Below are positions 1 to 64,000 of a stretch of DNA of 64,000 nucleotides, piece by piece. The stretch is from an uncultured Acidobacteriota bacterium. Its GTDB lineage: Bacteria > Acidobacteriota > UBA6911. The DNA is taken from positions 78,185 through 142,184 of the forward strand of contig CAWEJX010000012.1 of assembly GCA_963809485.1 (NCBI GenBank). Direction: 5' to 3'. Numbering within the stretch: position 1 is the stretch's first letter; every line of letters starts with the position of its first letter. The translations under genes were made by a program, and so were the position numbers. The notes below the pieces were generated by a model. That model saw nothing but the letters and a program-made list of their open reading frames with translations, was not told where the DNA came from and made no database searches.

Positions 1-251
1 CTGGTTCCCGTAAAACCAAGGAGGACGATAATGCCGTCGCTGTACTCGGCGATTTCTTTGGATCTTGCCTCTCTGAGCTCCGGTGCTACGAAGGCGGGCC
101 ACTCGCGAAAATCGATTCTGCCGACCCGTTTTTTCAATGCACTTTCAAGCTGCGGGAGCAATGCCTCTGCCAAACCCGCCCCGGTTCCGAACTTCAGCAC
201 ACCGATCTTTTTTCCGTGCAGGCTTTGCAGACGAGGTGAAGGAGAGACCAT
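1..251 (-). CDS. Partial CDS running off the window edge: N-terminal UGSC-like module of the two-domain family
   Basis: My own minus-strand translation starts at ATG 251..249: MVSPSPRLQSLHGKKIGVLKFGTGAGLAEALLPQLESALKKRVGRIDF...SDGIIVLLGFTGT. It shares the (A/S)PRL-x-x-L-x-GK-x-IG and D-(A/G)-(V/I)-I motifs with the N-modules at 8577, 10389, 15164, 41206, 46953 and 56602. It is absent from the ORF track because no stop lies inside the window. Confidence 0.45.
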   Translation of the reverse strand, partial: MVSPSPRLQSLHGKKIGVLKFGTGAGLAEALLPQLESALKKRVGRIDFREWPAFVAPELREARSKEIAEYSDGIIVLLGFTGT

Positions 252-402
252 GCGGAGAGTTTGAAATTCGCCTCTTGGATTGTATACCGTCAATTCCACT
301 TGTGCTGTTTGGCATAAAAGGCACCCATGCTCATTTGGTATGCAGGATTGATAGGAGCGCTATGAATGGCTGAAACCATATTGCCATCCCGCCATAGTTG
401 CC

Positions 403-1630
403 TTATGAGGTCATTGGACCGAATGCGCCCGCCATCAGGAATCCATCAAATTCGGCTTCTGACATCCCCAAAATCTCAAGGCAAATGTATTCATTGTGTT
501 CGCCCAAAACGGGGGCCTCCCGAAAAAGCTTTGCGGGAGTCATGGATAATCTGGATGGCTGTCCCAAATAGGAGAACTCTCCCAGTTCTTTGTGATTTCC
601 TCTCCAGAAACATTCTCTTTCTCTTAGTTGCACTATCGCTGCAAATATCTTTTGCATCTTGCACGACTCCCGCGGCAACTCCCTCCTGCTGCAGCAGAAC
701 CATGATATGTTCAGGCTCGTATTGGGATGTCCATTGCTCCACAAGATGGTTTAGCCTTGCTTCGTGTTTCTTCCTTTCCGGAAGCGTCGAGAATTCAGGG
801 GCTTTTGTCCATTCCGGATTTCCCATGGCTTTACACATGGATTGCCACTCATCGTCCGTAAAGACAGTGATTGCGCACCAACGGTCCTCGCCTTTGCAGC
901 GAAAGACTCCATGCGGGGCGGCATATTCGCAGGAGTTGCCGTTGGCTCTTGCCTCCATGCCGCTTGTTGAATAATCAAGCAGAAGCGGGGCTATGAGCTG
1001 CAAGCCGGATTCGAACTGGGATACATCAATCAACTGACCTTTGCCCGTTTTGTTCCTGTGGTCGAGGGCGCTTATCAGGGCGCTTGCTGCAAAATGGGGG
1101 ACGCAATAATCCGTATAGGCCACCATTGGGGATATCGGTTCTTCGTCCGGAAAGCCTACGAGATTGACGATTCCTCCCAGCCCATTAATGTGGTTTCCCA
1201 GGCCGGGCTGAGTCGCCGAAGGCCCTGTCAGGCCCTGATTGGAGCTTCGAATCATGATGATATCCGGCTTGATCCTGCTCAATTCATCATAGCCCAGGCC
1301 CCAGCTTTCCAGCACGCCGGGCCTGTGGCTGTCAGCCACAACGTCCGCCCAGGCCACCAGTTTTTTTGCGATTTCTTTCGCGACCGCATTTTTTAGATCG
1401 AGGCTGATGCTGTATTTATTGGCTGCAAAATAGCTGAAAAATCCGGCCCGGTTAATGTTTGTTACGCCATCCTTAAAAGGAGCGGAAGTCCGCAGCAGGT
1501 CCGGCCTCTCGATGGATTCGATGCAGATAACGGTTGCACCGTAATCGGCCAAATATTTAAGGGTCAGCGGACCGGCAATGGCCCACCCGAAATCAATCAC
1601 ATTAATTCCGGCAAAGACCTTTGGATCCAA
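403..1630 (-). CDS. Family III CoA-transferase (CaiB/BaiF type); reading frame broken by a +1 shift near 635
   Basis: The N-terminus reads GINVIDFGWAIAGPLTLKYLADYGATVICIE. The family C-terminus (LGEHNEYICLEILGMSEAEFDGF) lies in ORF 403..744, one frame over. Removing one base at about 635 restores ...DAKDICSDVQLRERECFW... Confidence 0.85.
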
Positions 1631-1657
1631 GCGAGTTCCTTCCTTTCACCCAAATAT

Positions 1658-2912
1658 CTAGATAATTCCGGATTGCTGCAAGAGCACCAGATCTCTTTTT
1701 GAAAAACCCAGTTCCTTTTCATAAATTTCCAGGTTGTGTTCCCCGGGCAAAGGAGCTTTCTTCAAGCCTTGTGAGCGGCGTTTCGGATAATTTTGCGAAG
1801 GGTCCGGGATAGGTAATCTGTGCCGGAATTTCCGGATAATCAACTTTTGCCCAGAAGTTCCTGGCATCCAATTGTGTGTTTTCAAATATGTCTCGAGCTG
1901 TGGACACAGGGCAAAGCATTATCTTTCTTTTTAAGGCCTGGCCATACAATTCGGCCTTTGTGTATTTCAAAAAAAGCTCCGCGATCGGCGCCTCCATCTG
2001 TTCCTGCATTTCCTGTGTCTGTCTGGACATGTCAAACGCAGTCCAATCGAAATTGGCCATAAGCTCCGAGGCCAAACCCTCTTCCTGCAGCCACGCCGCG
2101 ATGGCGCGATTGGTCTTGAGACCGAAATCACCGCCCAAAATATAAAAAATGACGTATCCGTCCTTGCACCGCCACAATAGCTTCTGCTTTGTGTCCGTCC
2201 ATCGGCCCGAGAGATAGGATCCTGCGCGCTTGAGAATTTTATGATTCAACTCCCATAGCGGAACGGCATTGGAGAGCTCCCACAGAACACACTCCTGCGC
2301 CGACACATCGACATATTGCCCTTGCCCGGTTTTTTCACGATAGAAATAGGCGATAAGGCTCGCAGCCGCCGCATGGGCACTGGCTAACAAAAATGACTGC
2401 GGAAAACTTATTCTCACGGGAGGCGCATCCGGTTTCCCTGTTATGTACAACAGTCCACTCATAGCCATGACCACGAGGTCGGATGCCTTGAAGTTCTTGT
2501 AGGGCCCCGTTTGTCCAAACGGGCTGATCGAGGTATAGATCATGCGGGGATTGAGTTGATTGAGATTGGCATATCCCAGCCCCAATTCATCCATGTATCC
2601 CGGCGGGAAGGACTCGATTAGGAAATCGGCATGGTTCACGAGAGTCTTGAGAATCTGCTGCCCATCCGCAGAATCGAGTTTCAGCGTTATGCCTCGTTTG
2701 TTTGCATTGTAGGCCAACCATACAAGGCTTCTTTCCGGCGCCGGAGTTTGGCGATAAAAGGGGCCGATGCGCCTGTCCGGATCGCCTCCAGGCTTTTCAA
2801 TTTTTATGACGTCTGCTCCCAGGTCCGCCAGAATCCTGCCGCACAGGTAGCCGTTATTGTTAGTTAAATCCAGCACTCGCGGCGATCGAGCCAGACATTT
2901 CTTCTCTTCCAT
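1658..2912 (-). CDS. Family III CoA-transferase; +1 frame break near 1763
   Basis: VLDLTNNNGYLCGRILADLGADVIKIEKPGGD follows ATG 2912. The C-terminal LPGEHNLEIYEKELGFSKRDLVLLQQSGII lies in ORF 1658..1885 in the +1 frame. Confidence 0.85.
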
Positions 2913-2916
2913 CCGA

Positions 2917-4101
2917 TTAGTTTCCTTTAGGGCGTAATCGATTATCCAGCGGGGAGAAATTATTCTTCCTGGACGGCAGAGCCACAATCGCATAGCCGGG
3001 CATTACATTTTCATGCCTTTGATTTATCGCGGATCGTTCGATACGAACGCAGGAATCTCCGTCGGCATCCATGAACTTTTCGGTAACCTTGCCCTTGATC
3101 CAAACGACGTCCGATAAATATACGAACTTATTGTATTCCGTATAACTTCTCTTCAGCCAGCCATCGTCTCCCATCCAATTGGTGATCAGTTGAACGGCCC
3201 AGCAGTGCCTTTGAACGCCGACATCGTAGGAGTGCGGAAGCCCCATGGCATTGGCCGCGGCCCGGTTATAATGAACGGCAAAAATCGGTTCGAGCGCTGA
3301 GGTGTTGGGATCCCGGAAAGCCCAGGCCGGATGCTTTTGATAGGATCGCAAAGCCACACCGTGGGCCTGCAATCTCGGGATAGGGACTCCTCCGCCGATA
3401 ACGTAAGCTATTTCATCCGTGACTCCGAGCGGCCCTTTGACCACCGGTTTAAGCTCATCCCCGATTTCAACGTCTTCCCAATACCGCGGGTTGGAGCCTC
3501 GGATTTCCTCGGAAAGAATTTCCTGTTCAATCTGCTGCAATTGTTCCTCGGTCCAGGGATGCGGCAATTCGATGTGAGCGTGCCTTTTTTTCTCGCGGGC
3601 CTTAGCCCTGGCAAAATGAACCACCCACCAGCGATACCTGGCGATTAGATCCCCGTTCTGGTTCCAATATTGATTTTGAAAATGATCTATCACGGTTTCG
3701 TCAGCATAGCTGCTTTCCTTCGGCCCCTCAAAACTCTTGAATACGCACTCTGCCGATATTTTATCCCCTATATAGATCGGCTTCATGAATTCCACATCGC
3801 AGCCCGCATGAAAGCCTCCCAGTCCTCTCCAGCCAAATATTACATGCGCAAAACAGGCCCAGACAAAGGAAGGAGGAGCCACGATGCGGCCATACGGGCT
3901 ATTTTGGGCATATTCCTTATCACTCCATAGAGGATTCACATCTCCTACGCCCTCGATGAATTTGAGAATCGCCATTCTGGATGCATACTCGTTGTGCGTG
4001 CTTTCGTCTATCCGCAGCGAGAGGCCCAGTTTGGCGCGCATTCCCTCTATCATTTCCTTGGTGATTGTCGAATCCGGCATCACCACCTTTTTTTCGGTCA
4101 T
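2917..4101 (-). CDS. MaoC-like / FAS1-type double hot-dog acyl-CoA (de)hydratase
   Basis: The ORF is about 395-419 aa. It has an N-terminal hot-dog region with GDVNPLW and a C-terminal MaoC-like region (GDELKPVVKGPLGVTDEIAYV...SDVVWIKGKVTEK). The likely start is ATG 4101, preceded by GAAGAGGTGG. It is embedded between CoA-transferase genes. Confidence 0.7.
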   Translation of the reverse strand: MTEKKVVMPDSTITKEMIEGMRAKLGLSLRIDESTHNEYASRMAILKFIEGVGDVNPLWSDKEYAQNSPYGRIVAPPSFVWACFAHVIFGWRGLGGFHAGCDVEFMKPIYIGDKISAECVFKSFEGPKESSYADETVIDHFQNQYWNQNGDLIARYRWWVVHFARAKAREKKRHAHIELPHPWTEEQLQQIEQEILSEEIRGSNPRYWEDVEIGDELKPVVKGPLGVTDEIAYVIGGGVPIPRLQAHGVALRSYQKHPAWAFRDPNTSALEPIFAVHYNRAAANAMGLPHSYDVGVQRHCWAVQLITNWMGDDGWLKRSYTEYNKFVYLSDVVWIKGKVTEKFMDADGDSCVRIERSAINQRHENVMPGYAIVALPSRKNNFSPLDNRLRPKGN

Positions 4102-4150
4102 CAGCCACCTCTTCAGCACGATCCGATCGTTCCAGCTGTATGCTTTGGAT

Positions 4151-5509
4151 CTATACCTCGCCAATTCCAATACCAAAATGTTTTCTCAGTTCAGTGACAT
4201 AATCCGGATCCATGCACCCCGCCTGTTGTTTTTCCAGCAAATCTACTCGTGTGGGCCTTCCGGGTGGGAACTCGGGCGTCCTGGAAATGACCTTCTCCTG
4301 CTCCAGATGCGCAAGGTCCTGCTTCGACATGCCCAACAAGGAACAAAGAACGTATTCGTTGTCCTCTCCAAAATGAGGAGCTCGTTTCAGTGCAGATTTC
4401 TTGAATCCCCGGAACTTTGCCGGTATCTGGCTGGGTATCGGTCTCTTACCTATGCCCTCCCCGTGGTCGACACACTGAAAGAAGCCTCGCTTCATGAGGT
4501 GAGGATTCAGGTTGATTTCTTTCATGTTGAGCGCCGGCCCGGCCGGAATTCTCAACCTCTGCAGGGTATACAATACTTCGAATTTGTCCCGCCGAGCAGT
4601 CCATTGCTCAATGAGGCAATCCAATTCAGGTTGCCTTGCAAGCCTGGCCTGCCTGGAGGAGAATGCCGGGTCCCTTAAGGCTTCCGGCTCATGAATCTCC
4701 CGGACGAAGCGTTTCCATTGGCTATCGGTTTCTATGGCAATCGCCACCCATTCGTCATCTCCCTTACAGCGGTAACAGCCGTGAGGGGCACATCCCGGAT
4801 GACGATTGCCCATGCGTTTCCGGTCGCGAGTGTTCAGGATGTAATCGAGAACTATGTCGCCCAGATGACAAATGGTGGCTTCTCTTCCGGAAACATCCAC
4901 GTACTGTCCCTTGCCGGTTTTCCTCTGATGGAAAAGTGCGGTCATCAGCGCCATGGCGGCATGTGCGCCCGTAACCCAATCCCCGTATGCGAAACCGGAC
5001 AGAAGCGGGGGCTCATCAGAATTGCCGGTGTTGTGCGTCAAACCACTCATCCCCTCCATGCCCGGCACATACATATAGTAGTCTTTGAGGGGGCCATCGT
5101 GTCCCAAACCGCTGATTGAAACCATGATGATTCGAGGATTGATCTTCTTTATGCGTTCGTAGTTCAATCCCCAATTGGTCATGACCCTGGGCGAATAGTT
5201 CTCAATGACTGCGTTGCTCACTTTTAGCAGCTGCCTGAAGATATCGCGTCCTTCTTCGGTGGCCATGTTGAGTGAAATGGCCCGTTTGCCTGCATTGAGG
5301 GAGTGAAACAGGCAACCGCGGTTCCAGGGATCGGTGCCCGGGTTGTTATCGGGATAGACATTGGCTCGCGTAAATACGTCGGGGCGTTGCCATGATTCTA
5401 TCTTGATAACTTCAGCCCCCAATTCGGCCAGTATCTTGGTGGCAACGGGACCCGCAAAAACCATGGTCAGATCGATAATCCTGATGCCCTCTAAAATCTT
5501 GTATGCCAT
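4151..5509 (-). CDS. Family III CoA-transferase (intact, 452 aa)
   Basis: GIRIIDLTMVFAGPVATKILAELGAEVIKIE, GKGQYVDVS and FGEDNEYVL are typical family motifs. Confidence 0.85.
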   Translation of the reverse strand: MAYKILEGIRIIDLTMVFAGPVATKILAELGAEVIKIESWQRPDVFTRANVYPDNNPGTDPWNRGCLFHSLNAGKRAISLNMATEEGRDIFRQLLKVSNAVIENYSPRVMTNWGLNYERIKKINPRIIMVSISGLGHDGPLKDYYMYVPGMEGMSGLTHNTGNSDEPPLLSGFAYGDWVTGAHAAMALMTALFHQRKTGKGQYVDVSGREATICHLGDIVLDYILNTRDRKRMGNRHPGCAPHGCYRCKGDDEWVAIAIETDSQWKRFVREIHEPEALRDPAFSSRQARLARQPELDCLIEQWTARRDKFEVLYTLQRLRIPAGPALNMKEINLNPHLMKRGFFQCVDHGEGIGKRPIPSQIPAKFRGFKKSALKRAPHFGEDNEYVLCSLLGMSKQDLAHLEQEKVISRTPEFPPGRPTRVDLLEKQQAGCMDPDYVTELRKHFGIGIGEV

Positions 5510-5524
5510 TCTCGTCCCGATCGT

Positions 5525-6730
5525 TTATATGATCCCGGCGCTCTGCAATTTTTTGATTTCTCTTTGTGTGTACCCCAATCCCCGATAAAACTCACGATTG
5601 TGCTCTCCCAACAGCGGAGCCCTTCCGGGGAGCCACGGTGTTTTGCCCAGTTTGACTGGCGATCCGGGGCTGGCAATTCTGCCCAGATGTGGATGATGCG
5701 TCGTATCAAAGAACTTCCTGGCTTTCAATTGCTGGTCCTTGAAGAGTTCTCCGGCGCTCAGGACGGGAGTGAAGGCCAGGCGCAGCTCCTGGGCTTCGGC
5801 TGTAATGTCCCATTTGTTGCGGCTCATCAGCCACGGAATGATCAGGGCGTCAAATCCTTCCGGATCGGCCATGCGCGTTCGCGGGTCGGCAAAAAAGCCG
5901 CTATTTTGAAGTTCAGGTTCGTTGATCAGAAAAGGAATATTCGGCGCGCCTCCGATGCCGGGCGTGAGGCTGATCCATCCATCTTTACAGGGGACGCTGT
6001 AACCTATGGGGTAACCGTGGATGGCAAATGGATTGGTGCGTCTGCTAAATCCCAGGTACGAATATTCCGTAACATGTCCCATTAAAGTGCTGGCAACACA
6101 CTCCATCATGCCTACATCTATCGATACACCACTATTGTTCTTTGCCCGACCTATCAGAGCCGCTACTGTCCCTATATAGCTCAGCACCCCGGTCGAGAAT
6201 TCCGCCTGGTATCCTCCTTGTACTGCAGGTCTTGTTTTGGGTTTAGTGCCCGGTCTCATCGGGTACACTGTCCCGCCGAGGGCCGATACCGTGAGATTAT
6301 TTGCGCGGTAGCGACGGTAGGGCCCGGTTTTGCCAAAAGCTGAAATGGAGGTCACGATCATGCGGGGATTGATGGTCCGCAGTATTTTCCCGGATAAACC
6401 CAGTTTTTGGAGAGTGCCCGGAACATAGCTTTCCACAAAAATATCTGTTGTTTTCAAAATCCGCTTTAATATTTCCGTCCCTTTTTTGCTTTGGACGTTT
6501 AATGTGATGCTTTTCTTATTCGTATTCAGATAAAAGAAAGTGCCGCTCTTCTCGAGGTCGTACTCATCGTTTGGGAACGGCCCTATTTCCCGGGTGATGT
6601 CCCCAAAATTCGGTCTTTCGACCTTAATCACTTCAGCGCCAAAAGAAGCAAACAATTTCGTGCAATAGGGACCTGCGATCCCCTGCGTAAGGTCCAGTAT
6701 CTTAACGCCGCTGAACACCCGTTCGCTCAT
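5525..6730 (-). CDS. Family III CoA-transferase (about 401 aa from ATG 6730)
   Basis: MSERVFSGVKILDLTQGIAGPYCTKLFASFGAEVIKVE...LGEHNREFYRGLGYTQREIKKLQSAGII. The longer ORF-track start at 6985 would read through the palindromic operator and overlap the upstream gene. Confidence 0.85.
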   Translation of the reverse strand: MSERVFSGVKILDLTQGIAGPYCTKLFASFGAEVIKVERPNFGDITREIGPFPNDEYDLEKSGTFFYLNTNKKSITLNVQSKKGTEILKRILKTTDIFVESYVPGTLQKLGLSGKILRTINPRMIVTSISAFGKTGPYRRYRANNLTVSALGGTVYPMRPGTKPKTRPAVQGGYQAEFSTGVLSYIGTVAALIGRAKNNSGVSIDVGMMECVASTLMGHVTEYSYLGFSRRTNPFAIHGYPIGYSVPCKDGWISLTPGIGGAPNIPFLINEPELQNSGFFADPRTRMADPEGFDALIIPWLMSRNKWDITAEAQELRLAFTPVLSAGELFKDQQLKARKFFDTTHHPHLGRIASPGSPVKLGKTPWLPGRAPLLGEHNREFYRGLGYTQREIKKLQSAGII

Positions 6731-6762
6731 AAAATCACGCTGACTTGCCGGCAACAGAGATG

Positions 6763-6789
6763 TTCGTACCATAATACGTATACGTACAT
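6763..6789 (-). promoter_or_regulatory. Candidate operator: the minus strand reads ATGTACGTATACGTATTATGGTACGAA
   Basis: The core matches 13 of 14 positions of GTACGTATACGTAC and the 3' flank TA(T/G)G(G/A)T(A/G)CGAA is also present. It lies about 45 nt upstream of ATG 6730, in the gap after the 6852 gene. The same element occurs at 16276-16302 and 29713-29739. Confidence 0.55.
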
Positions 6790-6851
6790 GGCGGCTTTCA
6801 ACAGGCATCCTGTGGTTCGGTTGAATCGAGTCTGCATATAAATTGGCCGTG

Positions 6852-8577
6852 CTACTCAGCCGGCAGGATTTTTTCCCAGTTTGCCGGCAATTGGATCCTT
6901 TTGCTGACCGGGGGCCCTTGCTCGTGGTTTTGGACATAGCCTCTGCTGCGATTTCGCCCGGAGTCCCCACTGACCACAATCCCAATCCATTCGGGCTTCA
7001 AAAATACCGGAACCATTCTTGCCGGATCGTCTGACTCGCAATACAGGTGTGAAATCAGCTTCTCGTCCACCCTTCGGCGCAGGCTGAAGCCGGTAAAACC
7101 TCCCTGCCAGGCGAGTCTTTCCATTGAGGCCACAGACACCTTGGAGTGGTCATACAAATACTGCTGCACGTCCTTTTTCTGCAACCCGTCTTTTGCCAGC
7201 ACGCGTGCTATGCTTGGACTGATTACCAATAAAGGAAAAAATTTCCCCCAATTGACGGCCATGTGGGTCCAGGTCGACATGGCTCCCCCGAACACTTCCA
7301 CGAATGTGTCCAGGTGGTCCCTGGCTTTATCCCCTCCACTGGCAATCGGCGCTGTTGCGTATACAACACTCTGGACGGTGACGACACTATCGTCGGGTTT
7401 AAAGCCGCGAGAAACGCTGAACGATTCCCATCCAAGCTCGGTCAATACATCCTCATTCTCGGCCAGAGCTACCTTGAATGTTTCACCGATCGTCGCCTTA
7501 TCCGTTGTTCCGGGTGGTATCCGCAAACCGGCCACATTCCTCATGAACAGCCTCAAAAAGCGGCCCATGCTGGTATTGGCCTGGCGGCCAACTCGCATCA
7601 CCCCGGTTTCATAGTTGATATTCAGGTCTTTTATTATGGGGCCATTGAGAACAATCAGCGGCTCCCAGCCGGGGGTACTGCCGGCATCCTCAATCCGGAA
7701 TTCAGGATCGGAAACAGCCTCTATAACGGCCAGGAGAACGGGCATATATTCCGGTCTGCACCCTGCCATTACGCCGTTAACAGCGATGTTCCAGACCGTG
7801 GCCGCCCGGCTTTCGGGAAGCAAAATCCCGATGACTTCTTCCCGCGACCGGTCCGTAAATTGAAGAAACTTTTCGACTCTGTCGATGGTCGGAGGGATCA
7901 CCGGGAGACCATCGGTCCATTGTCTCCTGATAAAAAACTCCTGAACTTCATCCAAAGTCCCCCGGAAAATGATTTGGTCCGGTTCCGGTTCTTTTGTTCT
8001 GGCCGCCTGCGTTACAGGTTTGGTAAATACCTGAATGATATTGTCGACAAGGGTACCGGTAACCTTTTGGATCAACTCTTCCCGGCTGTCTACGGACACC
8101 ACGCCTGGATACTCCGCCACGGGCAGATTCTGGACTCCCAGGCTCTGGCCCACTGTCTGGACTTGTTTCAAAAAGCCGGTGGTGATAATCGAGGCTGAAG
8201 GAATGCCGGCTTTTTCAGCAACTACGCTTGCCCGCGCAACCGCGGGCGAGCAGCTGCCTCAGCCTCCGACTCCGGATATAACGGCATCACAGCCGATATT
8301 GACGAAGTCTGTCTGCCAGGGTGGCAATGATCTCGGCTTCTTGCGGGCCATGCGTATTGCCGAAGGTCTCATATTCAATGAATTTTACACCCGGATATCG
8401 CTCGGACAGTGAGGCTCGGATGAGAGGAAAAATTTCTTCCGCCCTGAAACCGTAGTCCGACAACTCACAGATAGTCTTGCCGGATAAATCCGCAATTCGA
8501 GGCGCCAGGGTTACCTTTTCAGATATTATTTTCCCAAGAGGCCATACAACTTCGTATCCCGTCTCTTGCATCATCAA
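6852..8577 (-). CDS. Two-domain UGSC-type selenoprotein (N-terminal UGSC module plus uncharacterised C-domain). Sec codon is at 8261..8259. A +1 frame break lies near 8310.
   Basis: ORF 8287..8577 gives the N-module (APRIADLSGKTI...). In the next frame I read FVNIGCDAVISGVGG-TGA-GSCSPAVARASVVAEKAGIPSASIITTGF. That reading continues in frame into ORF 6852..8171 (WTDGLPVIPPT, NGVMAGCRPEYMPVLLA). Confidence 0.75.
8230..8247 (-). promoter_or_regulatory. SECIS-like stem-loop 11 nt downstream of the UGA at 8261..8259
   Basis: The mRNA reads UGA-GGCAGCUGCUC-[GCCCGCG GUUG CGCGGGC], a 7-bp GC stem. The GGUU sequence sits at the apex. Confidence 0.55.
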
Positions 8578-8667
8578 TCTCCCGATCTCGCCGTGGATAC
8601 ACGGCTTTCAGCATATTCGCCTCAAAAAACCGATCCTCTCTATCCCAATGCAATTGGCGGATACACC

Positions 8668-10389
8668 TTATTTAATCGTCGGACTTCCCCATCCTCCGTA
8701 TTTAGAGAGGAGGGAGTGCCAGTTTTGAGGAACGTGTATCGGTTTGGTTACAAAATGCGATGGCCCATATCCCCAGGTCCCTATATAGGCAATCATGTCG
8801 GGACCGGGGCCTCCAGCAACGCAGACCTTGAGGCTTTCCGGATTGAGAAGCAGCGGTACCGGGGCATTCGGGTCTTTCTGATGTTTTTCAATAACCCATT
8901 TCGGCAGCCTGCAGAATCCCGGGGCTTCCCTTCCGTCGAACACCTCGTTTCCGGGCAACTGGATTCTTTCGTATAGCTTTTCCTGGAGTTTCTTTCTGGA
9001 AAAACCTTCCCGACGGATAGCCTCAAATGCAGTCGGCGAAATAAGCACCAGATTGTTGTAGATACAGTTAAGAGCATACCGGTCATATTTCGCTTTTGCC
9101 TGGAGGCTAATATGGGAAATGATTCTCTCGACGGAAGGAGGAGTCGGCAATACCAGGTCCGGCTGCCAGGACATGGCCGGCATCACGCTGATTGTCGGCT
9201 GATCGTCAGGAAATCCTTCGGCGACTCGCAATGGTTCCCATGCGCCTGAGTATGCCGATTCATTCTCTCCTATCAGGGAGTAATATCTGAAAGGGCTCCC
9301 GAAGGCTTTCATGTCATTGATGCCGGGCCAGGTTTGGCCCAGGTTCATCATTATCAGCTTAAGCGCCCGCCCGATCGCTGCATTCGCTTTCCATCCCGGA
9401 CCCACTGTGCAAAAACTATCATTTATATTGAGTTCATCGATCAGCTTTTTCCCGCTGACAACAAAGAAAGGAGCCACCTGGCCGGATGTGCACTGCACGC
9501 CTATGAGGTCAAACAAGGGATCGATGATCGCTTCCACCGCAGCCAGGATGACGGGCATATGCTGCGGCAGGCACCCGGCCATCGCCGCATTGACCGCGAT
9601 CTTCTCTATGGTCGCGTTCACTCCACTGGGAGGGAACCGGGCTATGACGTGCTCGCGCGGCAAGGATGCCCCTTCAAGCATTCTTGCCACTGCCTCTTCC
9701 GTCGGCGGTGCCAGCGGCAAGCCATCGCTCCAGCCATGATTCAGGAAAAAGCGCTCCATTTCCTCCTGAGCTGCAAGGAAATCCTTGCCGCCGAATGCCA
9801 GACTCGCTTCATTGACTTCCGGTATCTCAGGAGGCTGCGGGGACCACCGGGTCAAAGATCTGACAACCTCGTCCGCAACCTTCTCGGCTATCTCCAATTT
9901 CTCAATTTCCTCTGCAGGCGGTACATAATCCAAAATCAACGGAGCCACTGCCAGGTCTTCCAAACCTTCGCTCCTTGCAAGAAACCTGGCGTTGGATTTA
10001 AAACAGTTTGTGACTATGAATGCCACCGGCTTCCCCAATTTCTCAATACGGATGGCATCCGGGGCGGTTCGGGTCGTGCTGCCTCCCGACATTCCCATCG
10101 CGACGATCACGGCATCGCTATTGTCGGCAACCTCTCTGAGTTTAGCCGCCCTGGCATCCGCATCCCCCAGCACCGACATTTCCCACGTGCGGAATTCGGC
10201 GTCGGGCATTCTGTTTCTCAGGGCCTTGTCCAGGTAAGGATAGAATATCTGGCCCACCGGGACGCGGTTTCTGAGGATGCCGATCTTCACCCCATTCAGG
10301 TCCTTCAGACGAGGCGCATTGGGTATTGGAGCAATCTCCGAACTCGCCGTGGGATTCAAAACCCTCAGATGCGTTTGGCCGCTGGTCAC
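8668..10389 (-). CDS. Two-domain family paralogue in which the U-x-x-C pair is replaced by SGGS
   Basis: SDAVIVAMGM-SGGS-TTRTAPDAIRIEKLGKPVAFIVTN aligns with the ...GD-UGSC-T... region of the paralogues. The C-domain has GWSDGLPLAPPT, NAAMAGCLPQHMPVILAA, ANAAIGRALKL and ENE. The probable start is GTG 10389 after GGGAGGA. A TTG at 10410 is the alternative. Confidence 0.75.
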   Translation of the reverse strand: MTSGQTHLRVLNPTASSEIAPIPNAPRLKDLNGVKIGILRNRVPVGQIFYPYLDKALRNRMPDAEFRTWEMSVLGDADARAAKLREVADNSDAVIVAMGMSGGSTTRTAPDAIRIEKLGKPVAFIVTNCFKSNARFLARSEGLEDLAVAPLILDYVPPAEEIEKLEIAEKVADEVVRSLTRWSPQPPEIPEVNEASLAFGGKDFLAAQEEMERFFLNHGWSDGLPLAPPTEEAVARMLEGASLPREHVIARFPPSGVNATIEKIAVNAAMAGCLPQHMPVILAAVEAIIDPLFDLIGVQCTSGQVAPFFVVSGKKLIDELNINDSFCTVGPGWKANAAIGRALKLIMMNLGQTWPGINDMKAFGSPFRYYSLIGENESAYSGAWEPLRVAEGFPDDQPTISVMPAMSWQPDLVLPTPPSVERIISHISLQAKAKYDRYALNCIYNNLVLISPTAFEAIRREGFSRKKLQEKLYERIQLPGNEVFDGREAPGFCRLPKWVIEKHQKDPNAPVPLLLNPESLKVCVAGGPGPDMIAYIGTWGYGPSHFVTKPIHVPQNWHSLLSKYGGWGSPTIK

Positions 10390-10414
10390 GTTGGTATCCT
10401 CCCGGAGCAATGCA

Positions 10415-11440
10415 TTATTTCGGCCGGATCCCTTTCGAATAATTCACCCGGCCTACATAGAATTCCTCCTCAGGCTCGCGCGGCGTTACACCTGCCCTTT
10501 TCAGGCCTGCCCGCATGGCATCCTTCAAGCGCTGGAACAGGAATGACGTCGGTTTCCTGAACATGCCTCCATTCCCGCCAGTCAGCCACTGCATGTATTT
10601 CATTCCCAGCATCCCGCCCTGAAACGCGGCATCCCGGGCGCCCATAATTATCGGAGTCAGCTCCCAGTAGAGTTCCATCCCTTTGGAGAACTCTCCTTGA
10701 GCGAACAGATTGAACATCCGGACTATTCTTGGATTCTCCGCTGTCTGGTCGAAGATTACGTAGTCGGCCGGCCCCGCCCACTGTTGTCCGTATTTGGCGA
10801 CAGTGATCGGCCATTCCGCCATTTCTGCGGCCTGAAGCAGCACTTGATCGCCGACACGATGGTGAACGTCAACCCACTTTCCAAGGCCGTCACTGAGATA
10901 GGCCTTTATTGCCACTACGTTGGGTATTTGACAGATTCTCTCGATGAGCGCCGGATTGAACATGCTTGGATGAAATCTTCCGAAATCGTAAAAAGGTTTC
11001 GGCCAGAGATCGACAGCGAGGTTGATGGAATCGCATATCTTTTGGGTGACGCGATAGATGTCCTCTTCCGATTTGGCATAAAAGTTGCCCGGCCAGCCCA
11101 AAAGAGTGTGGGTTCCGCCCACGCTTTCGAAATAATTCAGCAATTCTATCGATTGATCGGCATCGTCAAGGGCTCCGAACATGGACACAAGAACTTTGCC
11201 CTTGGCTTCTTCAGCGACAATTCTTACAAATTGCCTGCGCTCTTCATTGCTCAAAGCGCTGACTTCTAAGGCGCAAAATACGCTGAACATGCCTTTTTCT
11301 ATGTTGTGCCTGACGTCGTGCCGGATCCCTTCCTCATCCAGCGCCTCGAGGTCCGGAGTGTACGAGGGTTGAATGACTCCATCCAATCCGCGATAGTGCT
11401 TTTTGGCCCATGCCTTCGCTTCTGGTTTTGTAAATTCCAT
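10415..11440 (-). CDS. Dihydrodipicolinate synthase / N-acetylneuraminate lyase family (class I aldolase) protein
   Basis: The ORF is 341 aa. The family layout is present, with the putative Schiff-base Lys in IPNVVAIKAY. It is a paralogue of 11513..12559 and 16828..17874. Confidence 0.7.
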   Translation of the reverse strand: MEFTKPEAKAWAKKHYRGLDGVIQPSYTPDLEALDEEGIRHDVRHNIEKGMFSVFCALEVSALSNEERRQFVRIVAEEAKGKVLVSMFGALDDADQSIELLNYFESVGGTHTLLGWPGNFYAKSEEDIYRVTQKICDSINLAVDLWPKPFYDFGRFHPSMFNPALIERICQIPNVVAIKAYLSDGLGKWVDVHHRVGDQVLLQAAEMAEWPITVAKYGQQWAGPADYVIFDQTAENPRIVRMFNLFAQGEFSKGMELYWELTPIIMGARDAAFQGGMLGMKYMQWLTGGNGGMFRKPTSFLFQRLKDAMRAGLKRAGVTPREPEEEFYVGRVNYSKGIRPK

Positions 11441-11512
11441 AAACAGCTCCTTGCAGTGGTGATAACGCGTTTTATCCGTTATCGCATATACATAGGTGTC
11501 TTCTATTTCGTG

Positions 11513-12559
11513 TCATGCCTCATATTTTTTGAGCCTGTAACCTTTTGCATAATTTACGCGGCCCACATAAAACTCCTCCTCCGGCTCACGCGGAGTAATT
11601 CCCAGGGCTTTCATACCGGCCCTGATGGCATCCTTTTGATAATCGTACAGACGGCCTGTAGGCTGCCGGACGGTTCCGCCATTTCCGCCGGCGCACCAGT
11701 GAGCGTATTTATCCGATAGAGCGGTCACGATGCCGGTGTGAAAGTAGGAATCCGCCAACGACCCCTGTGCGCCCGGCCGGGACATCCCCCAGAAGATATC
11801 CATAGCCTTGTCGATCTCGCCCTTGATTAAATTGTCGAATATCCTCACGATTCGCGGATTCTCAGGAGTCTGCATACAATAAAAAGGCCCTGCGCCGGCC
11901 CACTGCTGCCCGTACTTCGGGATAGTGAAAAACCATCTGTCCGGCATCGGATCACTGACCAGGATTCGATCACCGCAAAGATGGAAAGCCTGAATGGTGA
12001 GTGCAAGGGAACTGCCGCCGGTGACTTTCATCGCCACGACGTTGGGGATGTCGCAAATTCGGCGCATCACGTCCGGCGGGAAATAACTTGGATGGAAATG
12101 CCATGTGTGCAGCCGGCCGGGATAAAACGTTATTGCCAGGTTGGTGGACTCGCACATGAATTTATACATCTGGAAAATGTCTTCTTCCGACCGGGGGTAA
12201 TATTGCACCGGATGGGCAAGCGTGACATGAGTGCCGCCGACCTTTTCGATATGATGCAGCATCTCGATATCCTGCTCGACCGTGTCCTGCATGACGCTTA
12301 CGGAACTGTGCATTTTGCCTTTGGCTTCGTCGCAGACTATCTGCACGAATTGCTTCCGTTCCTCGAATGTCATGCCGCAGGCCTCGGGCGCAGCCATTAT
12401 CGAAGTAAAGCCATTGGCGTAAATCTGGTTGACATCGAAACGGATGCCATCGTCATCCAGCTTTTCAAGGTCGGGAGTGAAAGAAGGGAAAATCGGCACT
12501 TCCAGGCCTTTCATATGCTTCTTTGCCCACAATTTAGCTTCTGATTTGGTGTATTCCAT
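11513..12559 (-). CDS. DapA/NAL-family class I aldolase paralogue
   Basis: The ORF is 348 aa, with IPNVVAMKVTGG. It is about 75% identical at the protein level to 16828..17874. Confidence 0.7.
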   Translation of the reverse strand: MEYTKSEAKLWAKKHMKGLEVPIFPSFTPDLEKLDDDGIRFDVNQIYANGFTSIMAAPEACGMTFEERKQFVQIVCDEAKGKMHSSVSVMQDTVEQDIEMLHHIEKVGGTHVTLAHPVQYYPRSEEDIFQMYKFMCESTNLAITFYPGRLHTWHFHPSYFPPDVMRRICDIPNVVAMKVTGGSSLALTIQAFHLCGDRILVSDPMPDRWFFTIPKYGQQWAGAGPFYCMQTPENPRIVRIFDNLIKGEIDKAMDIFWGMSRPGAQGSLADSYFHTGIVTALSDKYAHWCAGGNGGTVRQPTGRLYDYQKDAIRAGMKALGITPREPEEEFYVGRVNYAKGYRLKKYEA

Positions 12560-12625
12560 ATTTGTCTCCCCGGTCCGATTGCAGATTTCCGATTGAATAA
12601 GGTCTATTCAATCCGCGACCCGCGG

Positions 12626-13679
12626 TTATTCAATCACCCTGGTAATAGAGCCATTCCCAAAGGTTGGAATAAAGCATGAATGCTTTCCCGGTCCACCCAA
12701 AACCATTACGACAAAGTCATCCTTATGGGCGATCGGCATCCATTCACAGTCTGTAAATTCACCATACTTTTCAGGGAATTTTCTCCTGTACTGGAGATTT
12801 TCTTCAGACAAACTCTTTTTAGAGAAGCGAGCATTTTCAAAAAGAAATTCCCTAATCTGCTCCTTTGAAAATCCGTCTTTGGCGATCGCCGCTGCATGTT
12901 CCGGGCACAGCATCAAGACAGGTTCGCCGGTGAAAAAAAGCGCATTGTTGCTGCCCGGTTGAGCCATAGTAGCGGCAATGGTCCTCAATAAGTCTTTGCC
13001 AAGGACACTGTTATGTTCATTGATATTGTGGGGGCCTTCCGCAGCAAACACAGTGACCGTGCTATCCCCGGCTTTGAAAGCCTCTCTCAACATGGAAAGG
13101 CTGCCACGGACTTTCCTCTTCGTTTTCGGCAACGCAGTAGGTGTATTTTCCAGGCTGACCCTGCGTGGACTTGTCGATCTCGCCCGGCATGGCCCCTCCG
13201 ATGTTGATCAGGATCAACCTGACGGCGCGGCCTATGGTTGCATTGGCTCTGACTCCAGGTCCGAATGCATTGCCTTTGCCGTTCAATCCTATTCTTTGCG
13301 CGATGGGACCGTTGACCACGATCAAGGGACTGCAGGGATGCGTTGTTGATTGCACGCCCCGGAGCCCGAATTTCTCATCAGACATCGCCTTCAGGGCAGC
13401 GACAATCACCGGCAAATACTCGGGCAGGCATCCAGCCATCACGGCATTGATGGCAGTCTTTTCCAGCGTGGCGGCTCCCATCCTTGGAGGAAGGATCGCC
13501 ACAACTTCCTGCGGATCCCCATTGCCGATAGCGGACAGCATTCTGCGTACCCGCTCCTCCGTGGGTGCGATGATCGGCAGGCCGTCGCTCCAGCCAAACT
13601 TGATGAAGGCGTTGTTTACAGCGTCTTCACAATTCTCAACGCGAACTTTTTTCGATACCAGCCTGCGGACGTTTTCCAC
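12626..13679 (-). CDS. Stand-alone C-domain of the two-domain family (no UGSC module); +1 frame break near 13076
   Basis: GTG 13679 follows GAGGTGAT. The sequence reads FGWSDGLPIIAPT, INAVMAGCLPEYLPVIVAA, ANATIGRAVRLILINIGG and AENEEESPWQPFHVERGF. It then continues in the +1 frame as KAGDSTVTVFAAEG..., which is ORF 12626..13132. Confidence 0.75.
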
Positions 13680-13700
13680 CGGAGATCACCTCTGCATGAA

Positions 13701-14579
13701 TCAGGCGCTCAATCCGAGCAGTTTGGCCGGATTTTTCTTGGCCATCAGGGTAATTTCTTCCTCGCCTATGCCATATTTAATCAAAGTGACTATAAACATT
13801 CTCATGCCTTCGACAGGCAGCGGGTTCCATATTTGCCCGAGATCCGTCGACATAATGCACTTTTCGGCGCCCACTGCCTTGATTACGTCCACCATCTCGG
13901 CGGGATCATGTCTGAACTCGGATGCCTGGAAGGCCAGGAAGGTGCACTCGATAAAAGCGCCGTTCTTTGCCAGCTGAATCAGATCCTGCTTGGTGAAAGC
14001 CTCGGAAAAAAACTCGTGATCCAGAGGATGCGTGACCACAAATTTATCGATGCCCAATCTGCGGGCTTCCGCTTCCAGGGCAAACGTCTCGGTCGGCGAC
14101 ATGTGCCCGCTTGCCAGAACCATATCGTGTTTCTTGATGATCGGGAGCATCGGACCGATCTCCGGCACCAGGCGCCCCTTGCTATCCAGGATCGAGTACC
14201 CCTCTCCTTTAAGGGGAAGCCCGAGTCCTCTCATTTTGGAAATGGAGTTGGTGGATGAGAATGTCGGCATCCAGACCACGCGCGCCCCTGCTCTCGCGGA
14301 ATATTCGACCGCATACACATTCAATCCGCCCATTTCATAGTCCAGGCAGACGCTGCCAAATGCGGTGAAATCAGGAACCAGCTGGTTCACCATCATCGCT
14401 ATTGGAGCGGACGGGTAGAAGTGGTTTTTTATGACGAAGGCTTTCATCCCGGCCTGCTTCGCCTGATTGGCAGCTTCCAGTGCATCCACCCGGCATTTGA
14501 AGGCGTCGGGGCCGGGATGAAAATGCATATCGATGGATCCTGACAGCAATTCGTCATAGTCAATGATCTTCATGGCCAT
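13701..14579 (-). CDS. Metal-dependent hydrolase of the amidohydrolase superfamily
   Basis: The ORF is 292 aa. It has an N-terminal H-x-H motif (SIDMHFHPGPD), later His and Asp residues, and a TIM-barrel-sized length. It sits between the stand-alone UGSC gene and the stand-alone C-domain gene. Confidence 0.6.
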   Translation of the reverse strand: MAMKIIDYDELLSGSIDMHFHPGPDAFKCRVDALEAANQAKQAGMKAFVIKNHFYPSAPIAMMVNQLVPDFTAFGSVCLDYEMGGLNVYAVEYSARAGARVVWMPTFSSTNSISKMRGLGLPLKGEGYSILDSKGRLVPEIGPMLPIIKKHDMVLASGHMSPTETFALEAEARRLGIDKFVVTHPLDHEFFSEAFTKQDLIQLAKNGAFIECTFLAFQASEFRHDPAEMVDVIKAVGAEKCIMSTDLGQIWNPLPVEGMRMFIVTLIKYGIGEEEITLMAKKNPAKLLGLSA

Positions 14580-14590
14580 GTGTGCTCTCC

Positions 14591-15164
14591 CTATCGCGTG
14601 CCGACAAGCACCGCGACTATGGTATCAACAGCATTTTCAGCCTTTTTTCGCACTTCCTCCGGGGTAACGCCTGCAAGGGGATGCGGAATCGTAACCAGGC
14701 GCGGAGCCGATATCCCCCTGGCCATGTGAAACTGATTTGGCCAACGACAGGAATGCATCGCTGCAAATGATGGCCGTCGGAATCCCTCTCTTTTCCAATT
14801 CTGTCGAATCGTGGATACTCCACGATGTGCAGGAACCTCAATCGCAGATCCCATAAACAATGGCGTCACATTTGGGCGCAAGCTGCTTCATCTCTTCCGG
14901 AGTCAGGGGAACCGTCGCGCCGGTCCCTCCTTTTTTAATGTGGACAATCTCCGCAAATTGAAATTTTTGACGGAGTGCTGCTTCCACATGATCCAAAAAA
15001 ATATCGAAGTTGGGTTTGCGGTTATCCACCAAGCCGATGACCTTGCCATTCAGGTCATCCAGACACATTGCGATGTGTTCTTGTTTTACAGTCGTGGTTG
15101 CAGTCGGATCCAATACTTCGATATATTCTTTCACTCTATTCGCCCTGAAATGTCGGAATTCCAA
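14591..15164 (-). CDS. Stand-alone UGSC-family selenoprotein (about 190 aa). Sec codon is at 14840..14838. A +1 frame break lies near 14732.
   Basis: ...KCDAIVYGICD-TGA-GSCTSWSIHDSTELEKRGIPTAIICSDAFLSLAKS. The sequence then continues in the +1 frame as HMARGISAPRLVTIPHPLAGVTPEEVRKKAENAVDTIVAVLVGTR, which is the tail of ORF 14591..14881. Confidence 0.75.
14808..14826 (-). promoter_or_regulatory. SECIS-like stem-loop 11 nt downstream of the UGA at 14840..14838
   Basis: The mRNA reads UGA-GGUUCCUGCAC-[AUCGUGGA GUA UCCACGAU], an 8-bp stem. Confidence 0.55.
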
Positions 15165-15169
15165 AAACT

Positions 15170-16090
15170 CTACAGTTGATCCATCAGCCTTTGTATCGCG
15201 ATTGCTGCCGTCGCGCCATCTCCTACTGCAGTGACTATCTGTCCCCGGGAATTGCTTCGGATGTCACCCGCCGCGAAAATATTGGGGAGGTTTGTTTGCA
15301 TCATTTCATTCACCAGAATGCGTCCCTGGTTGTCGAGTGACAGTAGATTTCTGATAAAGCCGGTGTTCGGATCGGTTCCCACGGCGATCAGGACGCCATC
15401 GATACTGAGGGTTTCGGTCTTTTGTGTCGCCCTGTCGTAAATCTCAACCGCTTCAACCTTGCCGCTACCTGATATCTTGACCAGCTCTGCGCCGCATCGA
15501 AGCTCGATCTTGCTATTGGAACTAATCCTTTCCTTGAGAACCGCGGAAGCGGAAATCGTCCCTTCGACCTCGATCAGATACACTTTGGCTGCGATCCTGG
15601 CCAGGTAGAGAGCCTCGGTGACGCCCCTGTCTCCGGCGCCGCATACAACCACTGTCTTATCGTGAAACTGACCGCCGTCACAAAGAGCGCAATCAAATAC
15701 GCCCTTCTCCTCCAGTTCCCGCTCCCCGGGTATATTCAGTTTCCTGGGACGGCAGCCGCTGGCAATTATCAGCACTTTAGCCGTGAAGTATCTCCCGTCG
15801 GTCAGCTGCACGCAGGTCGATTCGGAATACGATTCGATCCCGGCGACCTCGGCCATTTCCATCTGCAGGCCCGAGTTGACGGCCTGGATCGTCATTTCCG
15901 AAGCCAGCTGGGGCCCTGCGACGCCGTCACTGAATCCGGGATAATTCTCGATCCAGTCGGCATTCTTAATGCTGCCGCCAAAACCATCCTTATCAACCAG
16001 CAGGGTCCGATACTTGCCCCGGCTCAAATAGAGGCCGGCCGTAAGCCCCGCAGGGCCTCCACCAATTATTATGGCATCAAAGTCCCACAT
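15170..16090 (-). CDS. Thioredoxin-reductase-like pyridine nucleotide-disulfide oxidoreductase
   Basis: The ORF is 306 aa. It has FDAIIIGGGPAGLTAG (FAD-binding), the redox motif CALCDG in the position of the TrxB CATCDG, a second Rossmann fold (VVVCGAGDRGVTEA) and a C-terminal AAGD motif. It is the first gene of the long minus-strand gene string. Confidence 0.75.
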   Translation of the reverse strand: MWDFDAIIIGGGPAGLTAGLYLSRGKYRTLLVDKDGFGGSIKNADWIENYPGFSDGVAGPQLASEMTIQAVNSGLQMEMAEVAGIESYSESTCVQLTDGRYFTAKVLIIASGCRPRKLNIPGERELEEKGVFDCALCDGGQFHDKTVVVCGAGDRGVTEALYLARIAAKVYLIEVEGTISASAVLKERISSNSKIELRCGAELVKISGSGKVEAVEIYDRATQKTETLSIDGVLIAVGTDPNTGFIRNLLSLDNQGRILVNEMMQTNLPNIFAAGDIRSNSRGQIVTAVGDGATAAIAIQRLMDQL

Positions 16091-16235
16091 CGATTCCTCC
16101 TCTCGGTCTTGCGCATGCCGGAGGATGGCCGGACAATTGGAACTCCCAAGTGACGGGAGTATGCCTCAGGCGGAGGAGCTGATCCCTGATCAGGATGCAC
16201 CCCGCTGAGCCAATCGGATCATTTACCCGAAGCTA

Positions 16236-16302
16236 TTGACAAAAATCATAAACTACTTTATATCTAACCTACATTATGTACGTATACGTACTAGGGTACG
16301 AA
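16236..16302 (+). promoter_or_regulatory. Sigma70-like promoter followed by a perfect 14-bp palindromic operator
   Basis: TTGACA is at 16236-16241, then a 17-nt spacer, then TATATC at 16259-16264. GTACGTATACGTAC is at 16278-16291, followed by the flank TAGGGTACGAA. The element lies in the divergent control region between 16090 (minus) and 16828 (plus). Confidence 0.55.
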
Positions 16303-16399
16303 TAATTTTTTCTTATCATACGTAAAGCTTGGTTTAAAATCAAAATAAAAGGAAAATGAAGGTCAGGTCGCGCATCCGCTGAACCAATGATCTTGTTTT

Positions 16400-16790
16400 C
16401 GAGAATGTTTTCCGCAGCCGGGCATCCTGGGAGCCTGGACGGTTTCAATGCATTTATGAATGGAATCAATTCCAAAACCAACAACTGGAAAGATACCGTG
16501 ATTCTCGACTGGCGGGATAAGGTGGCTGGGGGATGGAACCGATCAATGAAGCCTCCATGGGGATGGCTTCGGTCCCCTGCTTCGATAGCGGGCTGATTTA
16601 TGCCACGACGGACAAGTACTATCACGGGTGCAACGGCGGTATGCTGAGACAGCCGGTGCCGGGATTGTATGATTATCAGAAACCGAGGATTCGGGCATCT
16701 TTAACAGCCGGGGGAATGACTCCGCGATAAGCTCAAGAAGAAAAGTTCTACGTAGGCAGGACCAATTATGCCGGAGGAGCGAGGTAAGGA
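16400..16790 (+). pseudogene. Relic of a DapA/NAL-family gene: the C-terminal third only, with frame changes and an in-frame TAA
   Basis: ...ATTDKYYHGCNGGMLRQPVPGLYDYQKPRIRASLTAGGMTPR-TAA-AQEEKFYVGRTNYAGGAR matches ...SDKYSHWCNGGNGGTVRQPTGRLHDYQKERIRAGLRALGFTPREPEEEFYVGRVNYAKGAR of the intact copy immediately downstream. Confidence 0.65.
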
Positions 16791-16827
16791 ACCAGGGTTC
16801 AATAAAACGTGGAGGGCGGAATAGAGA

Positions 16828-17874
16828 ATGGAATTTTCCAAGCATGATGCCAAGGACTGGGCAAAACAGAATCTGAAAGGACTGGAAGCAGTAATTTTCC
16901 CGTCATTTACACCGGATTTGAAAGAACTCGACGAAGAGGGCGTTCGATACGATGTAAATCATCTTATTGCCAACGGTTTTACATCTGCATTGGTCGCGCC
17001 GGAAACCTGCGGAATGACTTTTGAAGAGCGAAAAAGGCTTGTCGAAATAGTGTGCGACGAAGCAAAGGGGAAAATACACACGTCGGTCGCTGTGATGCAG
17101 GATAGCGTCGAAGAAGATATCGAGATGCTGCAGCATATCGAAAAAGTCGGAGGAACCTTTGCCTTGCTCGGCCACCCGGTACAGTACCATCCCCGGTCGG
17201 TCGAGGATATTTTCGGGATGTATAAACACATGTGCGATTCGACAAATATCGCGATAGTGTTTTACGCCGGTCGACTCCATACCAGGAAATTTCATCCGAG
17301 CTGTTTTCCTCCCGAGCTCCTGCCACGGATAGCCGATATCCCTAATGTTGTAGCCATGAAAGTCGGCGGAGGGAGTTCGATGGCAATCACGGTGATGTCT
17401 TTTCGTCTGTGCGGCGATAAAATCCTGGTCAACGACCCGACGCCCGACAGGTGGTTTGTTACCGTGCCCCAATACGGTCAGCAATGGGCAGGCGCCGCGC
17501 CTTTTTACGCAATGCAAACTCCCGAAAGACCGCGTATGGTTAATATGTTTAATCTGCTGGTGAAGGGTGAAATAGATAAAGCAATGGATATTTACTGGGA
17601 GGCGGCTTCTCCTGCAGAAGGCGGAGAAGAACCGGCCGGCTCCTATTTTCATTCGGGTGTTGTTACCGCTTTGAGCGATAAATATTCACACTGGTGCAAC
17701 GGGGGCAACGGCGGTACCGTCCGGCAACCTACAGGCCGGCTCCACGACTACCAGAAAGAGAGGATAAGGGCAGGGCTGAGAGCGCTGGGATTTACTCCTC
17801 GTGAACCCGAAGAGGAATTTTACGTCGGCAGGGTTAACTACGCCAAGGGAGCCAGATTGAAAAAATACACTTAA
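16828..17874 (+). CDS. DapA/NAL-family class I aldolase paralogue
   Basis: The ORF is 348 aa. A GGAGGG ribosome-binding site precedes it, and it carries IPNVVAMKVGGG. Confidence 0.7.
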   Translation: MEFSKHDAKDWAKQNLKGLEAVIFPSFTPDLKELDEEGVRYDVNHLIANGFTSALVAPETCGMTFEERKRLVEIVCDEAKGKIHTSVAVMQDSVEEDIEMLQHIEKVGGTFALLGHPVQYHPRSVEDIFGMYKHMCDSTNIAIVFYAGRLHTRKFHPSCFPPELLPRIADIPNVVAMKVGGGSSMAITVMSFRLCGDKILVNDPTPDRWFVTVPQYGQQWAGAAPFYAMQTPERPRMVNMFNLLVKGEIDKAMDIYWEAASPAEGGEEPAGSYFHSGVVTALSDKYSHWCNGGNGGTVRQPTGRLHDYQKERIRAGLRALGFTPREPEEEFYVGRVNYAKGARLKKYT

Positions 17875-18004
17875 TGCTGGTCCGGTTGACTTCGCACCCT
17901 ATCACATAATGCTCTACGCCACGTCGGAAAAAGATTTTTACCAGGCGACCCCAAAATGCATGCGATGCTTCCAGCGTAACCGTAGACCTCTGGTTTAACC
18001 ACTA

Positions 18005-18320
18005 TCGGCTAAAGCCGGTAGAATCCTTTGCGACTGAAAGTCGCTGGCGGCGAAAGCCACTTGAGGCCCGAAGGGCCGGCATTGAATTGGCCCGGCCGTC
18101 AGGCCGGGAAGAGGATCGAGGCTAACAAGAGCGCCAAAGGCGCGGCACCTTCATTCCCGTTTGTGCCGGCCCTTCGGGCCTCATTGCCCAACAAGTTCAA
18201 TCCCGAGCTGACGCTCCGGCCTATTTCTTGCCGGCCCTTCGGGCCTGAAAATCAAGCTGAAAGATTACCGCCTGAAAGGCGATGGGCTTGAACCGGGCGA
18301 TTGAGCTAAAGGCGCAGGTT
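18005..18320 (+). repeat. Cluster of about 9 short GC-rich hairpins with A-rich or UUC loops, including an 18-20-nt repeat present three times
   Basis: The hairpins include cggc-taaa-gccg, gcgac-tgaaa-gtcgc, ggc-gaaa-gcc, ggccc-gaa-gggcc, cccggcc-gtca-ggccggg, gcgcc-aaa-ggcgc, ggccc-ttc-gggcc (twice) and cgcc-tgaaa-ggcg. The sequence tgaggcccgaagggccggca (18062-18081) recurs as its reverse complement near 18164-18183 and about 18229-18246. Confidence 0.5.
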
Positions 18321-18361
18321 AAAGTATTGGGCTGCTTCTGCACATTTAACACAGATATATA

Positions 18362-18375
18362 CAGCGTATACATAC
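18362..18375 (+). promoter_or_regulatory. Degenerate copy (10 of 14) of the GTACGTATACGTAC operator, upstream of the GRE gene
   Basis: CAGCGTATACATAC lies 75 nt upstream of ATG 18450. A second ACGTATAC half-site is at 18398-18405. Confidence 0.3.
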
Positions 18376-18449
18376 GGTGATTATCTTATTTCAGGCAACG
18401 TATACTCTGCACGGAAACAGGGACAGGATAACGGCGAGGGGGGCAGAAA

Positions 18450-20952
18450 ATGGCGATTGAGTCTGGCAGCAAGTATGCCGAAGAAGTTGGATCATGGCAG
18501 GAAATTCTTATACCTGTCCGTTCCGCGCGGGTTGAAAAGGCCAGGGAAAGAGTGCGCAAAGAAGCCGAAATCTGCCTGGAACGCATTCGAGCCGAACTCA
18601 AGGCCTATAACCAGTATAAAGACCAGCCTTCCATCATTCAGCGAGCCCGCTTCCTTGAGACTTTCCTGAGGGAGAAAAGTGTGCTTATCCAGGAGGATGA
18701 ACTCATTATAGGTACCGTGGGAAGTAAGCCTCGCTCCGCTTTTATAACAACGGCGAATATCGCCTCTATCGAAGAAGAGCTGGATGATCCGGTAAAGGAC
18801 TTCTCAATACGGTCCTATGACAGGATTTTAGTTCATCCTGAGGAGAGAAAAGAACTGAGAGAAGAGATTATTCCGGCCGTTAAAGGCAGTGCCATCTCTC
18901 TTTTCGAGTATAATTTTAAAAATGTCGACCGGGATATTCTCGAACATGCCGCTCCCGGAGTCTCATCCTGTCCGCATATACCTATTATCGGTGACGTATC
19001 GATGGCAAGAGAAGGCGGCCACATGTTCCTCAACTTTGAAAAGGCCCTTTGTAAAGGGCTTAGAGGAATCAAGGAAGAGGTCAGGGAGAAGTTGGCGGAA
19101 CTTGACCAGCCATATCGCGGATTTGACCGAAAACAGAGACGAGAATTTTACGAATCCGTGCTCATCACCCTGAATGCCGCTACGGAATATTTCCAGAAAT
19201 ATGCCGGACGCGCGCGTGAGATGGCAGCAAAAGAAACAGATCCGAAACGAAGGACGGAACTGGAACATATTGCCGAGACATGCGACCGGGTGCCGGAAAA
19301 TCCCGCGCGGGACTGGTGGGAAGCTCTACAGTCCATCTGGTTCCTGTTCACTCTGAGTTGGATGGAACACGCCACTTTTGCAGTACATTTTCTCGGCCGA
19401 ATCGACCAGATTTTGTATCCCTTCTACAAGAAAACCGTAGAAGATGAGAAGAAAATGACCCGGGAAGAAGCTCTGGAGCTTCTGGAATGCTTCCTGGTGA
19501 AATTCAACGAACCAGCCTGGGCACTCAACTACGAGTGGTCGCAATGGGCAACCGGCCAGGGACTTTCCCAGACAATGGTGATCGGCGGACAGACCAGAGA
19601 GGGCAAAGATGCCTGCAACGAGGTTACCATGCTTGTACTGGAAGCTATGGAACAATTGCGTCTGAATCAGCCGGAATTCGCCATGAGGATATGGGAAGGG
19701 ACACCCGATAAATATCTTAAAAAGGCGACCGAGCTTATCCGCCTCGGGCTCGGCTATCCGAAATTCATCGGTGACCGGAAAGGAATTCAGATGGCAGCCA
19801 AGGCCTATCCGGACCTGACAATCGAAGACTGGCGCCAGTTCGCTGTTGCCGGATGTTCGGAGATAGGTCTGCCTTATATCACTATGGATAACGGTTATGA
19901 AGCAATCGCACTGGCCTCCAAGTGGATAGAGCTGGTCTTGAGTAACGGTAAATGCGCGGTATGCGGCAAGCAGATCGGACTGGAAACCGGCGATCCCAGG
20001 AAATTTGAATCTATGGAACAGGTGAAAGAGGCCTACCGCAAACAGGTATTCTACTGGGGCGAGTATATGGCAAAGGCCGAGAAGATTTTCAAGGAAAACC
20101 AGAGCGAATGGTATCCTGCTCCATTCTGCTCGGCCTTTACCGAAGGACCCCTTGACAGAGGGCGAGATATTACCAGGGGCGGCGCCTGGTACACCGTGTA
20201 CGGTTTCCTGCTGGCCAGCATCGCCGACGCAGCGGATTCTCTGGGAGTAATAGACAAGCTTATCTACCGTGATAAAAAGGTTACCTGGGACCAGCTGATT
20301 GAAGCGGTGAATGCCAACTGGGAAGGTTATGAAAACATAAGGCAGCTCTGCGTCAACGGTGTCCCAAAATACGGGAATGACGACGATTACGCCGACGGCT
20401 GGGCAATCTGGGTAGCCGATGTCTGGGCCGACCTTATAGACTGGCTCAATACCAGAAAAGACCTTATGCCGAGGTGGGGAGGCAGATATCTGGCAGGTGG
20501 CCTGGTGGCAATAGCCAGTACCCAGTTCGGAGAATCGATCGGCGCTACACCAAACGGGCGTAAACATCCCATGCCGGTGGCTGATACCTGCTCTCCTGTA
20601 CAGGGTGTCGACCGGAACGGTCCCAGCGCCGTGGTCAAGTCATTCAGTAAATTGCCTACTCACCGGTGGGCGCTCGGCGGTCTGATAAACATCCGGTTAA
20701 ATCCGAATCTGTTTACAACCGATGCTGACCTTGAGAGATTTGCGGCTTTTATTCAGAGCATGTGAAGAGTTAGGTCTGTACCATGTTCAGTTCAATATAA
20801 TTTCTGCGGAACTGCTGCGTAATGCAATGAAAGAACCGGAAAAATACCGGGACCTGCTGGTCCGGGTAGCCAGCTATGTCGCCTACTTTGTTGAGTTGAG
20901 TCCGAACCAGCAGATGGACATCATCAACAGAACCGAGCAACAGAGCTGGTAA
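18450..20952 (+). CDS. Glycyl-radical-enzyme family protein (PFL2 / dehydratase-eliminase type). A +1 frame break lies at about 20760. The radical-Gly position reads Ser.
   Basis: The N-terminal 771 aa are PFL2-like, with a Cys-loop AVAGCSEIG (C-x-E). The C-terminal radical domain lies in ORF 20722..20952: ...EELGLYHVQFNIISAELLRNAMKEPEKYRDLLVRVASYVAYFVELS. Removing base 20760 joins ...AAFIQS to CEELGLY.... Confidence 0.8.
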
Positions 20953-20985
20953 CAGACCAAAAGCGCACCGGGGAGGGGTATCGGC

Positions 20986-21915
20986 TTGACGAATAAATCG
21001 GCTGACCCTGCAAAGAAACGACATGTCCTCAGCATTACCCGGATGACAGTTCATAACGGACCCGGGATACGAACCTTAATACTTCTGAAAGGCTGTCCTT
21101 TACGCTGCATCTGGTGTTCCACACCCGAATCCCGGAAAGAGACCCCGGAAATCGCTTTCTACCCGCATCAGTGTATCCTCTGTAACGACTGTATTCCGGT
21201 CTGTCCGAAGAACGCGATAGCAACCGGTGATAGAGCGGTGGTCATAGACAGGGAGTTATGTGATAACTGCGGGCGGTGCGTCGATGTATGCAACACGGAA
21301 GCCCTGAGGCTCCTGGGACAGCAATATACAGCAGACGAACTCGTCCACGAGGTGATGAAGGACGAAATTGTCCATAAACATTCCGGCGGCGGAGCAACAG
21401 TCTCGGGAGGAGAGCCTCTGCTTGAACCTGAGTTTGCCGCCGAATTGCTCCGCTCTCTTAAGGAGAACGGAATTAATACCGGAGCGGATACCTGCGGTTT
21501 TGTCCCCCGAAAAAATATCGAGGCCGTCCTCCCCTATGTCGATTTTTTTCTCTGGGATATCAAACACATGGATGATGATACCCACCGCAAACTGACCGGA
21601 GTATCCAACCGTCTCATCCTGGACAATCTTTGTTTTGCTTCGGGCAATAATATCCCGGTTTATTTGAAAGTACCCGTGATACCCGGCTGCAATGATTCCG
21701 AGGAAAACCTCAGGGCTGTCTGTAATTTCGCCGGAGACCTGCACTCGCTGGTTGAGATAAACCTCCTGCCGTTGCACCATCTGGGCAAGGCCAGATATGC
21801 TGCTCTGGGCCTCGATTACCCCATAGACGGGATTCCTTTCATTAAGGATGATGTTCTCACGGAGATGAAACGCCTGGCAGAATCATACGGATTAAAATGC
21901 AGCATAATCGGGTAA
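20986..21915 (+). CDS. Glycyl-radical enzyme activating enzyme (radical SAM)
   Basis: HNGPGIRTLILLKGCPLRCIWCSTPE carries the CX3CX2C motif. Two ferredoxin-like Cys clusters follow (CILCNDCIPVCP and CDNCGRCVDVC). The start is TTG after GGGGAGGGG. Confidence 0.85.
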   Translation: MTNKSADPAKKRHVLSITRMTVHNGPGIRTLILLKGCPLRCIWCSTPESRKETPEIAFYPHQCILCNDCIPVCPKNAIATGDRAVVIDRELCDNCGRCVDVCNTEALRLLGQQYTADELVHEVMKDEIVHKHSGGGATVSGGEPLLEPEFAAELLRSLKENGINTGADTCGFVPRKNIEAVLPYVDFFLWDIKHMDDDTHRKLTGVSNRLILDNLCFASGNNIPVYLKVPVIPGCNDSEENLRAVCNFAGDLHSLVEINLLPLHHLGKARYAALGLDYPIDGIPFIKDDVLTEMKRLAESYGLKCSIIG

Positions 21916-21929
21916 CGGAGAAAAAAGAC

Positions 21930-22170
21930 GCAGAATCCCAATATCGACGAATTGCTCTCCGGCTCAATAGATATGCATCTTCATTCCGGTCCGGACGAGA
22001 TTCCGGGGCGCGCGGATGCCGGTGAAACCGCCGAACAGGCTGCCGACGTCGGAATGAAAGCCATCGTGCTGAAAACTACAGTTATCCCACCACCCCGGTG
22101 GCTATCATCGCCCGGGAGATGGCGCCTGAAGTTGAGGTTTTCGACCCTTACAACTGTTCAAAAGGAATAA
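21930..22170 (+). pseudogene. Truncated relic of an amidohydrolase, the N-terminal ~70 aa, paralogous to 13701..14579
   Basis: IDELLSGSIDMHLHSGPDE...AADVGMKAIVLK compares with IIDYDELLSGSIDMHFHPGPDA...AKQAGMKAFVIK. After a -1 shift, YSYPTTPVAIIAREMAPEVEVF compares with HFYPSAPIAMMVNQLVPDFTAF. The next gene then cuts it off. Confidence 0.6.
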
Positions 22171-22192
22171 AGTGGAAGAAAGGAGAGAAATC

Positions 22193-24034
22193 ATGCGACG
22201 TTTTAGAATAGCATTAATCTGTTTATGTGCTCTGGGCATTGTGTTAGCGGTATACGTGGTGACCAAAGGAGGTATAGAGGATGATACCTTAACAAGCAAG
22301 AAAGTAACAGTGCTGAACCCGAGAGGTATAGCTCCTCCAATCGAAATGATACCCATGGCACCCAGGCTTGACACCCTGGAGGGCAAAACAATATACCTCG
22401 CAGGTATAAATTTCCAACCGTTGCATCAAGGCATGATAGAAATCCACAGAATACTCGCCGAAAAATATCCCAAAACCACCTTTATACTCAAGGTCAAAGA
22501 GGGCTCCTACTTGGTTAATGACCAGAAGCTATGGGATGAAATCAAAGAAAAGGGCGACGGAGCGATAGTCGGTATCGGGCAGCTAGACACCAATGCACCG
22601 GCGACTGTCATCTTCTCCTCAATACTGGAAAAAATGGGGATACCCACGGCACCTGTTGTCACCGCAGGGTTTCCGAATCTCACAAGAAGCTTCGCGTACA
22701 AGAAGGGGATGCCTGAACTGCGATTGACTTTTATTCCCCATCCTTTCTCAGCCAGACCAGTCGAAGTACAACGGGAATATATAAAGGGTAAAGATCCCAT
22801 AAGCGGCAAACCAATTATTGAACAAATCGTTGAGGCCCTCACCAAACCGCTAACCGATAAAGAACGAAAGACAGGTACCATAGAAAGACCCATACGAAGA
22901 ATCCTGGGGCCTGATACTCCCGAGAACCTGGCCAAGCTCTTTCTTGAAAACGGATGGACGGACGGTCTTCCGATAATTCTTCCTACGCAAGCAAGGGTAG
23001 CCGCGATGCTCAAGGGAACAAGCCACAAGCCTGATGAAGTAATCGGCATGATGCAGCCCACTCCTCCTAACGAGGCATGGGAAGGCTCTTTAAGGCAACT
23101 TGGCGGTAGTCAGGCGAAAGGAGGAGCTGAATTACCGGTAACGATGCAGCCTTCGCCTCCCTACGAGTCCTGGCAATATACTGTGGAGCATGTCGCTATC
23201 AATGCCGTGATGGCGGGAGCCAGTAAAGAGCATTTTCCTGTTATACTATCTATAGCCTCCACAGGAGTAACCTCATTATTCAGTTCCTGTTCCTCTTTCG
23301 CCAGGATGGTTGTCGCCAACGGGCCAATCCGCAAAGAGATAAAGATGAATTCCGGACTGGCCGCGTTGGGCCCCTTCAATCATGCCAATTCCGTCATCGG
23401 AAGGGCGTGGACGCTGATATCCAAGAATCTGGGAGGCTCGATACCGGGTGAAACATATCTGGGTGATCTGGGTAATGCCCTCAACTACAACAATTTATGT
23501 TTTGCGGAGAATGAAGAGGCACTGCCCGAAGGATGGAGTCCCCTGCATGTGCAGAAAGGCTTCAAACCTGAAGAAAGCGTTGTCAGTATCTTGAGCGGGT
23601 GGAGTTTGATTAATTATGGTGCTTTTAAGCCGTACCCGATTCACGAGGTCGCCAGGAAATTGTTTATAAGCTTTGAAACCAGCGGAGCCAGTATGGGTCG
23701 CCCTACTCTGTTATTAAGTCCCATAACGGCAACAGATCTAAAGAATGAAGGCTTCGAGAGTAAGGAGAAGTTGAGCCAGTGGCTCAAGGAAAATACCTAT
23801 ATGACCCTCTGGAATTACTGGGCGATGAGGCCTAAGGACTTAGCATCCGCTAAAGCAGGAATCGAGCCATTCGCCTCAATGCTAAAACAGTCCCCGGGGG
23901 CATACTCACCGCAAAAATCTCTCGCGCCCAACTCACAGGTTGAGATATTGGTAGTCGGTGGGGGGACCGAGGTATCCTGGCAGGCCGGAGACTTCGGGTA
24001 CATGGTATCCGCATCGGTGGATAAGTGGAGGTAG
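22193..24034 (+). CDS. Two-domain family paralogue with a hydrophobic N-terminal anchor or signal; the U-x-x-C pair is replaced by LDTN
   Basis: MRRFRIALICLCALGIVLAVYVV is followed later by APRLDTLEGKTIYL. ...GDGAIVGIGQ-LDTN-APATVIFSSILEKMGIPTAPVVTAGF aligns residue for residue with the USTC paralogue at 56602. The C-domain has GWTDGLPIILPT, INAVMAGASKEHFPVILS and AENEE. Confidence 0.75.
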   Translation: MRRFRIALICLCALGIVLAVYVVTKGGIEDDTLTSKKVTVLNPRGIAPPIEMIPMAPRLDTLEGKTIYLAGINFQPLHQGMIEIHRILAEKYPKTTFILKVKEGSYLVNDQKLWDEIKEKGDGAIVGIGQLDTNAPATVIFSSILEKMGIPTAPVVTAGFPNLTRSFAYKKGMPELRLTFIPHPFSARPVEVQREYIKGKDPISGKPIIEQIVEALTKPLTDKERKTGTIERPIRRILGPDTPENLAKLFLENGWTDGLPIILPTQARVAAMLKGTSHKPDEVIGMMQPTPPNEAWEGSLRQLGGSQAKGGAELPVTMQPSPPYESWQYTVEHVAINAVMAGASKEHFPVILSIASTGVTSLFSSCSSFARMVVANGPIRKEIKMNSGLAALGPFNHANSVIGRAWTLISKNLGGSIPGETYLGDLGNALNYNNLCFAENEEALPEGWSPLHVQKGFKPEESVVSILSGWSLINYGAFKPYPIHEVARKLFISFETSGASMGRPTLLLSPITATDLKNEGFESKEKLSQWLKENTYMTLWNYWAMRPKDLASAKAGIEPFASMLKQSPGAYSPQKSLAPNSQVEILVVGGGTEVSWQAGDFGYMVSASVDKWR

Positions 24035-24464
24035 AACAGCCGGGAGAGATTGATATGGCAGGGATAGGACTGTCCTCTTCCCGCTAGCTGGCCAAAAAGC
24101 TCGCGAGGTCGAGAGCACGGAAAATTTGGTTTTGCTGGCTATCCATGCGAGTAAGAGTACGCTCGGAGCGCGGGCGGCCACCGATATTGAGCTTTTCGGC
24201 GGGATGAGCAGGATAATAATTTGTGATTTCCTTGATCCTTTTGAGCTGCTCCTTCATGCGCGACTGCGGCAATTCTGCATGCTCGGGTCTGCGAGGGGGG
24301 GCGGTCGTTGATAGGTTAGGGTGTTCCTATTCGGGCACACAGCCGGAAACGTCCGATGCAGACAAGACGACATCTAAAGACCCTATTGTGGCTTCCCCTA
24401 CTCGGCGGGTCAAGATAGTAGCGTGTATTAGTTACAAAGTCGAACACGAAGAAAGGAGAAAGTG

Positions 24465-25703
24465 ATGTCTGAAGAAAAGAAAATAACGGCAATAACCAAT
24501 GGCAGATTAATCGATGGTACAGGCGCCGACCCTGTTAATAACGCGACGGTCATTATCGAGGGATCGACAATCAAGAAAGTGGAAAAGCGTCAAGAAATTC
24601 CCAAGGGTGCCGCAGTCCTGGATGTTTCCGGGAAGACAGTGATGCCGGGGCTGATAAACGCGCATTTGCACCTGGCGGGAGGCGCTTCCGGGACTGGACC
24701 GTCTCCGTACCGCCCCAGAGAAGTCGCAATGTTCAAAGCGGCAGATGATGCCAAGATTATGCTGGCATCGGGATTCACGACTGTGAAGGACTGCGCGGGG
24801 AGAAACGCCCCGTTCCTGAAGCAGGCAGTCAAAGAGGGCGTCCTGACAGGGCTTCCTCGCATCGTTGCTGCCTGTTGTGTATTGAGCCAGACAGGTGGTC
24901 CGCAGGATCAAGCATCCAAAGGCGGGAAATCTCGTGATGCACGGGAAAATGATGAGGCAGAGTTTCTCATTTGTGACGGCGTGGACGAGTGTGTTAAGGC
25001 TTCTCGCTACTCTCTGCGCTTAGGTGCGGACTTCATTAAGGTCTTTGCCAGTCTGAATTATTTCCATCCGAATCACGATTCTCCAAGCGGTGTCACATTC
25101 AGTATGGAGGAGATGGAGGCTTTTGTGAAGACAGCCGCCCAGGTTGGCAAGTTCGTCACCGTTCATTCTCAGAATCGCCATAGTTCAAAGCTTGCCATAC
25201 TTGCCGGGGTAAAGACCATCGACCACGCCAGCGGGTCGGATGACGAAGTCGTGTCATTGGGAAAGACCCACGGTTCTATTTTCGTTTCGACTCTCGCATA
25301 TCTCAGGGTGATGCTTGATGGAAAACTAGCCTCTCAAGCATCAGCAATGATACAAAAGGAGTGGGATGTTTCCGTTGAGGCGTACAGGAAAATGCACGAT
25401 GCGGGAGTTGTCCTGGCGGCCGGCACCGATAGCTTCGGAGACACGAGAGAAGGTGCGATGGAAATTGAATTGTTGACGAAATATTGCAGTTTCACCCCGA
25501 TGGAAGCAATTGTGGCTGCGACCAAACGCGGAGCCGAAGCCTGTTTTATGGGTGATAAGACGGGGACGATAGAGACAGGTAAGTACGCCGATATTATCGT
25601 TGTCGACGGCGACCCGCTGTCGAACATCAAGATATTGCAGGATGTCAATAAGATTAAAATAGTGATGTTGGAAGGCGACATCTGTGTCGATCGCGGGCTT
25701 TAA
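24465..25703 (+). CDS. Amidohydrolase-family protein (imidazolonepropionase / Xaa-Pro dipeptidase-like fold)
   Basis: The ORF is about 412 aa. TVMPGLINAHLHL is the H-x-H metal site. HS and DH motifs occur later, and the C-terminus has the typical ADIIVVDGDPL. Confidence 0.7.
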   Translation: MSEEKKITAITNGRLIDGTGADPVNNATVIIEGSTIKKVEKRQEIPKGAAVLDVSGKTVMPGLINAHLHLAGGASGTGPSPYRPREVAMFKAADDAKIMLASGFTTVKDCAGRNAPFLKQAVKEGVLTGLPRIVAACCVLSQTGGPQDQASKGGKSRDARENDEAEFLICDGVDECVKASRYSLRLGADFIKVFASLNYFHPNHDSPSGVTFSMEEMEAFVKTAAQVGKFVTVHSQNRHSSKLAILAGVKTIDHASGSDDEVVSLGKTHGSIFVSTLAYLRVMLDGKLASQASAMIQKEWDVSVEAYRKMHDAGVVLAAGTDSFGDTREGAMEIELLTKYCSFTPMEAIVAATKRGAEACFMGDKTGTIETGKYADIIVVDGDPLSNIKILQDVNKIKIVMLEGDICVDRGL

Positions 25704-25919
25704 GCCCTAAAAATGAGATAAATCGACCTCATAGAGGATTAGCCTGTCGAGAGCATCGAGGTCGGGCGATGGGCTCCCGAGAGCATGCCTGATTTTTGAA
25801 GATCTGAGATGTGTCGACATCAGAAAAGCTGGATCTTGGGAGGATGATAAAGATACTCCGGGAAGGTGGAAGACTGGGCACTGTATAAAAAATGTATCCA
25901 TCCATGGGAGGAACCGCAG

Positions 25920-26995
25920 ATGAAACATTTAAACAGTATGCAAAAACTATTGATATTCATTAGCTATATCCTAATGGTCTGCGGGAGCGCCGCTATCGCG
26001 GATGATCGTCCAGACTCCGGGGGTATTACATATCTTCAGGGCCCCAGGAATGCCGAGGATATCCAACCGCTTGGTGATTCTCAGTGGTTGGTTACCTCCG
26101 GCTTGAACGGCCAGGCTTCAAAAACGGATGATAACGGCCATATCTACTTGGTCAATCGCAAAGAGAAGACATTCGAAGAATTCTTTCCGGGGGTAACGCC
26201 ACAATTTAATCACGATAAGGTAATGTTCAATGCCTGCCCAGGCCCGATAAACCCTAATAAATTTTCCGCCCATGGACTGGCCGTGCGGAAACGATCGTCC
26301 GGGCTTTATCGCCTGTACGTCGTCAATCATGGAGAAAGAGAAGCCATAGAAGTATTTAATATTGACGCTAAAAGGCAAAAAGCCAGCGATTAGTTGGGCG
26401 GGTTGTGTATTATTACCCAAAGAGATCATGGCGAACAGTGTCGCTATTCTTTCAGATGGTGGATTTTTAGACGACCAAGTATTTCGATCCGACTGTGCCG
26501 AATTCCATCAAAGAGCTCGTCCGGGGCAAGATCACCGGTGGTGTTTATGAATGGCATCCCGGCGGAACCGTTAAAGCCCTACACGGTACGGAGCTATCCG
26601 GCGCAAACGGGATCGCGGTATCTCCGGATGGTGAATGGGTCTATGTGACGGCCTTTGGTACACGCGAGATAGCCCGTTTTAACCGTACAAAAAGTCCTAT
26701 TACAATGGAGAAAGTTAAGATCGACATCATGCCTGATAACATCCGTTGGGGTGATGATGGCATGCTTTATATCGCGGGTAATAATTATGTACCGCCTGAG
26801 CAATGCCCAAAACCACCCTGTCGGACTGGATGGTCCGTATTTAGTATCCACCCTGAAACCTTGGAATTGAAACGAGTAACCGGTGTTGATCAAACGGCAA
26901 CTTTGCAGAATGCCACCACGGCACTTGCAGTGGGTAATGAGATATGGGTGGGAACCTACTCGGGTGATAGGATTGGTTATTTACCGAAGCCTTAA
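25920..26995 (+). CDS. Exported SMP-30/gluconolactonase/arylesterase-like beta-propeller protein; two +1 frame breaks, near 26372 and 26470
   Basis: The signal peptide is MKHLNSMQKLLIFISYILMVCGSAAIA. Three consecutive +1-shifted ORFs (25866.., 26362.., 26495..) join into one protein with propeller-like repeats (GANGIAVSPDGEWVYVT, PDNIRWGDDGMLYIAG). Confidence 0.55.
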
Positions 26996-27022
26996 AGGCA
27001 GTTCAATATAATGGGAGGTCTT

Positions 27023-27361
27023 ATGAGTATCAACAGATCAAGGAGGAGCTTTCTAAAGGCTGCGGGTGGGGGATTATTATTGCCTGCCGCCGGATGTGCA
27101 TCAACAACGGGCCCCAAAGCCGCATCTCAACCGCCTGCAAACGTTGTCAATCACACTTTCGGCAAAGCAGGCCCGAAGGTTTGCGGAGTAGCCTGCGGGC
27201 TCGGCTTCGTGCCTCTGACGGAAGAGGCCTCCCGTGCCTTGGAAATGGGGATTAATTACTGCGATGCATCAGGAGATTACGGCGACAGCGAAAGGATCTT
27301 ATCAGACATGACAAAAGGCCGGAATCGGGTGTACGCCCCGTATTACATGATATATTCGTGA
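27023..27361 (+). pseudogene. Truncated aldo/keto-reductase-like gene fragment with a Tat-type signal
   Basis: MSINRSRRSFLKAAGGGLLLPAAG carries the twin-Arg motif. EMGINYCDASGDYGDSERIL resembles the AKR N-terminal motif. The reading frame ends after about 112 aa and I found no continuation. Confidence 0.4.
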
Positions 27362-27609
27362 AACCACAGCATATTTCATTACCTGGAAAAGTGCGGAGGC
27401 ATGGAAGGCCGGCGCCTATTTTCCGGATAAAGCCAAGCAAGTGTGACCTGGAGCCGGCATTATTCGTCCTTCTGGAATGAGTCCATGGCATTATGCGAGA
27501 TGTTTCTCCCCGAATGGGGAGGAGAGTCCCCAGATAGAATATAAGTACTATCAAGCCGCCACGGGGAAAAACGGTTCTCAATCTTCAGACTGCTTGGAAG
27601 GAGGAAGAA

Positions 27610-29433
27610 ATGGCAAAACTTAATGCGGTATGGTTGAGATCAGTAATAGGTGTGTTCTTTGTTTGTTCTATAACCATAGTGCATGCAAATACTTTTGCCG
27701 CTGAGCCTGAAGCGAAGGCAGAAGGTTTTTCATTTGAGGTGCTTAATCCGGAGGCCGAGTGGATTATGCCATCCAAAATCTCACTGATTTCTCCACGGCT
27801 TAAGGACCTGTCCCAGAAGAAAATCGGATTGCTCTACGCCGGCAAATCGGGTGGCGAGTTTTTTCTGGATGCATTAGAGGTGCTTCTGAAGAAGAAATAT
27901 CCTTCGGCCACGATCTCAAGATATACCCGATGGGTGGATAATGCAGAGGAAAGGATATTAAGGGAAGAAGATGCCTTTGTTTATGCGGTGGGAGATGCCG
28001 GCCAGGCAGCCTGGGACAGCATAACCTGGACAGTAAAACTGGAAAAACTCGGTAAACCCGGTGTTGCTGTTTTTGGTGACCGCGTCTTATATAATGCAAA
28101 AGTGGCCGCTTCCCATCTTGGCATGCCGTCGGTTCGTATGGTGCCCCTACCCAGTATGGAATTTTACCCGAACAGGGCAAGCGCAGCGACCATGATGCCC
28201 TGTGCCGAAATGGTTCTGGACGATATAATAAATGCGTTAACCCGCCCGATACAGCCTTCAGAGAAGAATGCCGGTTTGATACCGAAAAAGGCGACACCTG
28301 AGTTTGTAAGAATTACAGGCGACAGCCTGGAATCCGCCTATGATAAATTCTACCAGCTATTCATGGATAATGACTGGGGCGATGGACTCCCACTGGTCCC
28401 TCCCACGCGCTATAACGTCGAACAGATGTTAAAGGCAACCAGCCTTTCACCTGATACAAAACTGGGTACAATACAAGTACATGACGGGAGTTCCGACCTA
28501 GTGCATGTCACTGTGGGTAAAGTTGCTGTAAATGCTGTGATGGCCGGCGCTAAACCGGAATATTTCCCGGTTATTATCGCTGCCATGGAGGGGATATCCG
28601 ATAGGGGATTTTCCAGTCACGTTTTTTCTTCTGACGCCTCCTTTAACCTTTTAATAGCCGTGTCCGGCCCCATTGCGAAAAAAATCAATATGCACTCCGG
28701 AACAGGTTTCCTGGGGCACGGGTGGCGGGCCAATAATACCATCGGACGCGCTGTAAGACTGTGCATGAACAATATAGGCCATATAAGACCGGGAAAGCTT
28801 GATACGGCATTAACCGGCAGGGCGTCATCCCATACTTTTTATGTGCTGGCTGAAAATGATGTATTAAGTCCCTGGGCTCCATTTCACACTGTGCGAGGCT
28901 ACCGGGCGGAAGACAGTTATGTTACAGTGTCCGGCATAGGTCTGGGCGGCGATTTCACTATTTACGGCGGCGGAACAGGAGGCGCCTGGAAAATTGATGA
29001 TGTTCTGAAAAGCATTATTAATAGAATTGCTCCTAACCGCAGTATGTTTGCAGGAACTGGCGTCAGGCCTCTCAACTATATTTTCATACTGAGTCCCGAT
29101 ACGGCACAGGAACTGAAGAAACGGGGCTATACCAGGCAGAGCCTTCAGGACTACATTATAGACAAAACATCCGTACCCTATGAGCAGTTGAGCAAGGCTG
29201 AGATCGAGGGGCTCAAAAGGAGGCTTTCGGAAAAGTCCGATGCCTGGGGAGGAACCGGGAATATTCCTGAAGACCGCAAACCCGTGTTCCGGGAAAACCT
29301 TAAACCCGGAGGCAAAATACCTGCTGTCGTTTCACCTGACAATCTTAACATTTTTGTATCGGGTGATGTGTCAGGCTATAATCTTGGAGCGGTTTATCTG
29401 CTCGGGGGCCACTCGATTAAGCCTGTTCGATAA
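27610..29433 (+). CDS. Two-domain family paralogue with a signal peptide; the U-x-x-C pair is replaced by AGQA
   Basis: The signal peptide is MAKLNAVWLRSVIGVFFVCSITIVHANTFA. SPRLKDLSQKKIGLL is followed later by EEDAFVYAVGD-AGQA-AWDSITWTVKLEKLGKPGVAVFGD. The C-domain has DWGDGLPLVPPT, VNAVMAGAKPEYFPVIIAA and NNTIGRAVRLCMNNIG. Confidence 0.75.
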   Translation: MAKLNAVWLRSVIGVFFVCSITIVHANTFAAEPEAKAEGFSFEVLNPEAEWIMPSKISLISPRLKDLSQKKIGLLYAGKSGGEFFLDALEVLLKKKYPSATISRYTRWVDNAEERILREEDAFVYAVGDAGQAAWDSITWTVKLEKLGKPGVAVFGDRVLYNAKVAASHLGMPSVRMVPLPSMEFYPNRASAATMMPCAEMVLDDIINALTRPIQPSEKNAGLIPKKATPEFVRITGDSLESAYDKFYQLFMDNDWGDGLPLVPPTRYNVEQMLKATSLSPDTKLGTIQVHDGSSDLVHVTVGKVAVNAVMAGAKPEYFPVIIAAMEGISDRGFSSHVFSSDASFNLLIAVSGPIAKKINMHSGTGFLGHGWRANNTIGRAVRLCMNNIGHIRPGKLDTALTGRASSHTFYVLAENDVLSPWAPFHTVRGYRAEDSYVTVSGIGLGGDFTIYGGGTGGAWKIDDVLKSIINRIAPNRSMFAGTGVRPLNYIFILSPDTAQELKKRGYTRQSLQDYIIDKTSVPYEQLSKAEIEGLKRRLSEKSDAWGGTGNIPEDRKPVFRENLKPGGKIPAVVSPDNLNIFVSGDVSGYNLGAVYLLGGHSIKPVR

Positions 29434-29712
29434 GGAAGACGGATTATAGAATCAGGTCATAGCATCTCCTCAGTATCCTCCGTATCAAGTCGTTGTAGCT
29501 CCGCGTATGACCTTGTGAATGTATGGCCCTGTCACTTCCTCAAAATTGGCGGTTGAGCCGCAGGGAGTCTGAAAAACAATCACTCCGTCCGCGCCTATGC
29601 CGGGCGGATAGGCGGAAAAGCTGCATCCAGGGCAAAAGGCCGTTTCCGTGCATAATTCAGGTAATATTATTGTTGACACACAAAGCGCGATATTTTACGG
29701 TTGATCATATTT

Positions 29713-29739
29713 TTGTACGTATACGTACTATGATGCGAA
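29713..29739 (+). promoter_or_regulatory. Perfect palindromic operator GTACGTATACGTAC (29715-29728) with conserved flank TATGATGCGAA
   Basis: The core is identical to the one at 16278-16291. A TTGACA lies at 29673-29678 upstream. The element is about 150 nt upstream of the molybdoenzyme gene string that starts at 29879. Confidence 0.55.
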
Positions 29740-29878
29740 TGACGCATCGCCACATCGAAACATGCCTGCAAAGAGAACGGAAAATCAAAGATTTCGTCGC
29801 AGGTAAATGTCGGTTTTTTGCAGGACCCTCTTTAGTGTAAGCTGGGCTACTCTGCTCTTGTGAGCGAAAGGGCCAGGA

Positions 29879-32318
29879 ATGACGGCAGCAAATGAAAGTA
29901 AAAGGGAAGAGTCAAGGGACAACTGGCTCTGGCTCTGGAGACCCCCTGAAGGCGGCGATATCGGCCGCCGCGGCCTGCGGCCCAGAGAGGCTCCCGAGAA
30001 AGTAACGGGCAGAGCCGTTTATACCAATGACGTTTATCTTCCGGGAATGCTGTATGTGAAGGTTTACCGTTCTCCGTATGCCCACGCCAGGATCCGGAAG
30101 ATGGATACCAGCAAAGCCGAGGCTCTTCCCGGCGTCTGGGCCGTAATCCGATATGATGATCCGGATATCGATTTAAGCGATCCCTATAAACCCGTATTGG
30201 GTTTCATGTGGTTTTGGCATCGGAATTCCATTCTCCCGGATACCGCCGATTATCAGGGCGTCCGAGTAGGAGCGCTGGTAGTTGCCGAAAGCGAGGAAAT
30301 CTGCGATCAGGCTTTGAAATTGATCGGGGAAGGCATCGAGTGGGAGCAATTGCCTTTCATCCTGGACCCGGAAAAGGCGATCCAACCCGATGCGCCTCTT
30401 TTGCATCCGGAAATAAATCCCAAAAACAATATCTGGAAAGATGCAGTGATTCTCAACCAGGGTGACGTGGAGAAGGGATTTGCCTCATCCGACCATGTCA
30501 TCGAGTTCAGCGAGATCAAGAAGGAGGATGATGTCTGGGCCGGCGTGGAGCCCGGATGTATGGTTGTCCAATGGGTTGGCGACAATCTGGAATTCTGGTA
30601 TCACGGGCAAAGAATCGGGGTAGATGTAAATTTCATATCAGCTCCCGTGTTCAAAAACGATAAAAAGCAGCCGAAAAAAGTGAAAGCGCACACGCCTTTT
30701 AACGGCGCCACCTTCGGCGGAAATGCCATGGGTCTTGCCTGCTCATCTGGCCAGGTATGCGGCGATAGCAGCCAGGAAGACCATGCGTCCGGTCAAGGTT
30801 GTGGATGATTACGCCATGAGCTGGGAAGGCAACAGTTTTGAGACCGGAATTGCCCATTACAAGGTGGGCTTTAATAATGATGGAACCATTGTCGCCATCA
30901 AGATCGAAATCAACCAGAAAAACGGCCTTCCGATAACATCCAAGTTTATCGATACCTTGAAGACGCCGAATGTTTATGTGCATGCGATACATTCTTACTG
31001 GAGCAGACCCCATGAGTCCTGCTGGAAGGATGGCGCGGCCAATTGCACCCTTGTCAACCTGATAATCAATAAGGTAGCTGCCTGTTTGAACATGGACCCG
31101 ATAAAGGTGCAACTGCTCAACGATGGCGCCAGATGGGCATGATATGGCCTGGCTGGACGAACATGTCAAGAAGCCTTACGGAATGCCCCTCAGGGACAGC
31201 CTGAAGGAGGTTGTTGAAGCCGGCAAGAAAGCTTTCGATTGGGACCGGAAGTGGCATCCGCCGGGCACGCGCAGGCTCCCCAATGGCCGGATGCATGGTG
31301 TCGGTTTTTACGCGGTAGCCTGTTGGCATACCGGCGCCAGAAAGGGCGGCGTCCCAGGCATATCTATGGCGAGAGATGGAACGGCTACCATCTTTTACCG
31401 CCGCCCCGATTGCGGCCAGTCTGCCGCTACCACCTATTGCCAGATTGCGGCTGATGAGATCGGGCTGCGCTATGACGACGTTAAAATTGAGTTCATAGAC
31501 TACTTCTACTTTGATGCTGTTCCTCCCGCAGGTTCCATGGGTTCCAGCCTCAATACTTTCGGCCTTGTGGTCAATGCCCGAAAAATGAAGAGAGCTTCTC
31601 CTGGAATATGTTGTGAACCCTCCCATTGGGGCAATACGCGCCTATGGCAATGCAGTTCCACCGGTACTCATCCCTTTCCAGGGCAAAAAGGTTGAGGAAC
31701 TGGATATCAGGGACGGCGTCATCTTTGAGAAAGCCCATCCGGAAAACAAGCTGCCGGTAAGAAGAGTCACCTCATTGCTGCCGCGCGGATTGGAGGCAGC
31801 GGCAGAAGGAGGATCCTTTCTTCGTCGGCGACAAAGCTCCTGAGCTTCCCGAAGTTAAGGAGAAATATACATTGGCCCGGCAATGTGTTTTCGTCGAAGT
31901 CGAGGTTGACACCGAAACCGGACAGGTTGAGGTTATCAAGCTGGTCCATCCTTATGATGTAGGCCAGTCGCTGAATCCCGATGTGAATGACCAGCAACTC
32001 TACGGCGGTGCCTATCCGGGCGTAGGTGTCTCCGCCACTGAAGCCATCTATTATGATCCGCATACCGGAGTCAGGCTGAATGATAATCTGCTTGGTTATC
32101 CTGTTCTGACCATACTGGATGTCGGCGAGATTGAAGCTCCCATTGTAGAAACGCATCTGGGCTGGAGCGCCTATGGACTTTGCGGCTGCAGCGAAGCCGG
32201 TAAGGCGGCCACAGCCGCAGCGATACTGGTCCCCGCCGTTTATAACGCCATCGGAAAGTGGATTGAGGAAACCCCGGTTACGCCGGAAAGAGTTCTCAGA
32301 GCGCTGGGAAAAGCATAG
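29879..32318 (+). CDS. Xanthine dehydrogenase / CoxL-family molybdopterin-binding large subunit, copy L1; four +1 frame breaks near 30739, 31132, 31597 and 31817
   Basis: Five successive ORFs, each in the +1 frame relative to the previous one, are collinear with the paralogue at 32992..35407. Shared blocks include RGLRPREAPEKVTGRAVYTNDVYLPGMLY, VKVVDDYAMSWEG, WHPPGTRRLPNGRMHGVG, QCVFVEVEVDTETGQVEV and CSEAGKAATAAAI. Confidence 0.8.
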
Positions 32319-32363
32319 CAGAAATTGCCTTCTTTGCAGCTGTTGATAAAGGAGCCACAACTT

Positions 32364-32987
32364 ATGCTGGCAGAAAAAATAAAGAAAAGAGCAAAATCCG
32401 CCAAGATATCCAGCGGAAAACACCCTAAGGGAACTGCCTCTGCCGGCAAGGGCGTCACCGGCACCGGCACCACAGCCATAACTCCCATCGACGGAATACG
32501 AGTTCCTTTGACGATCAAGCCAAGAACGGTGAGGATCAAGGTAAATGGGAGAACATCTAGTCTCCATGTTGAGCCCAATTGGACTCTGCGGGATGTTCTA
32601 CGGCAAAAGCTGGGATTTACGTCGGTAAAGGATTTTTGTGGCGGCTATGGAGCCTGCGGCTCTTGCTGCGTCATCATGGATGGTCGGCCGGTCCTTTCAT
32701 GCATGACCCTGGCAGTTGATTGTGACGGGGCTGCAATCGAAACGGCGGAGGGCATCGCCGATGCCAAACATCCTCTGATTGAAGCCTACATTATGAATTG
32801 GACGGCTCAGTGCGGCTATTGCACTCCCGGCTTCCTCGTTACCGCCAAGGTACTGCTGGACCATAATCTCAATCCAACCGTGGAGGAGATCAAAGAAGCC
32901 CTGGCAGGAAATCTGTGTCGTTGCGGCACCTACCCGGCACACATCAAGGCTATCCAGGATGCGGCCAAAGTGCTGAGGGGGGAGTAA
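32364..32987 (+). CDS. [2Fe-2S]-binding small subunit of the XDH/CoxS family, with a Lys-rich N-terminal extension and no Tat motif
   Basis: CGGYGACGSCCV...SC is the plant-type cluster. AQCGYCTPGF...CRCGTY is the second cluster. Confidence 0.85.
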   Translation: MLAEKIKKRAKSAKISSGKHPKGTASAGKGVTGTGTTAITPIDGIRVPLTIKPRTVRIKVNGRTSSLHVEPNWTLRDVLRQKLGFTSVKDFCGGYGACGSCCVIMDGRPVLSCMTLAVDCDGAAIETAEGIADAKHPLIEAYIMNWTAQCGYCTPGFLVTAKVLLDHNLNPTVEEIKEALAGNLCRCGTYPAHIKAIQDAAKVLRGE

Positions 32988-32991
32988 TAAC

Positions 32992-35407
32992 ATGGCAGAG
33001 GAATCAATGGAAAAGCGGCCCTGGCTATGGAGGCCCCCCGAAGGCGGCTATATCGGCCGCAGAGGCTTGCGTCCCAAGGAAGCCCCTGAAAAGGTCTCGG
33101 GCAAAGCAGTGTATACAAGTGATGTTTACCTCCCGGGAATGCTGTATTTAAAAGCATTACGTTCCCCCTATGCCCACGCCAGGATCAAGAAGATGGATAG
33201 CGGCAAAGCGGAATCCCTCCCGGGCGTCTGGGCTGTGATCCGATACGACGATCCGGATATCGACTTCTCTGATCCCTATGAGCCCGTGATAGGGCGCTCA
33301 TGGTTTTGGTATCGGAACATTCTCCCGGATATTGCCGACTTTGAAGGTGTAAGGCTGGGAGCGATGGTGGTTGCCGAATCTGAGGAGATCTGCGATCAGG
33401 CTTTAAAGCTGATTGGGCGAAGGCATTGAGTGGGAACAATTGCCATTCATTCTGGATCCGGAGGAAGCCGTGAAATCTGGCGCTCCTCTCCTTCACCCGG
33501 AAAGAAATCCCAATAGCAATATCTTCGATGATGTGGTGACCTACAATATTGGTGACGTAGAGAAGGGATTTGCCTCATCCGACCATGTCGTCGAGTTCAA
33601 GTCGGTCAAAATTGAGGATGACGTCTGGGCCGGCGTAGAGCCCGGAAGCATCGTGGCGTGGCTGAAAGATGAGGAACTGGAAGTCTGGTACCACGGACAA
33701 AGAATTCCTGCGGACGTGAATTTTGTTGCAGCGCCCGTATTCAAAAACGATAAAAGCCGGCCCAAAAAAGTGAAGGTTCATACGCCCTATAACGGAGCGA
33801 CCTTCGGCGGCAATGCAATGGGATTGGTCGCCCAGCTGTGCCGATATGCAGTCATCGCAGCCAGGAAAACAGGGCGGCCGGTCAAGGTAGTGGACGATTA
33901 TGCCATGAGCTGGGAAGGCACCAGCTATGAGACCGGAACAAATCGTTTCAAGATAGGTTTTAATAACGACGGCACCATCGTTTCGATCAAAATTGACACC
34001 CTCCAGATAGCCGGCCATCCTCTGCCCAGCAAATTTGTAGATGCCATCAAAACCCCCAATATCCTGGTTCATGAAGTGCACAGTTATTGGAGCAAAGCCC
34101 ACGAGTCCTGCTGGAAAGACGGCGCCTCCAATTGCGTTCTTTCGAACCTGGTAATTAATAAAGTGGCGGCCCATCTGAATATGGACCCGATACAAGTGCA
34201 GCTGCTCAACGATGGCGCTCACGGGCATGATATGGCCTGGCTGAACGAAAATGTCAAGAAGCCCAACGGAATGCCGCTCAGGGACAGCTTGAAGGAAGTT
34301 GTCGAGGCGGGCAAGAAAGCTTTCGATTGGGACCATAAGTGGCATCCTCCGGGCACACGCAGGCTCCCCAATGGCAGGATGCACGGGGTCGGTTTTTATG
34401 CCGTGGGCTGCTGGCACACCGGCGCCAGGAAGGGAGGCGTTCCTGGCATATCCCTGGCGAGGGATGGTACGGCCACCATCTACTACCGGCGCACGGATTG
34501 CGGCCAGTCCGCTCCTTCTACCTATTGTCAGATTGCGGCTGATGAAATAGGGCTGCGCTATGAAGACGTCAAAATAGAATTCAAGGATTATTTCTATTTT
34601 GATGCGGTTCCCCCCATGGGTTCCATGGGCTCCAGTCTCAACACCTATGCTCTGGTGATGAATGCCAGGAGAATGAAGCAGCGCCTTCTGGAATATGCTG
34701 TCAAATTTCAAATGGGAGCCACGAACATCAATTACGGCGACAAGGTTCCGGCAACAGTCTCTCCGTTCCTGGGCAAAAATATTGAAGACCTGGATATCAA
34801 AGACGGCGTCATTTTTGAGAAAGCCCATCCGGAAAACAGGATGCCGGTCCGAAGAGTCGTCTCTTTTCGGCCTCGAGGCCTGGAATCGAATGCGGAAGTT
34901 GGAGAGTTCTTTGTCGGTGAAACTGCAGATGAACCTCCCATGGTGAAGGAACCCTTCAGTATGGGCCGGCAGTGCGTTTTCGTTGAAGTCGAGGTTGACA
35001 CCGAAACCGGACAGGTTGAAGTGACCCGACTGGTTCATCCTTACGACGTAGGCCAGTCGCTGAATCCCGATGTGAATGACCAGCAACTCCTTGGCGGGGC
35101 CTATTCCGGCGTAGGCGTCTCCGCCACGGAAGCCATCTACTATGATCCGCATACCGGGGTCAAGCTGAACGACAACCTGCTCGGCTACCCGATGCTGACC
35201 ATACTGGATATGGGCCCCATTGAGGCTCCCATCGTGGAAACACACGTGGGATGGAGCGCTTATGGACTTTACGGCTGCAGCGAAGCCGGCAAGGCGGCTA
35301 CAGCCGCAGCCATACTGGTCCCGGCCGTTTATAACGCGATCGGCAAGTGGATTGAGGAAACCCCGGTTACGCCGGAAAGAGTCCTTAGAGCGTTGGGAAA
35401 AGCATAA
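32992..35407 (+). CDS. XDH/CoxL-family molybdopterin large subunit, copy L2; one +1 frame break at about 33418
   Basis: ORFs 32992..33429 and 33413..35407 join as ...ALKLIG|EGIEWEQLPF... once base 33418 is removed. The protein is highly similar to L1 along its whole length. Confidence 0.85.
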
Positions 35408-35419
35408 GAGGTGATTCAA

Positions 35420-37807
35420 ATGAAGAGCCTAATGAAATTTGAGCATATCAATGCCGCCAGCCTGGATGATGCGGTCTCAATTCTGCGTCAATACGGGGAT
35501 AAAGCCTGGGTCCTCGCCGGCGGAACTGATCTGGTGGGCACCATGCGGTTTGAGGTGCTGCACGACTATCCTGAAGTTTTGGTCAATCTGAAGACCATTC
35601 CGGGACTGGACTATATTAAGGAAGAGAACGGCACTCTCAAGATAGGCGCATTGACCCGGCTGGAGGACATCGCCGCTCATTCCATCGTCCGGAGCCGCTA
35701 TGCAGCTCTTGCTGAGGCAGCTCACCGGACAGCTTCGCCCCATGTTCGTGCCATGGGCACCATCGGCGGCAATCTCTGCCAGCTTATTCGTTGCTGGTAT
35801 TTCCGGAAGGAGGAGAACCGATTTGACTGTATCCGGAAGGGTGGCGCCATGTGCCACGCCGTTATCGGAGACAATCGATACCACTCCATCTTCGGAGCTG
35901 CGAGGGTCGCGCCTCCTCCCTGCTCCTCAAATTGTCCGGCCGGAAACGACATTCCCTCTTATCTGAGCAGCATCCGGGACGACAACCTTGCGGAAGCGGC
36001 TCAAATACTGCTGAGTTCAAACCCGATGCCCGCTATCACGGGCAGAATCTGTCCCCATGCCTGTGAACAAAACTGCAATCGAAGAGATTTGGATGAAGCC
36101 CTCTCGATATGCTCTGTCGAACGTTTCGTGGGGGATTACATCCTCGATCACGCCGACCGGCTGTATCAGGCTCCCCGGAGAGAAAGCAAAAAGGGCGTGG
36201 CCGTTATAGGGTCCGGGCCAGCCGGTCTTTCCGCTGCCTATTACCTCAGGAAACTCGGCTACCGCGTGACCATTTTTGAAGCCAGGGAAAAAGCAGGCGG
36301 CGTCCTTACTTACGGCATCCCGCCTTACAGATTAGCCAAGGATGTGGTAAGCAGGCAGATTCAAGCCATTGAAAACACCGGGGTGCAGTTTAAGTATGGC
36401 GCTAAGGTCGGGAAGGACATCACTCTCGATGATCTTCAGAAAAGATATAGTGCTGTCTTCTGCGCCACAGGTGCCTGGAAGTCTTCCGTTCTGGGACTAC
36501 CGAACGAAGGGTTGCTGAACCGTGGTCTGGATTTCCTGGAGAAGATCAATAGCGGATTAAGAAAGATAAGCGCCAAAAAAATATTGGTGATAGGCGGAGG
36601 CAGTGTCGCCATGGATGTTGCGACGTCCGCTCTCCGCGCGGGGGCTCAAGAAGTTCTTGTGGCTTGTCTGGAATCCCGAGATGAGATGCCTGCCTTGCCC
36701 GGAGAAGTGGAGCAGGCAGTTAAAGAAGGCATAAAGCTGATGCCTTCATGGGGGCCTTCGCGTATCTTAAAAACCAAAGGCAAGCTCTCCGGGATGGAAT
36801 TGGTCCGATGCACTTCGGTCTATGACAGCGAGCATCGATTTGCTCCCGCCTATGATCGGGCGACCAAGAATACCGTGGAGGCCGACCAGATCATTCTGGC
36901 CGCCGGGCAAAGACCCAATTTGTCGTATGCCACATCGAGCTTGAATATGGACAGGGGCTTGATTGTTGTCGATCCCGACACCCAGGCCACCAGCATCGAC
37001 AAAGTGTTCGCCGGTGGAGATGCCACAATTTCCGGTCCCCTTTCCGTGGTGGCCGCCCTGGCGTCGGGACGACGGGCCGCAGAGGCGATCAATCATTTTC
37101 TTGGAAGCGGGCGTACTTTGGAGATTGAGAAGAAAGTGGAACATCTGACCCGCTGCGATGGCGAGTGCCTGGAAAAGTCCATCCGGGTTAAGGCACCGGA
37201 GCAACCTCCATCCGACTATTGCCTGGATAAAGAGGATGTTCTGGGACTGGATATAAAAGCCGTTGAGACGGAAGCCAAGAGATGTTTCAACTGCGGATGT
37301 GACGGAGTCAATCCGTCCGATATTGCACCTGCACTGATTGCTTTGGATGCCACGATTGTCACCTCCAAGAGAAAGGTAAAGGCGGACGAGTTCTGGGTTG
37401 CGGATAAAGGACTGAAGCCGACTATCCTGGATAACGATGAAATAATAACTGAGATCCGGATACCCCGGCCGGCTGCCAACGTGAAGAGCTCATTCCTCAA
37501 GTTCGCCATGAGGAAATCTATCGACTTTCCTATCGTAAATTGCGCAGCCGCCATAGAGAGCAAGGACGGAGTCGTTAAATCAGCCCGGATCTGCTTGAAT
37601 GCGGTATACAGCAATCCTTACCGTGTGACGAAAGCCGAAGATGCGATCATAGGAAAAACCATTGATGAGGCTATGGCCGAAGATGCTGGGGCAGGCGCGG
37701 TCTCTGATGCCATACCGCTGCCGTATAACAGGTTTAAAATCCAAATAGCCAAAACATTAGTCAAGCGAGCAATACTGGCCTGCAACAACGTTCAGGGCCA
37801 CGCATAA
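35420..37807 (+). CDS. CoxM/HcrB-type FAD-binding subunit with a nested GltD-like module (glutamate synthase small-subunit type: Fe-S plus FAD/NAD(P)H)
   Basis: Residues about 1-160 and 633-798 are collinear with the 321-aa FAD subunits at 47042 and 62956. Shared blocks include GGTDLVGTMRFEVL, CQLIRCWYFRKEENRFDCIRKGGAMC and VNPSDIAPALIALDATIVTSKR. The roughly 470 aa in between read CPAGNDIPSYL...NPMPAITGRICPHACEQNC...VAVIGSGPAGLSAAYYL...ILVIGGGSVAMDVA...FAGGD, which is GltD-like. Confidence 0.8.
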   Translation: MKSLMKFEHINAASLDDAVSILRQYGDKAWVLAGGTDLVGTMRFEVLHDYPEVLVNLKTIPGLDYIKEENGTLKIGALTRLEDIAAHSIVRSRYAALAEAAHRTASPHVRAMGTIGGNLCQLIRCWYFRKEENRFDCIRKGGAMCHAVIGDNRYHSIFGAARVAPPPCSSNCPAGNDIPSYLSSIRDDNLAEAAQILLSSNPMPAITGRICPHACEQNCNRRDLDEALSICSVERFVGDYILDHADRLYQAPRRESKKGVAVIGSGPAGLSAAYYLRKLGYRVTIFEAREKAGGVLTYGIPPYRLAKDVVSRQIQAIENTGVQFKYGAKVGKDITLDDLQKRYSAVFCATGAWKSSVLGLPNEGLLNRGLDFLEKINSGLRKISAKKILVIGGGSVAMDVATSALRAGAQEVLVACLESRDEMPALPGEVEQAVKEGIKLMPSWGPSRILKTKGKLSGMELVRCTSVYDSEHRFAPAYDRATKNTVEADQIILAAGQRPNLSYATSSLNMDRGLIVVDPDTQATSIDKVFAGGDATISGPLSVVAALASGRRAAEAINHFLGSGRTLEIEKKVEHLTRCDGECLEKSIRVKAPEQPPSDYCLDKEDVLGLDIKAVETEAKRCFNCGCDGVNPSDIAPALIALDATIVTSKRKVKADEFWVADKGLKPTILDNDEIITEIRIPRPAANVKSSFLKFAMRKSIDFPIVNCAAAIESKDGVVKSARICLNAVYSNPYRVTKAEDAIIGKTIDEAMAEDAGAGAVSDAIPLPYNRFKIQIAKTLVKRAILACNNVQGHA

Positions 37808-37827
37808 AAAAAGGATACCAGACCCAG

Positions 37828-38046
37828 ATGCCCAAGCTATTGGTCAAAGTCTTTGGAGATCCCGGGGAGGACACATACGACCTGGAGGATGTGAGATACC
37901 TCTTTAATTTTGCCGACCAGATTGTTGTGGTTGATGGGCAGAACGTACGCTCCTATGACGAGCTTGCAAAAATCGTTTCCCAGGAAAAATACAGAGATCA
38001 GGAGTTTATTGAGGTAGTGCAGATACCGGCAACTACAGGCGGTTAG
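37828..38046 (+). CDS. Small ThiS/MoaD-like (ubiquitin-fold) protein ending in Gly-Gly
   Basis: The ORF is 72 aa and its C-terminus reads ...QEFIEVVQIPATTGG-stop. The size, the VVVDGQNV segment and the terminal GG are typical of sulfur-carrier proteins. Confidence 0.5.
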   Translation: MPKLLVKVFGDPGEDTYDLEDVRYLFNFADQIVVVDGQNVRSYDELAKIVSQEKYRDQEFIEVVQIPATTGG

Positions 38047-38078
38047 TTTTCCGCATCCTTCCAGAAGGTGAGCAAATA

Positions 38079-39419
38079 ATGACAACCCCTGCTGAGATTG
38101 AGAAATATCAGGAAGAGAATTTGGCACTCAAGAGGCAGATTGAGGAACGGACTGGCCAAACCGTGGAACAGCTTTATGCGGAAAGAGCCCGGCGCGTCAG
38201 GGACTCCATTGAATTAAGAGTGCCGGACCGCGTGCCCTTTTCAGTTTTGATCGAGCCCCACGCCTATTCCGGAATTCCCAATTCGGCCGCCTACTACGAT
38301 CCCATCACGCTTAAGCGGACCATGCGACAAATGGCCGTGGATCTGGAGCCCGATATGGCTGAAGGTGGATTCCCGTCATCCGGCGCCGCCATGACCGAGA
38401 TGGATATCAAAAACGTCGTATGGCCCGGCGGACCGAAACCGGATGACTACAACTACCAATTCATCGAAGGGGAATACATGAAGGAAGATGAGTATGACAT
38501 CTTCCTGAACGACCCTACGGGTTTTATGATCCGCTGCTACCTCCCCCGCGTATACGGGGCTTTAAAGCCTCTTGCCAAATTGCCCCCCCTGGACAGCATG
38601 TTCATGGGTTTTGAGGCCCTCACGCCTCTCTTGGCCAGCCCGGAGTTTTTCGAAATGGCCAAGCATCTGGCTGCGGCCGGAAAACATGCAGGGGAATTCT
38701 TTAAGACTGTCGGCAATACTCAGGAAGAGTTGGCCCAACTGGGATTTCCTCCATTCGCCAGTTTTGTGCGCGGCGGTGTGGGCGGAGCGCCCTTTGATAC
38801 CGTCACGAGTTTCCTGCGCGGAATGAAAGGATCGATGCTCGACATGTATCGTCGGCCCGAGAAGCTGCTCAAAGCCTGTGAGGTGATACTGGAACGGCGC
38901 ATCGCACAGGCCATCCTGGCCGATCGCAACCATCGGGACTATCCTCAAAGGATTGCGATGCCGCTCTGGAGAGGGGATCTGGCCTTCATGTCCGATGCCC
39001 AGTTTAAGAAGTTTTATTGGCCGGGATTGAAGAAGTCTTTGCAGACACATGTAGACCTCGGCTATGTACCTGTGCCCTTTTTCGAATCCAAATTCGGCGA
39101 CAGGCTGGAATGCATGCTGGAGCTACCCAAAGGGAAGATACTGGCTTCGATAGAAGCCGTGGATGCGGTCCGGGCAAAGGAAATTCTGGGAGGCCATACC
39201 TGTTTGTTAATCCGCGCTCCGAATACCAGCAAACTGTGGTCGCTCAGCCAATTGGAATCCTTCATCAAAGATCTTATTGACAAATGCGGCAAAAACGGCG
39301 GACTTATCCTCGTCATCAAAATGCCGGATAAGGCTCGAGTTGAAGACATGCAGGCTATGCTGAAATCAATTAAAGAGTATGGCCGGAATCAGGTGCCTCC
39401 GGCAAAGCCGGAGGCTTGA
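38079..39419 (+). CDS. Uroporphyrinogen decarboxylase (URO-D) family protein
   Basis: The ORF is 446 aa. It has URO-D/MtaA-like length and layout (RVPFSV...AAYYDP...; FLRGMKGSMLDMYRRPEKL; FFESKFGDRLECMLELPKG). It is a paralogue of 61537..62803. Its last 30 nt overlap repeat copy A. Confidence 0.6.
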   Translation: MTTPAEIEKYQEENLALKRQIEERTGQTVEQLYAERARRVRDSIELRVPDRVPFSVLIEPHAYSGIPNSAAYYDPITLKRTMRQMAVDLEPDMAEGGFPSSGAAMTEMDIKNVVWPGGPKPDDYNYQFIEGEYMKEDEYDIFLNDPTGFMIRCYLPRVYGALKPLAKLPPLDSMFMGFEALTPLLASPEFFEMAKHLAAAGKHAGEFFKTVGNTQEELAQLGFPPFASFVRGGVGGAPFDTVTSFLRGMKGSMLDMYRRPEKLLKACEVILERRIAQAILADRNHRDYPQRIAMPLWRGDLAFMSDAQFKKFYWPGLKKSLQTHVDLGYVPVPFFESKFGDRLECMLELPKGKILASIEAVDAVRAKEILGGHTCLLIRAPNTSKLWSLSQLESFIKDLIDKCGKNGGLILVIKMPDKARVEDMQAMLKSIKEYGRNQVPPAKPEA

Positions 39420-39782
39420 AAGATTTGAACCGCTCAAAGCGGTTGGACTAGCTACGCCGGTCTTGAACGCTGACTTACGCGGGCAAAAGCCGATGAGGCG
39501 CTTCCGATCCCCGCAGGGGCCAGCGCTCCGCGCTGGACAGTTTTCTGCGGCGGCACTGTGGCAAGCGCCGTGCGGCAAGGAGATGAAGGGTATGAGAAAC
39601 CGGGCGTTTGCCACAGTGCCGCCGCAGAAAACTCCATCGGAAGCGCCTCATCGGCTTTTGCTCGCCGACCCTCGCCGAACAAATCGGCGTTTGTCAGCGC
39701 TTTTATCAGCGTTTCTCAGCGTTTCAAAATACGGAGCTGTCAAACTCTTTGAGTCCCCCGGCAGAGCCGGGGGGTTACCAAT
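39390..39782 (+). repeat. Intergenic repeat family, copy A (about 230-bp unit plus a ~150-bp nested foldback insertion)
   Basis: It shares caggtgcctccggcaaagccggaggcttgaaagatttgaaccgctcaaagcggttgga...gggcaaaagccgatgaggcgcttccga...cgccgaacaaatcggcgtttgtcagcgctttt.tcagcgt.tctcagcgtttcaaaat.cgga.ctgtcaaactct.tgagtcccccggcagagccg.gg with copies at 51435 and 61036. The perfect inverted arms are 39483-39508/39636-39661 and 39541-39564/39608-39631. Confidence 0.8.
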
Positions 39783-39807
39783 GTAATTACAATGGCAAAG
39801 GAGGAAA

Positions 39808-40956
39808 ATGCCGCTATTTGAAGAAACTCCGGAACAGAAGGATTTTAGACAGGCATTCCGCAAATTTGTTGCTGCTGAAATTACTCCCCACCGGGAGGAA
39901 TGGGAGAAGAAACGGGCAGTTCCTCGTGCTCTGTGGATAAAGATGGGGGAAATGGGATTCCTCTGTCCATGGCTGCCGGAGGAATATGGCGGATTGAACC
40001 TCGACTTTAGATATTCAGCCATAATAAATGAAGAGCTTGCCCGCGGCGAAGGATTCGGAGTTGGCGTCCCTCTCCATAGCGATGTTGCGACTCCCTATCT
40101 TTTTCACTACGGCACAGAAGAGCTGAAGAGAAGGCTGTTGCCAAAAACCACAACAGGAGAGGCTATCTGTGCCATCGCTTTTACCGAACCCAACGCGGGA
40201 TCGGATCTGGCCGCGATCCGGACAAAAGCCGTGCGGGATGCGGATCACTACATCATCAACGGTCAAAAGACCTTCATTACAAACGGCATATTTGCGGACA
40301 TTATCATCACAGCCTGCAAAACCGGCCCATCGGAGAATAACAGATCCATTACCCTGATCGCGGTAGAGGCAGACAGCCCCGGATTCCACCGTGGACGTCA
40401 GCTCGACAAAATGGGCCGCCATATGCAGGATACGGCCGAGCTGTTTTACGAAGATTGCCGCGTTCCGGCAGGAAATTTGCTCGGCGAGGAGGGGAAGGGT
40501 TTCAACTACATGATGGAATGTCTTGACCGCGAGAGGCTCGAGGTGTGTGTCAAGTGCCAGGCGATGGCGGAGGAGTGCTTCAAAGAAGGCCTGAACTACG
40601 CCAAGACTCGGAAGGCCTTCGGGCGCCCGGTGGCTGAATTCCAGCATAATGCTTTCAAACTTGCAGAAATGGCAACGGAGGTTGAATTGGGCCGCACTTT
40701 CCTTAACGTACTCATTGAGGAATTCAACAGGGGAGAGAATATCAATGTAAAGGTCTCGATGGCGAAGGCATGGCTTGGCGAGATGGTTAACAGAGTTGCG
40801 TATCAGGCTCTCCAGCTGCATGGAGGATATGGCTACAGCGAGGAATACCGCATCTGCCGCCTTTACCGTGACGTCCGCATTCTGTCGATCTTTGCCGGCA
40901 CAACCGAAATCATGAAGCTCATCATCGCCAGGAGCCTTGGCCTGAAAGGACTGTAA
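39808..40956 (+). CDS. Acyl-CoA dehydrogenase
   Basis: The ORF is 382 aa, with FTEPNAGSDLAAIRT, QKTFITNG and a C-terminal GGYGYSEEY containing the catalytic Glu region. An AAGGAGG ribosome-binding site precedes it. Confidence 0.85.
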   Translation: MPLFEETPEQKDFRQAFRKFVAAEITPHREEWEKKRAVPRALWIKMGEMGFLCPWLPEEYGGLNLDFRYSAIINEELARGEGFGVGVPLHSDVATPYLFHYGTEELKRRLLPKTTTGEAICAIAFTEPNAGSDLAAIRTKAVRDADHYIINGQKTFITNGIFADIIITACKTGPSENNRSITLIAVEADSPGFHRGRQLDKMGRHMQDTAELFYEDCRVPAGNLLGEEGKGFNYMMECLDRERLEVCVKCQAMAEECFKEGLNYAKTRKAFGRPVAEFQHNAFKLAEMATEVELGRTFLNVLIEEFNRGENINVKVSMAKAWLGEMVNRVAYQALQLHGGYGYSEEYRICRLYRDVRILSIFAGTTEIMKLIIARSLGLKGL

Positions 40957-41205
40957 TCGCTCCTCAGGATTACGATCTCAAATCACCTGAGGTAAAAGAG
41001 GCGGTGCGTCTCTTTATTCTCAAGGGCGACACCTATCTGGAGTGTGAGATTTTGCTTAGACAGAATTGAAGCTGCCCGCAGGCTTGCAGGAGAATGCCGT
41101 ATCTTCCAAAGTTGGAGAGTGAAGCGCATCCGGAGTTGCTGCATTCTGCGGGACGCCCGTTTTCAACATGGAATTGCTCAGAAATCATCAGGAGAACGAG
41201 GAGGC

Positions 41206-42993
41206 ATGGCTATGAAGAAGGGAATAAAGAGGTCACTATTGGGAGCATGCCTGATAGCAAGCATGTTTGGGATCAGATCAGGTTTTGCTCAGGTGACATT
41301 GGAGGTCATAAGTCCGCGGGCGGAAATTCCGCCTCCGCCGTCAATTCTTCACCCCGCACCTCGGCTTGCGGATCTGGCGGGCAAAAGAATTGGATTGATT
41401 GCCAATAACAAACCCGGTGCCGAGCTCTTTTTAACGAAGATCGAAGAATTGCTCAAGCAGAAGGTCCCTGATGCAAACATCGTGCGCCTTAAGATGATGA
41501 AGGTTTCGGCTGAACAAGCCAAGAAGCTGGCATCTCAAATCGACACCTTCATCCACAGCACAGGGGACTGAGGGGGATGTACGTGGCTGGTTAGCCGCGA
41601 TACTATCGAACTGGAAAAGCTTGGCAAACCCGGCGTAGGCGTTGTCACTTCTACTTTTCTCAGTGATGCTCTTTCGGCGGCTCAAGACTCCGCTATGCCT
41701 ACGGTGCGTCTTGTAGCGGTGCCTGCCAAAAATTACTATACGGCGCGGACTCAGGAACCGTTGATGAAGGACGTTGCGGCCGCGATTATTGATAAAGTCC
41801 TCGATGCATTAAAGCGTCCTTTGACCCCGGAAGAAACAGGTGCGGCTGAAGCCTCGAAGAAGGCGAAGAAGGACGAGGAAATACTAAAGTTCACCGGAGC
41901 GACCTATAACGAAGCAGCTGAGGCGCTTTACAAAGGATTTCTCGAGCGCCACTGGGCCGATGGATTGCCCATAATGCCTCCCACAAAAGAGGCTGTCGAT
42001 TGGATGCTTACAGGAACGAACCGCTCTCCGGAGGAAGTAATCGGCATTGTCGCCACAAAAGGCGGGAAGGCAACAATAAGAAAGATTGCCGCGAACGCTG
42101 TAATGGCGGGGGCAAGGCCGGAGTATTTGCCGGTGATCATTGCGGCTATGGAGGCCATCACAGGAGAAGGATTAAGCGCCCTGCATCTGCAGGCCTCCGC
42201 GGGATGCGTAAGCCCGCTCATTTTGGTCAACGGGCCGATCGCTCAAGAATTGGAGATAAATTCCGGGGCCGCCTATATGGGCCATGGATTCCGGGCGAAT
42301 AACTCCATTGGACGTGCCGTCAGGCTGAGCATGATCAATTGCGGGCACATGTGGCCGCAACAAAACGATATGTGCTTGCTTGGACGGCAGGATGCGTTTG
42401 GGAATACGACTTTTGCGGAAAATGAGCAAGAGAGCCCATGGAAGCCGTACCACGTTGACTTGGGATTCAAACCGGAAGACAGCACCGTTACGGTAGTGAA
42501 TTATATGCACCACAAACGCGGTCCCGGCGGGCCGGTCGTGCCTGCAACTCCGTATGAGAGCCTGTTTGACCTGGCGAAAACAGTAGAGATCGTAAACACG
42601 CCTTTGGGATCGGCATCCAATGAGGTCATAATAGCCATCGATCCGACTTTCGCCCACCAACTGTCCACGGTGGGGTTTAGCAAAGAGGATATTAAATGGT
42701 GGATCTTTTTGAATGCGCGCACTCCGTACTCGGAACTAAGAAAAGAAGAGAAAGAAAACCTTCGAAAGTCCATCGAAAGCGGGAAAACGCCCGCCTATCT
42801 TTGGACCTGGGGCGAACAAGGGCAAGAGAAAAAAATTGAAAACATAGCGGATGTACCCTGCCTCCAGAAACCGGACCGGATTCACATTGCCGTGGTGGGT
42901 GGTTCGCCGGGATATTCGTATGTCTGGGAGTCACCGACGGGGCAGGCCACTAAACTGATACGCGGCGCCGCGCTCACTAAAGCAGGGCGTTAG
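41206..42993 (+). CDS. Two-domain selenoprotein with a signal peptide; Sec codon at 41569..41571 (motif UGGC)
   Basis: The signal peptide is MAMKKGIKRSLLGACLIASMFGIRSGFAQ. APRLADLAGKRIGLI is followed later by QIDTFIHSTGD-TGA-GGCTWLVSRDTIELEKLGKPGVGVVTSTF. That reading continues in frame (41044 and 41695 are both 1 mod 3) into HWADGLPIMPPT, ANAVMAGARPEYLPVIIAA, NNSIGRAVRL and AENEQESPW. Confidence 0.8.
41583..41598 (+). promoter_or_regulatory. SECIS-like stem-loop 11 nt downstream of the UGA at 41569
   Basis: The mRNA reads UGA-GGGGGAUGUAC-[GUGGCU GGUU AGCCGC], a 6-bp stem including one G-U pair, with a GGUU loop. Confidence 0.55.
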
Positions 42994-43101
42994 TCCGCCC
43001 GGGATTTGTGCTCGGTTCGCAGCACGCCACGCGTGCTCTTTCAAGGAGCATCGTCCGGACGCAAAGAGCATGCAGCGCTGGCCAAAAGCGGCATGCGAAT
43101 C

Positions 43102-43148
43102 GGCCACGGCTTCCAGCCGTGGCCTTGGCCTGTCCCCGCAAAGCGGGG
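43102..43148. terminator. Two GC-rich hairpins between convergent genes; candidate bidirectional terminators or REP-like elements
   Basis: ggccacggc-ttcca-gccgtggcc (43102-43124) has a 9-bp stem. ccccgc-aaa-gcgggg is at 43134-43148. Neither has a clear U-tract, so confidence is low. Confidence 0.3.
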
Positions 43149-43330
43149 CGAACGGGTGTTATTCCTGTTTTGCGGAGCATACAGAGAAAAGAAACTTTAC
43201 AGAGCAGCTTTCGCATGCTCCGCGTGACACTTCCCTTTTGCTGGTGGCCGCTTGCTGGAAGGACTCAGCCTGTGAGGGCGCATGGCCCGAAGCCCGTGGC
43301 TTTATGGGCACTGAGGTCACTGAAAGAACA

Positions 43331-44665
43331 TCAGCGTGTGCCTTTTTTATCTTCTTTGCCAAATGGGATATCCTGCTTGCCGGCCCCAGTCAGGACCTCT
43401 TCCCAATTGGCGGGCAGCTTCACCTCTCTGCTCACTGCTTTGGAACCGCCCCACACGGGAACGATCATGTTTTTCTCTCCCGGAGGGCCTCCTGCAACCA
43501 ATATGAGCAGTTGATCGATGGAAGGCGTAGGGATCATCGCCTTCGACGCGTCGGTTGCCCCGGGAATGGAGTCAGACGCTCCAGGCGCTTCGCCGGACGG
43601 ACGGTTGAACCTTTTTTTGAACTCGGCTGCGGGCGTCACGGCATGTTCGGCGATGTACTTTTTAAGTCCGTCCTTCGTCCATCCGTCACCCGCCAGTATG
43701 TCGACCGTGTCGTAATTGAGAATCAACAGCAACACGCCCATGCGGGCGCTGTGCAATCCTACCAGTCGGTCCGCCAAGAGGCTCAGGAACTGCTCGGAGG
43801 TCAGACCCAATCCCACAATCGCCTGATAGGATTCCGCCGTGACGACCGTAACGAGATTCGAGTCTTTTGAGTGGCCCAAATCGACGCGCAAAGGCTTCCA
43901 GGGATTCCCCTCTTCGATTTCAGCAACACAATTCGCGAACTCGCCCGGTTGACCTAAAGTAGACATGTCGTTGACACCCGGCCAACTTCCGCCGATGTTG
44001 TTGATGATCATGTGCAGGGCCCGGCCGATTGTCGCATTTGACCGCCAGCCGCGTCCCAGGGCGTTTGACCCTGAATTGATGTCCAGTTGCCTGGCGATCG
44101 GGCCGCTGACGATGATCAAGGGGGAGTCATTGCTTGTAGTGGTCGCCACCTGCGACAGGTTGAACTCCGGGTCGGACACGGCCTCGACAGCCGCAATGAG
44201 CACCGGCATGTACTCCGGCCGGCACCCCGCCATCACTGCATTGACGGCAATTTTCTCCACTGTGGCCTGCCCCCCCTTGGGCGGCACGGAGGCGATCACC
44301 TTTTCGGCGGGCATATCAACGCCGCGCAGCATCTCCCTTACGAGTTCGGGCGTTGGAGGCACGATCGGCAAACCGTCGCCCCACCCGCGCCTGTAAAACA
44401 GATCGTTGACCTCCGCGAAAGCATCCTTGACGATCGTAATTTTCTCGGTTCTCCCCTCGACAAATTCTCCCGCCAAAGAGGGCCGCGTCTTGCCGGTAGC
44501 CGCCATGACAGTTTTGAGAAGTTTGTCGATATAGGCTCCATCTTCGCGTATGCCGGCCGGGTTATAGACTTCGATCACCTGATTGGCCGCAGCGAAAACG
44601 GAGGATGCCAGAACAGCATTGAGGATGAGGGCACGCACGATGGTACGCTGAGAAGTTGTCGGCAT
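43331..44665 (-). CDS. C-domain-only member of the family, with a signal peptide
   Basis: ATG 44665 follows AGGAG. The signal peptide is MPTTSQRTIVRALILNAVLASSVFAAA. The C-domain has GWGDGLPIVPPT, VNAVMAGCRPEYMPVLIAAVEA, SNATIGRALHMIINNIGG and EIEEGNPWKPLRVDLG. There is no UGSC module. Confidence 0.75.
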   Translation of the reverse strand: MPTTSQRTIVRALILNAVLASSVFAAANQVIEVYNPAGIREDGAYIDKLLKTVMAATGKTRPSLAGEFVEGRTEKITIVKDAFAEVNDLFYRRGWGDGLPIVPPTPELVREMLRGVDMPAEKVIASVPPKGGQATVEKIAVNAVMAGCRPEYMPVLIAAVEAVSDPEFNLSQVATTTSNDSPLIIVSGPIARQLDINSGSNALGRGWRSNATIGRALHMIINNIGGSWPGVNDMSTLGQPGEFANCVAEIEEGNPWKPLRVDLGHSKDSNLVTVVTAESYQAIVGLGLTSEQFLSLLADRLVGLHSARMGVLLLILNYDTVDILAGDGWTKDGLKKYIAEHAVTPAAEFKKRFNRPSGEAPGASDSIPGATDASKAMIPTPSIDQLLILVAGGPPGEKNMIVPVWGGSKAVSREVKLPANWEEVLTGAGKQDIPFGKEDKKGTR

Positions 44666-44919
44666 CCCATAGCTCCTGTTTCGAAATGTGTGGGCGCGCA
44701 TCGTTACCCCGGAGGTCCATCGGCCGTCGCGAGGTCCGTGAGAATGGATGTGATACAAGGGCGACACAGGCATTGCGGCCGCATTTCGCAGCCGATTGTC
44801 CCGCAGGTTCCCGGGCTTTTGACTCGTTGGAACGAGTATCGCGCCCTAAACCATTCTAACGGCCGGCATGGGTCCATGCCCTTTGACATTTGGCTACGAC
44901 AAAATCATGTGCGGACGGC

Positions 44920-45172
44920 TCTCCAAAGACTTTCTCAAAACCACTGGCATGAGATCCTCGCCGGCAGTTTTGAGAAAGTCTCTGGAGAGCGGTTTTCACC
45001 CCATCAACAGCAACGGCTGAGTAAATGGCACTTATATATGATTTTTCAGCGTGCGTCAGCGTTTATCGGCGTTAGTCAGCGTTAAAATTTATGCACGGGC
45101 TTCCAGAATCGGTATCAAAACGACTGTCGCGAGATCCTCGCCCCCAGTTTTGACACAGTTTCTCCAGGGCCG
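44920..45172. repeat. Composite intergenic repeat: a 23-bp-stem hairpin, a TCAGCG-iteron segment related to the 230-bp repeat family, and a second degenerate hairpin unit
   Basis: ctctccaaagactttctcaaaac (44920-44942) pairs with gttttgagaaagtctctggagag (44968-44990), matching 22 of 23. The segment gagatcctcgcc...agttttga.. repeats at 44951-44990 and 45131-45170. tcagcgtgcgtcagcgtttatcggcgttagtcagcgtt lies at about 45046-45083. Confidence 0.5.
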
Positions 45173-45276
45173 TCCGGTAAGACTGAATCGCGTCCGCTTA
45201 TAGATTCAGGTTTTTTCGCGCTTCGCATCGGGTTGATCCCAATGGCCATAGGTAAAGATCTGTTGGATGCACTGCG

Positions 45277-46953
45277 CTAGTAAATCTCGTAGTTGGGAAC
45301 AAGAGCTTTATATTTTGCTACAAGCTTGTCCCAATTGCGGGGAAACTCGATCTTTTTGGTGACGAAGCTGTTTTCGAAACCGCCCGAGCTCTTAAGTGCC
45401 GCCATCCAGACGCCAGACCCGCCCGAGACGACCACTATGAAATCCTCTTCTTTGAGCGGCGATCGAAATTCGCCCCGAGGCGCGTTTTTCAAAATGAACT
45501 CCCTGAGCCTCTTCTTCGACCACCCTTCGCTTGAAAGAATGCGAGCATGATCGGGGATGACCACCAGGCAGGACAGCGCGTTAGGACCAAAGCTCGCGAG
45601 TCTTTCGGCAATTCCCTGAGCCGTCGTCTGACTGGGGATGGTTTGGGTAAAGCTATTCGGAAAAAGTACAGTCAGCGCGCTGTCCTCTTTTTTCAGGCCG
45701 AAGTTGACATGCAGGGGTTCCCATGGGCTTTCTTCTTCATTCTCCCCGAGCACAAGGGTGTATTTTTGGGGATTGCCCATGACCCCCATGTCCTCGATAC
45801 CCTTTCTCACCCCAGCGATGTTCTTGACCATTAGGCCGACGGCGCGCCCAATGGCGGCGTTGGCCATGTTCCCGGGACTGAAAACGCCCGAGCCGCAATT
45901 TATATTGAGATCATTGCGCACCCCGCCGTTGATGATGAAGAAAGGCGCCCACGAACCCGTGCTTGTTTGAAAGACATCGAATCTGGTTTTCGGATCCGCC
46001 AGAGCTTGCACCGCCGCTATCAGCACCGGCATGTAAGTAGGAAGGGCGCCGGCCATGACCGCGTTTACTGCAATTTTCTCAACAGTAGCCTTGCCTAACT
46101 TCGGTACCATCTTGGCCACCACCTGATCGGGCGGCAGGTCCGTCCCGGTCATCATTTCCGCCACCGCCTTTTCGGTTGGCGGCACAACCGGCAGGCCATC
46201 GGTCCAGCCCTTACTGTAGAAGAAATGGGTTACCTCCTGTTGGGTTCCCTTGAAAATGATCCGGGGAGCCTTCGCCGCTTTCGGCTTCGGCGATTTCTCT
46301 TCGGGCGTCAGCGGTTTAGTCAGTGCGGCAATAATTTCCGGCAGAACGGCAGTGATGCCGCCCTCGATATCTGCGGCAACAGTGGATTCACAAGCGATAT
46401 TTTCAGCCAGGATTCTGACTCCCGGCATTCCTTTGACAGATGCTGCTGCCTGGGCATCCTTAACGAAACCATAATTCGCCAGTACCACGACCGGCGTGCC
46501 AAAGTCCTCGACGGATACTCCGTTGTACGCGAGGTACTTTGTGCAGGACCCTCAGTCACCGACCATGGCAATGACAGCGTCCATACTCTTTACCCAGGCG
46601 GCAAATTCATTGCCGTCTTTCTGTTCTGCCACGATGATGGTCGTCAAACGGGGTTCAAAGAAGCTGAACTCAGCAGTAGTATATTTTTCTTTCAGTTGCT
46701 TCGCAATCGCCTCTGCCATAGGCTTGGCGGCGCGCTTCCTGTTGGTAAACAGCCCGATTTTCTTGCCGGCCAAAGTATCCAGCCGGGGCGCGAGTCCCCT
46801 CGGCGGCACTGCATCCGCTTCCGCCCACGGGCTAAGGACCTCGTATTGATTGTCCGGTGCGGGGCTGGCGAACGGCGTTGGTGAAGGGGCCGTTACTACC
46901 AACGTGCAGAGGACAGTGGTGATCAAAACCGACGCAATTTTATGCATAAGCAC
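45277..46953 (-). CDS. Two-domain selenoprotein with a signal peptide; Sec codon at 46554..46552 (motif UGSC)
   Basis: The N-terminus reads MLMHKIASVLITTVLCTLVVTA. APRLDTLAGKKIGLF is followed later by SMDAVIAMVGD-TGA-GSCTKYLAYNGVSVEDFGTPVVVLANYGFVKDAQ. That reading is in frame (46953-46488=465) with GWTDGLPVVPPT, VNAVMAGALPTYMPVLIAA, ANAAIGRAVGLMVKNIAG and ENEEESPWEPLHV. Confidence 0.8.
46500..46541 (-). promoter_or_regulatory. Extended SECIS-like hairpin starting 10 nt downstream of the UGA at 46554..46552
   Basis: The mRNA reads CAAAGU-A-CCUCG-CGUACA-ACGGA-GUA-UCCGU-CGAGG-ACUUUG. That gives 16 bp in three helical segments. The apical GGAGUAUCC is the same 9-mer as in the 14808-14826 hairpin but is read in a different codon phase. 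Confidence 0.45.
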
Positions 46954-46984
46954 TCTCTCTTCTCCTCAGATATTGTGTGCTGAA

Positions 46985-47022
46985 TTGCCATTCAGTTTTT
47001 CAGAATACCAACTGAATGGCAA
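46985..47022 (-). terminator. Hairpin just downstream of the FAD-subunit gene; candidate terminator
   Basis: ttgccattcagt (46985-46996) and actgaatggcaa (47011-47022) form a 12-bp stem. There is no clear U-tract. The boundary of the duplication falls inside this hairpin. Confidence 0.3.
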
Positions 47023-47041
47023 ATTGTATTTTCTGCAAAGA

Positions 47042-48007
47042 CTAAGCGCAGGCCAGTATCGCTTTCTTTACCATCCCCGCGGCGACCTGAATCTTCCACT
47101 TGTTCAGCGCCAGAGCCCTCGCTTCCGTGACCGCAACCGTGCCGGCCGCCTGCGCGCTCGCCACATCGATCGTCTTGCCCGCTATGGATTCCTCCGCTTT
47201 GGTCGCCCGGTAGGGTTTGTTATATACCGCATTGAGACATATCCGGGCCGTTCCGCCCCCAATGGCCGCCGCACAATTCACGATGGGAAAGTCTATCGAC
47301 GACCTCAGGGCAAACTTTACAAAGGCGCTTTTGACGCCGGAAGCCGGCGCGGGAACCTGAATCTCCTTTACGATTTCATCGTTCTCCAGCACCGTGGAAC
47401 GAGGGATCTTTACCGCCCAGAACTCCTCGGCGTTGAGGGTTCTCTTCGACGTCACGATCCTGGCATTTAAAGCGACCAGCGCCGGCGCCGTGTCGCTTGG
47501 ATTCACAGCCATGCAGGCTGAAACACCCCCGAATATCGAGTGATATCGATTCTCCCCGGCCATGGCAAAGCACGCTTTGCCGCCTTTCCTGATACAGAAA
47601 AACCTGTTGTCGTGAAGCCGGAAATACCAGCATCGATTCAGCTGGCAGATGTTGCCGCCGATCGTCCCCATTTCCCGGATGTGCGGCGAAGCGGTCTTAT
47701 GGGCCGCCTCCGACAGCGCCGTCCATTTGCTTTTGACCACACTGCTCTTCGCAATGTCCTCGAGCCGGGCCAATGCGCCAATCCGCAGCATGCCCTTTTC
47801 TTCTTTGATGTAATCCAGGCTTGGCGTAATGGTCTTGAGGTTTACCAGAATCTGAGGATACATGGCATCCGGGAGTACCTCAAACCTCATGGTTCCCACA
47901 AGATCGGTGCCCCCGGCAAGTGCCCAGGCATTGGCTGCACGCAGGGCCGACACCGCCTCTTCTACCGTCTTGGCATTGACACGGGTGAATTTCTTTACGG
48001 TCTTCAT
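47042..48007 (-). CDS. CoxM/PaoB/HcrB-type FAD-binding medium subunit with a 4-Cys loop
   Basis: The ORF is 321 aa, with GGTDLVGTMRFEVL (FAD_binding_5-like) and CQLNRCWYFRLHDNRFFCIRKGGKAC, a four-Cys insertion as in [4Fe-4S]-bearing HcrB/PaoB. It is about 99% identical to 62956..63921. Confidence 0.8.
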   Translation of the reverse strand: MKTVKKFTRVNAKTVEEAVSALRAANAWALAGGTDLVGTMRFEVLPDAMYPQILVNLKTITPSLDYIKEEKGMLRIGALARLEDIAKSSVVKSKWTALSEAAHKTASPHIREMGTIGGNICQLNRCWYFRLHDNRFFCIRKGGKACFAMAGENRYHSIFGGVSACMAVNPSDTAPALVALNARIVTSKRTLNAEEFWAVKIPRSTVLENDEIVKEIQVPAPASGVKSAFVKFALRSSIDFPIVNCAAAIGGGTARICLNAVYNKPYRATKAEESIAGKTIDVASAQAAGTVAVTEARALALNKWKIQVAAGMVKKAILACA

Positions 48008-48021
48008 TTTTGTCTAAGCTC

Positions 48022-50367
48022 CTATGCTTTGCCCAATGCTTTAAGGATCCTGTCCGGGGTGACCGGTTCAATGTCCACATACTTGCCTATGGCGTTGTAT
48101 ACGGCCGTAGGCATGATGGTGTGGTTGCAGGCGCCGCCGGATTCCCCGATGCCGCAGCTTCCGTAAGGGGCATACGCCAGACCCGTTTCCACATAGGCGC
48201 AGTCAATGGATGCGACGTCATTCATCACATTCACCGGGTAACCTATCAGGTTATCGTTGAGTACCACTCCTGTTTTTGGATCGTGATATACCGTCTCTTT
48301 GCTGGATCTCCCGAGCCCCATATAAGCGCCGCCGTACTGCTGGCCGTTAAACGCGTCCGGGTTTATTACTCTGCCTCCGTCATTGACACTAACCTGTTTT
48401 AGTATTTCTATCCCTCCCGTATCGGGGTCTACCTCTATTTCCACGAAGTGCGCTTGCCGGACCATGTTGTACTCATGTCCCACACCGCCACGCCCTGTGT
48501 GACCGGGAGTATAGTCCCATACATACAAATAATAAGTCAGGGCTGCTGCGATTTGCGCCAGTGTCTTTTTGTTTTCCGGGTGTGCCTTTTCAAAAATTAC
48601 GCTGTCCTTGATGTCCAATTCCTCAGGCTTTTTATTCGGAAAGAACGCAGGCCTTGAAGGCATCAGATTTCCCAGTGTTCTGCGCAGGGGGGTTGGCTGG
48701 GTTACCATTTCAAGGATCAACTGCTTCATCTTCCGCGCGGCTCTTGCCGCTGCGAGATTACTTCCGCTCATCCCCTGGGATCCGCCGCCCGGCTCCGATA
48801 CGAGACCGTCGCGGCCTTCGAACGGTCTTATCCGAACGTCTTTATAATCGGCTCCCATTTCATCCGCCACCACCTGGGAGTAGGAGGTCTGTCCACACAA
48901 CCCTACATCACATTGCGTAGCCAGGATATCAACCGTTCCATCGGCATTCACTCGGATGCCCATGCCGGCAGTCCCCACCGTATGCGCCCACCCGACGGTG
49001 GAGACATAGCCCATCCCGTGATAATTCCCATTGGGCAGAATTTTTGTCCCGGGCAAGTGCCATTTCTTATCCCACTCCATAATCTTCTTACCCAGTTCGT
49101 TCACCTCTTTGAAACTGTCTCTGTCCGTGTTAAATCCCTGCGGCTTCCTGATGTGTTCGTTGGCATAGGCCCAGTCGTGGCCTTCGCAGCCCTCATTGAT
49201 CTGGGCGACCTTGCTTGGATCCATCCCCAGTTCGCCGGCTACGTGCTCCCATACCTGGGTTACAACTCTGGTGGCCGAGCAACCATGCTTGAAGCACTGG
49301 ATGGGCGGCTTTGTATGAGCCGCCACATCGCACGTAATGTATATATTGGGGATCGTGGTGCCTTCGTGTATTTTGTTGGTACTGGTTTGTGTAACCCAAG
49401 CTTCGTAGCATTTCAGTTGCATGGCGGTGATGCGGCCATCCAGTTTGAATCCTACTTTGAAGTAATAGCGCGACCGGGCGTCCTCGTCACAGCCCTCGAA
49501 GTGACTGTCATCGTCCAGGACCTTTACCGGACACCCCGTTCGCCTGGCTGCTATCACAGCAACCACTGCTGTATGGGGGTTCGAGCGTAAATTTCCCGTA
49601 CCTCCAAAAATAGCTCCATTATAGGGCAGGTAAAGATGGATCTTGTGCACAGGGCTGTATTGCCGCAGAGCGTCCATCGCGTACAACCAGTTCTGGCCGT
49701 GATGCCAAACATCCAGATAGTCTCCCCGGCATTCGGCCACTCCGACATGGCCCTCTACCCCGGCCCACACGTCCTGATCATCACCCGCTACCCATTCGAC
49801 CACTTTGTCGGCCTCGGCAAATCCTTTTTCAATATCCCCAAACTTGATAGGAGGCTGCCTCGTCTTATTGTTCGACTTGGGATTTGTGTCCGGGCGCATT
49901 ATTGGAGCGCCCGGCTTCAACGCTTCCTCAGGGTCCAGGATGACCGGCAGTTCTTCTATCTCGAGTTCTATCAGCCGCAATGCCCGGTCTACTATCGCCT
50001 CGCTTTCGCCTACCACCACAGCTCCCATCATCCCCGGATACCAGTGGTTCGTGTCGGAGACAAGCGCTTGGCCTTGATACTTAGGCCAGGTTATCGTGGG
50101 GTCATCATATCGGAGTACCGCTCGGACTCCGGGGAAAGCCTCGGCCTTGCTGGTATCCAGGCGTTTGATCTTAGCGTGGCCGTGGGGGGATCTAAGAAAC
50201 TTCGCATATAGCATCCCCGGACGGTATATATCCCGGGTATACACTGCGCTTCCGCTCGCTTTTTCGTAACCATCCAGACGGCGTATGCGGCGTTTCCCGA
50301 TCACACCGCCTTCCGGCACCGGCCAAAGCCACGGATATAAGGGTTCTCCCTCTTTTAGACCGTACAT
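48022..50367 (-). CDS. XDH/CoxL/PaoC-family molybdopterin large subunit (intact, 781 aa)
   Basis: The N-terminus reads RRLDGYEKASGSAVYTRDIYRPGMLYAKFLRSPHGHAKI. The C-terminus reads CGIGESGGACNHTIMPTAVYNAIGKYV. Confidence 0.85.
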   Translation of the reverse strand: MYGLKEGEPLYPWLWPVPEGGVIGKRRIRRLDGYEKASGSAVYTRDIYRPGMLYAKFLRSPHGHAKIKRLDTSKAEAFPGVRAVLRYDDPTITWPKYQGQALVSDTNHWYPGMMGAVVVGESEAIVDRALRLIELEIEELPVILDPEEALKPGAPIMRPDTNPKSNNKTRQPPIKFGDIEKGFAEADKVVEWVAGDDQDVWAGVEGHVGVAECRGDYLDVWHHGQNWLYAMDALRQYSPVHKIHLYLPYNGAIFGGTGNLRSNPHTAVVAVIAARRTGCPVKVLDDDSHFEGCDEDARSRYYFKVGFKLDGRITAMQLKCYEAWVTQTSTNKIHEGTTIPNIYITCDVAAHTKPPIQCFKHGCSATRVVTQVWEHVAGELGMDPSKVAQINEGCEGHDWAYANEHIRKPQGFNTDRDSFKEVNELGKKIMEWDKKWHLPGTKILPNGNYHGMGYVSTVGWAHTVGTAGMGIRVNADGTVDILATQCDVGLCGQTSYSQVVADEMGADYKDVRIRPFEGRDGLVSEPGGGSQGMSGSNLAAARAARKMKQLILEMVTQPTPLRRTLGNLMPSRPAFFPNKKPEELDIKDSVIFEKAHPENKKTLAQIAAALTYYLYVWDYTPGHTGRGGVGHEYNMVRQAHFVEIEVDPDTGGIEILKQVSVNDGGRVINPDAFNGQQYGGAYMGLGRSSKETVYHDPKTGVVLNDNLIGYPVNVMNDVASIDCAYVETGLAYAPYGSCGIGESGGACNHTIMPTAVYNAIGKYVDIEPVTPDRILKALGKA

Positions 50368-50378
50368 TTTCTCCTCCT

Positions 50379-51041
50379 CTAGGCGTTCCCGATGACTTCC
50401 TTAATCGCTATGATGTGTTGTGTATAGGTGCCGCACCGGCATATGTTGCCCCCCAGCGCGTCCCTCATATCCGCTTCAGTCGGCTTGGGAATACGGTCCA
50501 GCAGCGCCTTGGCCGTTACCACAAATCCCGGCGTGCAGTAGCCGCACTGCATGCAATGGTTCAGAACGTAAGCCTCGATGAGTTGCGGATTGTTAATGGC
50601 AACACCTTCTGCCGTCTCTATGGCCATGCCGTCACAATCCGCCGCAAACGTCATGCAGGAAAGCACCGGCCGCCCGTTCATAATCACCGTGCACGATCCG
50701 CAGGCCCCGTAACCGTTGCACATATCTTTGATGGATATAAAGCCCAGCTGATCGCGAAGCACATCGCGCAGCATCCATTCCGGCTCGACCCGGAGCTCAT
50801 ACTTATGCTTGTTCACGGTGAATTTTATCGTTTGGGCAGCTGCCGAGGCGGCCGGCGCGACGGTGCCCGCCGGAGCGGCACCGGCTCGACTCGCCGCCTG
50901 GGGATCAGCGGCAACCACAGTGGCGCCGGCTCCGGTACCGAGGATGGCTACAGAGCTGACAGCAAATTCCCGGCGCGACATCGGTCCCAACCCTGTTCTT
51001 TCACATTCTTCGCTTTTCTTTTTTTCTTCCTCTTTCGACAT
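50379..51041 (-). CDS. [2Fe-2S] small subunit (CoxS/PaoA-like) with a twin-arginine signal
   Basis: MSRREFAVSSVAILGTGAG carries the S-R-R-x-F Tat motif. CNGYGACGSCTV..SC and MQCGYCTPGF..CRCGTY are the two [2Fe-2S] motifs. Confidence 0.8.
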   Translation of the reverse strand: MSKEEEKKKSEECERTGLGPMSRREFAVSSVAILGTGAGATVVAADPQAASRAGAAPAGTVAPAASAAAQTIKFTVNKHKYELRVEPEWMLRDVLRDQLGFISIKDMCNGYGACGSCTVIMNGRPVLSCMTFAADCDGMAIETAEGVAINNPQLIEAYVLNHCMQCGYCTPGFVVTAKALLDRIPKPTEADMRDALGGNICRCGTYTQHIIAIKEVIGNA

Positions 51042-51434
51042 TGCGCACTCTCCCTGATAATTCCTGCCTTTTTATCCCCCCAAACCGAAGCTATTGCCAG
51101 GGATCCTTTGTCTAAATTCAGCAGTTGTAATCAACGCCTGATCTCGCATCGGCTCGCATTCCCCGTAACAGTGCGAAGGCACTCCATGATTCCATTCCGA
51201 TTATTTGCACTTGACGATGAACAATTGTAAGGCGGGCGGACAAACGCGATAGATGCACACATCACCTGGCCTCAAAATCCATTTGAAAATATCGGCCGTC
51301 TATAATGGCACGCCTGAAAGCACAAAGTGGTTCTCTATTACCTGTTTAGCCGTGGCATTGTCAAGATAATTGTTTTATAAAATGCAACATTCCCCTTGAT
51401 AACGGAAAAGTTGAACCGCCATAAGGTTTCAAGT

Positions 51435-51620
51435 CAGGCACCTCCGGCAAAGCCGGCTTGAAAGATTGGAACCGCTCAAAGCGGTTGGACTAGTTACGCT
51501 GGTCTTGAACGCTGGCTTAGGCGGGCAAAAGCCGATGAGGCGCTTCCGATCCCCCGCCGAACAAATCGGCGTTTGTCAGCGCTTCTGTCGGCGTATCTCA
51601 GCGTTTCAAAATGCGGAAGC
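51435..51620 (+). repeat. Intergenic repeat family, copy B (right end truncated)
   Basis: It is collinear with copies A and C from caggcacctccggcaaagccgg... to ...tctcagcgtttcaaaatgcggaa. Confidence 0.75.
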
Positions 51621-51695
51621 GCGCCTGCCGGATAAAATCCCATTCCGCGCTCTCCGGCTGCACGGATCCGCGCATAGCAAAACGCCAGTCTTTTA

Positions 51696-52658
51696 CTACT
51701 CCCAGCCGCTTGGCGAGTTGTATGGTGCGACAACGCCTATGGCCTCGATTTCATGAATCTGGCCACCCCAGATTTTGAAGATATGCATCGCCAGCGTATC
51801 AAAGGGATTGTAGGATCTATCGACCGTCTCACGCCCCGGATCATTAAGTATTCTAAATTGTTTTTTCTCCATCGCGTGACGAAAGTCGGAAAAGCCGAGC
51901 GCCAGCCCAGTCTTTTCATCGGCGATCTCGACTCGGCGACTGACAATCTCGGTGATGTATTCGAACGTTTGCATGTCGATTTGGCTCCTGCAATCGATCA
52001 TTCCCGAGAGCCCGATCGGCCGTTGGACTGCGCCGGGAATGTCGGGTCCGCTCAACGGACCGCCGGACGGCGCGGTGCGCAACCCATTCTCGTGACGATC
52101 GCAATCAGAGGCGAAGGGCGCAAGCGAACCGTTGTTCAGATCCACTGCATCGTAATAGGACTTGGCGATGTGAATCAGCCGGCCGCGCGAGTCGGCATAT
52201 TCATAGGGTATTTCCATCGGGATGGCAGGACGAACCTTGTTCAATGTCGCCGGAAGCTCGCCGCCGCGCGGGATGGCAATCAAGTGTTCGGCTTCGATGA
52301 TCATGCCGTCAGCCAACTTCAGCCGGAAACCAACCTGCGCAGGTTTCCCTTCGGACTGCATGATGACCATGCCGCCGACTTGCTGCGATAGGGGATCTGG
52401 TACGACAATTTTGAACTCCGTCGGACCGGCCGATGCCGTTTTCCAGAGACCTTCTCCCGGCCGGATACGCTTTGCGTTTTCAACCATCCTGACACCGCTG
52501 CTCAAGGGCGCATTCTGGGGATCGTGTGCCGCCAGCGCAGCTATGTATTTATCCGCCAGCGCCATCAGGCACGTACGGTCGCAATCGGCCGCATATGCGG
52601 TTGCCATACTGAAAATCAACAGTGCGGCTCTTCCCAGTACTGAATATACGAATCGCAT
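51696..52658 (-). CDS. Exported hypothetical protein (function unknown)
   Basis: ATG 52658 follows GGAGGA. The signal peptide is MRFVYSVLGRAALLIFSMATAYA. I recognised no family. Confidence 0.5.
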   Translation of the reverse strand: MRFVYSVLGRAALLIFSMATAYAADCDRTCLMALADKYIAALAAHDPQNAPLSSGVRMVENAKRIRPGEGLWKTASAGPTEFKIVVPDPLSQQVGGMVIMQSEGKPAQVGFRLKLADGMIIEAEHLIAIPRGGELPATLNKVRPAIPMEIPYEYADSRGRLIHIAKSYYDAVDLNNGSLAPFASDCDRHENGLRTAPSGGPLSGPDIPGAVQRPIGLSGMIDCRSQIDMQTFEYITEIVSRRVEIADEKTGLALGFSDFRHAMEKKQFRILNDPGRETVDRSYNPFDTLAMHIFKIWGGQIHEIEAIGVVAPYNSPSGWE

Positions 52659-52768
52659 AGCATCCTCCAAGCCTTCGGGTTATCCGCAGCTTTCTATGAC
52701 GCTCTCAATGTCGAACGCTTTCTGCGCAAAAGGTTCTGTAAGATCAGCCTCAAAAGACGGTGATCGTC

Positions 52769-54364
52769 TTAAGCCCAGGGCTTCTCGGCAACAACGCGTT
52801 CGCCCGCAATGCGTCCGAAAGCGACACACTCACCAAAGTTGCCCGTCCCCTGGTAGCCGAAGCTGAATATGGAGCCAAGCTCCCCGGCGGAGTACAGTCT
52901 TGGGATGGGCTTACGATTCGTATCCAACACTTGAGCGCGACCGTTGTGTCGCGGCCCCCCCAAAGTGTTAACGAAGGCGGGCACCAGCTCCATGGCATAA
53001 TAGGGTGGAGTTTGTATCGGGATCAGTCGTTCCTTCGGCCTGCCGAATTCCGAGTCGCTACCTGCCGCACAAGACCGATTCCATGTAGCCAGAGTCTTTT
53101 CCAGAATGTCCGGATTTTTCCCCATTTTTGAGGCCAGCTCGCGTATGGTATCGCCCTTGAGAATCCAGCCCTTCTGCAATTCCACGCTGCTGTCGGCGCT
53201 CCATTTATATTTTTCAATCACTCCGTGCCAGCACCAAAATTCATCAGCCCGGTAAAGCGGGCCACTATTTCTCCCGACCTCATCAAAAACCGCGTGTACT
53301 GGCAAGGGCGGGGGAAGATGAACGTAGGTACCGTGGTAGGCTACCTTGCCGTGTTTGCCAGGTTGGTTTTCGTTGACGAACCTTGTTGCGTCACTGGCAG
53401 CAAAAATGTATCCCCCGGCAGACAGGGTGAATCCGGCGCCAAAGGCCCATTCACAGCCTGGAGCTTTAAAACTAAGAACTGTACCGCACATATTAGCCAT
53501 GTGCCAAAGGTCGGCGCCCACGGCCTGAGCCATTCTTATACCGTCACCGGTGTTATAGGGGCTGCCAAATGGGTATGCGTACGGCAGCAGAAGGTAGTCA
53601 CGGATCATCTCCTGATTGTTTTCGTACCCGCCGGTACACAGGATCACACCCTTTTTCGCTTTAACATATACCTTTTTACCTTGTCTTTCCGCGATTACAC
53701 CATGGATTTCCCTGCTCTTATAATCCTGGACCAATTCAATTCCAGGCGTTTCATACATGATCTTTACTTGCCTCTTGTCGACGGCTTCTTTGAGCATCTT
53801 CCAGAGCCTGGAGTATCCCCACCCCTCTGCGGAGCCGCACATATAGCCGCTTCCGGATCCAGGCAACTCAGGAAATTCTGCCTGGGCCGTTCCGGAAGTG
53901 CGCTGACTGATTTTTCCGCTGCATGTTTTTTTCAGCCATTCGAAGCTCTTTGTGGTGTATTCATGATAGGCCTGAAATACTTCATCGGGGACTGGATATC
54001 GGCCATTGAGCGCCTTTTGATAAGTAAGGGCTTCATCGAGGTTGGGCGGACACCAAACACCCTGCATGCTTACCCTGCTGTTGCCTCCCGCGTGAGCTTC
54101 GGATGCCTTCTCGAGGATCAGCACGTCGGCGCCCAGATCACGGGCAGCTATGGCTGAACTAAGGCCGGCTCCCCCTATTCCCAGCACAACGACCTCCGTC
54201 TCATGGTCCCATTTCGAAACCTGACTTTGCTGGGCCGCCGCTGCTTCTCTCGAACCGGCGCCGGCCAGAGCGGCCGAGCCTGCGCTGACTGCTGCTGTTT
54301 GTATAAAATTCCTCCTTGTGAGACGATTTCTTTTCCTTTCAGCTTTCATAAGCTTTTCTCCCAT
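52769..54364 (-). CDS. Tat-exported FAD-dependent oxidoreductase (fumarate reductase / KstD-like flavoprotein family)
   Basis: LTRRNFIQTAAVSAGSAALAGAG is the Tat signal. EVVVLGIGGAGLSSAIAARDLGADVLILEK is the dinucleotide fold. The C-terminus reads LYSAGELG...AFGRIAG. Confidence 0.75.
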   Translation of the reverse strand: MGEKLMKAERKRNRLTRRNFIQTAAVSAGSAALAGAGSREAAAAQQSQVSKWDHETEVVVLGIGGAGLSSAIAARDLGADVLILEKASEAHAGGNSRVSMQGVWCPPNLDEALTYQKALNGRYPVPDEVFQAYHEYTTKSFEWLKKTCSGKISQRTSGTAQAEFPELPGSGSGYMCGSAEGWGYSRLWKMLKEAVDKRQVKIMYETPGIELVQDYKSREIHGVIAERQGKKVYVKAKKGVILCTGGYENNQEMIRDYLLLPYAYPFGSPYNTGDGIRMAQAVGADLWHMANMCGTVLSFKAPGCEWAFGAGFTLSAGGYIFAASDATRFVNENQPGKHGKVAYHGTYVHLPPPLPVHAVFDEVGRNSGPLYRADEFWCWHGVIEKYKWSADSSVELQKGWILKGDTIRELASKMGKNPDILEKTLATWNRSCAAGSDSEFGRPKERLIPIQTPPYYAMELVPAFVNTLGGPRHNGRAQVLDTNRKPIPRLYSAGELGSIFSFGYQGTGNFGECVAFGRIAGERVVAEKPWA

Positions 54365-54638
54365 TGGAAGTCTCCTGTGGCAATCGGGCTGTTATGCTGT
54401 CTATTATGTGTGTATTACAAATGGAATGATAGGAAATTGTTTTTGACGGTGTTGGGAAAACATCCGCGAATTATCACAGATTGGGGAGGGGAGGCTGTTG
54501 CTGCGTATGGGATAATGTGTCCGCAGGAATTGAACCTGCACTAAGGCAGCGATGGGGCAGGCAATATATTGAATTTACTGCTTTGAGACTCCCCTATTAT
54601 GTGGCAAAAATAGGAAATCTCAAGAGGTGGGAGGCTGC

Positions 54639-55952
54639 ATGCGAAAATGGTTAACCCGACCCTCAATGCATGTTTTGGCGGCAGTTGTATTTGCAGGCTG
54701 TCTTTGGGCGAACTGGCCGCAGTGGCGTGGGCCCGAATCGAACGGCACGGCGCCGAAAGCCCACGACCTTCCCGTAACATGGTCCGATTCCCGAAACATC
54801 CTGTGGCGGACAAAGCTGCCAGGCTGGAGCGCAGCCACGCCCGCTGTCTGGCAGGATAGGATCTTCGTAACCTCCGCCGAGGAAGGATCTCCGCGCCTGC
54901 GCAGCGAAAACCCCGGGGATGCAGCACGCGACAAAATTTTCCTGATTGCGATAAACCGGAAAGATGGTTCTATTCGATGGCAGTGTCAGATCGACTCCGG
55001 CAATAGGCTCTTCCGGAAACAGAATTCTGCCTCACCTTCTCCGATAACGGATGGCAGCCGGGTTTGGATTATGACGGGCAACGGCAAGCTCATCTGTCTC
55101 ACGCTGGATGGGAAGGAGATCTGGAAACGTGATATCCAGGCTGAGTATGGTAAATTCGGTCTCAATCATGGGTACGCCTCGACGCCGCTGCTCCACGGCG
55201 GGCGGCTCTACGTCCAGGTTTTGCACGGGATGCTTACTGACGACCCGTCCTATGTATTTGCTGTGGATAAAAATACAGGCAAGACGCTATGGAAGTCGAA
55301 CCGTCCCACTGACGCCAGTAAGGAGTCCCCCGACAATTATGCGACTCCGCAGATGGCGAAGGTGGAAGGGAAACTGCAACTCGTGATCTCCGGCGCCGAT
55401 TATGTGACCGGCCACGATCCGGATACTGGAAAAGAGCTATGGCGGATCGGCGGCTTCAATCCAGCAAACAATCCCGCCAATCGTACCGTCGCATCCTCTC
55501 TTGTGATCGGAGAGAACGTGTTTACGCCAAGCACGAGAGGCCGTCCGTTCATTGCCTTCCGCGCCGGAGGTTCAGGCAACATCACCGGGAAGAGTGAACT
55601 CTGGACCAACAACCTGGCGGCTGACGTGCCGACGCCGACCACCGACGGCAAATACATTTATGCCCTCGGGGACAACGGGATCATGAACTGCATCGAAGCA
55701 GCAACCGGCAGCGTCGTTTATCAGGGGAAGCGTATCGAGAATGGAACCTACAGCGCGTCTCCTCTCCTGGCGGACGGCAAGATCTATTGTGTTAGCGAAG
55801 ACGGCACGACTACTGTCGTGAGGGCCGGGCTTGCGTTTGAGATCTTGGGTGTGAACAAGTTGGACGGCCTGACGCTAGCCAGCCCGGTGGCTGTGGACAA
55901 TCAGATCTTCATTCGAACCGCCGACTATCTCTACTGTATTCAACAAATATAG
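54639..55952 (+). CDS. Exported PQQ-like / BamB-like beta-propeller repeat protein
   Basis: The N-terminus reads MRKWLTRPSMHVLAAVVFAGCLWA followed by NWPQWRGPESNG. Repeated W-x-x blades follow (ILWRTKL, IRWQCQI, EIWKRDI, TLWKSNR, ELWRIGG). Confidence 0.65.
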   Translation: MRKWLTRPSMHVLAAVVFAGCLWANWPQWRGPESNGTAPKAHDLPVTWSDSRNILWRTKLPGWSAATPAVWQDRIFVTSAEEGSPRLRSENPGDAARDKIFLIAINRKDGSIRWQCQIDSGNRLFRKQNSASPSPITDGSRVWIMTGNGKLICLTLDGKEIWKRDIQAEYGKFGLNHGYASTPLLHGGRLYVQVLHGMLTDDPSYVFAVDKNTGKTLWKSNRPTDASKESPDNYATPQMAKVEGKLQLVISGADYVTGHDPDTGKELWRIGGFNPANNPANRTVASSLVIGENVFTPSTRGRPFIAFRAGGSGNITGKSELWTNNLAADVPTPTTDGKYIYALGDNGIMNCIEAATGSVVYQGKRIENGTYSASPLLADGKIYCVSEDGTTTVVRAGLAFEILGVNKLDGLTLASPVAVDNQIFIRTADYLYCIQQI

Positions 55953-56601
55953 CGGGGCGCGCACCTATGGAGGATGTTCGTGACGCGCAGCATCGATCGG
56001 TATGCACTGCATGGCGGGTAAGCCTGCAGATGCAAGGAGCTCTTGCCGACGGCTTCCGATCCATCTTTCAGCAATTCCATTCTGCCATGGACTTAAAGGG
56101 CTCGTGCGTTTGGGGTTTATGCCACTTGACTCCAGCAATTCCATTGCTATCCAAAACCTGTAACATATTGTAAAATCAAACTGTTATAAACAGATCGGCA
56201 ACGGTGGATGTCAGAAAGCTACATAATGCCTTATCAGAAACAGTGTAGAAGGCATCCGCGGACCGGAATAGCCGCCTGCCAGGCGAAACGGCAGCTTGAA
56301 CTTCCTATCTCTCTTTGGCCAAAGGAAAGCCGGGAGATAAGGTCTACGATCTGATAAGGAAGATCAATTTCCTGCGTTCTCGTGGAACGGTTCCATTCGG
56401 TATCCCGCCGCAAACGCAGTCCCCTCAAAACCACGATTGACGGGGACGTTGCATTCCGGCGATTCGGCGGAGAGATGGATTGTCGTCCTTGTGGCACGTA
56501 ACGATACAAAACCATTCACGGCATTTCGGGCGGATGTCCGCCTTTTCAGTCGTAGCGGAATCGGTCCTTCTTTTCGACTTTACTGACCAGCGAGGTTTGG
56601 T

Positions 56602-58320
56602 ATGCGTTTCGGAAAATTTCTGATATTGTGCTTCCTCGAATTGAGTCTATTTCCACTGCATGCTCAGGAACCCAAAGTTACTGTAATGAACCCGCTGGGA
56701 ACTCCCCCTCCGATCCGGCTGGTTCCCATGGCGCCGCGACTCGATACGCTCGACGGCAAGACCGTGTATTTTGTCGATTCGCGCTATGTGGGAGGAGATA
56801 TCTTCCTGAAGGAGATGATGTCCTGGTTTTCCGTGAACATGCCCAAAGTTAAGCTTGAATTCAGGCAGAAGGCCGGCGCCTACGCGGAAAGCGATCCCCA
56901 GTTGTGGGACGAGATCCGGCAAAAAGGGGATGCTGTAATTATGGCGATCGGGCATTGAAGTACCTGCACGCCGGCGGTCGTCGGCCATTGTCTCGAGCTC
57001 GAGAAACTCGGCAAGCCCACTGCGCCTGTTGTTACGAACAGCTTTGTGGCGTTGGCAAGAGGCAATGCCCATAAGCGCGGCATGCCGGGAGAACGTTTCA
57101 CCTTTGTTCCGCACCCTGTCTTCGGGAAGACGCCGCAGGAAATGCGGCGCGATATTGAAGGGAAGGATCCGGTCACGGGAAGACCGGTCATGCAGGAAAT
57201 CGTGGAAGCCCTGACCAAGCCGCTGACTGCGGAAGAAAGGAAGGATGGATTCCTGCAGAGGCCGCCAAATCCCCGGTTCCTTCCCCCCGATACTGCGGAC
57301 AACCTGCAGCGATATTTTCACGAACATGGAATGACGGACTATCTCCCGGTCATTCTTCCTACCGGGGAAAAGGTAGCCGCCATGCTCAAGGGAACCAGTC
57401 ATGACCGCAACGAGGTGGTTGGAAAAATGGCGGGAGGCGCGTTCGACCCCTGGGAATACACGGTGGAACAGGTGGCCGTGAATGCCGTCATGGCCGGTGC
57501 GCGGCCGGAATACTTGCCGGTTATCCTCGCACTGGCATCTAGCGGGCAGGCATCGCTGTACAGTTCCACAAACTCATTCGCATATTCCGTGGTGGTCAAC
57601 GGGACGATTCGCGACGAGATAAAAATGCACTACAGGGTCGGAGCGATGGGGCCGTTCAGCCAGGCGAACGCAACGATTGGAAGAGCATGGACTTTGATGT
57701 CGAGAAACCTGGCAAACGGAGGCATCGTCGGAGAGACATACCTTGGGTCCACCGGGAACAATCTGAATTACAACAATCTCGTTGTCGCCGAGAATGAAGC
57801 GGACAGTCCGTGGAATTCACTGAGTGTGCAATTAGGATACAAACCGGGGGAGAGCGTCATCAGCATCTTTACCGGTTTGGGAATGCAGCCGGGACAATTT
57901 GCGAAGGGGGGCGGCATTTCGGTAAAGCCTCGGTATGACGAACAGTTTCTGAGCGTAATAAGCAATTTCACTACGCTGTTTGGAGCTTTGGTAGTCTGTG
58001 ATCCCCTCATTGCCAAGGCTCTCAAGGAACAGGGCTACGATACAAAAGAAAAGCTGATTGACTGGCTTTATAAAAATGCCGTCCATACGGTGCGGGAATA
58101 TAAGGACGCCAGTTTTGTGCTGACATTTGATCTTCCTCGAGCTCAGAAGGGCGTTGAGCCCTTCGCCTCGTGGTTCAAGCTGCCGGATGACGCAAAAATT
58201 CCAATCTTTATAAAGCCGTCGGATCTCTCGATTGTGGTGGCAGGCGGCCAGACGCAGGCCAGGTTCCAAGCGGGGAATCTACGCTATACGGCGAGTTTTT
58301 CTGTTGACAAATGGAGATAA
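56602..58320 (+). CDS. Two-domain selenoprotein with a signal peptide; Sec codon at 56956..56958 (motif USTC)
   Basis: The signal peptide is MRFGKFLILCFLELSLFPLHAQ. APRLDTLDGKTVYFV is followed later by KGDAVIMAIGH-TGA-STCTPAVVGHCLELEKLGKPTAPVVTNSF. That reading is in frame (56602 and 57046 are both 1 mod 3) with HGMTDYLPVILPT, VNAVMAGARPEYLPVILA, ANATIGRAWTLMSRNL and AENEADSPW. Confidence 0.8.
56970..56985 (+). promoter_or_regulatory. SECIS-like stem-loop 11 nt downstream of the UGA at 56956
   Basis: The mRNA reads UGA-AGUACCUGCAC-[GCCGGC GGUC GUCGGC], a 6-bp stem with one G-U pair. As I recall, GGUC is also the apical-loop sequence of the E. coli fdhF SECIS. Confidence 0.6.
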
Positions 58321-58351
58321 GTGTCCTGAGGAGCTTTGTTCAGACGCATTC

Positions 58352-58520
58352 TCACGGCCAGGTCCATGGTTTGATTGGGGCCGCATTTCTGCCGGCTATG
58401 CGCCCGAATGCGCTCGCGTCCCAAACGTTGCCATCGGTGACGCTATAGGTTCTGCCGCAGATTGAACCTATAGCGCCGGCTAAGAACTGTCGTAGGACAG
58501 GGGTCAGATCAGGATTCAAT
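58352..58520 (-). pseudogene. Relic of the C-terminus of a flavoprotein paralogous to 52769..54364
   Basis: VLNPDLTPVLRQFLAGAIGSICGRTYSVTDGNVWDASAFGRIAGRNAAPIKPW compares with VLDTNRKPIPRLYSAGELGSIFSFGYQGTGNFGECVAFGRIAGERVVAEKPW. No upstream part of the gene is present. Confidence 0.5.
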
Positions 58521-58887
58521 ACCTCGGATCTGGGGCAGAACGAGGCGGACCGCCGTGGGTGCAGACGCCACCCGGTCCCGGTGCTTTGGCAAAGGTGTAA
58601 TAGGGCGGAGCGTTCCCCAGAAGCAGACTCGACGCCGGCCGTTTGTGTTCCCAAGGCATTGCTCCAGGCACAGCCCTATGGTTTGGCCGGGCAACGGCAG
58701 CCGGAGAAAAAATTCTATGAAGCGGCCGTGAAGGTTTCTACAGCAAAGCTGCGGCAGCAACTGTTCACCGTTGGGAATTTTTCTTCCTTACATGCCCTCA
58801 GGAGAATTTGGGCAGTTTTCCGACTAGCCCTATGCTATCCTGCTCCCATCACACAAAAAGCAAATTACTATCTCCAGGAGGTCAGGT

Positions 58888-60903
58888 ATGAAAAGCAAAA
58901 GCAATTTGCTGGCGATGATTTCACTGATCTTTGTGTTTCTTCTGGGTCTGGCGAGCTTCGCTACTGGCGTCGCGCCTGCAAATCATGGAAATAAGGTAAA
59001 GCCGGGACAGTTTGTCATCGGAGATCCAACTCTTATTTGCCTTGGATTTGAATGGAACATTGAGGGCGATGATAACCGTAATGCGGCGGTTGCGGTCCAA
59101 TACCGCAAAAAAGCGACGACCGCCTGGAAAGAAGGGTTGCCCCTTCTGCGCCTCCAAAATGAGGAAGCGGGCGGGAGCTTTATTCGCGATTTTGTAGGTC
59201 CCAACATGTTTGCGGGAAGCATACTGGATTTGGAACCTGATACGGAGTATGAGTGCAAATTTCAGATGTCCGATCCGGACGGCGTGGATGGAACCAAGCA
59301 AAAAATGGTCACGGTGCGAACACGTCCGGAACCGAAACCTTTCGCGGGCGGACGGATCCTGCACGCGTACCCCATGAATTACAAAGGCGCCAAAGATAAG
59401 CAGGTCTTTTCGGGCCTGGTATCGGCTTACGGGGCGGCTGAACCCGGCGATACTATCCTGATACATGCCGGCGTCTATCAGAGTGATCGCGCCAGCTATA
59501 ATTCCCGAATGAGAAGCGGAGTCGGATCAGACGGATTTGGAACGACCAGGCTTACCAAGAGCGGCACGGCTGAGAAGCCTATTGTGATAAAGGGCGCAGG
59601 GGATGGCGAGGTCATTTTCGACGGTGGCGGCTGTTCTATTCTCTTCGATGTGATGGGAGCAGATTATTTGTACTTCGAGGGTCTCACCTTCCGCAATGCC
59701 GATGTGGCTATTTACACGGGTGTAAAGAACGTGATTGGCAGCAGCGGATTGACAGTCCGAAAATGCCGCTTTGAGAACGTATGCATGGCCATCTGGGGAA
59801 CATACCAGGCATCAAAAAATTATTACATCGCTGACAACGTGCTCATCGGCCGATTCAATCCGAAGGCACTGATGGGGGAGTTTGGGGGTGACTTTATTCC
59901 GTATAAAACACTGCCCGGCTGGCCCATGAAAATAAACGGCCCCAATGGCTCCTACTACGCGGTCACGGTGGCGGGGCAGGGGCACGTCCTGTGCTACAAC
60001 CGTGTTGAGAACTTCTGGGATGGGACGTGCGTCGATCAGGGAGGAAGCCTTTCGTTCCCGGGAAAGCCGGGGGGGCCGCATGCCAATATCGACTTCTACA
60101 ATAACTACTATTGCAATATTTACGACAATCCTGTCGAAGTCGACACCGGCACTCACAACATCCGCTTTATGCGCAACCTTTGCCTCAATAGCGGACATGC
60201 CGCCTTGAGCGCACAGCCTATTTATGGCGGACCGGCGTACTTTATACGGAATATCGTTTACCATGCCCCGGACCGGGGAGCTATAAAGATGTATGACCGG
60301 CCGGCAGGCGTGATTATGTATCACAACACATACTGTGCCGAAGTTTACGCTGGGCAACCCTCCGCCAATTTAAACGGCCGCGAAGGCGCTTCGAACTTGC
60401 ATTTCCGTAACAACCTCATGCTGGGAGAAAGCCCCATTTCAATGAGGAATTACCGTACCAACAGGGAATTTGGCGGTATTTACTTTATGGATACTTACAC
60501 TTCCTATACAACCTCTGACTATAACGGGTTCCGTCCCAATGAAGGGTATGAGGCCCAATTCATGTGGCTTTCCCCTGCCGGTGGCGCAGTGCGCGACTAT
60601 AAAAATCCCAGGGAGGTGCATTCCTTTAAAACTCTCCAGGAGCTCTGCAAGACACTAGGGCAGGAGTGCCATGGGATAATGGTAGACTACGATATATTTG
60701 AGAACGTGAAAAAGGCGGATTTAAAGGAATTTTCAAGGGTATATACACGCGATGAACTGGATTTCCGGCTTAAGCCGAATGCCGTCGCTGTTGATGCGGG
60801 GTGCGTCCTTCCCGGCGTTAACGATGGCTTTGCCGGGAAGGCTCCTGATCTTGGGGCATTGGAGGTTGGGCTGCCCCTGCCAATATGGGGACCACGGCCG
60901 TAA
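58888..60903 (+). CDS. Exported right-handed parallel beta-helix repeat protein (pectate-lyase-fold like)
   Basis: The signal peptide is MKSKSNLLAMISLIFVFLLGLASFATG. Repeated beta-helix-type segments follow (ILIHAGVY, IVIKGAGDGEVIFDGGG, LYFEGLTFRNAD, LTVRKCRFENV, IRFMRNLCLN, FIRNIVYH, HFRNNLML). The family call is made by eye only. Confidence 0.5.
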   Translation: MKSKSNLLAMISLIFVFLLGLASFATGVAPANHGNKVKPGQFVIGDPTLICLGFEWNIEGDDNRNAAVAVQYRKKATTAWKEGLPLLRLQNEEAGGSFIRDFVGPNMFAGSILDLEPDTEYECKFQMSDPDGVDGTKQKMVTVRTRPEPKPFAGGRILHAYPMNYKGAKDKQVFSGLVSAYGAAEPGDTILIHAGVYQSDRASYNSRMRSGVGSDGFGTTRLTKSGTAEKPIVIKGAGDGEVIFDGGGCSILFDVMGADYLYFEGLTFRNADVAIYTGVKNVIGSSGLTVRKCRFENVCMAIWGTYQASKNYYIADNVLIGRFNPKALMGEFGGDFIPYKTLPGWPMKINGPNGSYYAVTVAGQGHVLCYNRVENFWDGTCVDQGGSLSFPGKPGGPHANIDFYNNYYCNIYDNPVEVDTGTHNIRFMRNLCLNSGHAALSAQPIYGGPAYFIRNIVYHAPDRGAIKMYDRPAGVIMYHNTYCAEVYAGQPSANLNGREGASNLHFRNNLMLGESPISMRNYRTNREFGGIYFMDTYTSYTTSDYNGFRPNEGYEAQFMWLSPAGGAVRDYKNPREVHSFKTLQELCKTLGQECHGIMVDYDIFENVKKADLKEFSRVYTRDELDFRLKPNAVAVDAGCVLPGVNDGFAGKAPDLGALEVGLPLPIWGPRP

Positions 60904-61035
60904 TCAGCCCGAAAGGAATTGCGAGCTCTTGGATCGAACGAGCGGTTCATCGATGATCCGGCGAATTGCGGAGGCACTGAGTGGGACCGATATCCTCGAA
61001 GGGAGTGTGCGCAAGGTAGGAAACAGGAATCGAGT

Positions 61036-61266
61036 CAGGTGCCTCCGGCAAAGCCGGAGGCTTGAAAGATTTGAACCGCTCAAAGCGGTTGGAGGAGTTA
61101 CTCCGGTCTTGAACGCTGACTTACGCGGGCAAAAGCCGATGAGGCGCTTCCGACCCTCGCCGAACAAATCGGCGTTTGTCAGCGCTTTTGTCAGCGTATC
61201 TCAGCGTTTCAAAATGCGGAACTGTCAAACTCTATGAGTCCCCCGGCAGAGCCGTGGGTTTACCAA
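61036..61266 (+). repeat. Intergenic repeat family, copy C (full ~230-bp unit)
   Basis: It is collinear with copy A minus the foldback insertion. Three (G/C)TCAGCG iterons lie at 61178, 61190 and 61200, spaced about 10-12 nt apart. Confidence 0.8.
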
Positions 61267-61267
61267 C

Positions 61268-61492
61268 AGAATTGCTGCTGCGGATGGAAGCCATCTTTGG
61301 GCTGAGCGCTATGATCGAGAGATGAGAGACGTATGCACGATCGAGGAGATCCAGGAGCCTTTCCATAAGCAGCATCGGACTGATGGCCTTCCGGTCATCC
61401 CACCCAAAAAGGAAGCCGTGGCGGAGATGTTGAAGGGAACGGGCTTCACGGCTAAGACAGACGTCAGAAACACAGCCCGGCTCAAAAAGTGA
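61268..61492 (+). pseudogene. Relic of a C-domain gene of the two-domain family (~75 codons)
   Basis: My own translation gives ...DVCTIEEIQEPFHKQHRTDGLPVIPPKKEAVAEMLKGTGFTAKTDVRNTARLKK-stop. This matches the W-x-DGLP-(V/I)-x-PPT-x-E-x-V-x-x-ML-x-GT signature, and nothing follows it. Confidence 0.5.
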
Positions 61493-61536
61493 CCGATTTG
61501 CTGAGGAACCGGTCTTGGCGTCTGAGCGGTACGCCG

Positions 61537-62803
61537 TCAATATCTCCCGTATTCTTTTGTGAATTCAATCATGGCCTTCAAGTTCTCCGGCTTTACCTCA
61601 TCCGTGGAACTCCTTGGCCCCAGAATGTATCCGCCGCCCTTGCCCACCGTGTCAATGAGGTTCTTGCAGTAGTCTTTGACTTCCTGAACCGACCCCATCT
61701 GCAGAAGTGAAGACGGCACATTCCCTTCTATGCACACATGATCTTTAAGAATCTCTTTCGCCTTGACTATGTCGGTGCGGTCGAACCGGGCCAGTATCTT
61801 GCCCTTGGGAAACTCGAGCAGATACTCCAAACGCGACGTGAATGTCCCCTCAAAAAAAATGCAGGGCGTTGCTCCACGATCGACGAGAGTCATGACAAGC
61901 TTCTTGAATGTCGGCCAGTAAAAAGTCTGGAACTGCTTCATCGACATGAAGTCGTCGGACCCCCTCGTATTGGTCATGAAAATCCTGATGTTGCCGAATT
62001 CATTAGGCTTCGGTAGCGGTCTTGCCAGCGTTTTCTCCAGCAGGAATTCACACATCGCGATGAGTTTGTGCGGCTTTCGATACATGTCCAGCATCGTGCC
62101 CTTCATGCCGCGAATACTGTTGGAGATCACATCAAATGGCGGCATTGCCGCCCCCTGAAACAACTGGGGGATGCCGTAGTCAAGCAACATCTGGTTGAAC
62201 TCGTCGATTTTGTGCTGCCACCTCCTGAATTCCCGCCCTGCCTTCTGGAGGTTTTCGATCATGGATTCGAACTTGGGTTCGGTAAAGATCATCGCCAGCG
62301 TTTGCGCGGCCATAGGCTCGATCCAACTCATGCTGTTCGAGCTCCGGAAGCATCGACAGCCCTTCCAGGCTTTCATACGTCCTCGGCAGATGATGCCGTA
62401 TCATGAAATCGGCCGGCTTGTCTAAAAAGCAGTCGTGTTCGTCATCCCGCAAGCTTTCAATTTCAATGGCCTGGTGCCCATGGTTGGGAGCAACGCCGTA
62501 GCCGGGCCATTTCCGAAACCTTGGATTCAGGTATTCCATTGCGGTTCCGGGAGAGAAAGGCTGGGTGAATGACATGTCCGGCTGATAGTCGCCAAGTGTT
62601 TTTCGGTATGCCGCCAGCCAGGCGTCAGGATCATAATACGCAGCCGAGCATGGTATGCCGGCATAGCGGGCGACGAAGTAGCCAAGCGAACAGATTACCG
62701 GGACCCTGTCCGTAGGTCTGAGACGGATGGCGTTCGTGACCCGCAGTTCTCTTTCACGGCGCAATTCCTCGGAAGTTTTTCCATGTTCAAGTGTTGTTGT
62801 CAT
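61537..62803 (-). CDS. URO-D family protein, paralogue of 38079..39419; +1 frame break at about 62338
   Basis: ORFs 62180..62803 and 61537..62376 join as ...GLSMLPEL|NSMSWIEPMAAQ.... The downstream part (IRGMKGTMLDMYRKPHKL, FFEGTFTSRLEYLLEFPKGKILARF) is collinear with the intact paralogue. Confidence 0.65.
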
Positions 62804-62955
62804 TCCCGTCTGTCCCTTGCTGCAGCTCTACGGTGAACCGTTCTCAAACTCTCATTGGATGAACAGCTTGCCGATCCCTATAGCGGAACCTGATCCAGGG
62901 ACAGGCCGGTGGTGGACATGCGCCAAATGAATGGCAAATTGTATTTTCCAAAAAA

Positions 62956-63921
62956 CTAAGCGCAGGCCAGTATCGCTTTCTTTACCATCCCCGCGGCGAC
63001 CTGAATCTTCCACTTGTTCAGCGCCAGAGCCCTCGCTTCCGTGACCGCAGCCGTGCCGGCCGCCTGCGCGCTCGCCACATCGATCGTCTTGCCCGCTATG
63101 GATTCCTCCGCTTTGGTCGCCCGGTAGGGTTTGTTATATACCGCATTGAGACATATCCGGGCCGTTCCGCCCCCAATGGCCGCCGCACAATTCACGATGG
63201 GAAAGTCTATCGACGACCTCAGGGCAAACTTTACAAAGGCGCTTTTGACGCCGGAAGCCGGCGCGGGAACCTGAATCTCCTTTACGATTTCATCGTTCTC
63301 CAGCACCGTGGAACGAGGGATCTTTACCGCCCAGAACTCCTCGGCGTTGAGGGTTCTCTTCGACGTCACGATCCTGGCATTTAAAGCGACCAGCGCCGGC
63401 GCCGTGTCGCTTGGATTCACAGCCATGCAGGCTGAAACACCCCCGAATATCGAGTGATATCGATTCTCCCCGGCCATGGCAAAGCACGCTTTGCCGCCTT
63501 TCCTGATACAGAAAAACCTGTTGTCGTGAAGCCGGAAATACCAGCAGCGATTGAGCTGGCAGACGTTGCCGCCGATCGTCCCCATTTCCCGGATGTGCGG
63601 CGAAGCGGTCTTATGGGCCGCCTCCGACAGCGCCGCCCATTTGCTTTTGACCACACTGCTCTTCGCAATGTCCTCGAGCCGGGCCAATGCGCCAATCCGC
63701 AGCATGCCCTTTTCTTCTTTGATGTAATCCAGGCTTGGCGTAATGGTCTTGAGGTTTACCAGAATCTGAGGATACATGGCATCCGGGAGTACCTCAAACC
63801 TCATGGTTCCCACAAGATCGGTGCCCCCGGCAAGTGCCCAGGCATTGGCTGCACGCAGGGCCGACACCGCCTCTTCTACCGTCTTGGCATTGACACGGGT
63901 GAATTTCTTTACGGTCTTCAT
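62956..63921 (-). CDS. CoxM/PaoB/HcrB-type FAD-binding subunit, second copy
   Basis: The ORF is 321 aa and differs from 47042..48007 at only 3 residues (T/A, I/V, V/A). Confidence 0.8.
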   Translation of the reverse strand: MKTVKKFTRVNAKTVEEAVSALRAANAWALAGGTDLVGTMRFEVLPDAMYPQILVNLKTITPSLDYIKEEKGMLRIGALARLEDIAKSSVVKSKWAALSEAAHKTASPHIREMGTIGGNVCQLNRCWYFRLHDNRFFCIRKGGKACFAMAGENRYHSIFGGVSACMAVNPSDTAPALVALNARIVTSKRTLNAEEFWAVKIPRSTVLENDEIVKEIQVPAPASGVKSAFVKFALRSSIDFPIVNCAAAIGGGTARICLNAVYNKPYRATKAEESIAGKTIDVASAQAAGTAAVTEARALALNKWKIQVAAGMVKKAILACA

Positions 63922-63935
63922 TTTTGTCTAAGCTC

Positions 63936-64000
63936 CTATGCTTTGCCCAATGCTTTAAGGATTTTGTCCGGGGTGACCGGTTCCGAGTCCACATATTTGC
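63936..64000 (-). CDS. Partial CDS: 3' end of a second XDH/CoxL-family large-subunit gene, cut by the window edge
   Basis: It is collinear with 48022-48086 (...DRILKALGKA-stop) but shows about 9% nucleotide mismatch over these 65 nt. Confidence 0.6.
   Translation of the reverse strand, partial: KYVDSEPVTPDKILKALGKA

Follow-up and report, generated by a model that had tools for sequence, protein, structure and literature searches.

Probable bacterial SECIS elements inside five paralogous genes of the UGSC family

In-frame UGA codons in genes of the UGSC family

Five genes in the 64-kb stretch of DNA analyzed here (hereafter, the window) carry an in-frame UGA codon that is followed, 10 or 11 nt downstream, by a stem-loop. 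The question is whether these stem-loops act as selenocysteine (Sec) insertion sequences (SECIS) or have some other origin. Our results indicate that they are very probably bacterial SECIS elements, each lying in the coding sequence of one of five paralogous selenoprotein genes of the UGSC family. The original prediction had called the stem-loops SECIS-like, and this is supported by their fit to the bacterial SECIS (bSECIS) consensus, by control paralogues, by conservation in homologues and by compensatory base changes. All the refuting conditions that the prediction had named were checked, and none of them spoke against SECIS. All five TGAs and hairpins are located where they had been predicted, and the sequences and spacers were confirmed.

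The window contains at least 10 UGSC-family paralogue loci. Most of the encoded proteins are fusions of ~560–600 aa, several of them with signal-peptide-like N-termini. The gene of the first site, S1 (41206..42993, plus strand), encodes a signal-peptide-like N-terminus, a UGSC domain (Pfam PF24696, E = 1.2e-27) and a ~400-aa C-terminal domain. Its putative Sec codon (41569..41571) lies in the motif STGD-U-GGC-T and is flanked by 191 and 473 codons without a stop. The S2 gene (56602..58320, plus strand) also combines a UGSC domain with the C-terminal domain and has its UGA at 56956..56958, in the motif AIGH-U-STC-T. The remaining three genes are on the minus strand. S3 (6852..8574) has the UGA at 8259..8261 (GVGG-U-GSC-S), S4 (14591..15164) at 14838..14840 (GICD-U-GSC-T) and S5 (45277..46947) at 46552..46554 (MVGD-U-GSC-T). 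S5 resembles S1 in having a signal-peptide-like N-terminus, a UGSC domain (PF24696, E = 9.6e-28) and the C-terminal domain. For the latter domain, neither Pfam nor the PDB sequences gave a match, and no PDB fold matched it convincingly. In all five genes the TGA stands for the U of a UxxC motif inside the UGSC domain, the motifs of S1–S5 being UGGC, USTC, UGSC, UGSC and UGSC. Three further paralogues lack the UGA and served as negative controls: SGGS, in which this tetrapeptide replaces UxxC (8668..10410, minus strand), LDTN (22172..24034, plus strand) and AGQA (27610..29433, plus strand).

The UGSC domains of the window score 53–98 bits against PF24696 (cut-off 25). Against NCBIfam NF041046 the proteins reach 44–86 bits, which is under the equivalog cut-off of 125. 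At 156 aligned homologue sites, this codon was found to be TGA in 122 cases, TGC or TGT (Cys) in 26 and another codon in 8. The window proteins are similar to the UGSC family known from the Sargasso Sea and GOS (NF041046, PF24696; PMC2398784) in their UxxC motif and in that Sec members far outnumber Cys members, the GOS survey having recorded 255 Sec versus 21 Cys sequences (PMC2398784). They differ in scoring below the NF041046 cut-off, in being mostly fusions of ~560–600 aa and in their concentration, with at least 10 loci in 64 kb. A fusion of the UGSC domain to an uncharacterized domain, 'UGSC/Unknown_1', was already recorded in GOS (PMC2398784). Since UGSC selenoproteins and their SECIS elements have been described since 2005–2008, the five loci are of a known kind, and their identification as further examples of UGSC selenoproteins is correct but ordinary.

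A reassigned genetic code was considered and rejected, because TGA is the ordinary stop codon in 6 of the 29 well-supported genes of the window. No Sec sites beyond the five emerged from 41 TGAs of the window that have long stretches of open frame on their flanks. Neither selA, selB, selC nor selD is present in the window, and a tRNA scan of it detected no tRNA and hence no tRNA-Sec. Consequently, the Sec machinery is assumed to be present in the host.

All five UGAs had been described as in-frame. Their placement in UxxC motifs of the UGSC domain bears this out, but in S3 and S4 the frames are not intact in the assembly because of frameshifts. In S3, three-frame translation revealed a frameshift ~10–13 codons upstream of the TGA, and the N-terminal part is split from the Sec-containing frame by this 1-nt shift at ~8291–8300. 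In S4, there is an extra G in the G-run at 14714–14718, 40 codons downstream of the TGA; deletion of one G from this run yields a stand-alone UGSC protein of ~190 aa, the start codon of which is uncertain. S3 and S4, though not the other three genes, could accordingly be decaying pseudogenes with leftover hairpins that have lost their role in Sec insertion, the more so as the C-terminal-domain gene adjoining S4 is likewise frameshifted. However, unrelated genes in the window are similarly fragmented (an XDH-like gene at 29879–31695, URO-D at 61537–62803 and an SGL-like gene at 25866–26995), one of the two shifts falls in a homopolymer run and the nearest relatives are found in MAGs, all of which points to indel errors of the assembly. 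Furthermore, the hairpins and UxxC motifs of both genes are undamaged. We therefore regard decay of S3 and S4 as unlikely.

Architecture of the stem-loops

The S1 hairpin, GUGGCU-GGUU-AGCCGC, occupies positions 41583–41598 of the plus strand and is separated from the UGA by an 11-nt spacer (41572–41582). Its stem can be extended by one C-G pair to 7 bp (41582..41599), in which case it starts 10 nt past the UGA. The S2 hairpin (56970–56985, plus strand) is GCCGGC-GGUC-GUCGGC. On the minus strand, S3 has GCCCGCG-GUUG-CGCGGGC (8247–8230), which is extendable to a 42-nt stem (8217–8258), and S4 has AUCGUGGA-GUA-UCCACGAU (14826–14808). The spacers of S2–S4 are also 11 nt long. The stems of S1–S4 are perfect and comprise 6–8 bp. 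By contrast, the S5 element (46541–46500, minus strand), CAAAGU-A-CCUCG-CGUACA-ACGGA-GUA-UCCGU-CGAGG-ACUUUG, is a hairpin of 16 bp in three parts (6+5+5 bp) with the apex ACGGA-GUA-UCCGU, and its base lies 10 nt from the UGA. The distance between UGA and hairpin had been predicted to be fixed at 10–11 nt. The spacers of 11, 11, 11, 11 and 10 nt agree with this value, but its fixity is partly inherited, because the spacer consists of the conserved G-x-C-T codons. Since the five sites are paralogous, position and spacer should be seen as partly inherited rather than as the outcome of five independent events.

To score the five sites, we re-implemented the criteria of bSECISearch, the consensus of Zhang and Gladyshev 2005 as summarized in PMC13188914 (Fig. 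2). According to this model, the apical loop has 3–9 nt, with a G within its first two positions that as a rule precedes G or U; the upper stem has 4–16 bp; the energy is −7.5 kcal/mol or lower; and the apical loop lies 16–37 nt from the UGA (PMC13188914, Fig. 2). In S1–S5, the loops are 4, 4, 4, 3 and 3 nt long (GGUU, GGUC, GUUG, GUA and GUA), and all of them agree with the model in the position of the G. The upper stems have 6–7, 6, 7, 8 and 5 bp, and the loops are 17, 17, 18, 19 and 33 nt from the UGA, all inside the consensus range. The single-hairpin energies are −9.8, −9.0, −14.8, −9.5 and −16.5 kcal/mol, in each case under the cut-off. Hence, there is no material difference between the five elements and any stated constraint of the consensus.

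The verified element of Escherichia coli fdhF offers a more direct comparison. Its geometry was given correctly in the original prediction: of 5426 E. coli genomes, 5419 have an fdhF that is 100% identical to the string of UGA, 11 nt and GGUUGCA-GGUC-UGCACC. S1–S4 have in common with fdhF an 11-nt spacer and, beyond it, a short stem capped by a small loop that contains G-U; the loop of S2, GGUC, is identical. Counting from the U of UGA, the loop G-U occupies nt 22–23 in S1–S3 and 23–24 in S4, within 1 nt of G23-U24 in fdhF, versus nt 37–38 in S5. The bulged U of fdhF has a role in SelB binding. It is missing from the perfect stems of S1–S4. Other differences from fdhF are the 3-nt GUA loops of S4 and S5 and, in S5, the 10-nt spacer to the base of a three-segment 16-bp hairpin that places the loop 14 nt further downstream. 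On this comparison, the window elements would act like the fdhF element without being copies of it.

By analogy with E. coli fdhF, the downstream hairpin would still be folded at the mRNA entrance when the ribosome arrives at the UGA. SelB, loaded with Sec-tRNA(Sec) and GTP, would bind the apical G-U loop and the upper stem through its C-terminal winged-helix domain, and the spacer of ~11 nt would bring the tRNA tethered in this way to the A site. The UGA would then be decoded as selenocysteine, giving rise to the U-x-x-C redox motif, and translation would go on. From these likenesses we infer that SelB binds the hairpins and that Sec is actually inserted in the source organism, which recognition of the SECIS elements would mark as a selenocysteine user. 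The accepted picture of bacterial Sec insertion is left unchanged by these loci.

Hairpins in Sec and non-Sec members of the family

The non-Sec paralogues had been put forward as a natural control, and none of them proved to have a comparable hairpin. The best perfect-stem hairpin with a G loop at the homologous position has an energy of −3.3 kcal/mol in SGGS and 0 in both LDTN and AGQA, versus −9.0 to −14.8 kcal/mol in S1–S4. The minimum free energy (MFE) z-scores of the three controls are −0.72 (SGGS), −1.04 (LDTN) and −0.27 (AGQA).

A set of 153 homologues, drawn from metagenomes and from other genomes, gave a concordant picture. A compact hairpin, defined by an energy no higher than −5 kcal/mol, is present after the codon in 80% of the 119 TGA members, compared with 15% of the 26 Cys members and 12% of the 8 others (Mann–Whitney p = 2e-7 for Sec versus Cys), so that conservation in orthologues, which had been proposed as a check, was borne out. 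The overall MFE of the 60-nt segment does not differ between Sec and Cys homologues. Among the first 81 Sec homologues, 74% reach −5 kcal/mol, versus 18% of control positions within the same genes (p = 2.5e-18). The 96 Sec hairpins start exactly 11 nt past the UGA in 46 cases, and in 82 the loop contains GU. Relatives of individual sites also keep their particular features: the GGUC loop of S2 is retained in L042, L053, L054 and L071, and GCCCGC...GCGGGC of S3 in L055 and L031. Five Sec and three non-Sec paralogues at one locus thus constitute a natural experiment for SECIS models, which can be enlarged by the 119 Sec and 26 Cys homologues.

Covariation and the encoded peptides

Covariation, suggested beforehand as a further check, was found for the S4-type stem and is much less clear for the S5 type. 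The S4-type hairpin is also present in 46 homologues, with compensatory changes. In the 47-sequence alignment, 95% of the cells are paired, versus 25–44% with slid partners. Three pairs are altered on both sides, including a GC to CG change in 9 sequences; in those 9, a W-to-C/G codon change (UGG to UGC/GGC) is matched by the opposite third position of a Val/Ile codon (GUC/AUC to GUG). The covariation score of this alignment was equalled by none of 500 shuffles. For S1, a metagenome scan recovered a single close relative, L081, with 96% amino-acid identity. In L081, a U.G pair of the S1 stem is changed to U-A and the loop GGUU to GGUC, the latter being a synonymous change. Since L081 is the sole close relative found, S1-specific covariation amounts to these two substitutions. 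In the S5-type alignment (8 sequences), the lower stems are invariant, being conserved in L001–L007, and the covariation score is equalled or exceeded by 50 of 500 shuffles. The covariation evidence for S5 is therefore weak.

The apices of S4 and S5 share the 9-mer GGAGUAUCC. As had been noted from the outset, it is read in different codon phases in the two paralogues, namely uGG-AGU-AUC-Cac (W-S-I-H) in S4 and GGA-GUA-UCC (G-V-S) in S5. The apex of S5 is not shared by its closest homologues (54–63% identity). The five hairpins are of two geometries, a compact fdhF-like one with the loop G-U at nt 22–24 (S1–S4) and a long three-segment one with the G-U at nt 37–38 (S5). It is conceivable, though we put this forward tentatively and consider it less likely than its negation, that one SelB serves both geometries within one family and that the apex of S5 converged on GGAGUAUCC of S4, reflecting an organism-specific SelB optimum. 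If so, the conserved peptide after UGSC (e.g. S-W-S-[IV]-H-D) would be imposed by the RNA and not by protein function.

An alternative reading is that the hairpins are by-products of conservation at the protein level, the peptide after UxxC (e.g. S-W-S-I-H-D) happening to be encoded by a palindromic string without RNA function. Indeed, the S4-type hairpin overlies the conserved peptide SWS[IV]H[DG], and the lower stems of S5, which show no covariation, overlie conserved residues (K-[FY]-L and E-D-F-G). However, Cys homologues with the near-identical peptide TSWL[MIV]RD mostly lack the hairpin, whereas it is present in the Sec members of that subfamily. The third-position change of Val/Ile described above tracks the UGG to UGC/GGC change, GGAGUAUCC occurs in two codon phases, and the peptides under the five hairpins (WLVSR, PAVVG, PAVARA, SWSIHD and KYLAYNGVSVEDF) are unrelated, yet all of the encoding segments fold. 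An origin as coding by-products is thus very improbable, and the elements are better understood as SECIS.

Termination and chance as alternatives

Alternatively, the UGAs could be true stops separating two genes per locus, with the hairpins serving as terminators, attenuators or translational-coupling structures. Mechanical ORF calling breaks all five loci at the TGA, a C-terminal-domain gene stands alone at 43331–44773, and the two domains of the S4 locus are encoded apart from each other. Against this stand the frame, which is open across the TGA, with homology unbroken on both sides, and the position of the TGA, which falls midway through the UGSC domain, on a residue occupied by Cys in 26 homologues. 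Moreover, no U-tract follows the hairpin at any of S1–S5, and the family is catalogued as a selenoprotein (NF041046; published work). True termination is hardly credible in the light of these observations. With UGA read as Sec, the loci that standard gene callers cut at this codon are restored as selenoproteins of ~560–600 aa. Scans of the whole window and of two small regions with Rfam covariance models, at the gathering threshold and at E up to 10, returned no SECIS or other relevant family.

How often such hairpins arise by chance depends strongly on the definition used. In a search confined to single hairpins, a generic hairpin 9–12 nt after the TGA gave p = 0.23, 0.28, 0.05, 0.25 and 0.025 for S1–S5, as judged from 1500 sampled TGA triplets; generic hairpins at this offset are common in the window, which has a GC content of 53%. 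The whole-segment MFE z-scores are −2.46, +0.13, −3.26, −1.48 and −2.72, so that the S2 segment folds no better than its own shuffles. Taken by itself, raw folding energy would not have made a convincing case for S1, S2 or S4. Because generic energy and MFE z-scores separate poorly in GC-rich DNA, we adopted the published bSECIS architecture, scoring a perfect upper stem with 4 bp or more and a 3–9 nt loop that has a G in its first two positions, 16–37 nt after the UGA. Against all 2035 other TGAs of the window, this score gave p = 0.011, 0.019, 0.001, 0.012 and 0.17 for S1–S5. Random and shuffled controls seldom contain a compact hairpin with a G-first loop, in line with the original prediction. 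That the hairpins are chance folds of GC-rich coding DNA picked by eye draws on the frequency of generic hairpins at S1, S2 and S4 (p = 0.23–0.28) and on the S2 shuffles, but is extremely improbable given architecture-specific p values of 0.02 or less at four sites, a consensus that was published beforehand and is fitted by all five, and the concordance of the controls with the 119 Sec homologues.

UGA codons in UGSC-family genes

With one copy as the tblastn query, the UGSC/'Unknown_1' family proved to have at least ten paralogous loci in the 64-kb window (6852-10410, 12611-15164, 22172-24034, 27610-29433, 41206-46947, 56602-58320 and 61337-61441). Five contain Sec (sites S1-S5), three have lost both U and C, and the remainder are fragments and one stand-alone C-terminal domain (43331-44773, minus strand). 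The N-terminal ~170 aa of the paralogues correspond to the UGSC-family domain (Pfam PF24696, E down to 1e-27); scores for NCBIfam NF041046, 'UGSC family (seleno)protein', are 44-86 bits, under its equivalog cut-off of 125 bits. Most copies carry an extra C-terminal domain of ~400 aa. The Sec TGA codons are found at 41569 (S1, plus strand, STGD-U-GGC-T), 56956 (S2, plus, AIGH-U-STC-T), 8261 (S3, minus, GVGG-U-GSC-S), 14840 (S4, minus, GICD-U-GSC-T) and 46554 (S5, minus, MVGD-U-GSC-T). At all five sites the TGA interrupts a frame that is otherwise open, apart from frameshifts in S3 and S4. In the three intact non-Sec paralogues UxxC is replaced by SGGS (8668-10410, minus), LDTN (22172-24034, plus) or AGQA (27610-29433, plus). 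Since the Sargasso Sea and GOS studies, UGSC has counted as a family of selenoproteins for which SECIS elements are predicted, and the 'UGSC/Unknown_1' fusion is already mentioned in that literature (PMC2398784, PMC13188914).

Hairpins downstream of the UGA codons

RNAfold and a single-hairpin search reproduced exactly the five hand-folded hairpins of the original prediction, and the observation is confirmed. S1 forms GUGGCU-GGUU-AGCCGC after an 11-nt spacer, extendable to 7 bp (10-nt spacer, -9.8 kcal/mol). The spacer is also 11 nt in S2 (GCCGGC-GGUC-GUCGGC, -9.0 kcal/mol), S3 (GCCCGCG-GUUG-CGCGGGC, -14.8 kcal/mol) and S4 (AUCGUGGA-GUA-UCCACGAU, -9.5 kcal/mol), and 10 nt in S5 (CAAAGU-A-CCUCG-CGUACA-ACGGA-GUA-UCCGU-CGAGG-ACUUUG, -16.5 kcal/mol). 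The fixedness of the distance is partly inherited, because the 11-nt spacer consists of the conserved codons G-x-C-T. The 9-mer GGAGUAUCC is, as claimed, common to the S4 and S5 apices, in a different codon phase in each, and seems to have arisen that way. The window has five copies versus 0.31 expected from dinucleotide shuffles, an excess to which codon usage may contribute. Beyond the two SECIS apices, GGAGTATCC has three further copies, at 8107-8115 (minus), 21598-21606 (plus) and 53810-53818 (plus), one of these copies lying within the S3 gene, ~150 nt downstream of its UGA.

At a window GC content of 53%, raw hairpin stability discriminates poorly: the best hairpin that begins 9-12 nt downstream of random TGA triplets equals S1, S2 or S4 in 23-28% of cases, and relative to dinucleotide shuffles the MFE z-scores of S1-S5 are -2.46, +0.13, -3.26, -1.48 and -2.72. 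Therefore, the published bacterial SECIS consensus was used for scoring: a loop of 3-9 nt with G in its two initial positions, an upper stem of 4-16 bp, energy <= -7.5 kcal/mol and a UGA-to-loop distance of 16-37 nt (PMC13188914 Fig. 2). All five sites fit it. Compared with all 2035 other TGA triplets in the window, empirical p values of the perfect-stem score are 0.011, 0.019, 0.001, 0.012 and 0.17 for S1-S5; the apical stem of S5 alone is weak, but the whole S5 hairpin has p = 0.025. The SGGS, LDTN and AGQA paralogues, proposed as negative controls, have no SECIS-like hairpin at the homologous position (-3.3, 0 and 0 kcal/mol; MFE z-scores -0.72, -1.04 and -0.27). Of the 41 TGAs that have long open stretches on either side, only the Sec sites are followed by such a hairpin, except for the one at 39361, which is out-of-frame and terminator-like.

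The geometry of E. coli fdhF given in the prediction was borne out: of 5426 E. coli genomes, 5419 have an fdhF with 100% identity to the element UGA-CACGGCCCAUC-GGUUGCA-GGUC-UGCACC. With numbering that starts at 1 on the U of UGA, the G-U of the loop falls at nt 23-24 in fdhF, 22-23 in S1-S3, 23-24 in S4 and 37-38 in S5. One genome appears to use two predicted SECIS geometries within one family. Unlike fdhF, the window elements have no bulged U. From work on E. coli and Moorella, the C-terminal domain of SelB recognises the bulged U as well as the G-U of the loop.

Conservation of the hairpins in Sec and Cys homologues

Genome and metagenome scans yielded 80 homologous loci each, with hosts among Acidobacteriota, Desulfatiglans and other Thermodesulfobacteriota, Dehalococcoidia, Betaproteobacteria and others. 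With a profile of the UGSC domain, the codon that aligns with U was located at 156 sites; it is TGA in 122, TGC/TGT in 26 and another in 8. After removal of duplicates, a compact hairpin of -5 kcal/mol or better was present in 80% of TGA (n=119), 15% of TGC/TGT (n=26) and 12% of other-codon homologues (n=8). The Sec-Cys difference is significant (Mann-Whitney p = 2e-7); total 60-nt MFE does not differ between the two. The -5 kcal/mol mark is reached by 74% of the first 81 Sec homologues, versus 18% of in-gene control positions of the same loci (p = 2.5e-18). The 96 Sec hairpins include 46 that begin exactly 11 nt past UGA; the loop begins at 17-19 nt in 84 of the 96, and GU is part of it in 82. 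Conservation of the protein could itself produce hairpins as a by-product, but this is contradicted by the Sec-Cys contrast: in the TSWL[MIV]RD subfamily, with near-identical peptides, Sec members fold GUCGUGG-CUUGU-CCGCGAC, a hairpin that is absent from most Cys members. A SECIS-like hairpin is kept by a few Cys homologues (L123, L051 and L060; in L123, GUCGUGG-CUGAUG-CGCGAC at the 11-nt offset), which could be fossil SECIS from recent Sec-to-Cys conversions.

Covariation was analysed in the S4, S1 and S5 subfamilies. A third-position compensation in a Val/Ile codon, seen in the S4-type alignment, also contradicts a protein-level by-product. In this alignment (47 sequences), 95% of cells are paired versus 25-44% with slid partners, and three pairs are altered on both sides. 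One of the three, a GC pair, becomes CG in nine sequences, the W-to-C/G codon change being matched by the opposite third position of a Val/Ile codon (GUC or AUC to GUG). None of 500 shuffles reached the covariation score, and RNAalifold separately predicted the core of this helix. In the hairpin of the sole close S1 orthologue (L081, 96% identity), U.G is replaced by U-A and GGUU, synonymously, by GGUC; S1-like genes that are less closely related differ in their stems but have GUU or AGUU loops at an unchanged offset. In the closest homologues of S5 (54-63% identity), the two lower stems are unchanged and the apex varies, and evidence of covariation for S5 is weak. Consensus fit, the non-Sec paralogues and the Sec-Cys contrast support the five hairpins as predicted SECIS elements. 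That the UGAs are true stops is contradicted by homology continuous across TGA and by its correspondence to Cys in homologues. No Sec machinery is encoded within the 64-kb window. A reassigned genetic code is ruled out, since TGA ends 6 of 29 well-supported genes.

Frameshifts, domain organization and gene context

The N-terminal part of S3 is in another frame (1-nt shift at about 8291-8300), and an additional G in the run 14714-14718 disrupts the frame of S4, which encodes a ~190-aa stand-alone UGSC protein once that G is removed. Assembly indels are favoured over pseudogenes because several unrelated genes are likewise fragmented. Apparent 1-nt indels break many genes, also at ~13070, 29879-31695, 25866-26995 and 61537-62803, and at least one falls in a G5 homopolymer; the pattern suggests that the assembly (long-read or MAG) is prone to indels and argues less for specific pseudogenisation.

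The C-terminal domain (8671-9813, minus, and equivalents in all paralogues) has no Pfam or PDB sequence match. Its AlphaFold model is confident (pLDDT 83.5, pTM 0.88) and has no convincing match among PDB folds (best, class-I fumarate hydratase, E = 7e-3, probability 0.44, TM 0.23); it may be an undescribed fold. The UGSC domain (N-terminal ~190 aa of 8668-10410, minus, full-length model) weakly resembles flavodoxin-like three-layer folds, namely, azoreductase, the flavodoxin domain of flavodiiron protein and lumazine synthase (E about 2e-3, target TM 0.4-0.5). A thioredoxin-like fold was suggested instead in the GOS paper (PMC2398784). By eye, several paralogues have hydrophobic signal-peptide-like N-termini, e.g. 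MAMKKGIKRSLLGACLIASMFGIRSGFAQ, including Sec-containing S1 (41206-41290), S2 (56602-56670) and S5 (46860-46947, minus), as well as 22172-22300 and 27610-27720; no twin-arginine motif is visible in them, and 8668-10410, S3 and S4 lack such a segment. The paralogues with such N-termini may therefore be exported selenoproteins.

At the S4 locus (12611-16090, minus), the two domains are separate genes of an apparent operon, all on the minus strand: a thioredoxin-reductase-like flavoprotein (15170-16090), the stand-alone Sec UGSC protein S4, a DUF6282 protein (13701-14579) and the frameshifted C-terminal-domain gene (12611-13649). This arrangement hints at a role for the UxxC domain as redox partner to a TrxR-like reductase. 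Interleaved with the UGSC loci are catabolic genes for a glycyl-radical enzyme and its activase, three family-III CoA-transferases, DHDPS-like proteins, xanthine-dehydrogenase-family Mo enzymes and an acyl-CoA dehydrogenase. Just upstream of the glycyl-radical-enzyme gene (18450-20765) lies a divergent pair of near-threshold matches to the Rfam Acido-Lenti-1 RNA (gathering score 37), at 18064-18109 (minus, 33.0 bits, E = 0.001) and 18201-18246 (plus, 30.6 bits, E = 0.005), in keeping with the closest homologues' affinity to Acidobacteriota.

Follow-up and report, generated by a model that had tools for sequence, protein, structure and literature searches.

The window analysed here (the whole stretch of 64,000 nucleotides from an uncultured Acidobacteriota bacterium) contains three neighbouring genes, A, B and C, each of which opens with an n/h/c-type hydrophobic leader. 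We consider it probable that they represent an exported branch of two-module selenoproteins, in which selenocysteine (Sec) is inserted and which exerts a redox function together with exported enzymes. A preliminary description of this DNA had placed hydrophobic signal-like N-termini at 41206, 44665 and 46953, two of them in Sec-encoding genes (UGGC and UGSC) and the third in a C-domain-only protein. The leaders are indeed present at these coordinates, the TGA codons lie at 41569 and 46554, and gene C lacks the UGSC module. The three genes and their leaders (a slash marks the candidate cleavage site) are as follows.

41212–42993, + strand: gene A, predicted exported UGSC-fusion selenoprotein, 593 aa (595 aa when counted from 41206), read-through translation.
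41212–41289, + strand: predicted signal peptide of A, MKKGIKRSLLGACLIASMFGIRSGFA/QV, n/h/c layout.
43331–44665, − strand: gene C, predicted exported C-module-only protein, 444 aa, without Sec and without UGSC module.
44585–44665, − strand: predicted signal peptide of C, MPTTSQRTIVRALILNAVLASSVFAAA/NQ, cleavage candidate AAA/N.
45277–46953, − strand: gene B, predicted exported or membrane-tethered UGSC-fusion selenoprotein, 558 aa, start GTG 46953 or ATG 46947.
46846–46953, − strand: leader of B, h-region IASVLITTVLCTLVVTA, then Pro/Ser/Thr linker PSPTPFASPAPDNQ.

The N-termini read MAMKKGIKRSLLGACLIASMFGIRSGFAQ from 41206 in gene A, (V/M)LMHKIASVLITTVLCTLVVTA from the GTG at 46953 in gene B and MPTTSQRTIVRALILNAVLASSVFAAA from 44665 in gene C. 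In the case of gene A, the hydrophobic leader stands but the exact start proposed earlier does not, ATG 41212 being more likely than 41206 because GAGGAGG is located 7 nt ahead of it. GAGGAG is found upstream of the start of gene B, and AGGAG 7 nt 5′ of ATG 44665 in gene C, for which a public gene call gives the identical 444-aa start. Thus, Shine-Dalgarno motifs with correct spacing precede the upstream starts of all three genes, whereas the start codons downstream of the hydrophobic stretch, including the in-frame GTG that A and C each have as codon 30, have none; this places the true starts upstream of the hydrophobic stretch.

A simple n/h/c rule, applied to the 41 genes of the window, was positive in 13 and flagged none of the evidently cytoplasmic enzymes of the window. 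It recovered 5 of the 6 leader-bearing family members, missing only the one at 56602. The further family members discussed here are listed below.

56602–58320, + strand: paralogue D, leader-bearing UGSC fusion, TGA at 56956 (H-U-S-T-C), SECIS loop GGUC.
27610–29433, + strand: paralogue 27610, signal peptide, without Sec or Cys (GDAGQA), the protein of the structure model.
22193–24034, + strand: paralogue 22193, long h-region, without Sec or Cys.
14637–16090, − strand: cytoplasmic counterpart, a thioredoxin-reductase-like gene (15170–16090) beside a leaderless UGSC selenoprotein gene (TGA at 14840).

The first three had also been credited with leaders, and hydrophobic N-termini are seen in each; the members in the 6.8–15 kb operon, described as leaderless, have no hydrophobic N-terminus. 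Paralogue D carries a Glu within its h-region, while its orthologue L067 has a canonical leader and L076 and L077 have Tat leaders. The orthologues of paralogue 27610 (L003, L004) retain the leader. Several frameshifts occur elsewhere in the window, whose assembly quality is imperfect.

Checking the orthologues revealed that the signal peptides are retained while diverging. The leaders share 30–64% identity with their orthologues vs. 55–83% for the adjoining mature part, so that the hydrophobic character is conserved although the sequence diverges faster. Indeed, the orthologues of A (L001, L002) have the same architecture and retain leader, TGA and Shine-Dalgarno motif, and the leaders in L001, L002 and L024–L036 have diverged yet are still hydrophobic. 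Given the selectivity of the n/h/c screen and the recurrence of leaders in orthologues, these elements are more than chance would produce. The spacing between the start and a conserved PR anchor is bimodal over about 70 genome loci, with a short class (about 26–29 aa, hydrophobicity H<1.1) and a long class (at least 46 aa, H>2.2 in nearly all); the cytoplasmic forms begin directly at the first conserved motif. In gene C this motif (VIEVYNP) is retained after the leader, which an AF2 model depicts as a detached, low-confidence N-terminal helix, and 7 of its 9 nearest relatives (P0121–P0125, P0127, P0129) likewise consist of the C-module alone and carry a Sec-type, lipobox or Tat signal. Recognisable export signals occur in relatives from at least six phylum-level groups, including lipobox signals (L014, L058, L108, P0122) and twin-arginine signals (L049, L047, L076, L077, P0123, P0125), of which that of L049 passes the Tat-signal model TIGR01409. 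All 28 B-type metagenome loci that have a complete N-terminus and share ≥55% identity with B carry leaders, while none of about 40 loci at ≤52% identity does. Taken together, these patterns indicate that the export signals of A, B and C are genuine and that export is well supported. The codon-30 GTGs could instead mean that the leaders are start-codon artefacts, or that the hydrophobic N-termini are cytoplasmic, the proteins then being cytoplasmic like those of the 6.8–15 kb operon. The lack of Shine-Dalgarno motifs at these codons, the leaders kept by orthologues, the lipobox and Tat variants and the bimodal N-terminal length make this reading extremely improbable.

The leader of A bears a net charge of +4 ahead of the h-region and a cleavage candidate GFA/Q. 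Both A and C have short h-regions and good AXA sites, and their leaders are most likely cleaved Sec-type signal peptides. On the other hand, B has a 17-residue h-region and a Pro at +1 of its non-canonical VTA/P site, followed by the Pro/Ser/Thr linker; for this reason its leader may persist as an uncleaved anchor, or cleavage may come later. The leader of paralogue 22193, with an 18-residue h-region and without AXA motif, is probably a signal anchor. One may extend this view and suppose that the leaders, especially these two, are uncleaved signal anchors, so that the proteins would not be soluble in the periplasm but held at the membrane, their catalytic modules on its outer side. We regard this possibility as tentative, considering the AXA sites of A and C and the fact that most B orthologues read ...PSPTPFASA/A (ASP in B and L083), i.e., a canonical site a few residues downstream of the VTA/P position of B. 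Since the location would be extracytoplasmic in either case, anchoring would refine the export explanation without contradicting it.

The elements pertaining to Sec insertion in A and B are listed here.

41569–41571, + strand: putative Sec codon of A, TGA in STGD-U-GGC (GD-U-G-G-C).
41582–41599, + strand: SECIS-like hairpin of A, CGUGGCU-GGUU-AGCCGCG, 13 nt past the UGA.
46552–46554, − strand: putative Sec codon of B, TGA (46554) in MVGD-U-GSC (GD-U-G-S-C).
46497–46545, − strand: SECIS-like extended hairpin of B, AAAGUACCUCG...CGAGGACUUUG, apical GGA-GUA-UCC.

The position of the TGA within the motif is identical across all motif-bearing loci recovered, the count comprising about 46 of 70-odd genome loci with readable motif region; in motif-spanning B-type metagenome loci the TGA is found in 77 of 77. 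In the hairpin alignment, each of the 7 pairs shows a compensatory change somewhere in the set, and the lower stem of the B hairpin is common to L054, L057, L058 and L063. The fixed TGA and the hairpins with compensatory substitutions support the decoding of UGA as Sec in A and B. Public gene callers split these genes at the TGA, and separate UGSC and C-module genes do exist, for instance in the window operon at 12.6–15.1 kb. It could therefore be argued that the TGA is a true stop, yielding a small exported N-fragment and a separately translated, leaderless cytoplasmic C-module. However, the TGA coincides exactly with the U of U-x-x-C in all of more than 100 motif-bearing loci and the frame stays open beyond it, the covarying hairpin lies downstream, the Sec-less homologues are continuous single proteins and the residues directly behind the TGA (GGCTWLVSRDTIELEKLGKPG) belong to the conserved portion of PF24696, so that termination at this codon is very improbable.

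A, B and C belong to a two-module protein family. Its predicted architecture begins with a short N-terminal strand, continues with the flavodoxin-like UGSC module and closes with the conserved C-module, which spans about 400 aa. In A and B, the N-modules score far above threshold against the UGSC family PF24696 (97.6 and 97.9 bits, respectively; E 1e-27) and are assigned by sequence to this known family of unknown function, with which they share the U-G-S/G-C motif, the TGA-encoded Sec and the downstream hairpin. The AF2 model of the non-Sec paralogue 27610 (pLDDT 86.7, N-terminal helix detached) shows an alpha/beta three-layer N-module that is flavodoxin-like, not thioredoxin-like, its reactive residue lying where strand and helix meet, the position predicted for the Sec-x-x-Cys pair of A and B. 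The C-module has no relative in Pfam, NCBIfam or PDB by sequence or structure, so its chemistry is not anchored; gene C has no match in Pfam and NCBIfam. In the family tree, exported and cytoplasmic forms interleave, as do Sec and non-Sec forms. Many members, exported ones too, are without both Sec and Cys (GDNGMG, GDAGQA), and none of the C-module residues co-varies with the Sec motif; the redox pair is therefore dispensable for C-module function.

For the 'UGSC-containing protein' of Zhang and Gladyshev (PMC1976440, PMC2398784), a thioredoxin-like fold was suggested in 2008, in contrast to the flavodoxin-like fold of our model. The free-standing proteins described by NF041046 (147 positions) also differ from A and B, which are fused to the 400-aa C-module, carry export signals and score 86 and 70 bits against its cut-off of 125; such a fusion and export signals are mentioned in none of the UGSC-family papers found. 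PMC2398784 (Fig. S1A) reports a 'UGSC/Unknown_1' fusion in the Global Ocean Sampling selenoproteome, likewise a UGSC module joined to a conserved unknown domain, comparable to the C-module by description only; no report of export signals or gene context was found in that text.

GrdB and PrdB (PF07355; selenoprotein B of the glycine, sarcosine, betaine and D-proline reductases) constitute substrate-specific paralogue families in anaerobes, and their operons contain a thioredoxin reductase gene. The window family resembles them in its paralogue expansion and in the thioredoxin-reductase-like gene by the cytoplasmic operon (TIGR01292 at 311 bits). The U-x-x-C motif, present in GrdB/PrdB according to PMC2398784 (Table 2), is common to both; the comparison concerns the way of working only. 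Unlike GrdB/PrdB, the window lacks the GrdA, GrdC and GrdE partners, A, B and C are predicted to be exported, many family members have no redox pair, and comparison of the family with PF07355 by sequence is negative even at E≤10.

Exported bacterial selenoproteins include the Tat-exported FdnG, the DsbA-like selenoproteins, which carry export signals, and MccSep. It is fair to call exported U-x-x-C selenoproteins rare, as was done earlier, yet exported selenoproteins as such are documented: SaoB, SaoX and SaoC combine Sec with a signal peptide or lipoprotein signal and belong to a system reported only from anaerobically growing bacteria (bioRxiv 10.1101/2022.07.06.499078). MccSep is a multihaem selenoenzyme reported as essential for sulfur respiration (bioRxiv 10.1101/2025.11.18.688581). 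All of these differ from A and B in having unrelated folds and motifs (solute-binding proteins with CU/CC pairs, haem proteins and Mo-bisPGD enzymes) and neither the UGSC module nor the C-module.

The neighbourhood of B comprises the following genes.

47042–51041, − strand: Mo-hydroxylase of the PaoABC / xanthine dehydrogenase family (NCBIfam matches), directly upstream of B, with 2Fe-2S (SRREFAV twin-arginine leader), Mo and FAD subunits.
51696–52670, − strand: protein of unknown function with signal peptide, between flavoprotein and Mo-hydroxylase, without match in Pfam and NCBIfam.
52769–54364, − strand: Tat-signal FAD flavoprotein (TRRNFIQ) of the FAD_binding_2 / flavocytochrome-c-like family.

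The twin-arginine motifs bear out the Tat export that had been proposed for the PaoABC-like set and the flavoprotein. The same-strand run from 54364 to 43331 consists of leader-bearing or Tat-linked proteins only and ends with B and C. The order 2Fe2S-Mo-FAD-B recurs in L085 and L086, and both this order and the B-flavoprotein adjacency are repeated on a related contig that shares about 90% nt identity with the window; on contig L038/L086, a flavoprotein orthologue (88% nt-identical) has the B orthologue on one side and a further exported UGSC fusion on the other. This conserved Mo-hydroxylase synteny is drawn from close relatives only, and divergent exported members have heterogeneous neighbourhoods. 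In 6–7 A-type Acidobacteriota loci, PQQ dehydrogenases (periplasmic enzymes) are encoded downstream, and one of these loci also has a cytochrome c.

An electron donor outside the cytoplasm would presumably be needed, and the search for a thiol reductant of the periplasm (DsbD, CcdA or Trx-like partner) in the flanks of exported loci was negative. This observation, together with the three-layer N-module and its reactive residue, could fit a sulfur/selenium relay or binding role for U-x-x-C (persulfide or polysulfide as in DsrE/TusA, or metal(loid)), for which no outside donor is required. Leader-bearing rhodanese-like proteins directly upstream in L054 and L017 point in the same direction, as do the sulfidic and anoxic habitats of the family loci (Zodletone spring from MAG isolate names; probably peat and sediment, judging from contig sample prefixes). 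However, rhodanese adjacency concerns 2 or 3 of 29 exported loci with flanks scanned and 0 of 14 further exported B-type loci, no metal-transport genes were seen near family loci, and the thioredoxin-reductase homologue beside the cytoplasmic UGSC gene argues for disulfide/selenenylsulfide cycling of the U-C pair. We thus deem a relay rather unlikely and favour a redox function.

The sequence evidence shows that Sec is inserted in the cytoplasm during translation via the SECIS hairpin right after the UGA and that the polypeptide is exported afterwards, its N-terminal signal directing it across the cytoplasmic membrane; B is either cleaved late or kept tethered by its leader, with the Pro-rich linker. 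According to the redox explanation, the U-x-x-C pair may serve outside the cytoplasm as a redox-active or nucleophilic selenol/thiol centre, whose small-molecule substrate, bound by the C-module, would probably be an organic acid or phenolic compound of the anoxic habitat. The co-encoded exported Tat Mo-hydroxylase and Tat flavoprotein are candidate partners, while C and the Sec-less paralogues may be partner subunits or non-redox variants. A, B and C point to a widespread, apparently undescribed extracytoplasmic branch of the UGSC family in mostly anaerobic bacteria.

Three adjacent genes, A, B and C, encode family members with hydrophobic N-terminal export signals (leaders), and translation of the window shows that their preliminary description was accurate in position and sequence. 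A and B combine a UGSC (PF24696) N-module with the C-module of about 400 residues that follows it; both have an in-frame TGA for selenocysteine (Sec), in a UGGC motif in A and a UGSC motif in B. C has neither Sec nor the UGSC module, again as first described. These genes and their paralogues, the latter named by start coordinate, are the following:

41212-42993, plus strand: gene A, in-frame TGA at 41569 (STGD-U-GGC), 595 or 593 aa long depending on the start (ATG 41206 or 41212)
GTG 46953 to 45277, minus strand: gene B, read through the TGA at 46554 (MVGD-U-GSC)
44665 to 43331, minus strand: gene C, 444 aa, no internal stops
56602-58320: paralogue with a TGA at 56956 in H-U-S-T-C
27610-29433 and 22193-24034: paralogues with Cys absent from the motif
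6.8-15 kb, minus strand: operon of leaderless members; Sec codons 14840 and 8261, fusion without Sec 8668-10410

The read-through translations of A and B begin with MAMKKGIKRSLLGACLIASMFGIRSGFAQ and (V)LMHKIASVLITTVLCTLVVTA, respectively, and the translation of C with MPTTSQRTIVRALILNAVLASSVFAAA. The family members of the 6.8-15 kb operon are indeed leaderless, as had been claimed.

The leaders could be artefacts of wrongly placed start codons, the true starts lying past the hydrophobic stretch. This is unlikely: Shine-Dalgarno motifs are found at the upstream starts with the right spacing, and none was found ahead of start codons past the hydrophobic stretch. The GAGGAGG of A is 7 nt upstream of ATG 41212, which is therefore a likelier start than the ATG 41206 originally chosen; the leader itself is real, and the two versions differ by two residues only. 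GAGGAG stands ahead of GTG 46953 / ATG 46947 of B, AGGAG lies 7 nt before ATG 44665 of C, and Shine-Dalgarno motifs also precede the starts of 27610, 22193 and 56602. A simple n/h/c rule flagged 13 of the 41 genes in the window, including A, B, C, 27610 and 22193, and none of the CoA-transferases, the DHDPS-like, TrxR-like and URO-D-like proteins, the glycyl-radical enzyme or the acyl-CoA dehydrogenase.

By a simple rule set for SPase I signals (positive n-region, uninterrupted h-region of ~10-15 residues, small residues at -3 and -1), A (GFA|Q) and C (AAA|N) carry Sec-dependent export signals, an assignment supported by orthologue conservation. B has a VTA|P site with Pro at +1, followed by PSPTPFASPAPDNQ; the ASP of B, nine residues beyond this site, corresponds to an ASA|A in orthologues, and B may stay membrane-anchored or be cleaved further along. 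No twin-arginine motif of the S/T-R-R-x-F-L-K type was found in the leaders of A, B and C. As to the paralogues 27610, 22193 and 56602, which had also been credited with leaders, the hydrophobic N-termini are present; however, that of 22193 looks like a signal anchor, and that of 56602 is only probable because its h-region contains Glu. Uncleaved anchoring of the leaders would be a refinement of their reading as export signals.

Orthologues keep the signal peptides: they are present in the A orthologues on metagenome contigs L001 and L002, in the closer B-type loci and in most of the nearest relatives of C. Both contigs retain GAGGAGG and the TGA (GD-U-GGC and GD-U-GSC), and their leaders, MKKRINWLLLEACLVASLCSGSVLA|QVTLEV and MNKRIGRLPLAACLSLLFGWSIPARA|QVTLDV, differ yet are equally hydrophobic. 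Identity to the orthologues is 30-64% in the leader versus 55-83% in the adjoining mature part; faster divergence of the leader than of the mature part is typical of signal-peptide evolution. A genome scan limited to one genome per species recovered 80 loci spanning Acidobacteriota, Dehalococcoidia, Thermodesulfobacteriota, Clostridia, Beta- and Gammaproteobacteria, Nitrospirae and Phycisphaerae. These loci show a bimodal spacing between start and conserved PR..L.GK anchor, with a short class (~26-29 aa) in which a hydrophobic window is absent (H<1.1) and a long class (at least 46 aa) in which a strongly hydrophobic window (H>2.2) is present in nearly all cases. Among the long-class signals are lipoboxes, for instance in L014, and twin-arginine leaders: SRRNFI in L047, SRRGFLKG in L049, which scores 20.3 bits against the TIGR01409 cut-off of 16.7, and NRRKLLQ in L076 and L077, where it occurs together with a Sec codon. 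A metagenome scan with B likewise returned 80 loci; leaders occur in 28 out of 28 that have a complete N-terminus and are 55% or more identical to B (one being a lipoprotein signal), and about 40 at 52% identity or less begin directly at YEVLSPWAE. The samples with B orthologues appear to be from peat, wetland and sediment. Among the nearest relatives of C, 7 of 9 are C-module-only proteins with export signals, which are Sec-type in P0121, P0124, P0127 and P0129, a lipobox in P0122, and Tat plus lipobox in P0123 and P0125. In a neighbour-joining tree of the C-module, exported and cytoplasmic forms interleave, as do Sec and Sec-less forms; signals and redox pair have thus been gained or lost more than once.

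True termination at the UGA codons is an unlikely alternative to their decoding as Sec. A bacterial SECIS is a stem-loop shortly after the UGA with a G in its apical loop, and a stable hairpin follows each UGA; it lies at +13 to +31, with loops GGUU or GGUC. In A it reads CGUGGCU-GGUU-AGCCGCG at +13, and after the TGA at 56956 it reads GCCGGC-GGUC-GUCGGC; the stem of B is longer, with the tip GGA-GUA-UCC. At each of the 7 pairs of the consensus stem, at least one sequence is changed on both sides with pairing kept, across clades. An Rfam scan of the whole window at gathering thresholds gave no match, and we found no Rfam model for bacterial SECIS; tRNA genes, tRNA-Sec included, are absent from the window. 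The TGA encoding the family motif UGSC of B and its variant UGGC of A is kept in orthologues and is present in every locus of the B scan whose sequence covers the motif. Sec-less full-length homologues are uninterrupted proteins with GDNGMG or similar at the motif and Cys at neither position; the motif therefore exists essentially in its Sec form only, in agreement with the 255 Sec versus 21 Cys members reported for UGSC (PMC2398784). By their sequences A and B are two-module UGSC-fusion selenoproteins, predicted to receive Sec at a SECIS-marked UGA.

Against PF24696 (gathering score 25 bits) A scores 97.6 and B 97.9 bits, and C, in which the module is absent, has no match. With 86.4 and 69.5 bits, respectively, A and B fall below the NF041046 equivalog cut-off of 125 bits; judged by these scores, they are related to free-standing UGSC proteins and are not equivalogs of them. 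The AF2 model of paralogue 27610 (pLDDT 86.7, pTM 0.87) consists, in order, of a detached low-confidence N-terminal helix (the leader), a strand (EVLNP), a flavodoxin-like alpha/beta module with the motif at a strand/helix junction, and the C-module. A Foldseek search of this model against the PDB matched the N-module only, with generic flavodoxin-like folds (flavodiiron flavodoxin domain, NrdI, WrbA, MsuE, IIB-cellobiose; TMq<=0.17). A thioredoxin (Trx/DsbA-like) fold appeared in 0 of the 50 top matches of the Sec-less 27610, a result that extends to A and B only through homology. GrdB/PrdB selenoprotein B (PF07355) gave no match even at E<=10, and Pfam at E<=10, with N- and C-modules scanned separately, returned PF24696 alone.

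For the C-module no relatives were found in Pfam, NCBIfam, PDB sequences or PDB folds: PDB sequences searched with C (phmmer) and with the family alignment (hmmsearch) contained no meaningful match, and Foldseek with the C model gave nothing below E 0.1 in the PDB. Fold matches to SelD/PurM-like and MmgE/PrpD proteins were weak, not significant, and were discarded. The family is large (~5000 clusters at 50% identity, 3453 of them at E<=1e-10) and has no conserved Cys and a set of invariant polar residues, which in A include the cluster T258, N295, N363, N376 and E403 and, close to it, H325, S329, R368 and R392; no C-module column, Cys or other, was found to co-vary with the Sec motif.

B and C close a run of genes for exported proteins:

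54364 to 43331, minus strand: Tat FAD flavoprotein, unknown protein with a signal peptide, Mo-hydroxylase, B and C

The Mo-hydroxylase is of the PaoABC / xanthine-dehydrogenase type. The proposed proximity of Tat-linked redox enzymes to B and C holds, since both its 2Fe-2S subunit and the flavoprotein carry Tat leaders. The order 2Fe2S-Mo-FAD-B recurs in L085, and in L086/L038 it is followed by the flavoprotein and two further family genes; these loci come from close relatives, and their synteny is thus weak independent evidence. Divergent B-types adjoin a tannase/feruloyl esterase, an arylsulfotransferase or an ABC-2 exporter. Six or seven Acidobacteriota genomes, L024, L025, L026, L028, L034 and L036 among them, have a PQQ-dependent dehydrogenase gene (PF01011, E down to 1e-79) ~1 kb downstream of the exported A-type selenoprotein gene, with a cytochrome c gene in between in L034.

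Neighbour scans of the exported loci revealed no periplasmic reductant (DsbD, CcdA, Trx-like). In the cytoplasmic operon, a leaderless UGSC gene is immediately preceded by a gene for a thioredoxin-disulfide-reductase homologue (15170-16090, minus strand), whose 311 bits against TIGR01292 fall just short of the cut-off. The homologue is a candidate for a dedicated reductase of the U-C pair, and this adjacency is the best hint that the pair undergoes selenenylsulfide cycling. It is also possible that U-x-x-C serves as a sulfur or selenium relay or has a binding role, to which a few rhodanese adjacencies point: signal-peptide rhodanese-like genes lie immediately upstream of exported UGSC fusions in a Desulfatiglans MAG (L054:2280-2726) and a Thermodesulfobacteriota MAG (L017:1709-2221).

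Several features of the surrounding DNA were recorded on the side. A promoter/terminator scan of 40.9-47.2 kb gave counts no better than shuffled sequence. Between B and C, a spacer of 611 nt contains two 79-nt palindromic elements (44915-44993 and 45095-45173, 180 nt apart; arms 34 nt, loop 11 nt), 72% alike and found nowhere else in the window, which could be REP/MITE-like elements, terminators or operators. Positions 62923-64000 duplicate 47008-48086, the Mo-hydroxylase FAD-subunit gene and its flank, with 98.5% identity, and a second copy of this operon probably begins at the window end. The 798-aa protein of 35411-37807 (plus strand) resembles the FAD subunit 47042-48007 in its N- and C-terminal parts and has an insert of ~400 residues, by eye a putative NAD(P)H/FAD-binding GltD-like domain. 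A Mo-subunit gene is frameshifted at 33350-33500 (plus strand) and split into 32992-33429 and 33413-35407, with fragments of a further copy at 29879-30808 and 31123-31695. The leaderless Sec fusion gene 8580-6852 (minus strand) has a frameshift in 8255-8345, ~30 nt ahead of the Sec codon (...ADRLRQY / GCDAVISGVGG-U), where skipping one base at tat-c-ggc restores the frame; an indel in the assembly, a pseudogene and recoding at this site are all possible. A like frameshift at 13040-13140 (...FHVERGF / KAGDSTVTV), requiring the skip of an extra 'c', splits the C-module-only gene 13679-12626 (minus strand) into ORFs 13062-13679 and 12626-13132. Several indels within 64 kb suggest imperfect assembly or decaying paralogues; all frameshifts cited here lie outside A, B and C. 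Finally, L038/L086 (LJUC01000020.1 = Ga0111186_1020), 88-91% identical in nucleotides to B and 52769-54364, is labelled Phycisphaerae bacterium SM23_30, in conflict with the closest relatives of 27610, the Acidobacteria Zod_Metabat MAGs (79% aa identity); either a binning error or gene transfer would account for the conflict.

The export signals on these polypeptides, evidence at the level of sequence, point to action outside the cytoplasm. A and C are predicted to take a Sec-type route and B may be held by an anchor, and some relatives have Tat or lipoprotein signals. We infer that the selenol/thiol pair would be the redox or nucleophilic centre for a substrate bound by the C-module, and that in the exported cluster it would work with the Tat Mo-hydroxylase and flavoprotein and not with thioredoxin. 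Paralogues lacking Sec or a module, e.g., C, may be partner subunits. A broader proposal, to which we assign a rather low probability, is that the exported UGSC/C-module proteins form an unrecognised class of periplasmic selenoenzymes, with a catalytic-domain fold absent from the PDB and with Tat delivery in some lineages. Such enzymes would depend on the selenol to reduce organic substrates outside the cytoplasm or to transfer groups on them; these substrates might be phenolic or humic-derived, and the redox partners would be Mo-hydroxylase, flavoprotein or PQQ enzymes exported alongside, in place of a thioredoxin system. Tat delivery, if true, would imply that the proteins fold or take up a cofactor before they leave the cytoplasm.

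The UGSC family, reported in 2007-2008, and a fusion form of it are already known, the latter as 'UGSC/Unknown_1' in GOS data (PMC2398784), where Unknown_1 may correspond to the C-module, and exported selenoproteins exist in other families; a 2026 review (PMC13188914) still counts the function of UGSC as largely uncharacterised. The literature searched yielded no account of an exported UGSC-family branch, nor of its three kinds of signal and distribution over several phyla, nor of a connection with periplasmic redox enzymes. In public annotation the gene calls cut all Sec members at the UGA, which leaves the full-length exported proteins invisible, and the analysis flags a C-module family of ~5000 clusters that has neither a Pfam model nor a structural relative. 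Two features offer experimental handles: the TrxR homologue beside the cytoplasmic UGSC gene, and the Tat Mo-hydroxylase and Tat flavoprotein linked within the exported cluster. UGSC is among the most abundant selenoprotein families of aquatic metagenomes, and the exported branch of its fusion form is large and phylogenetically scattered; export of the fusions constrains functional models, since the selenol/thiol pair must then act without cytoplasmic thioredoxin.
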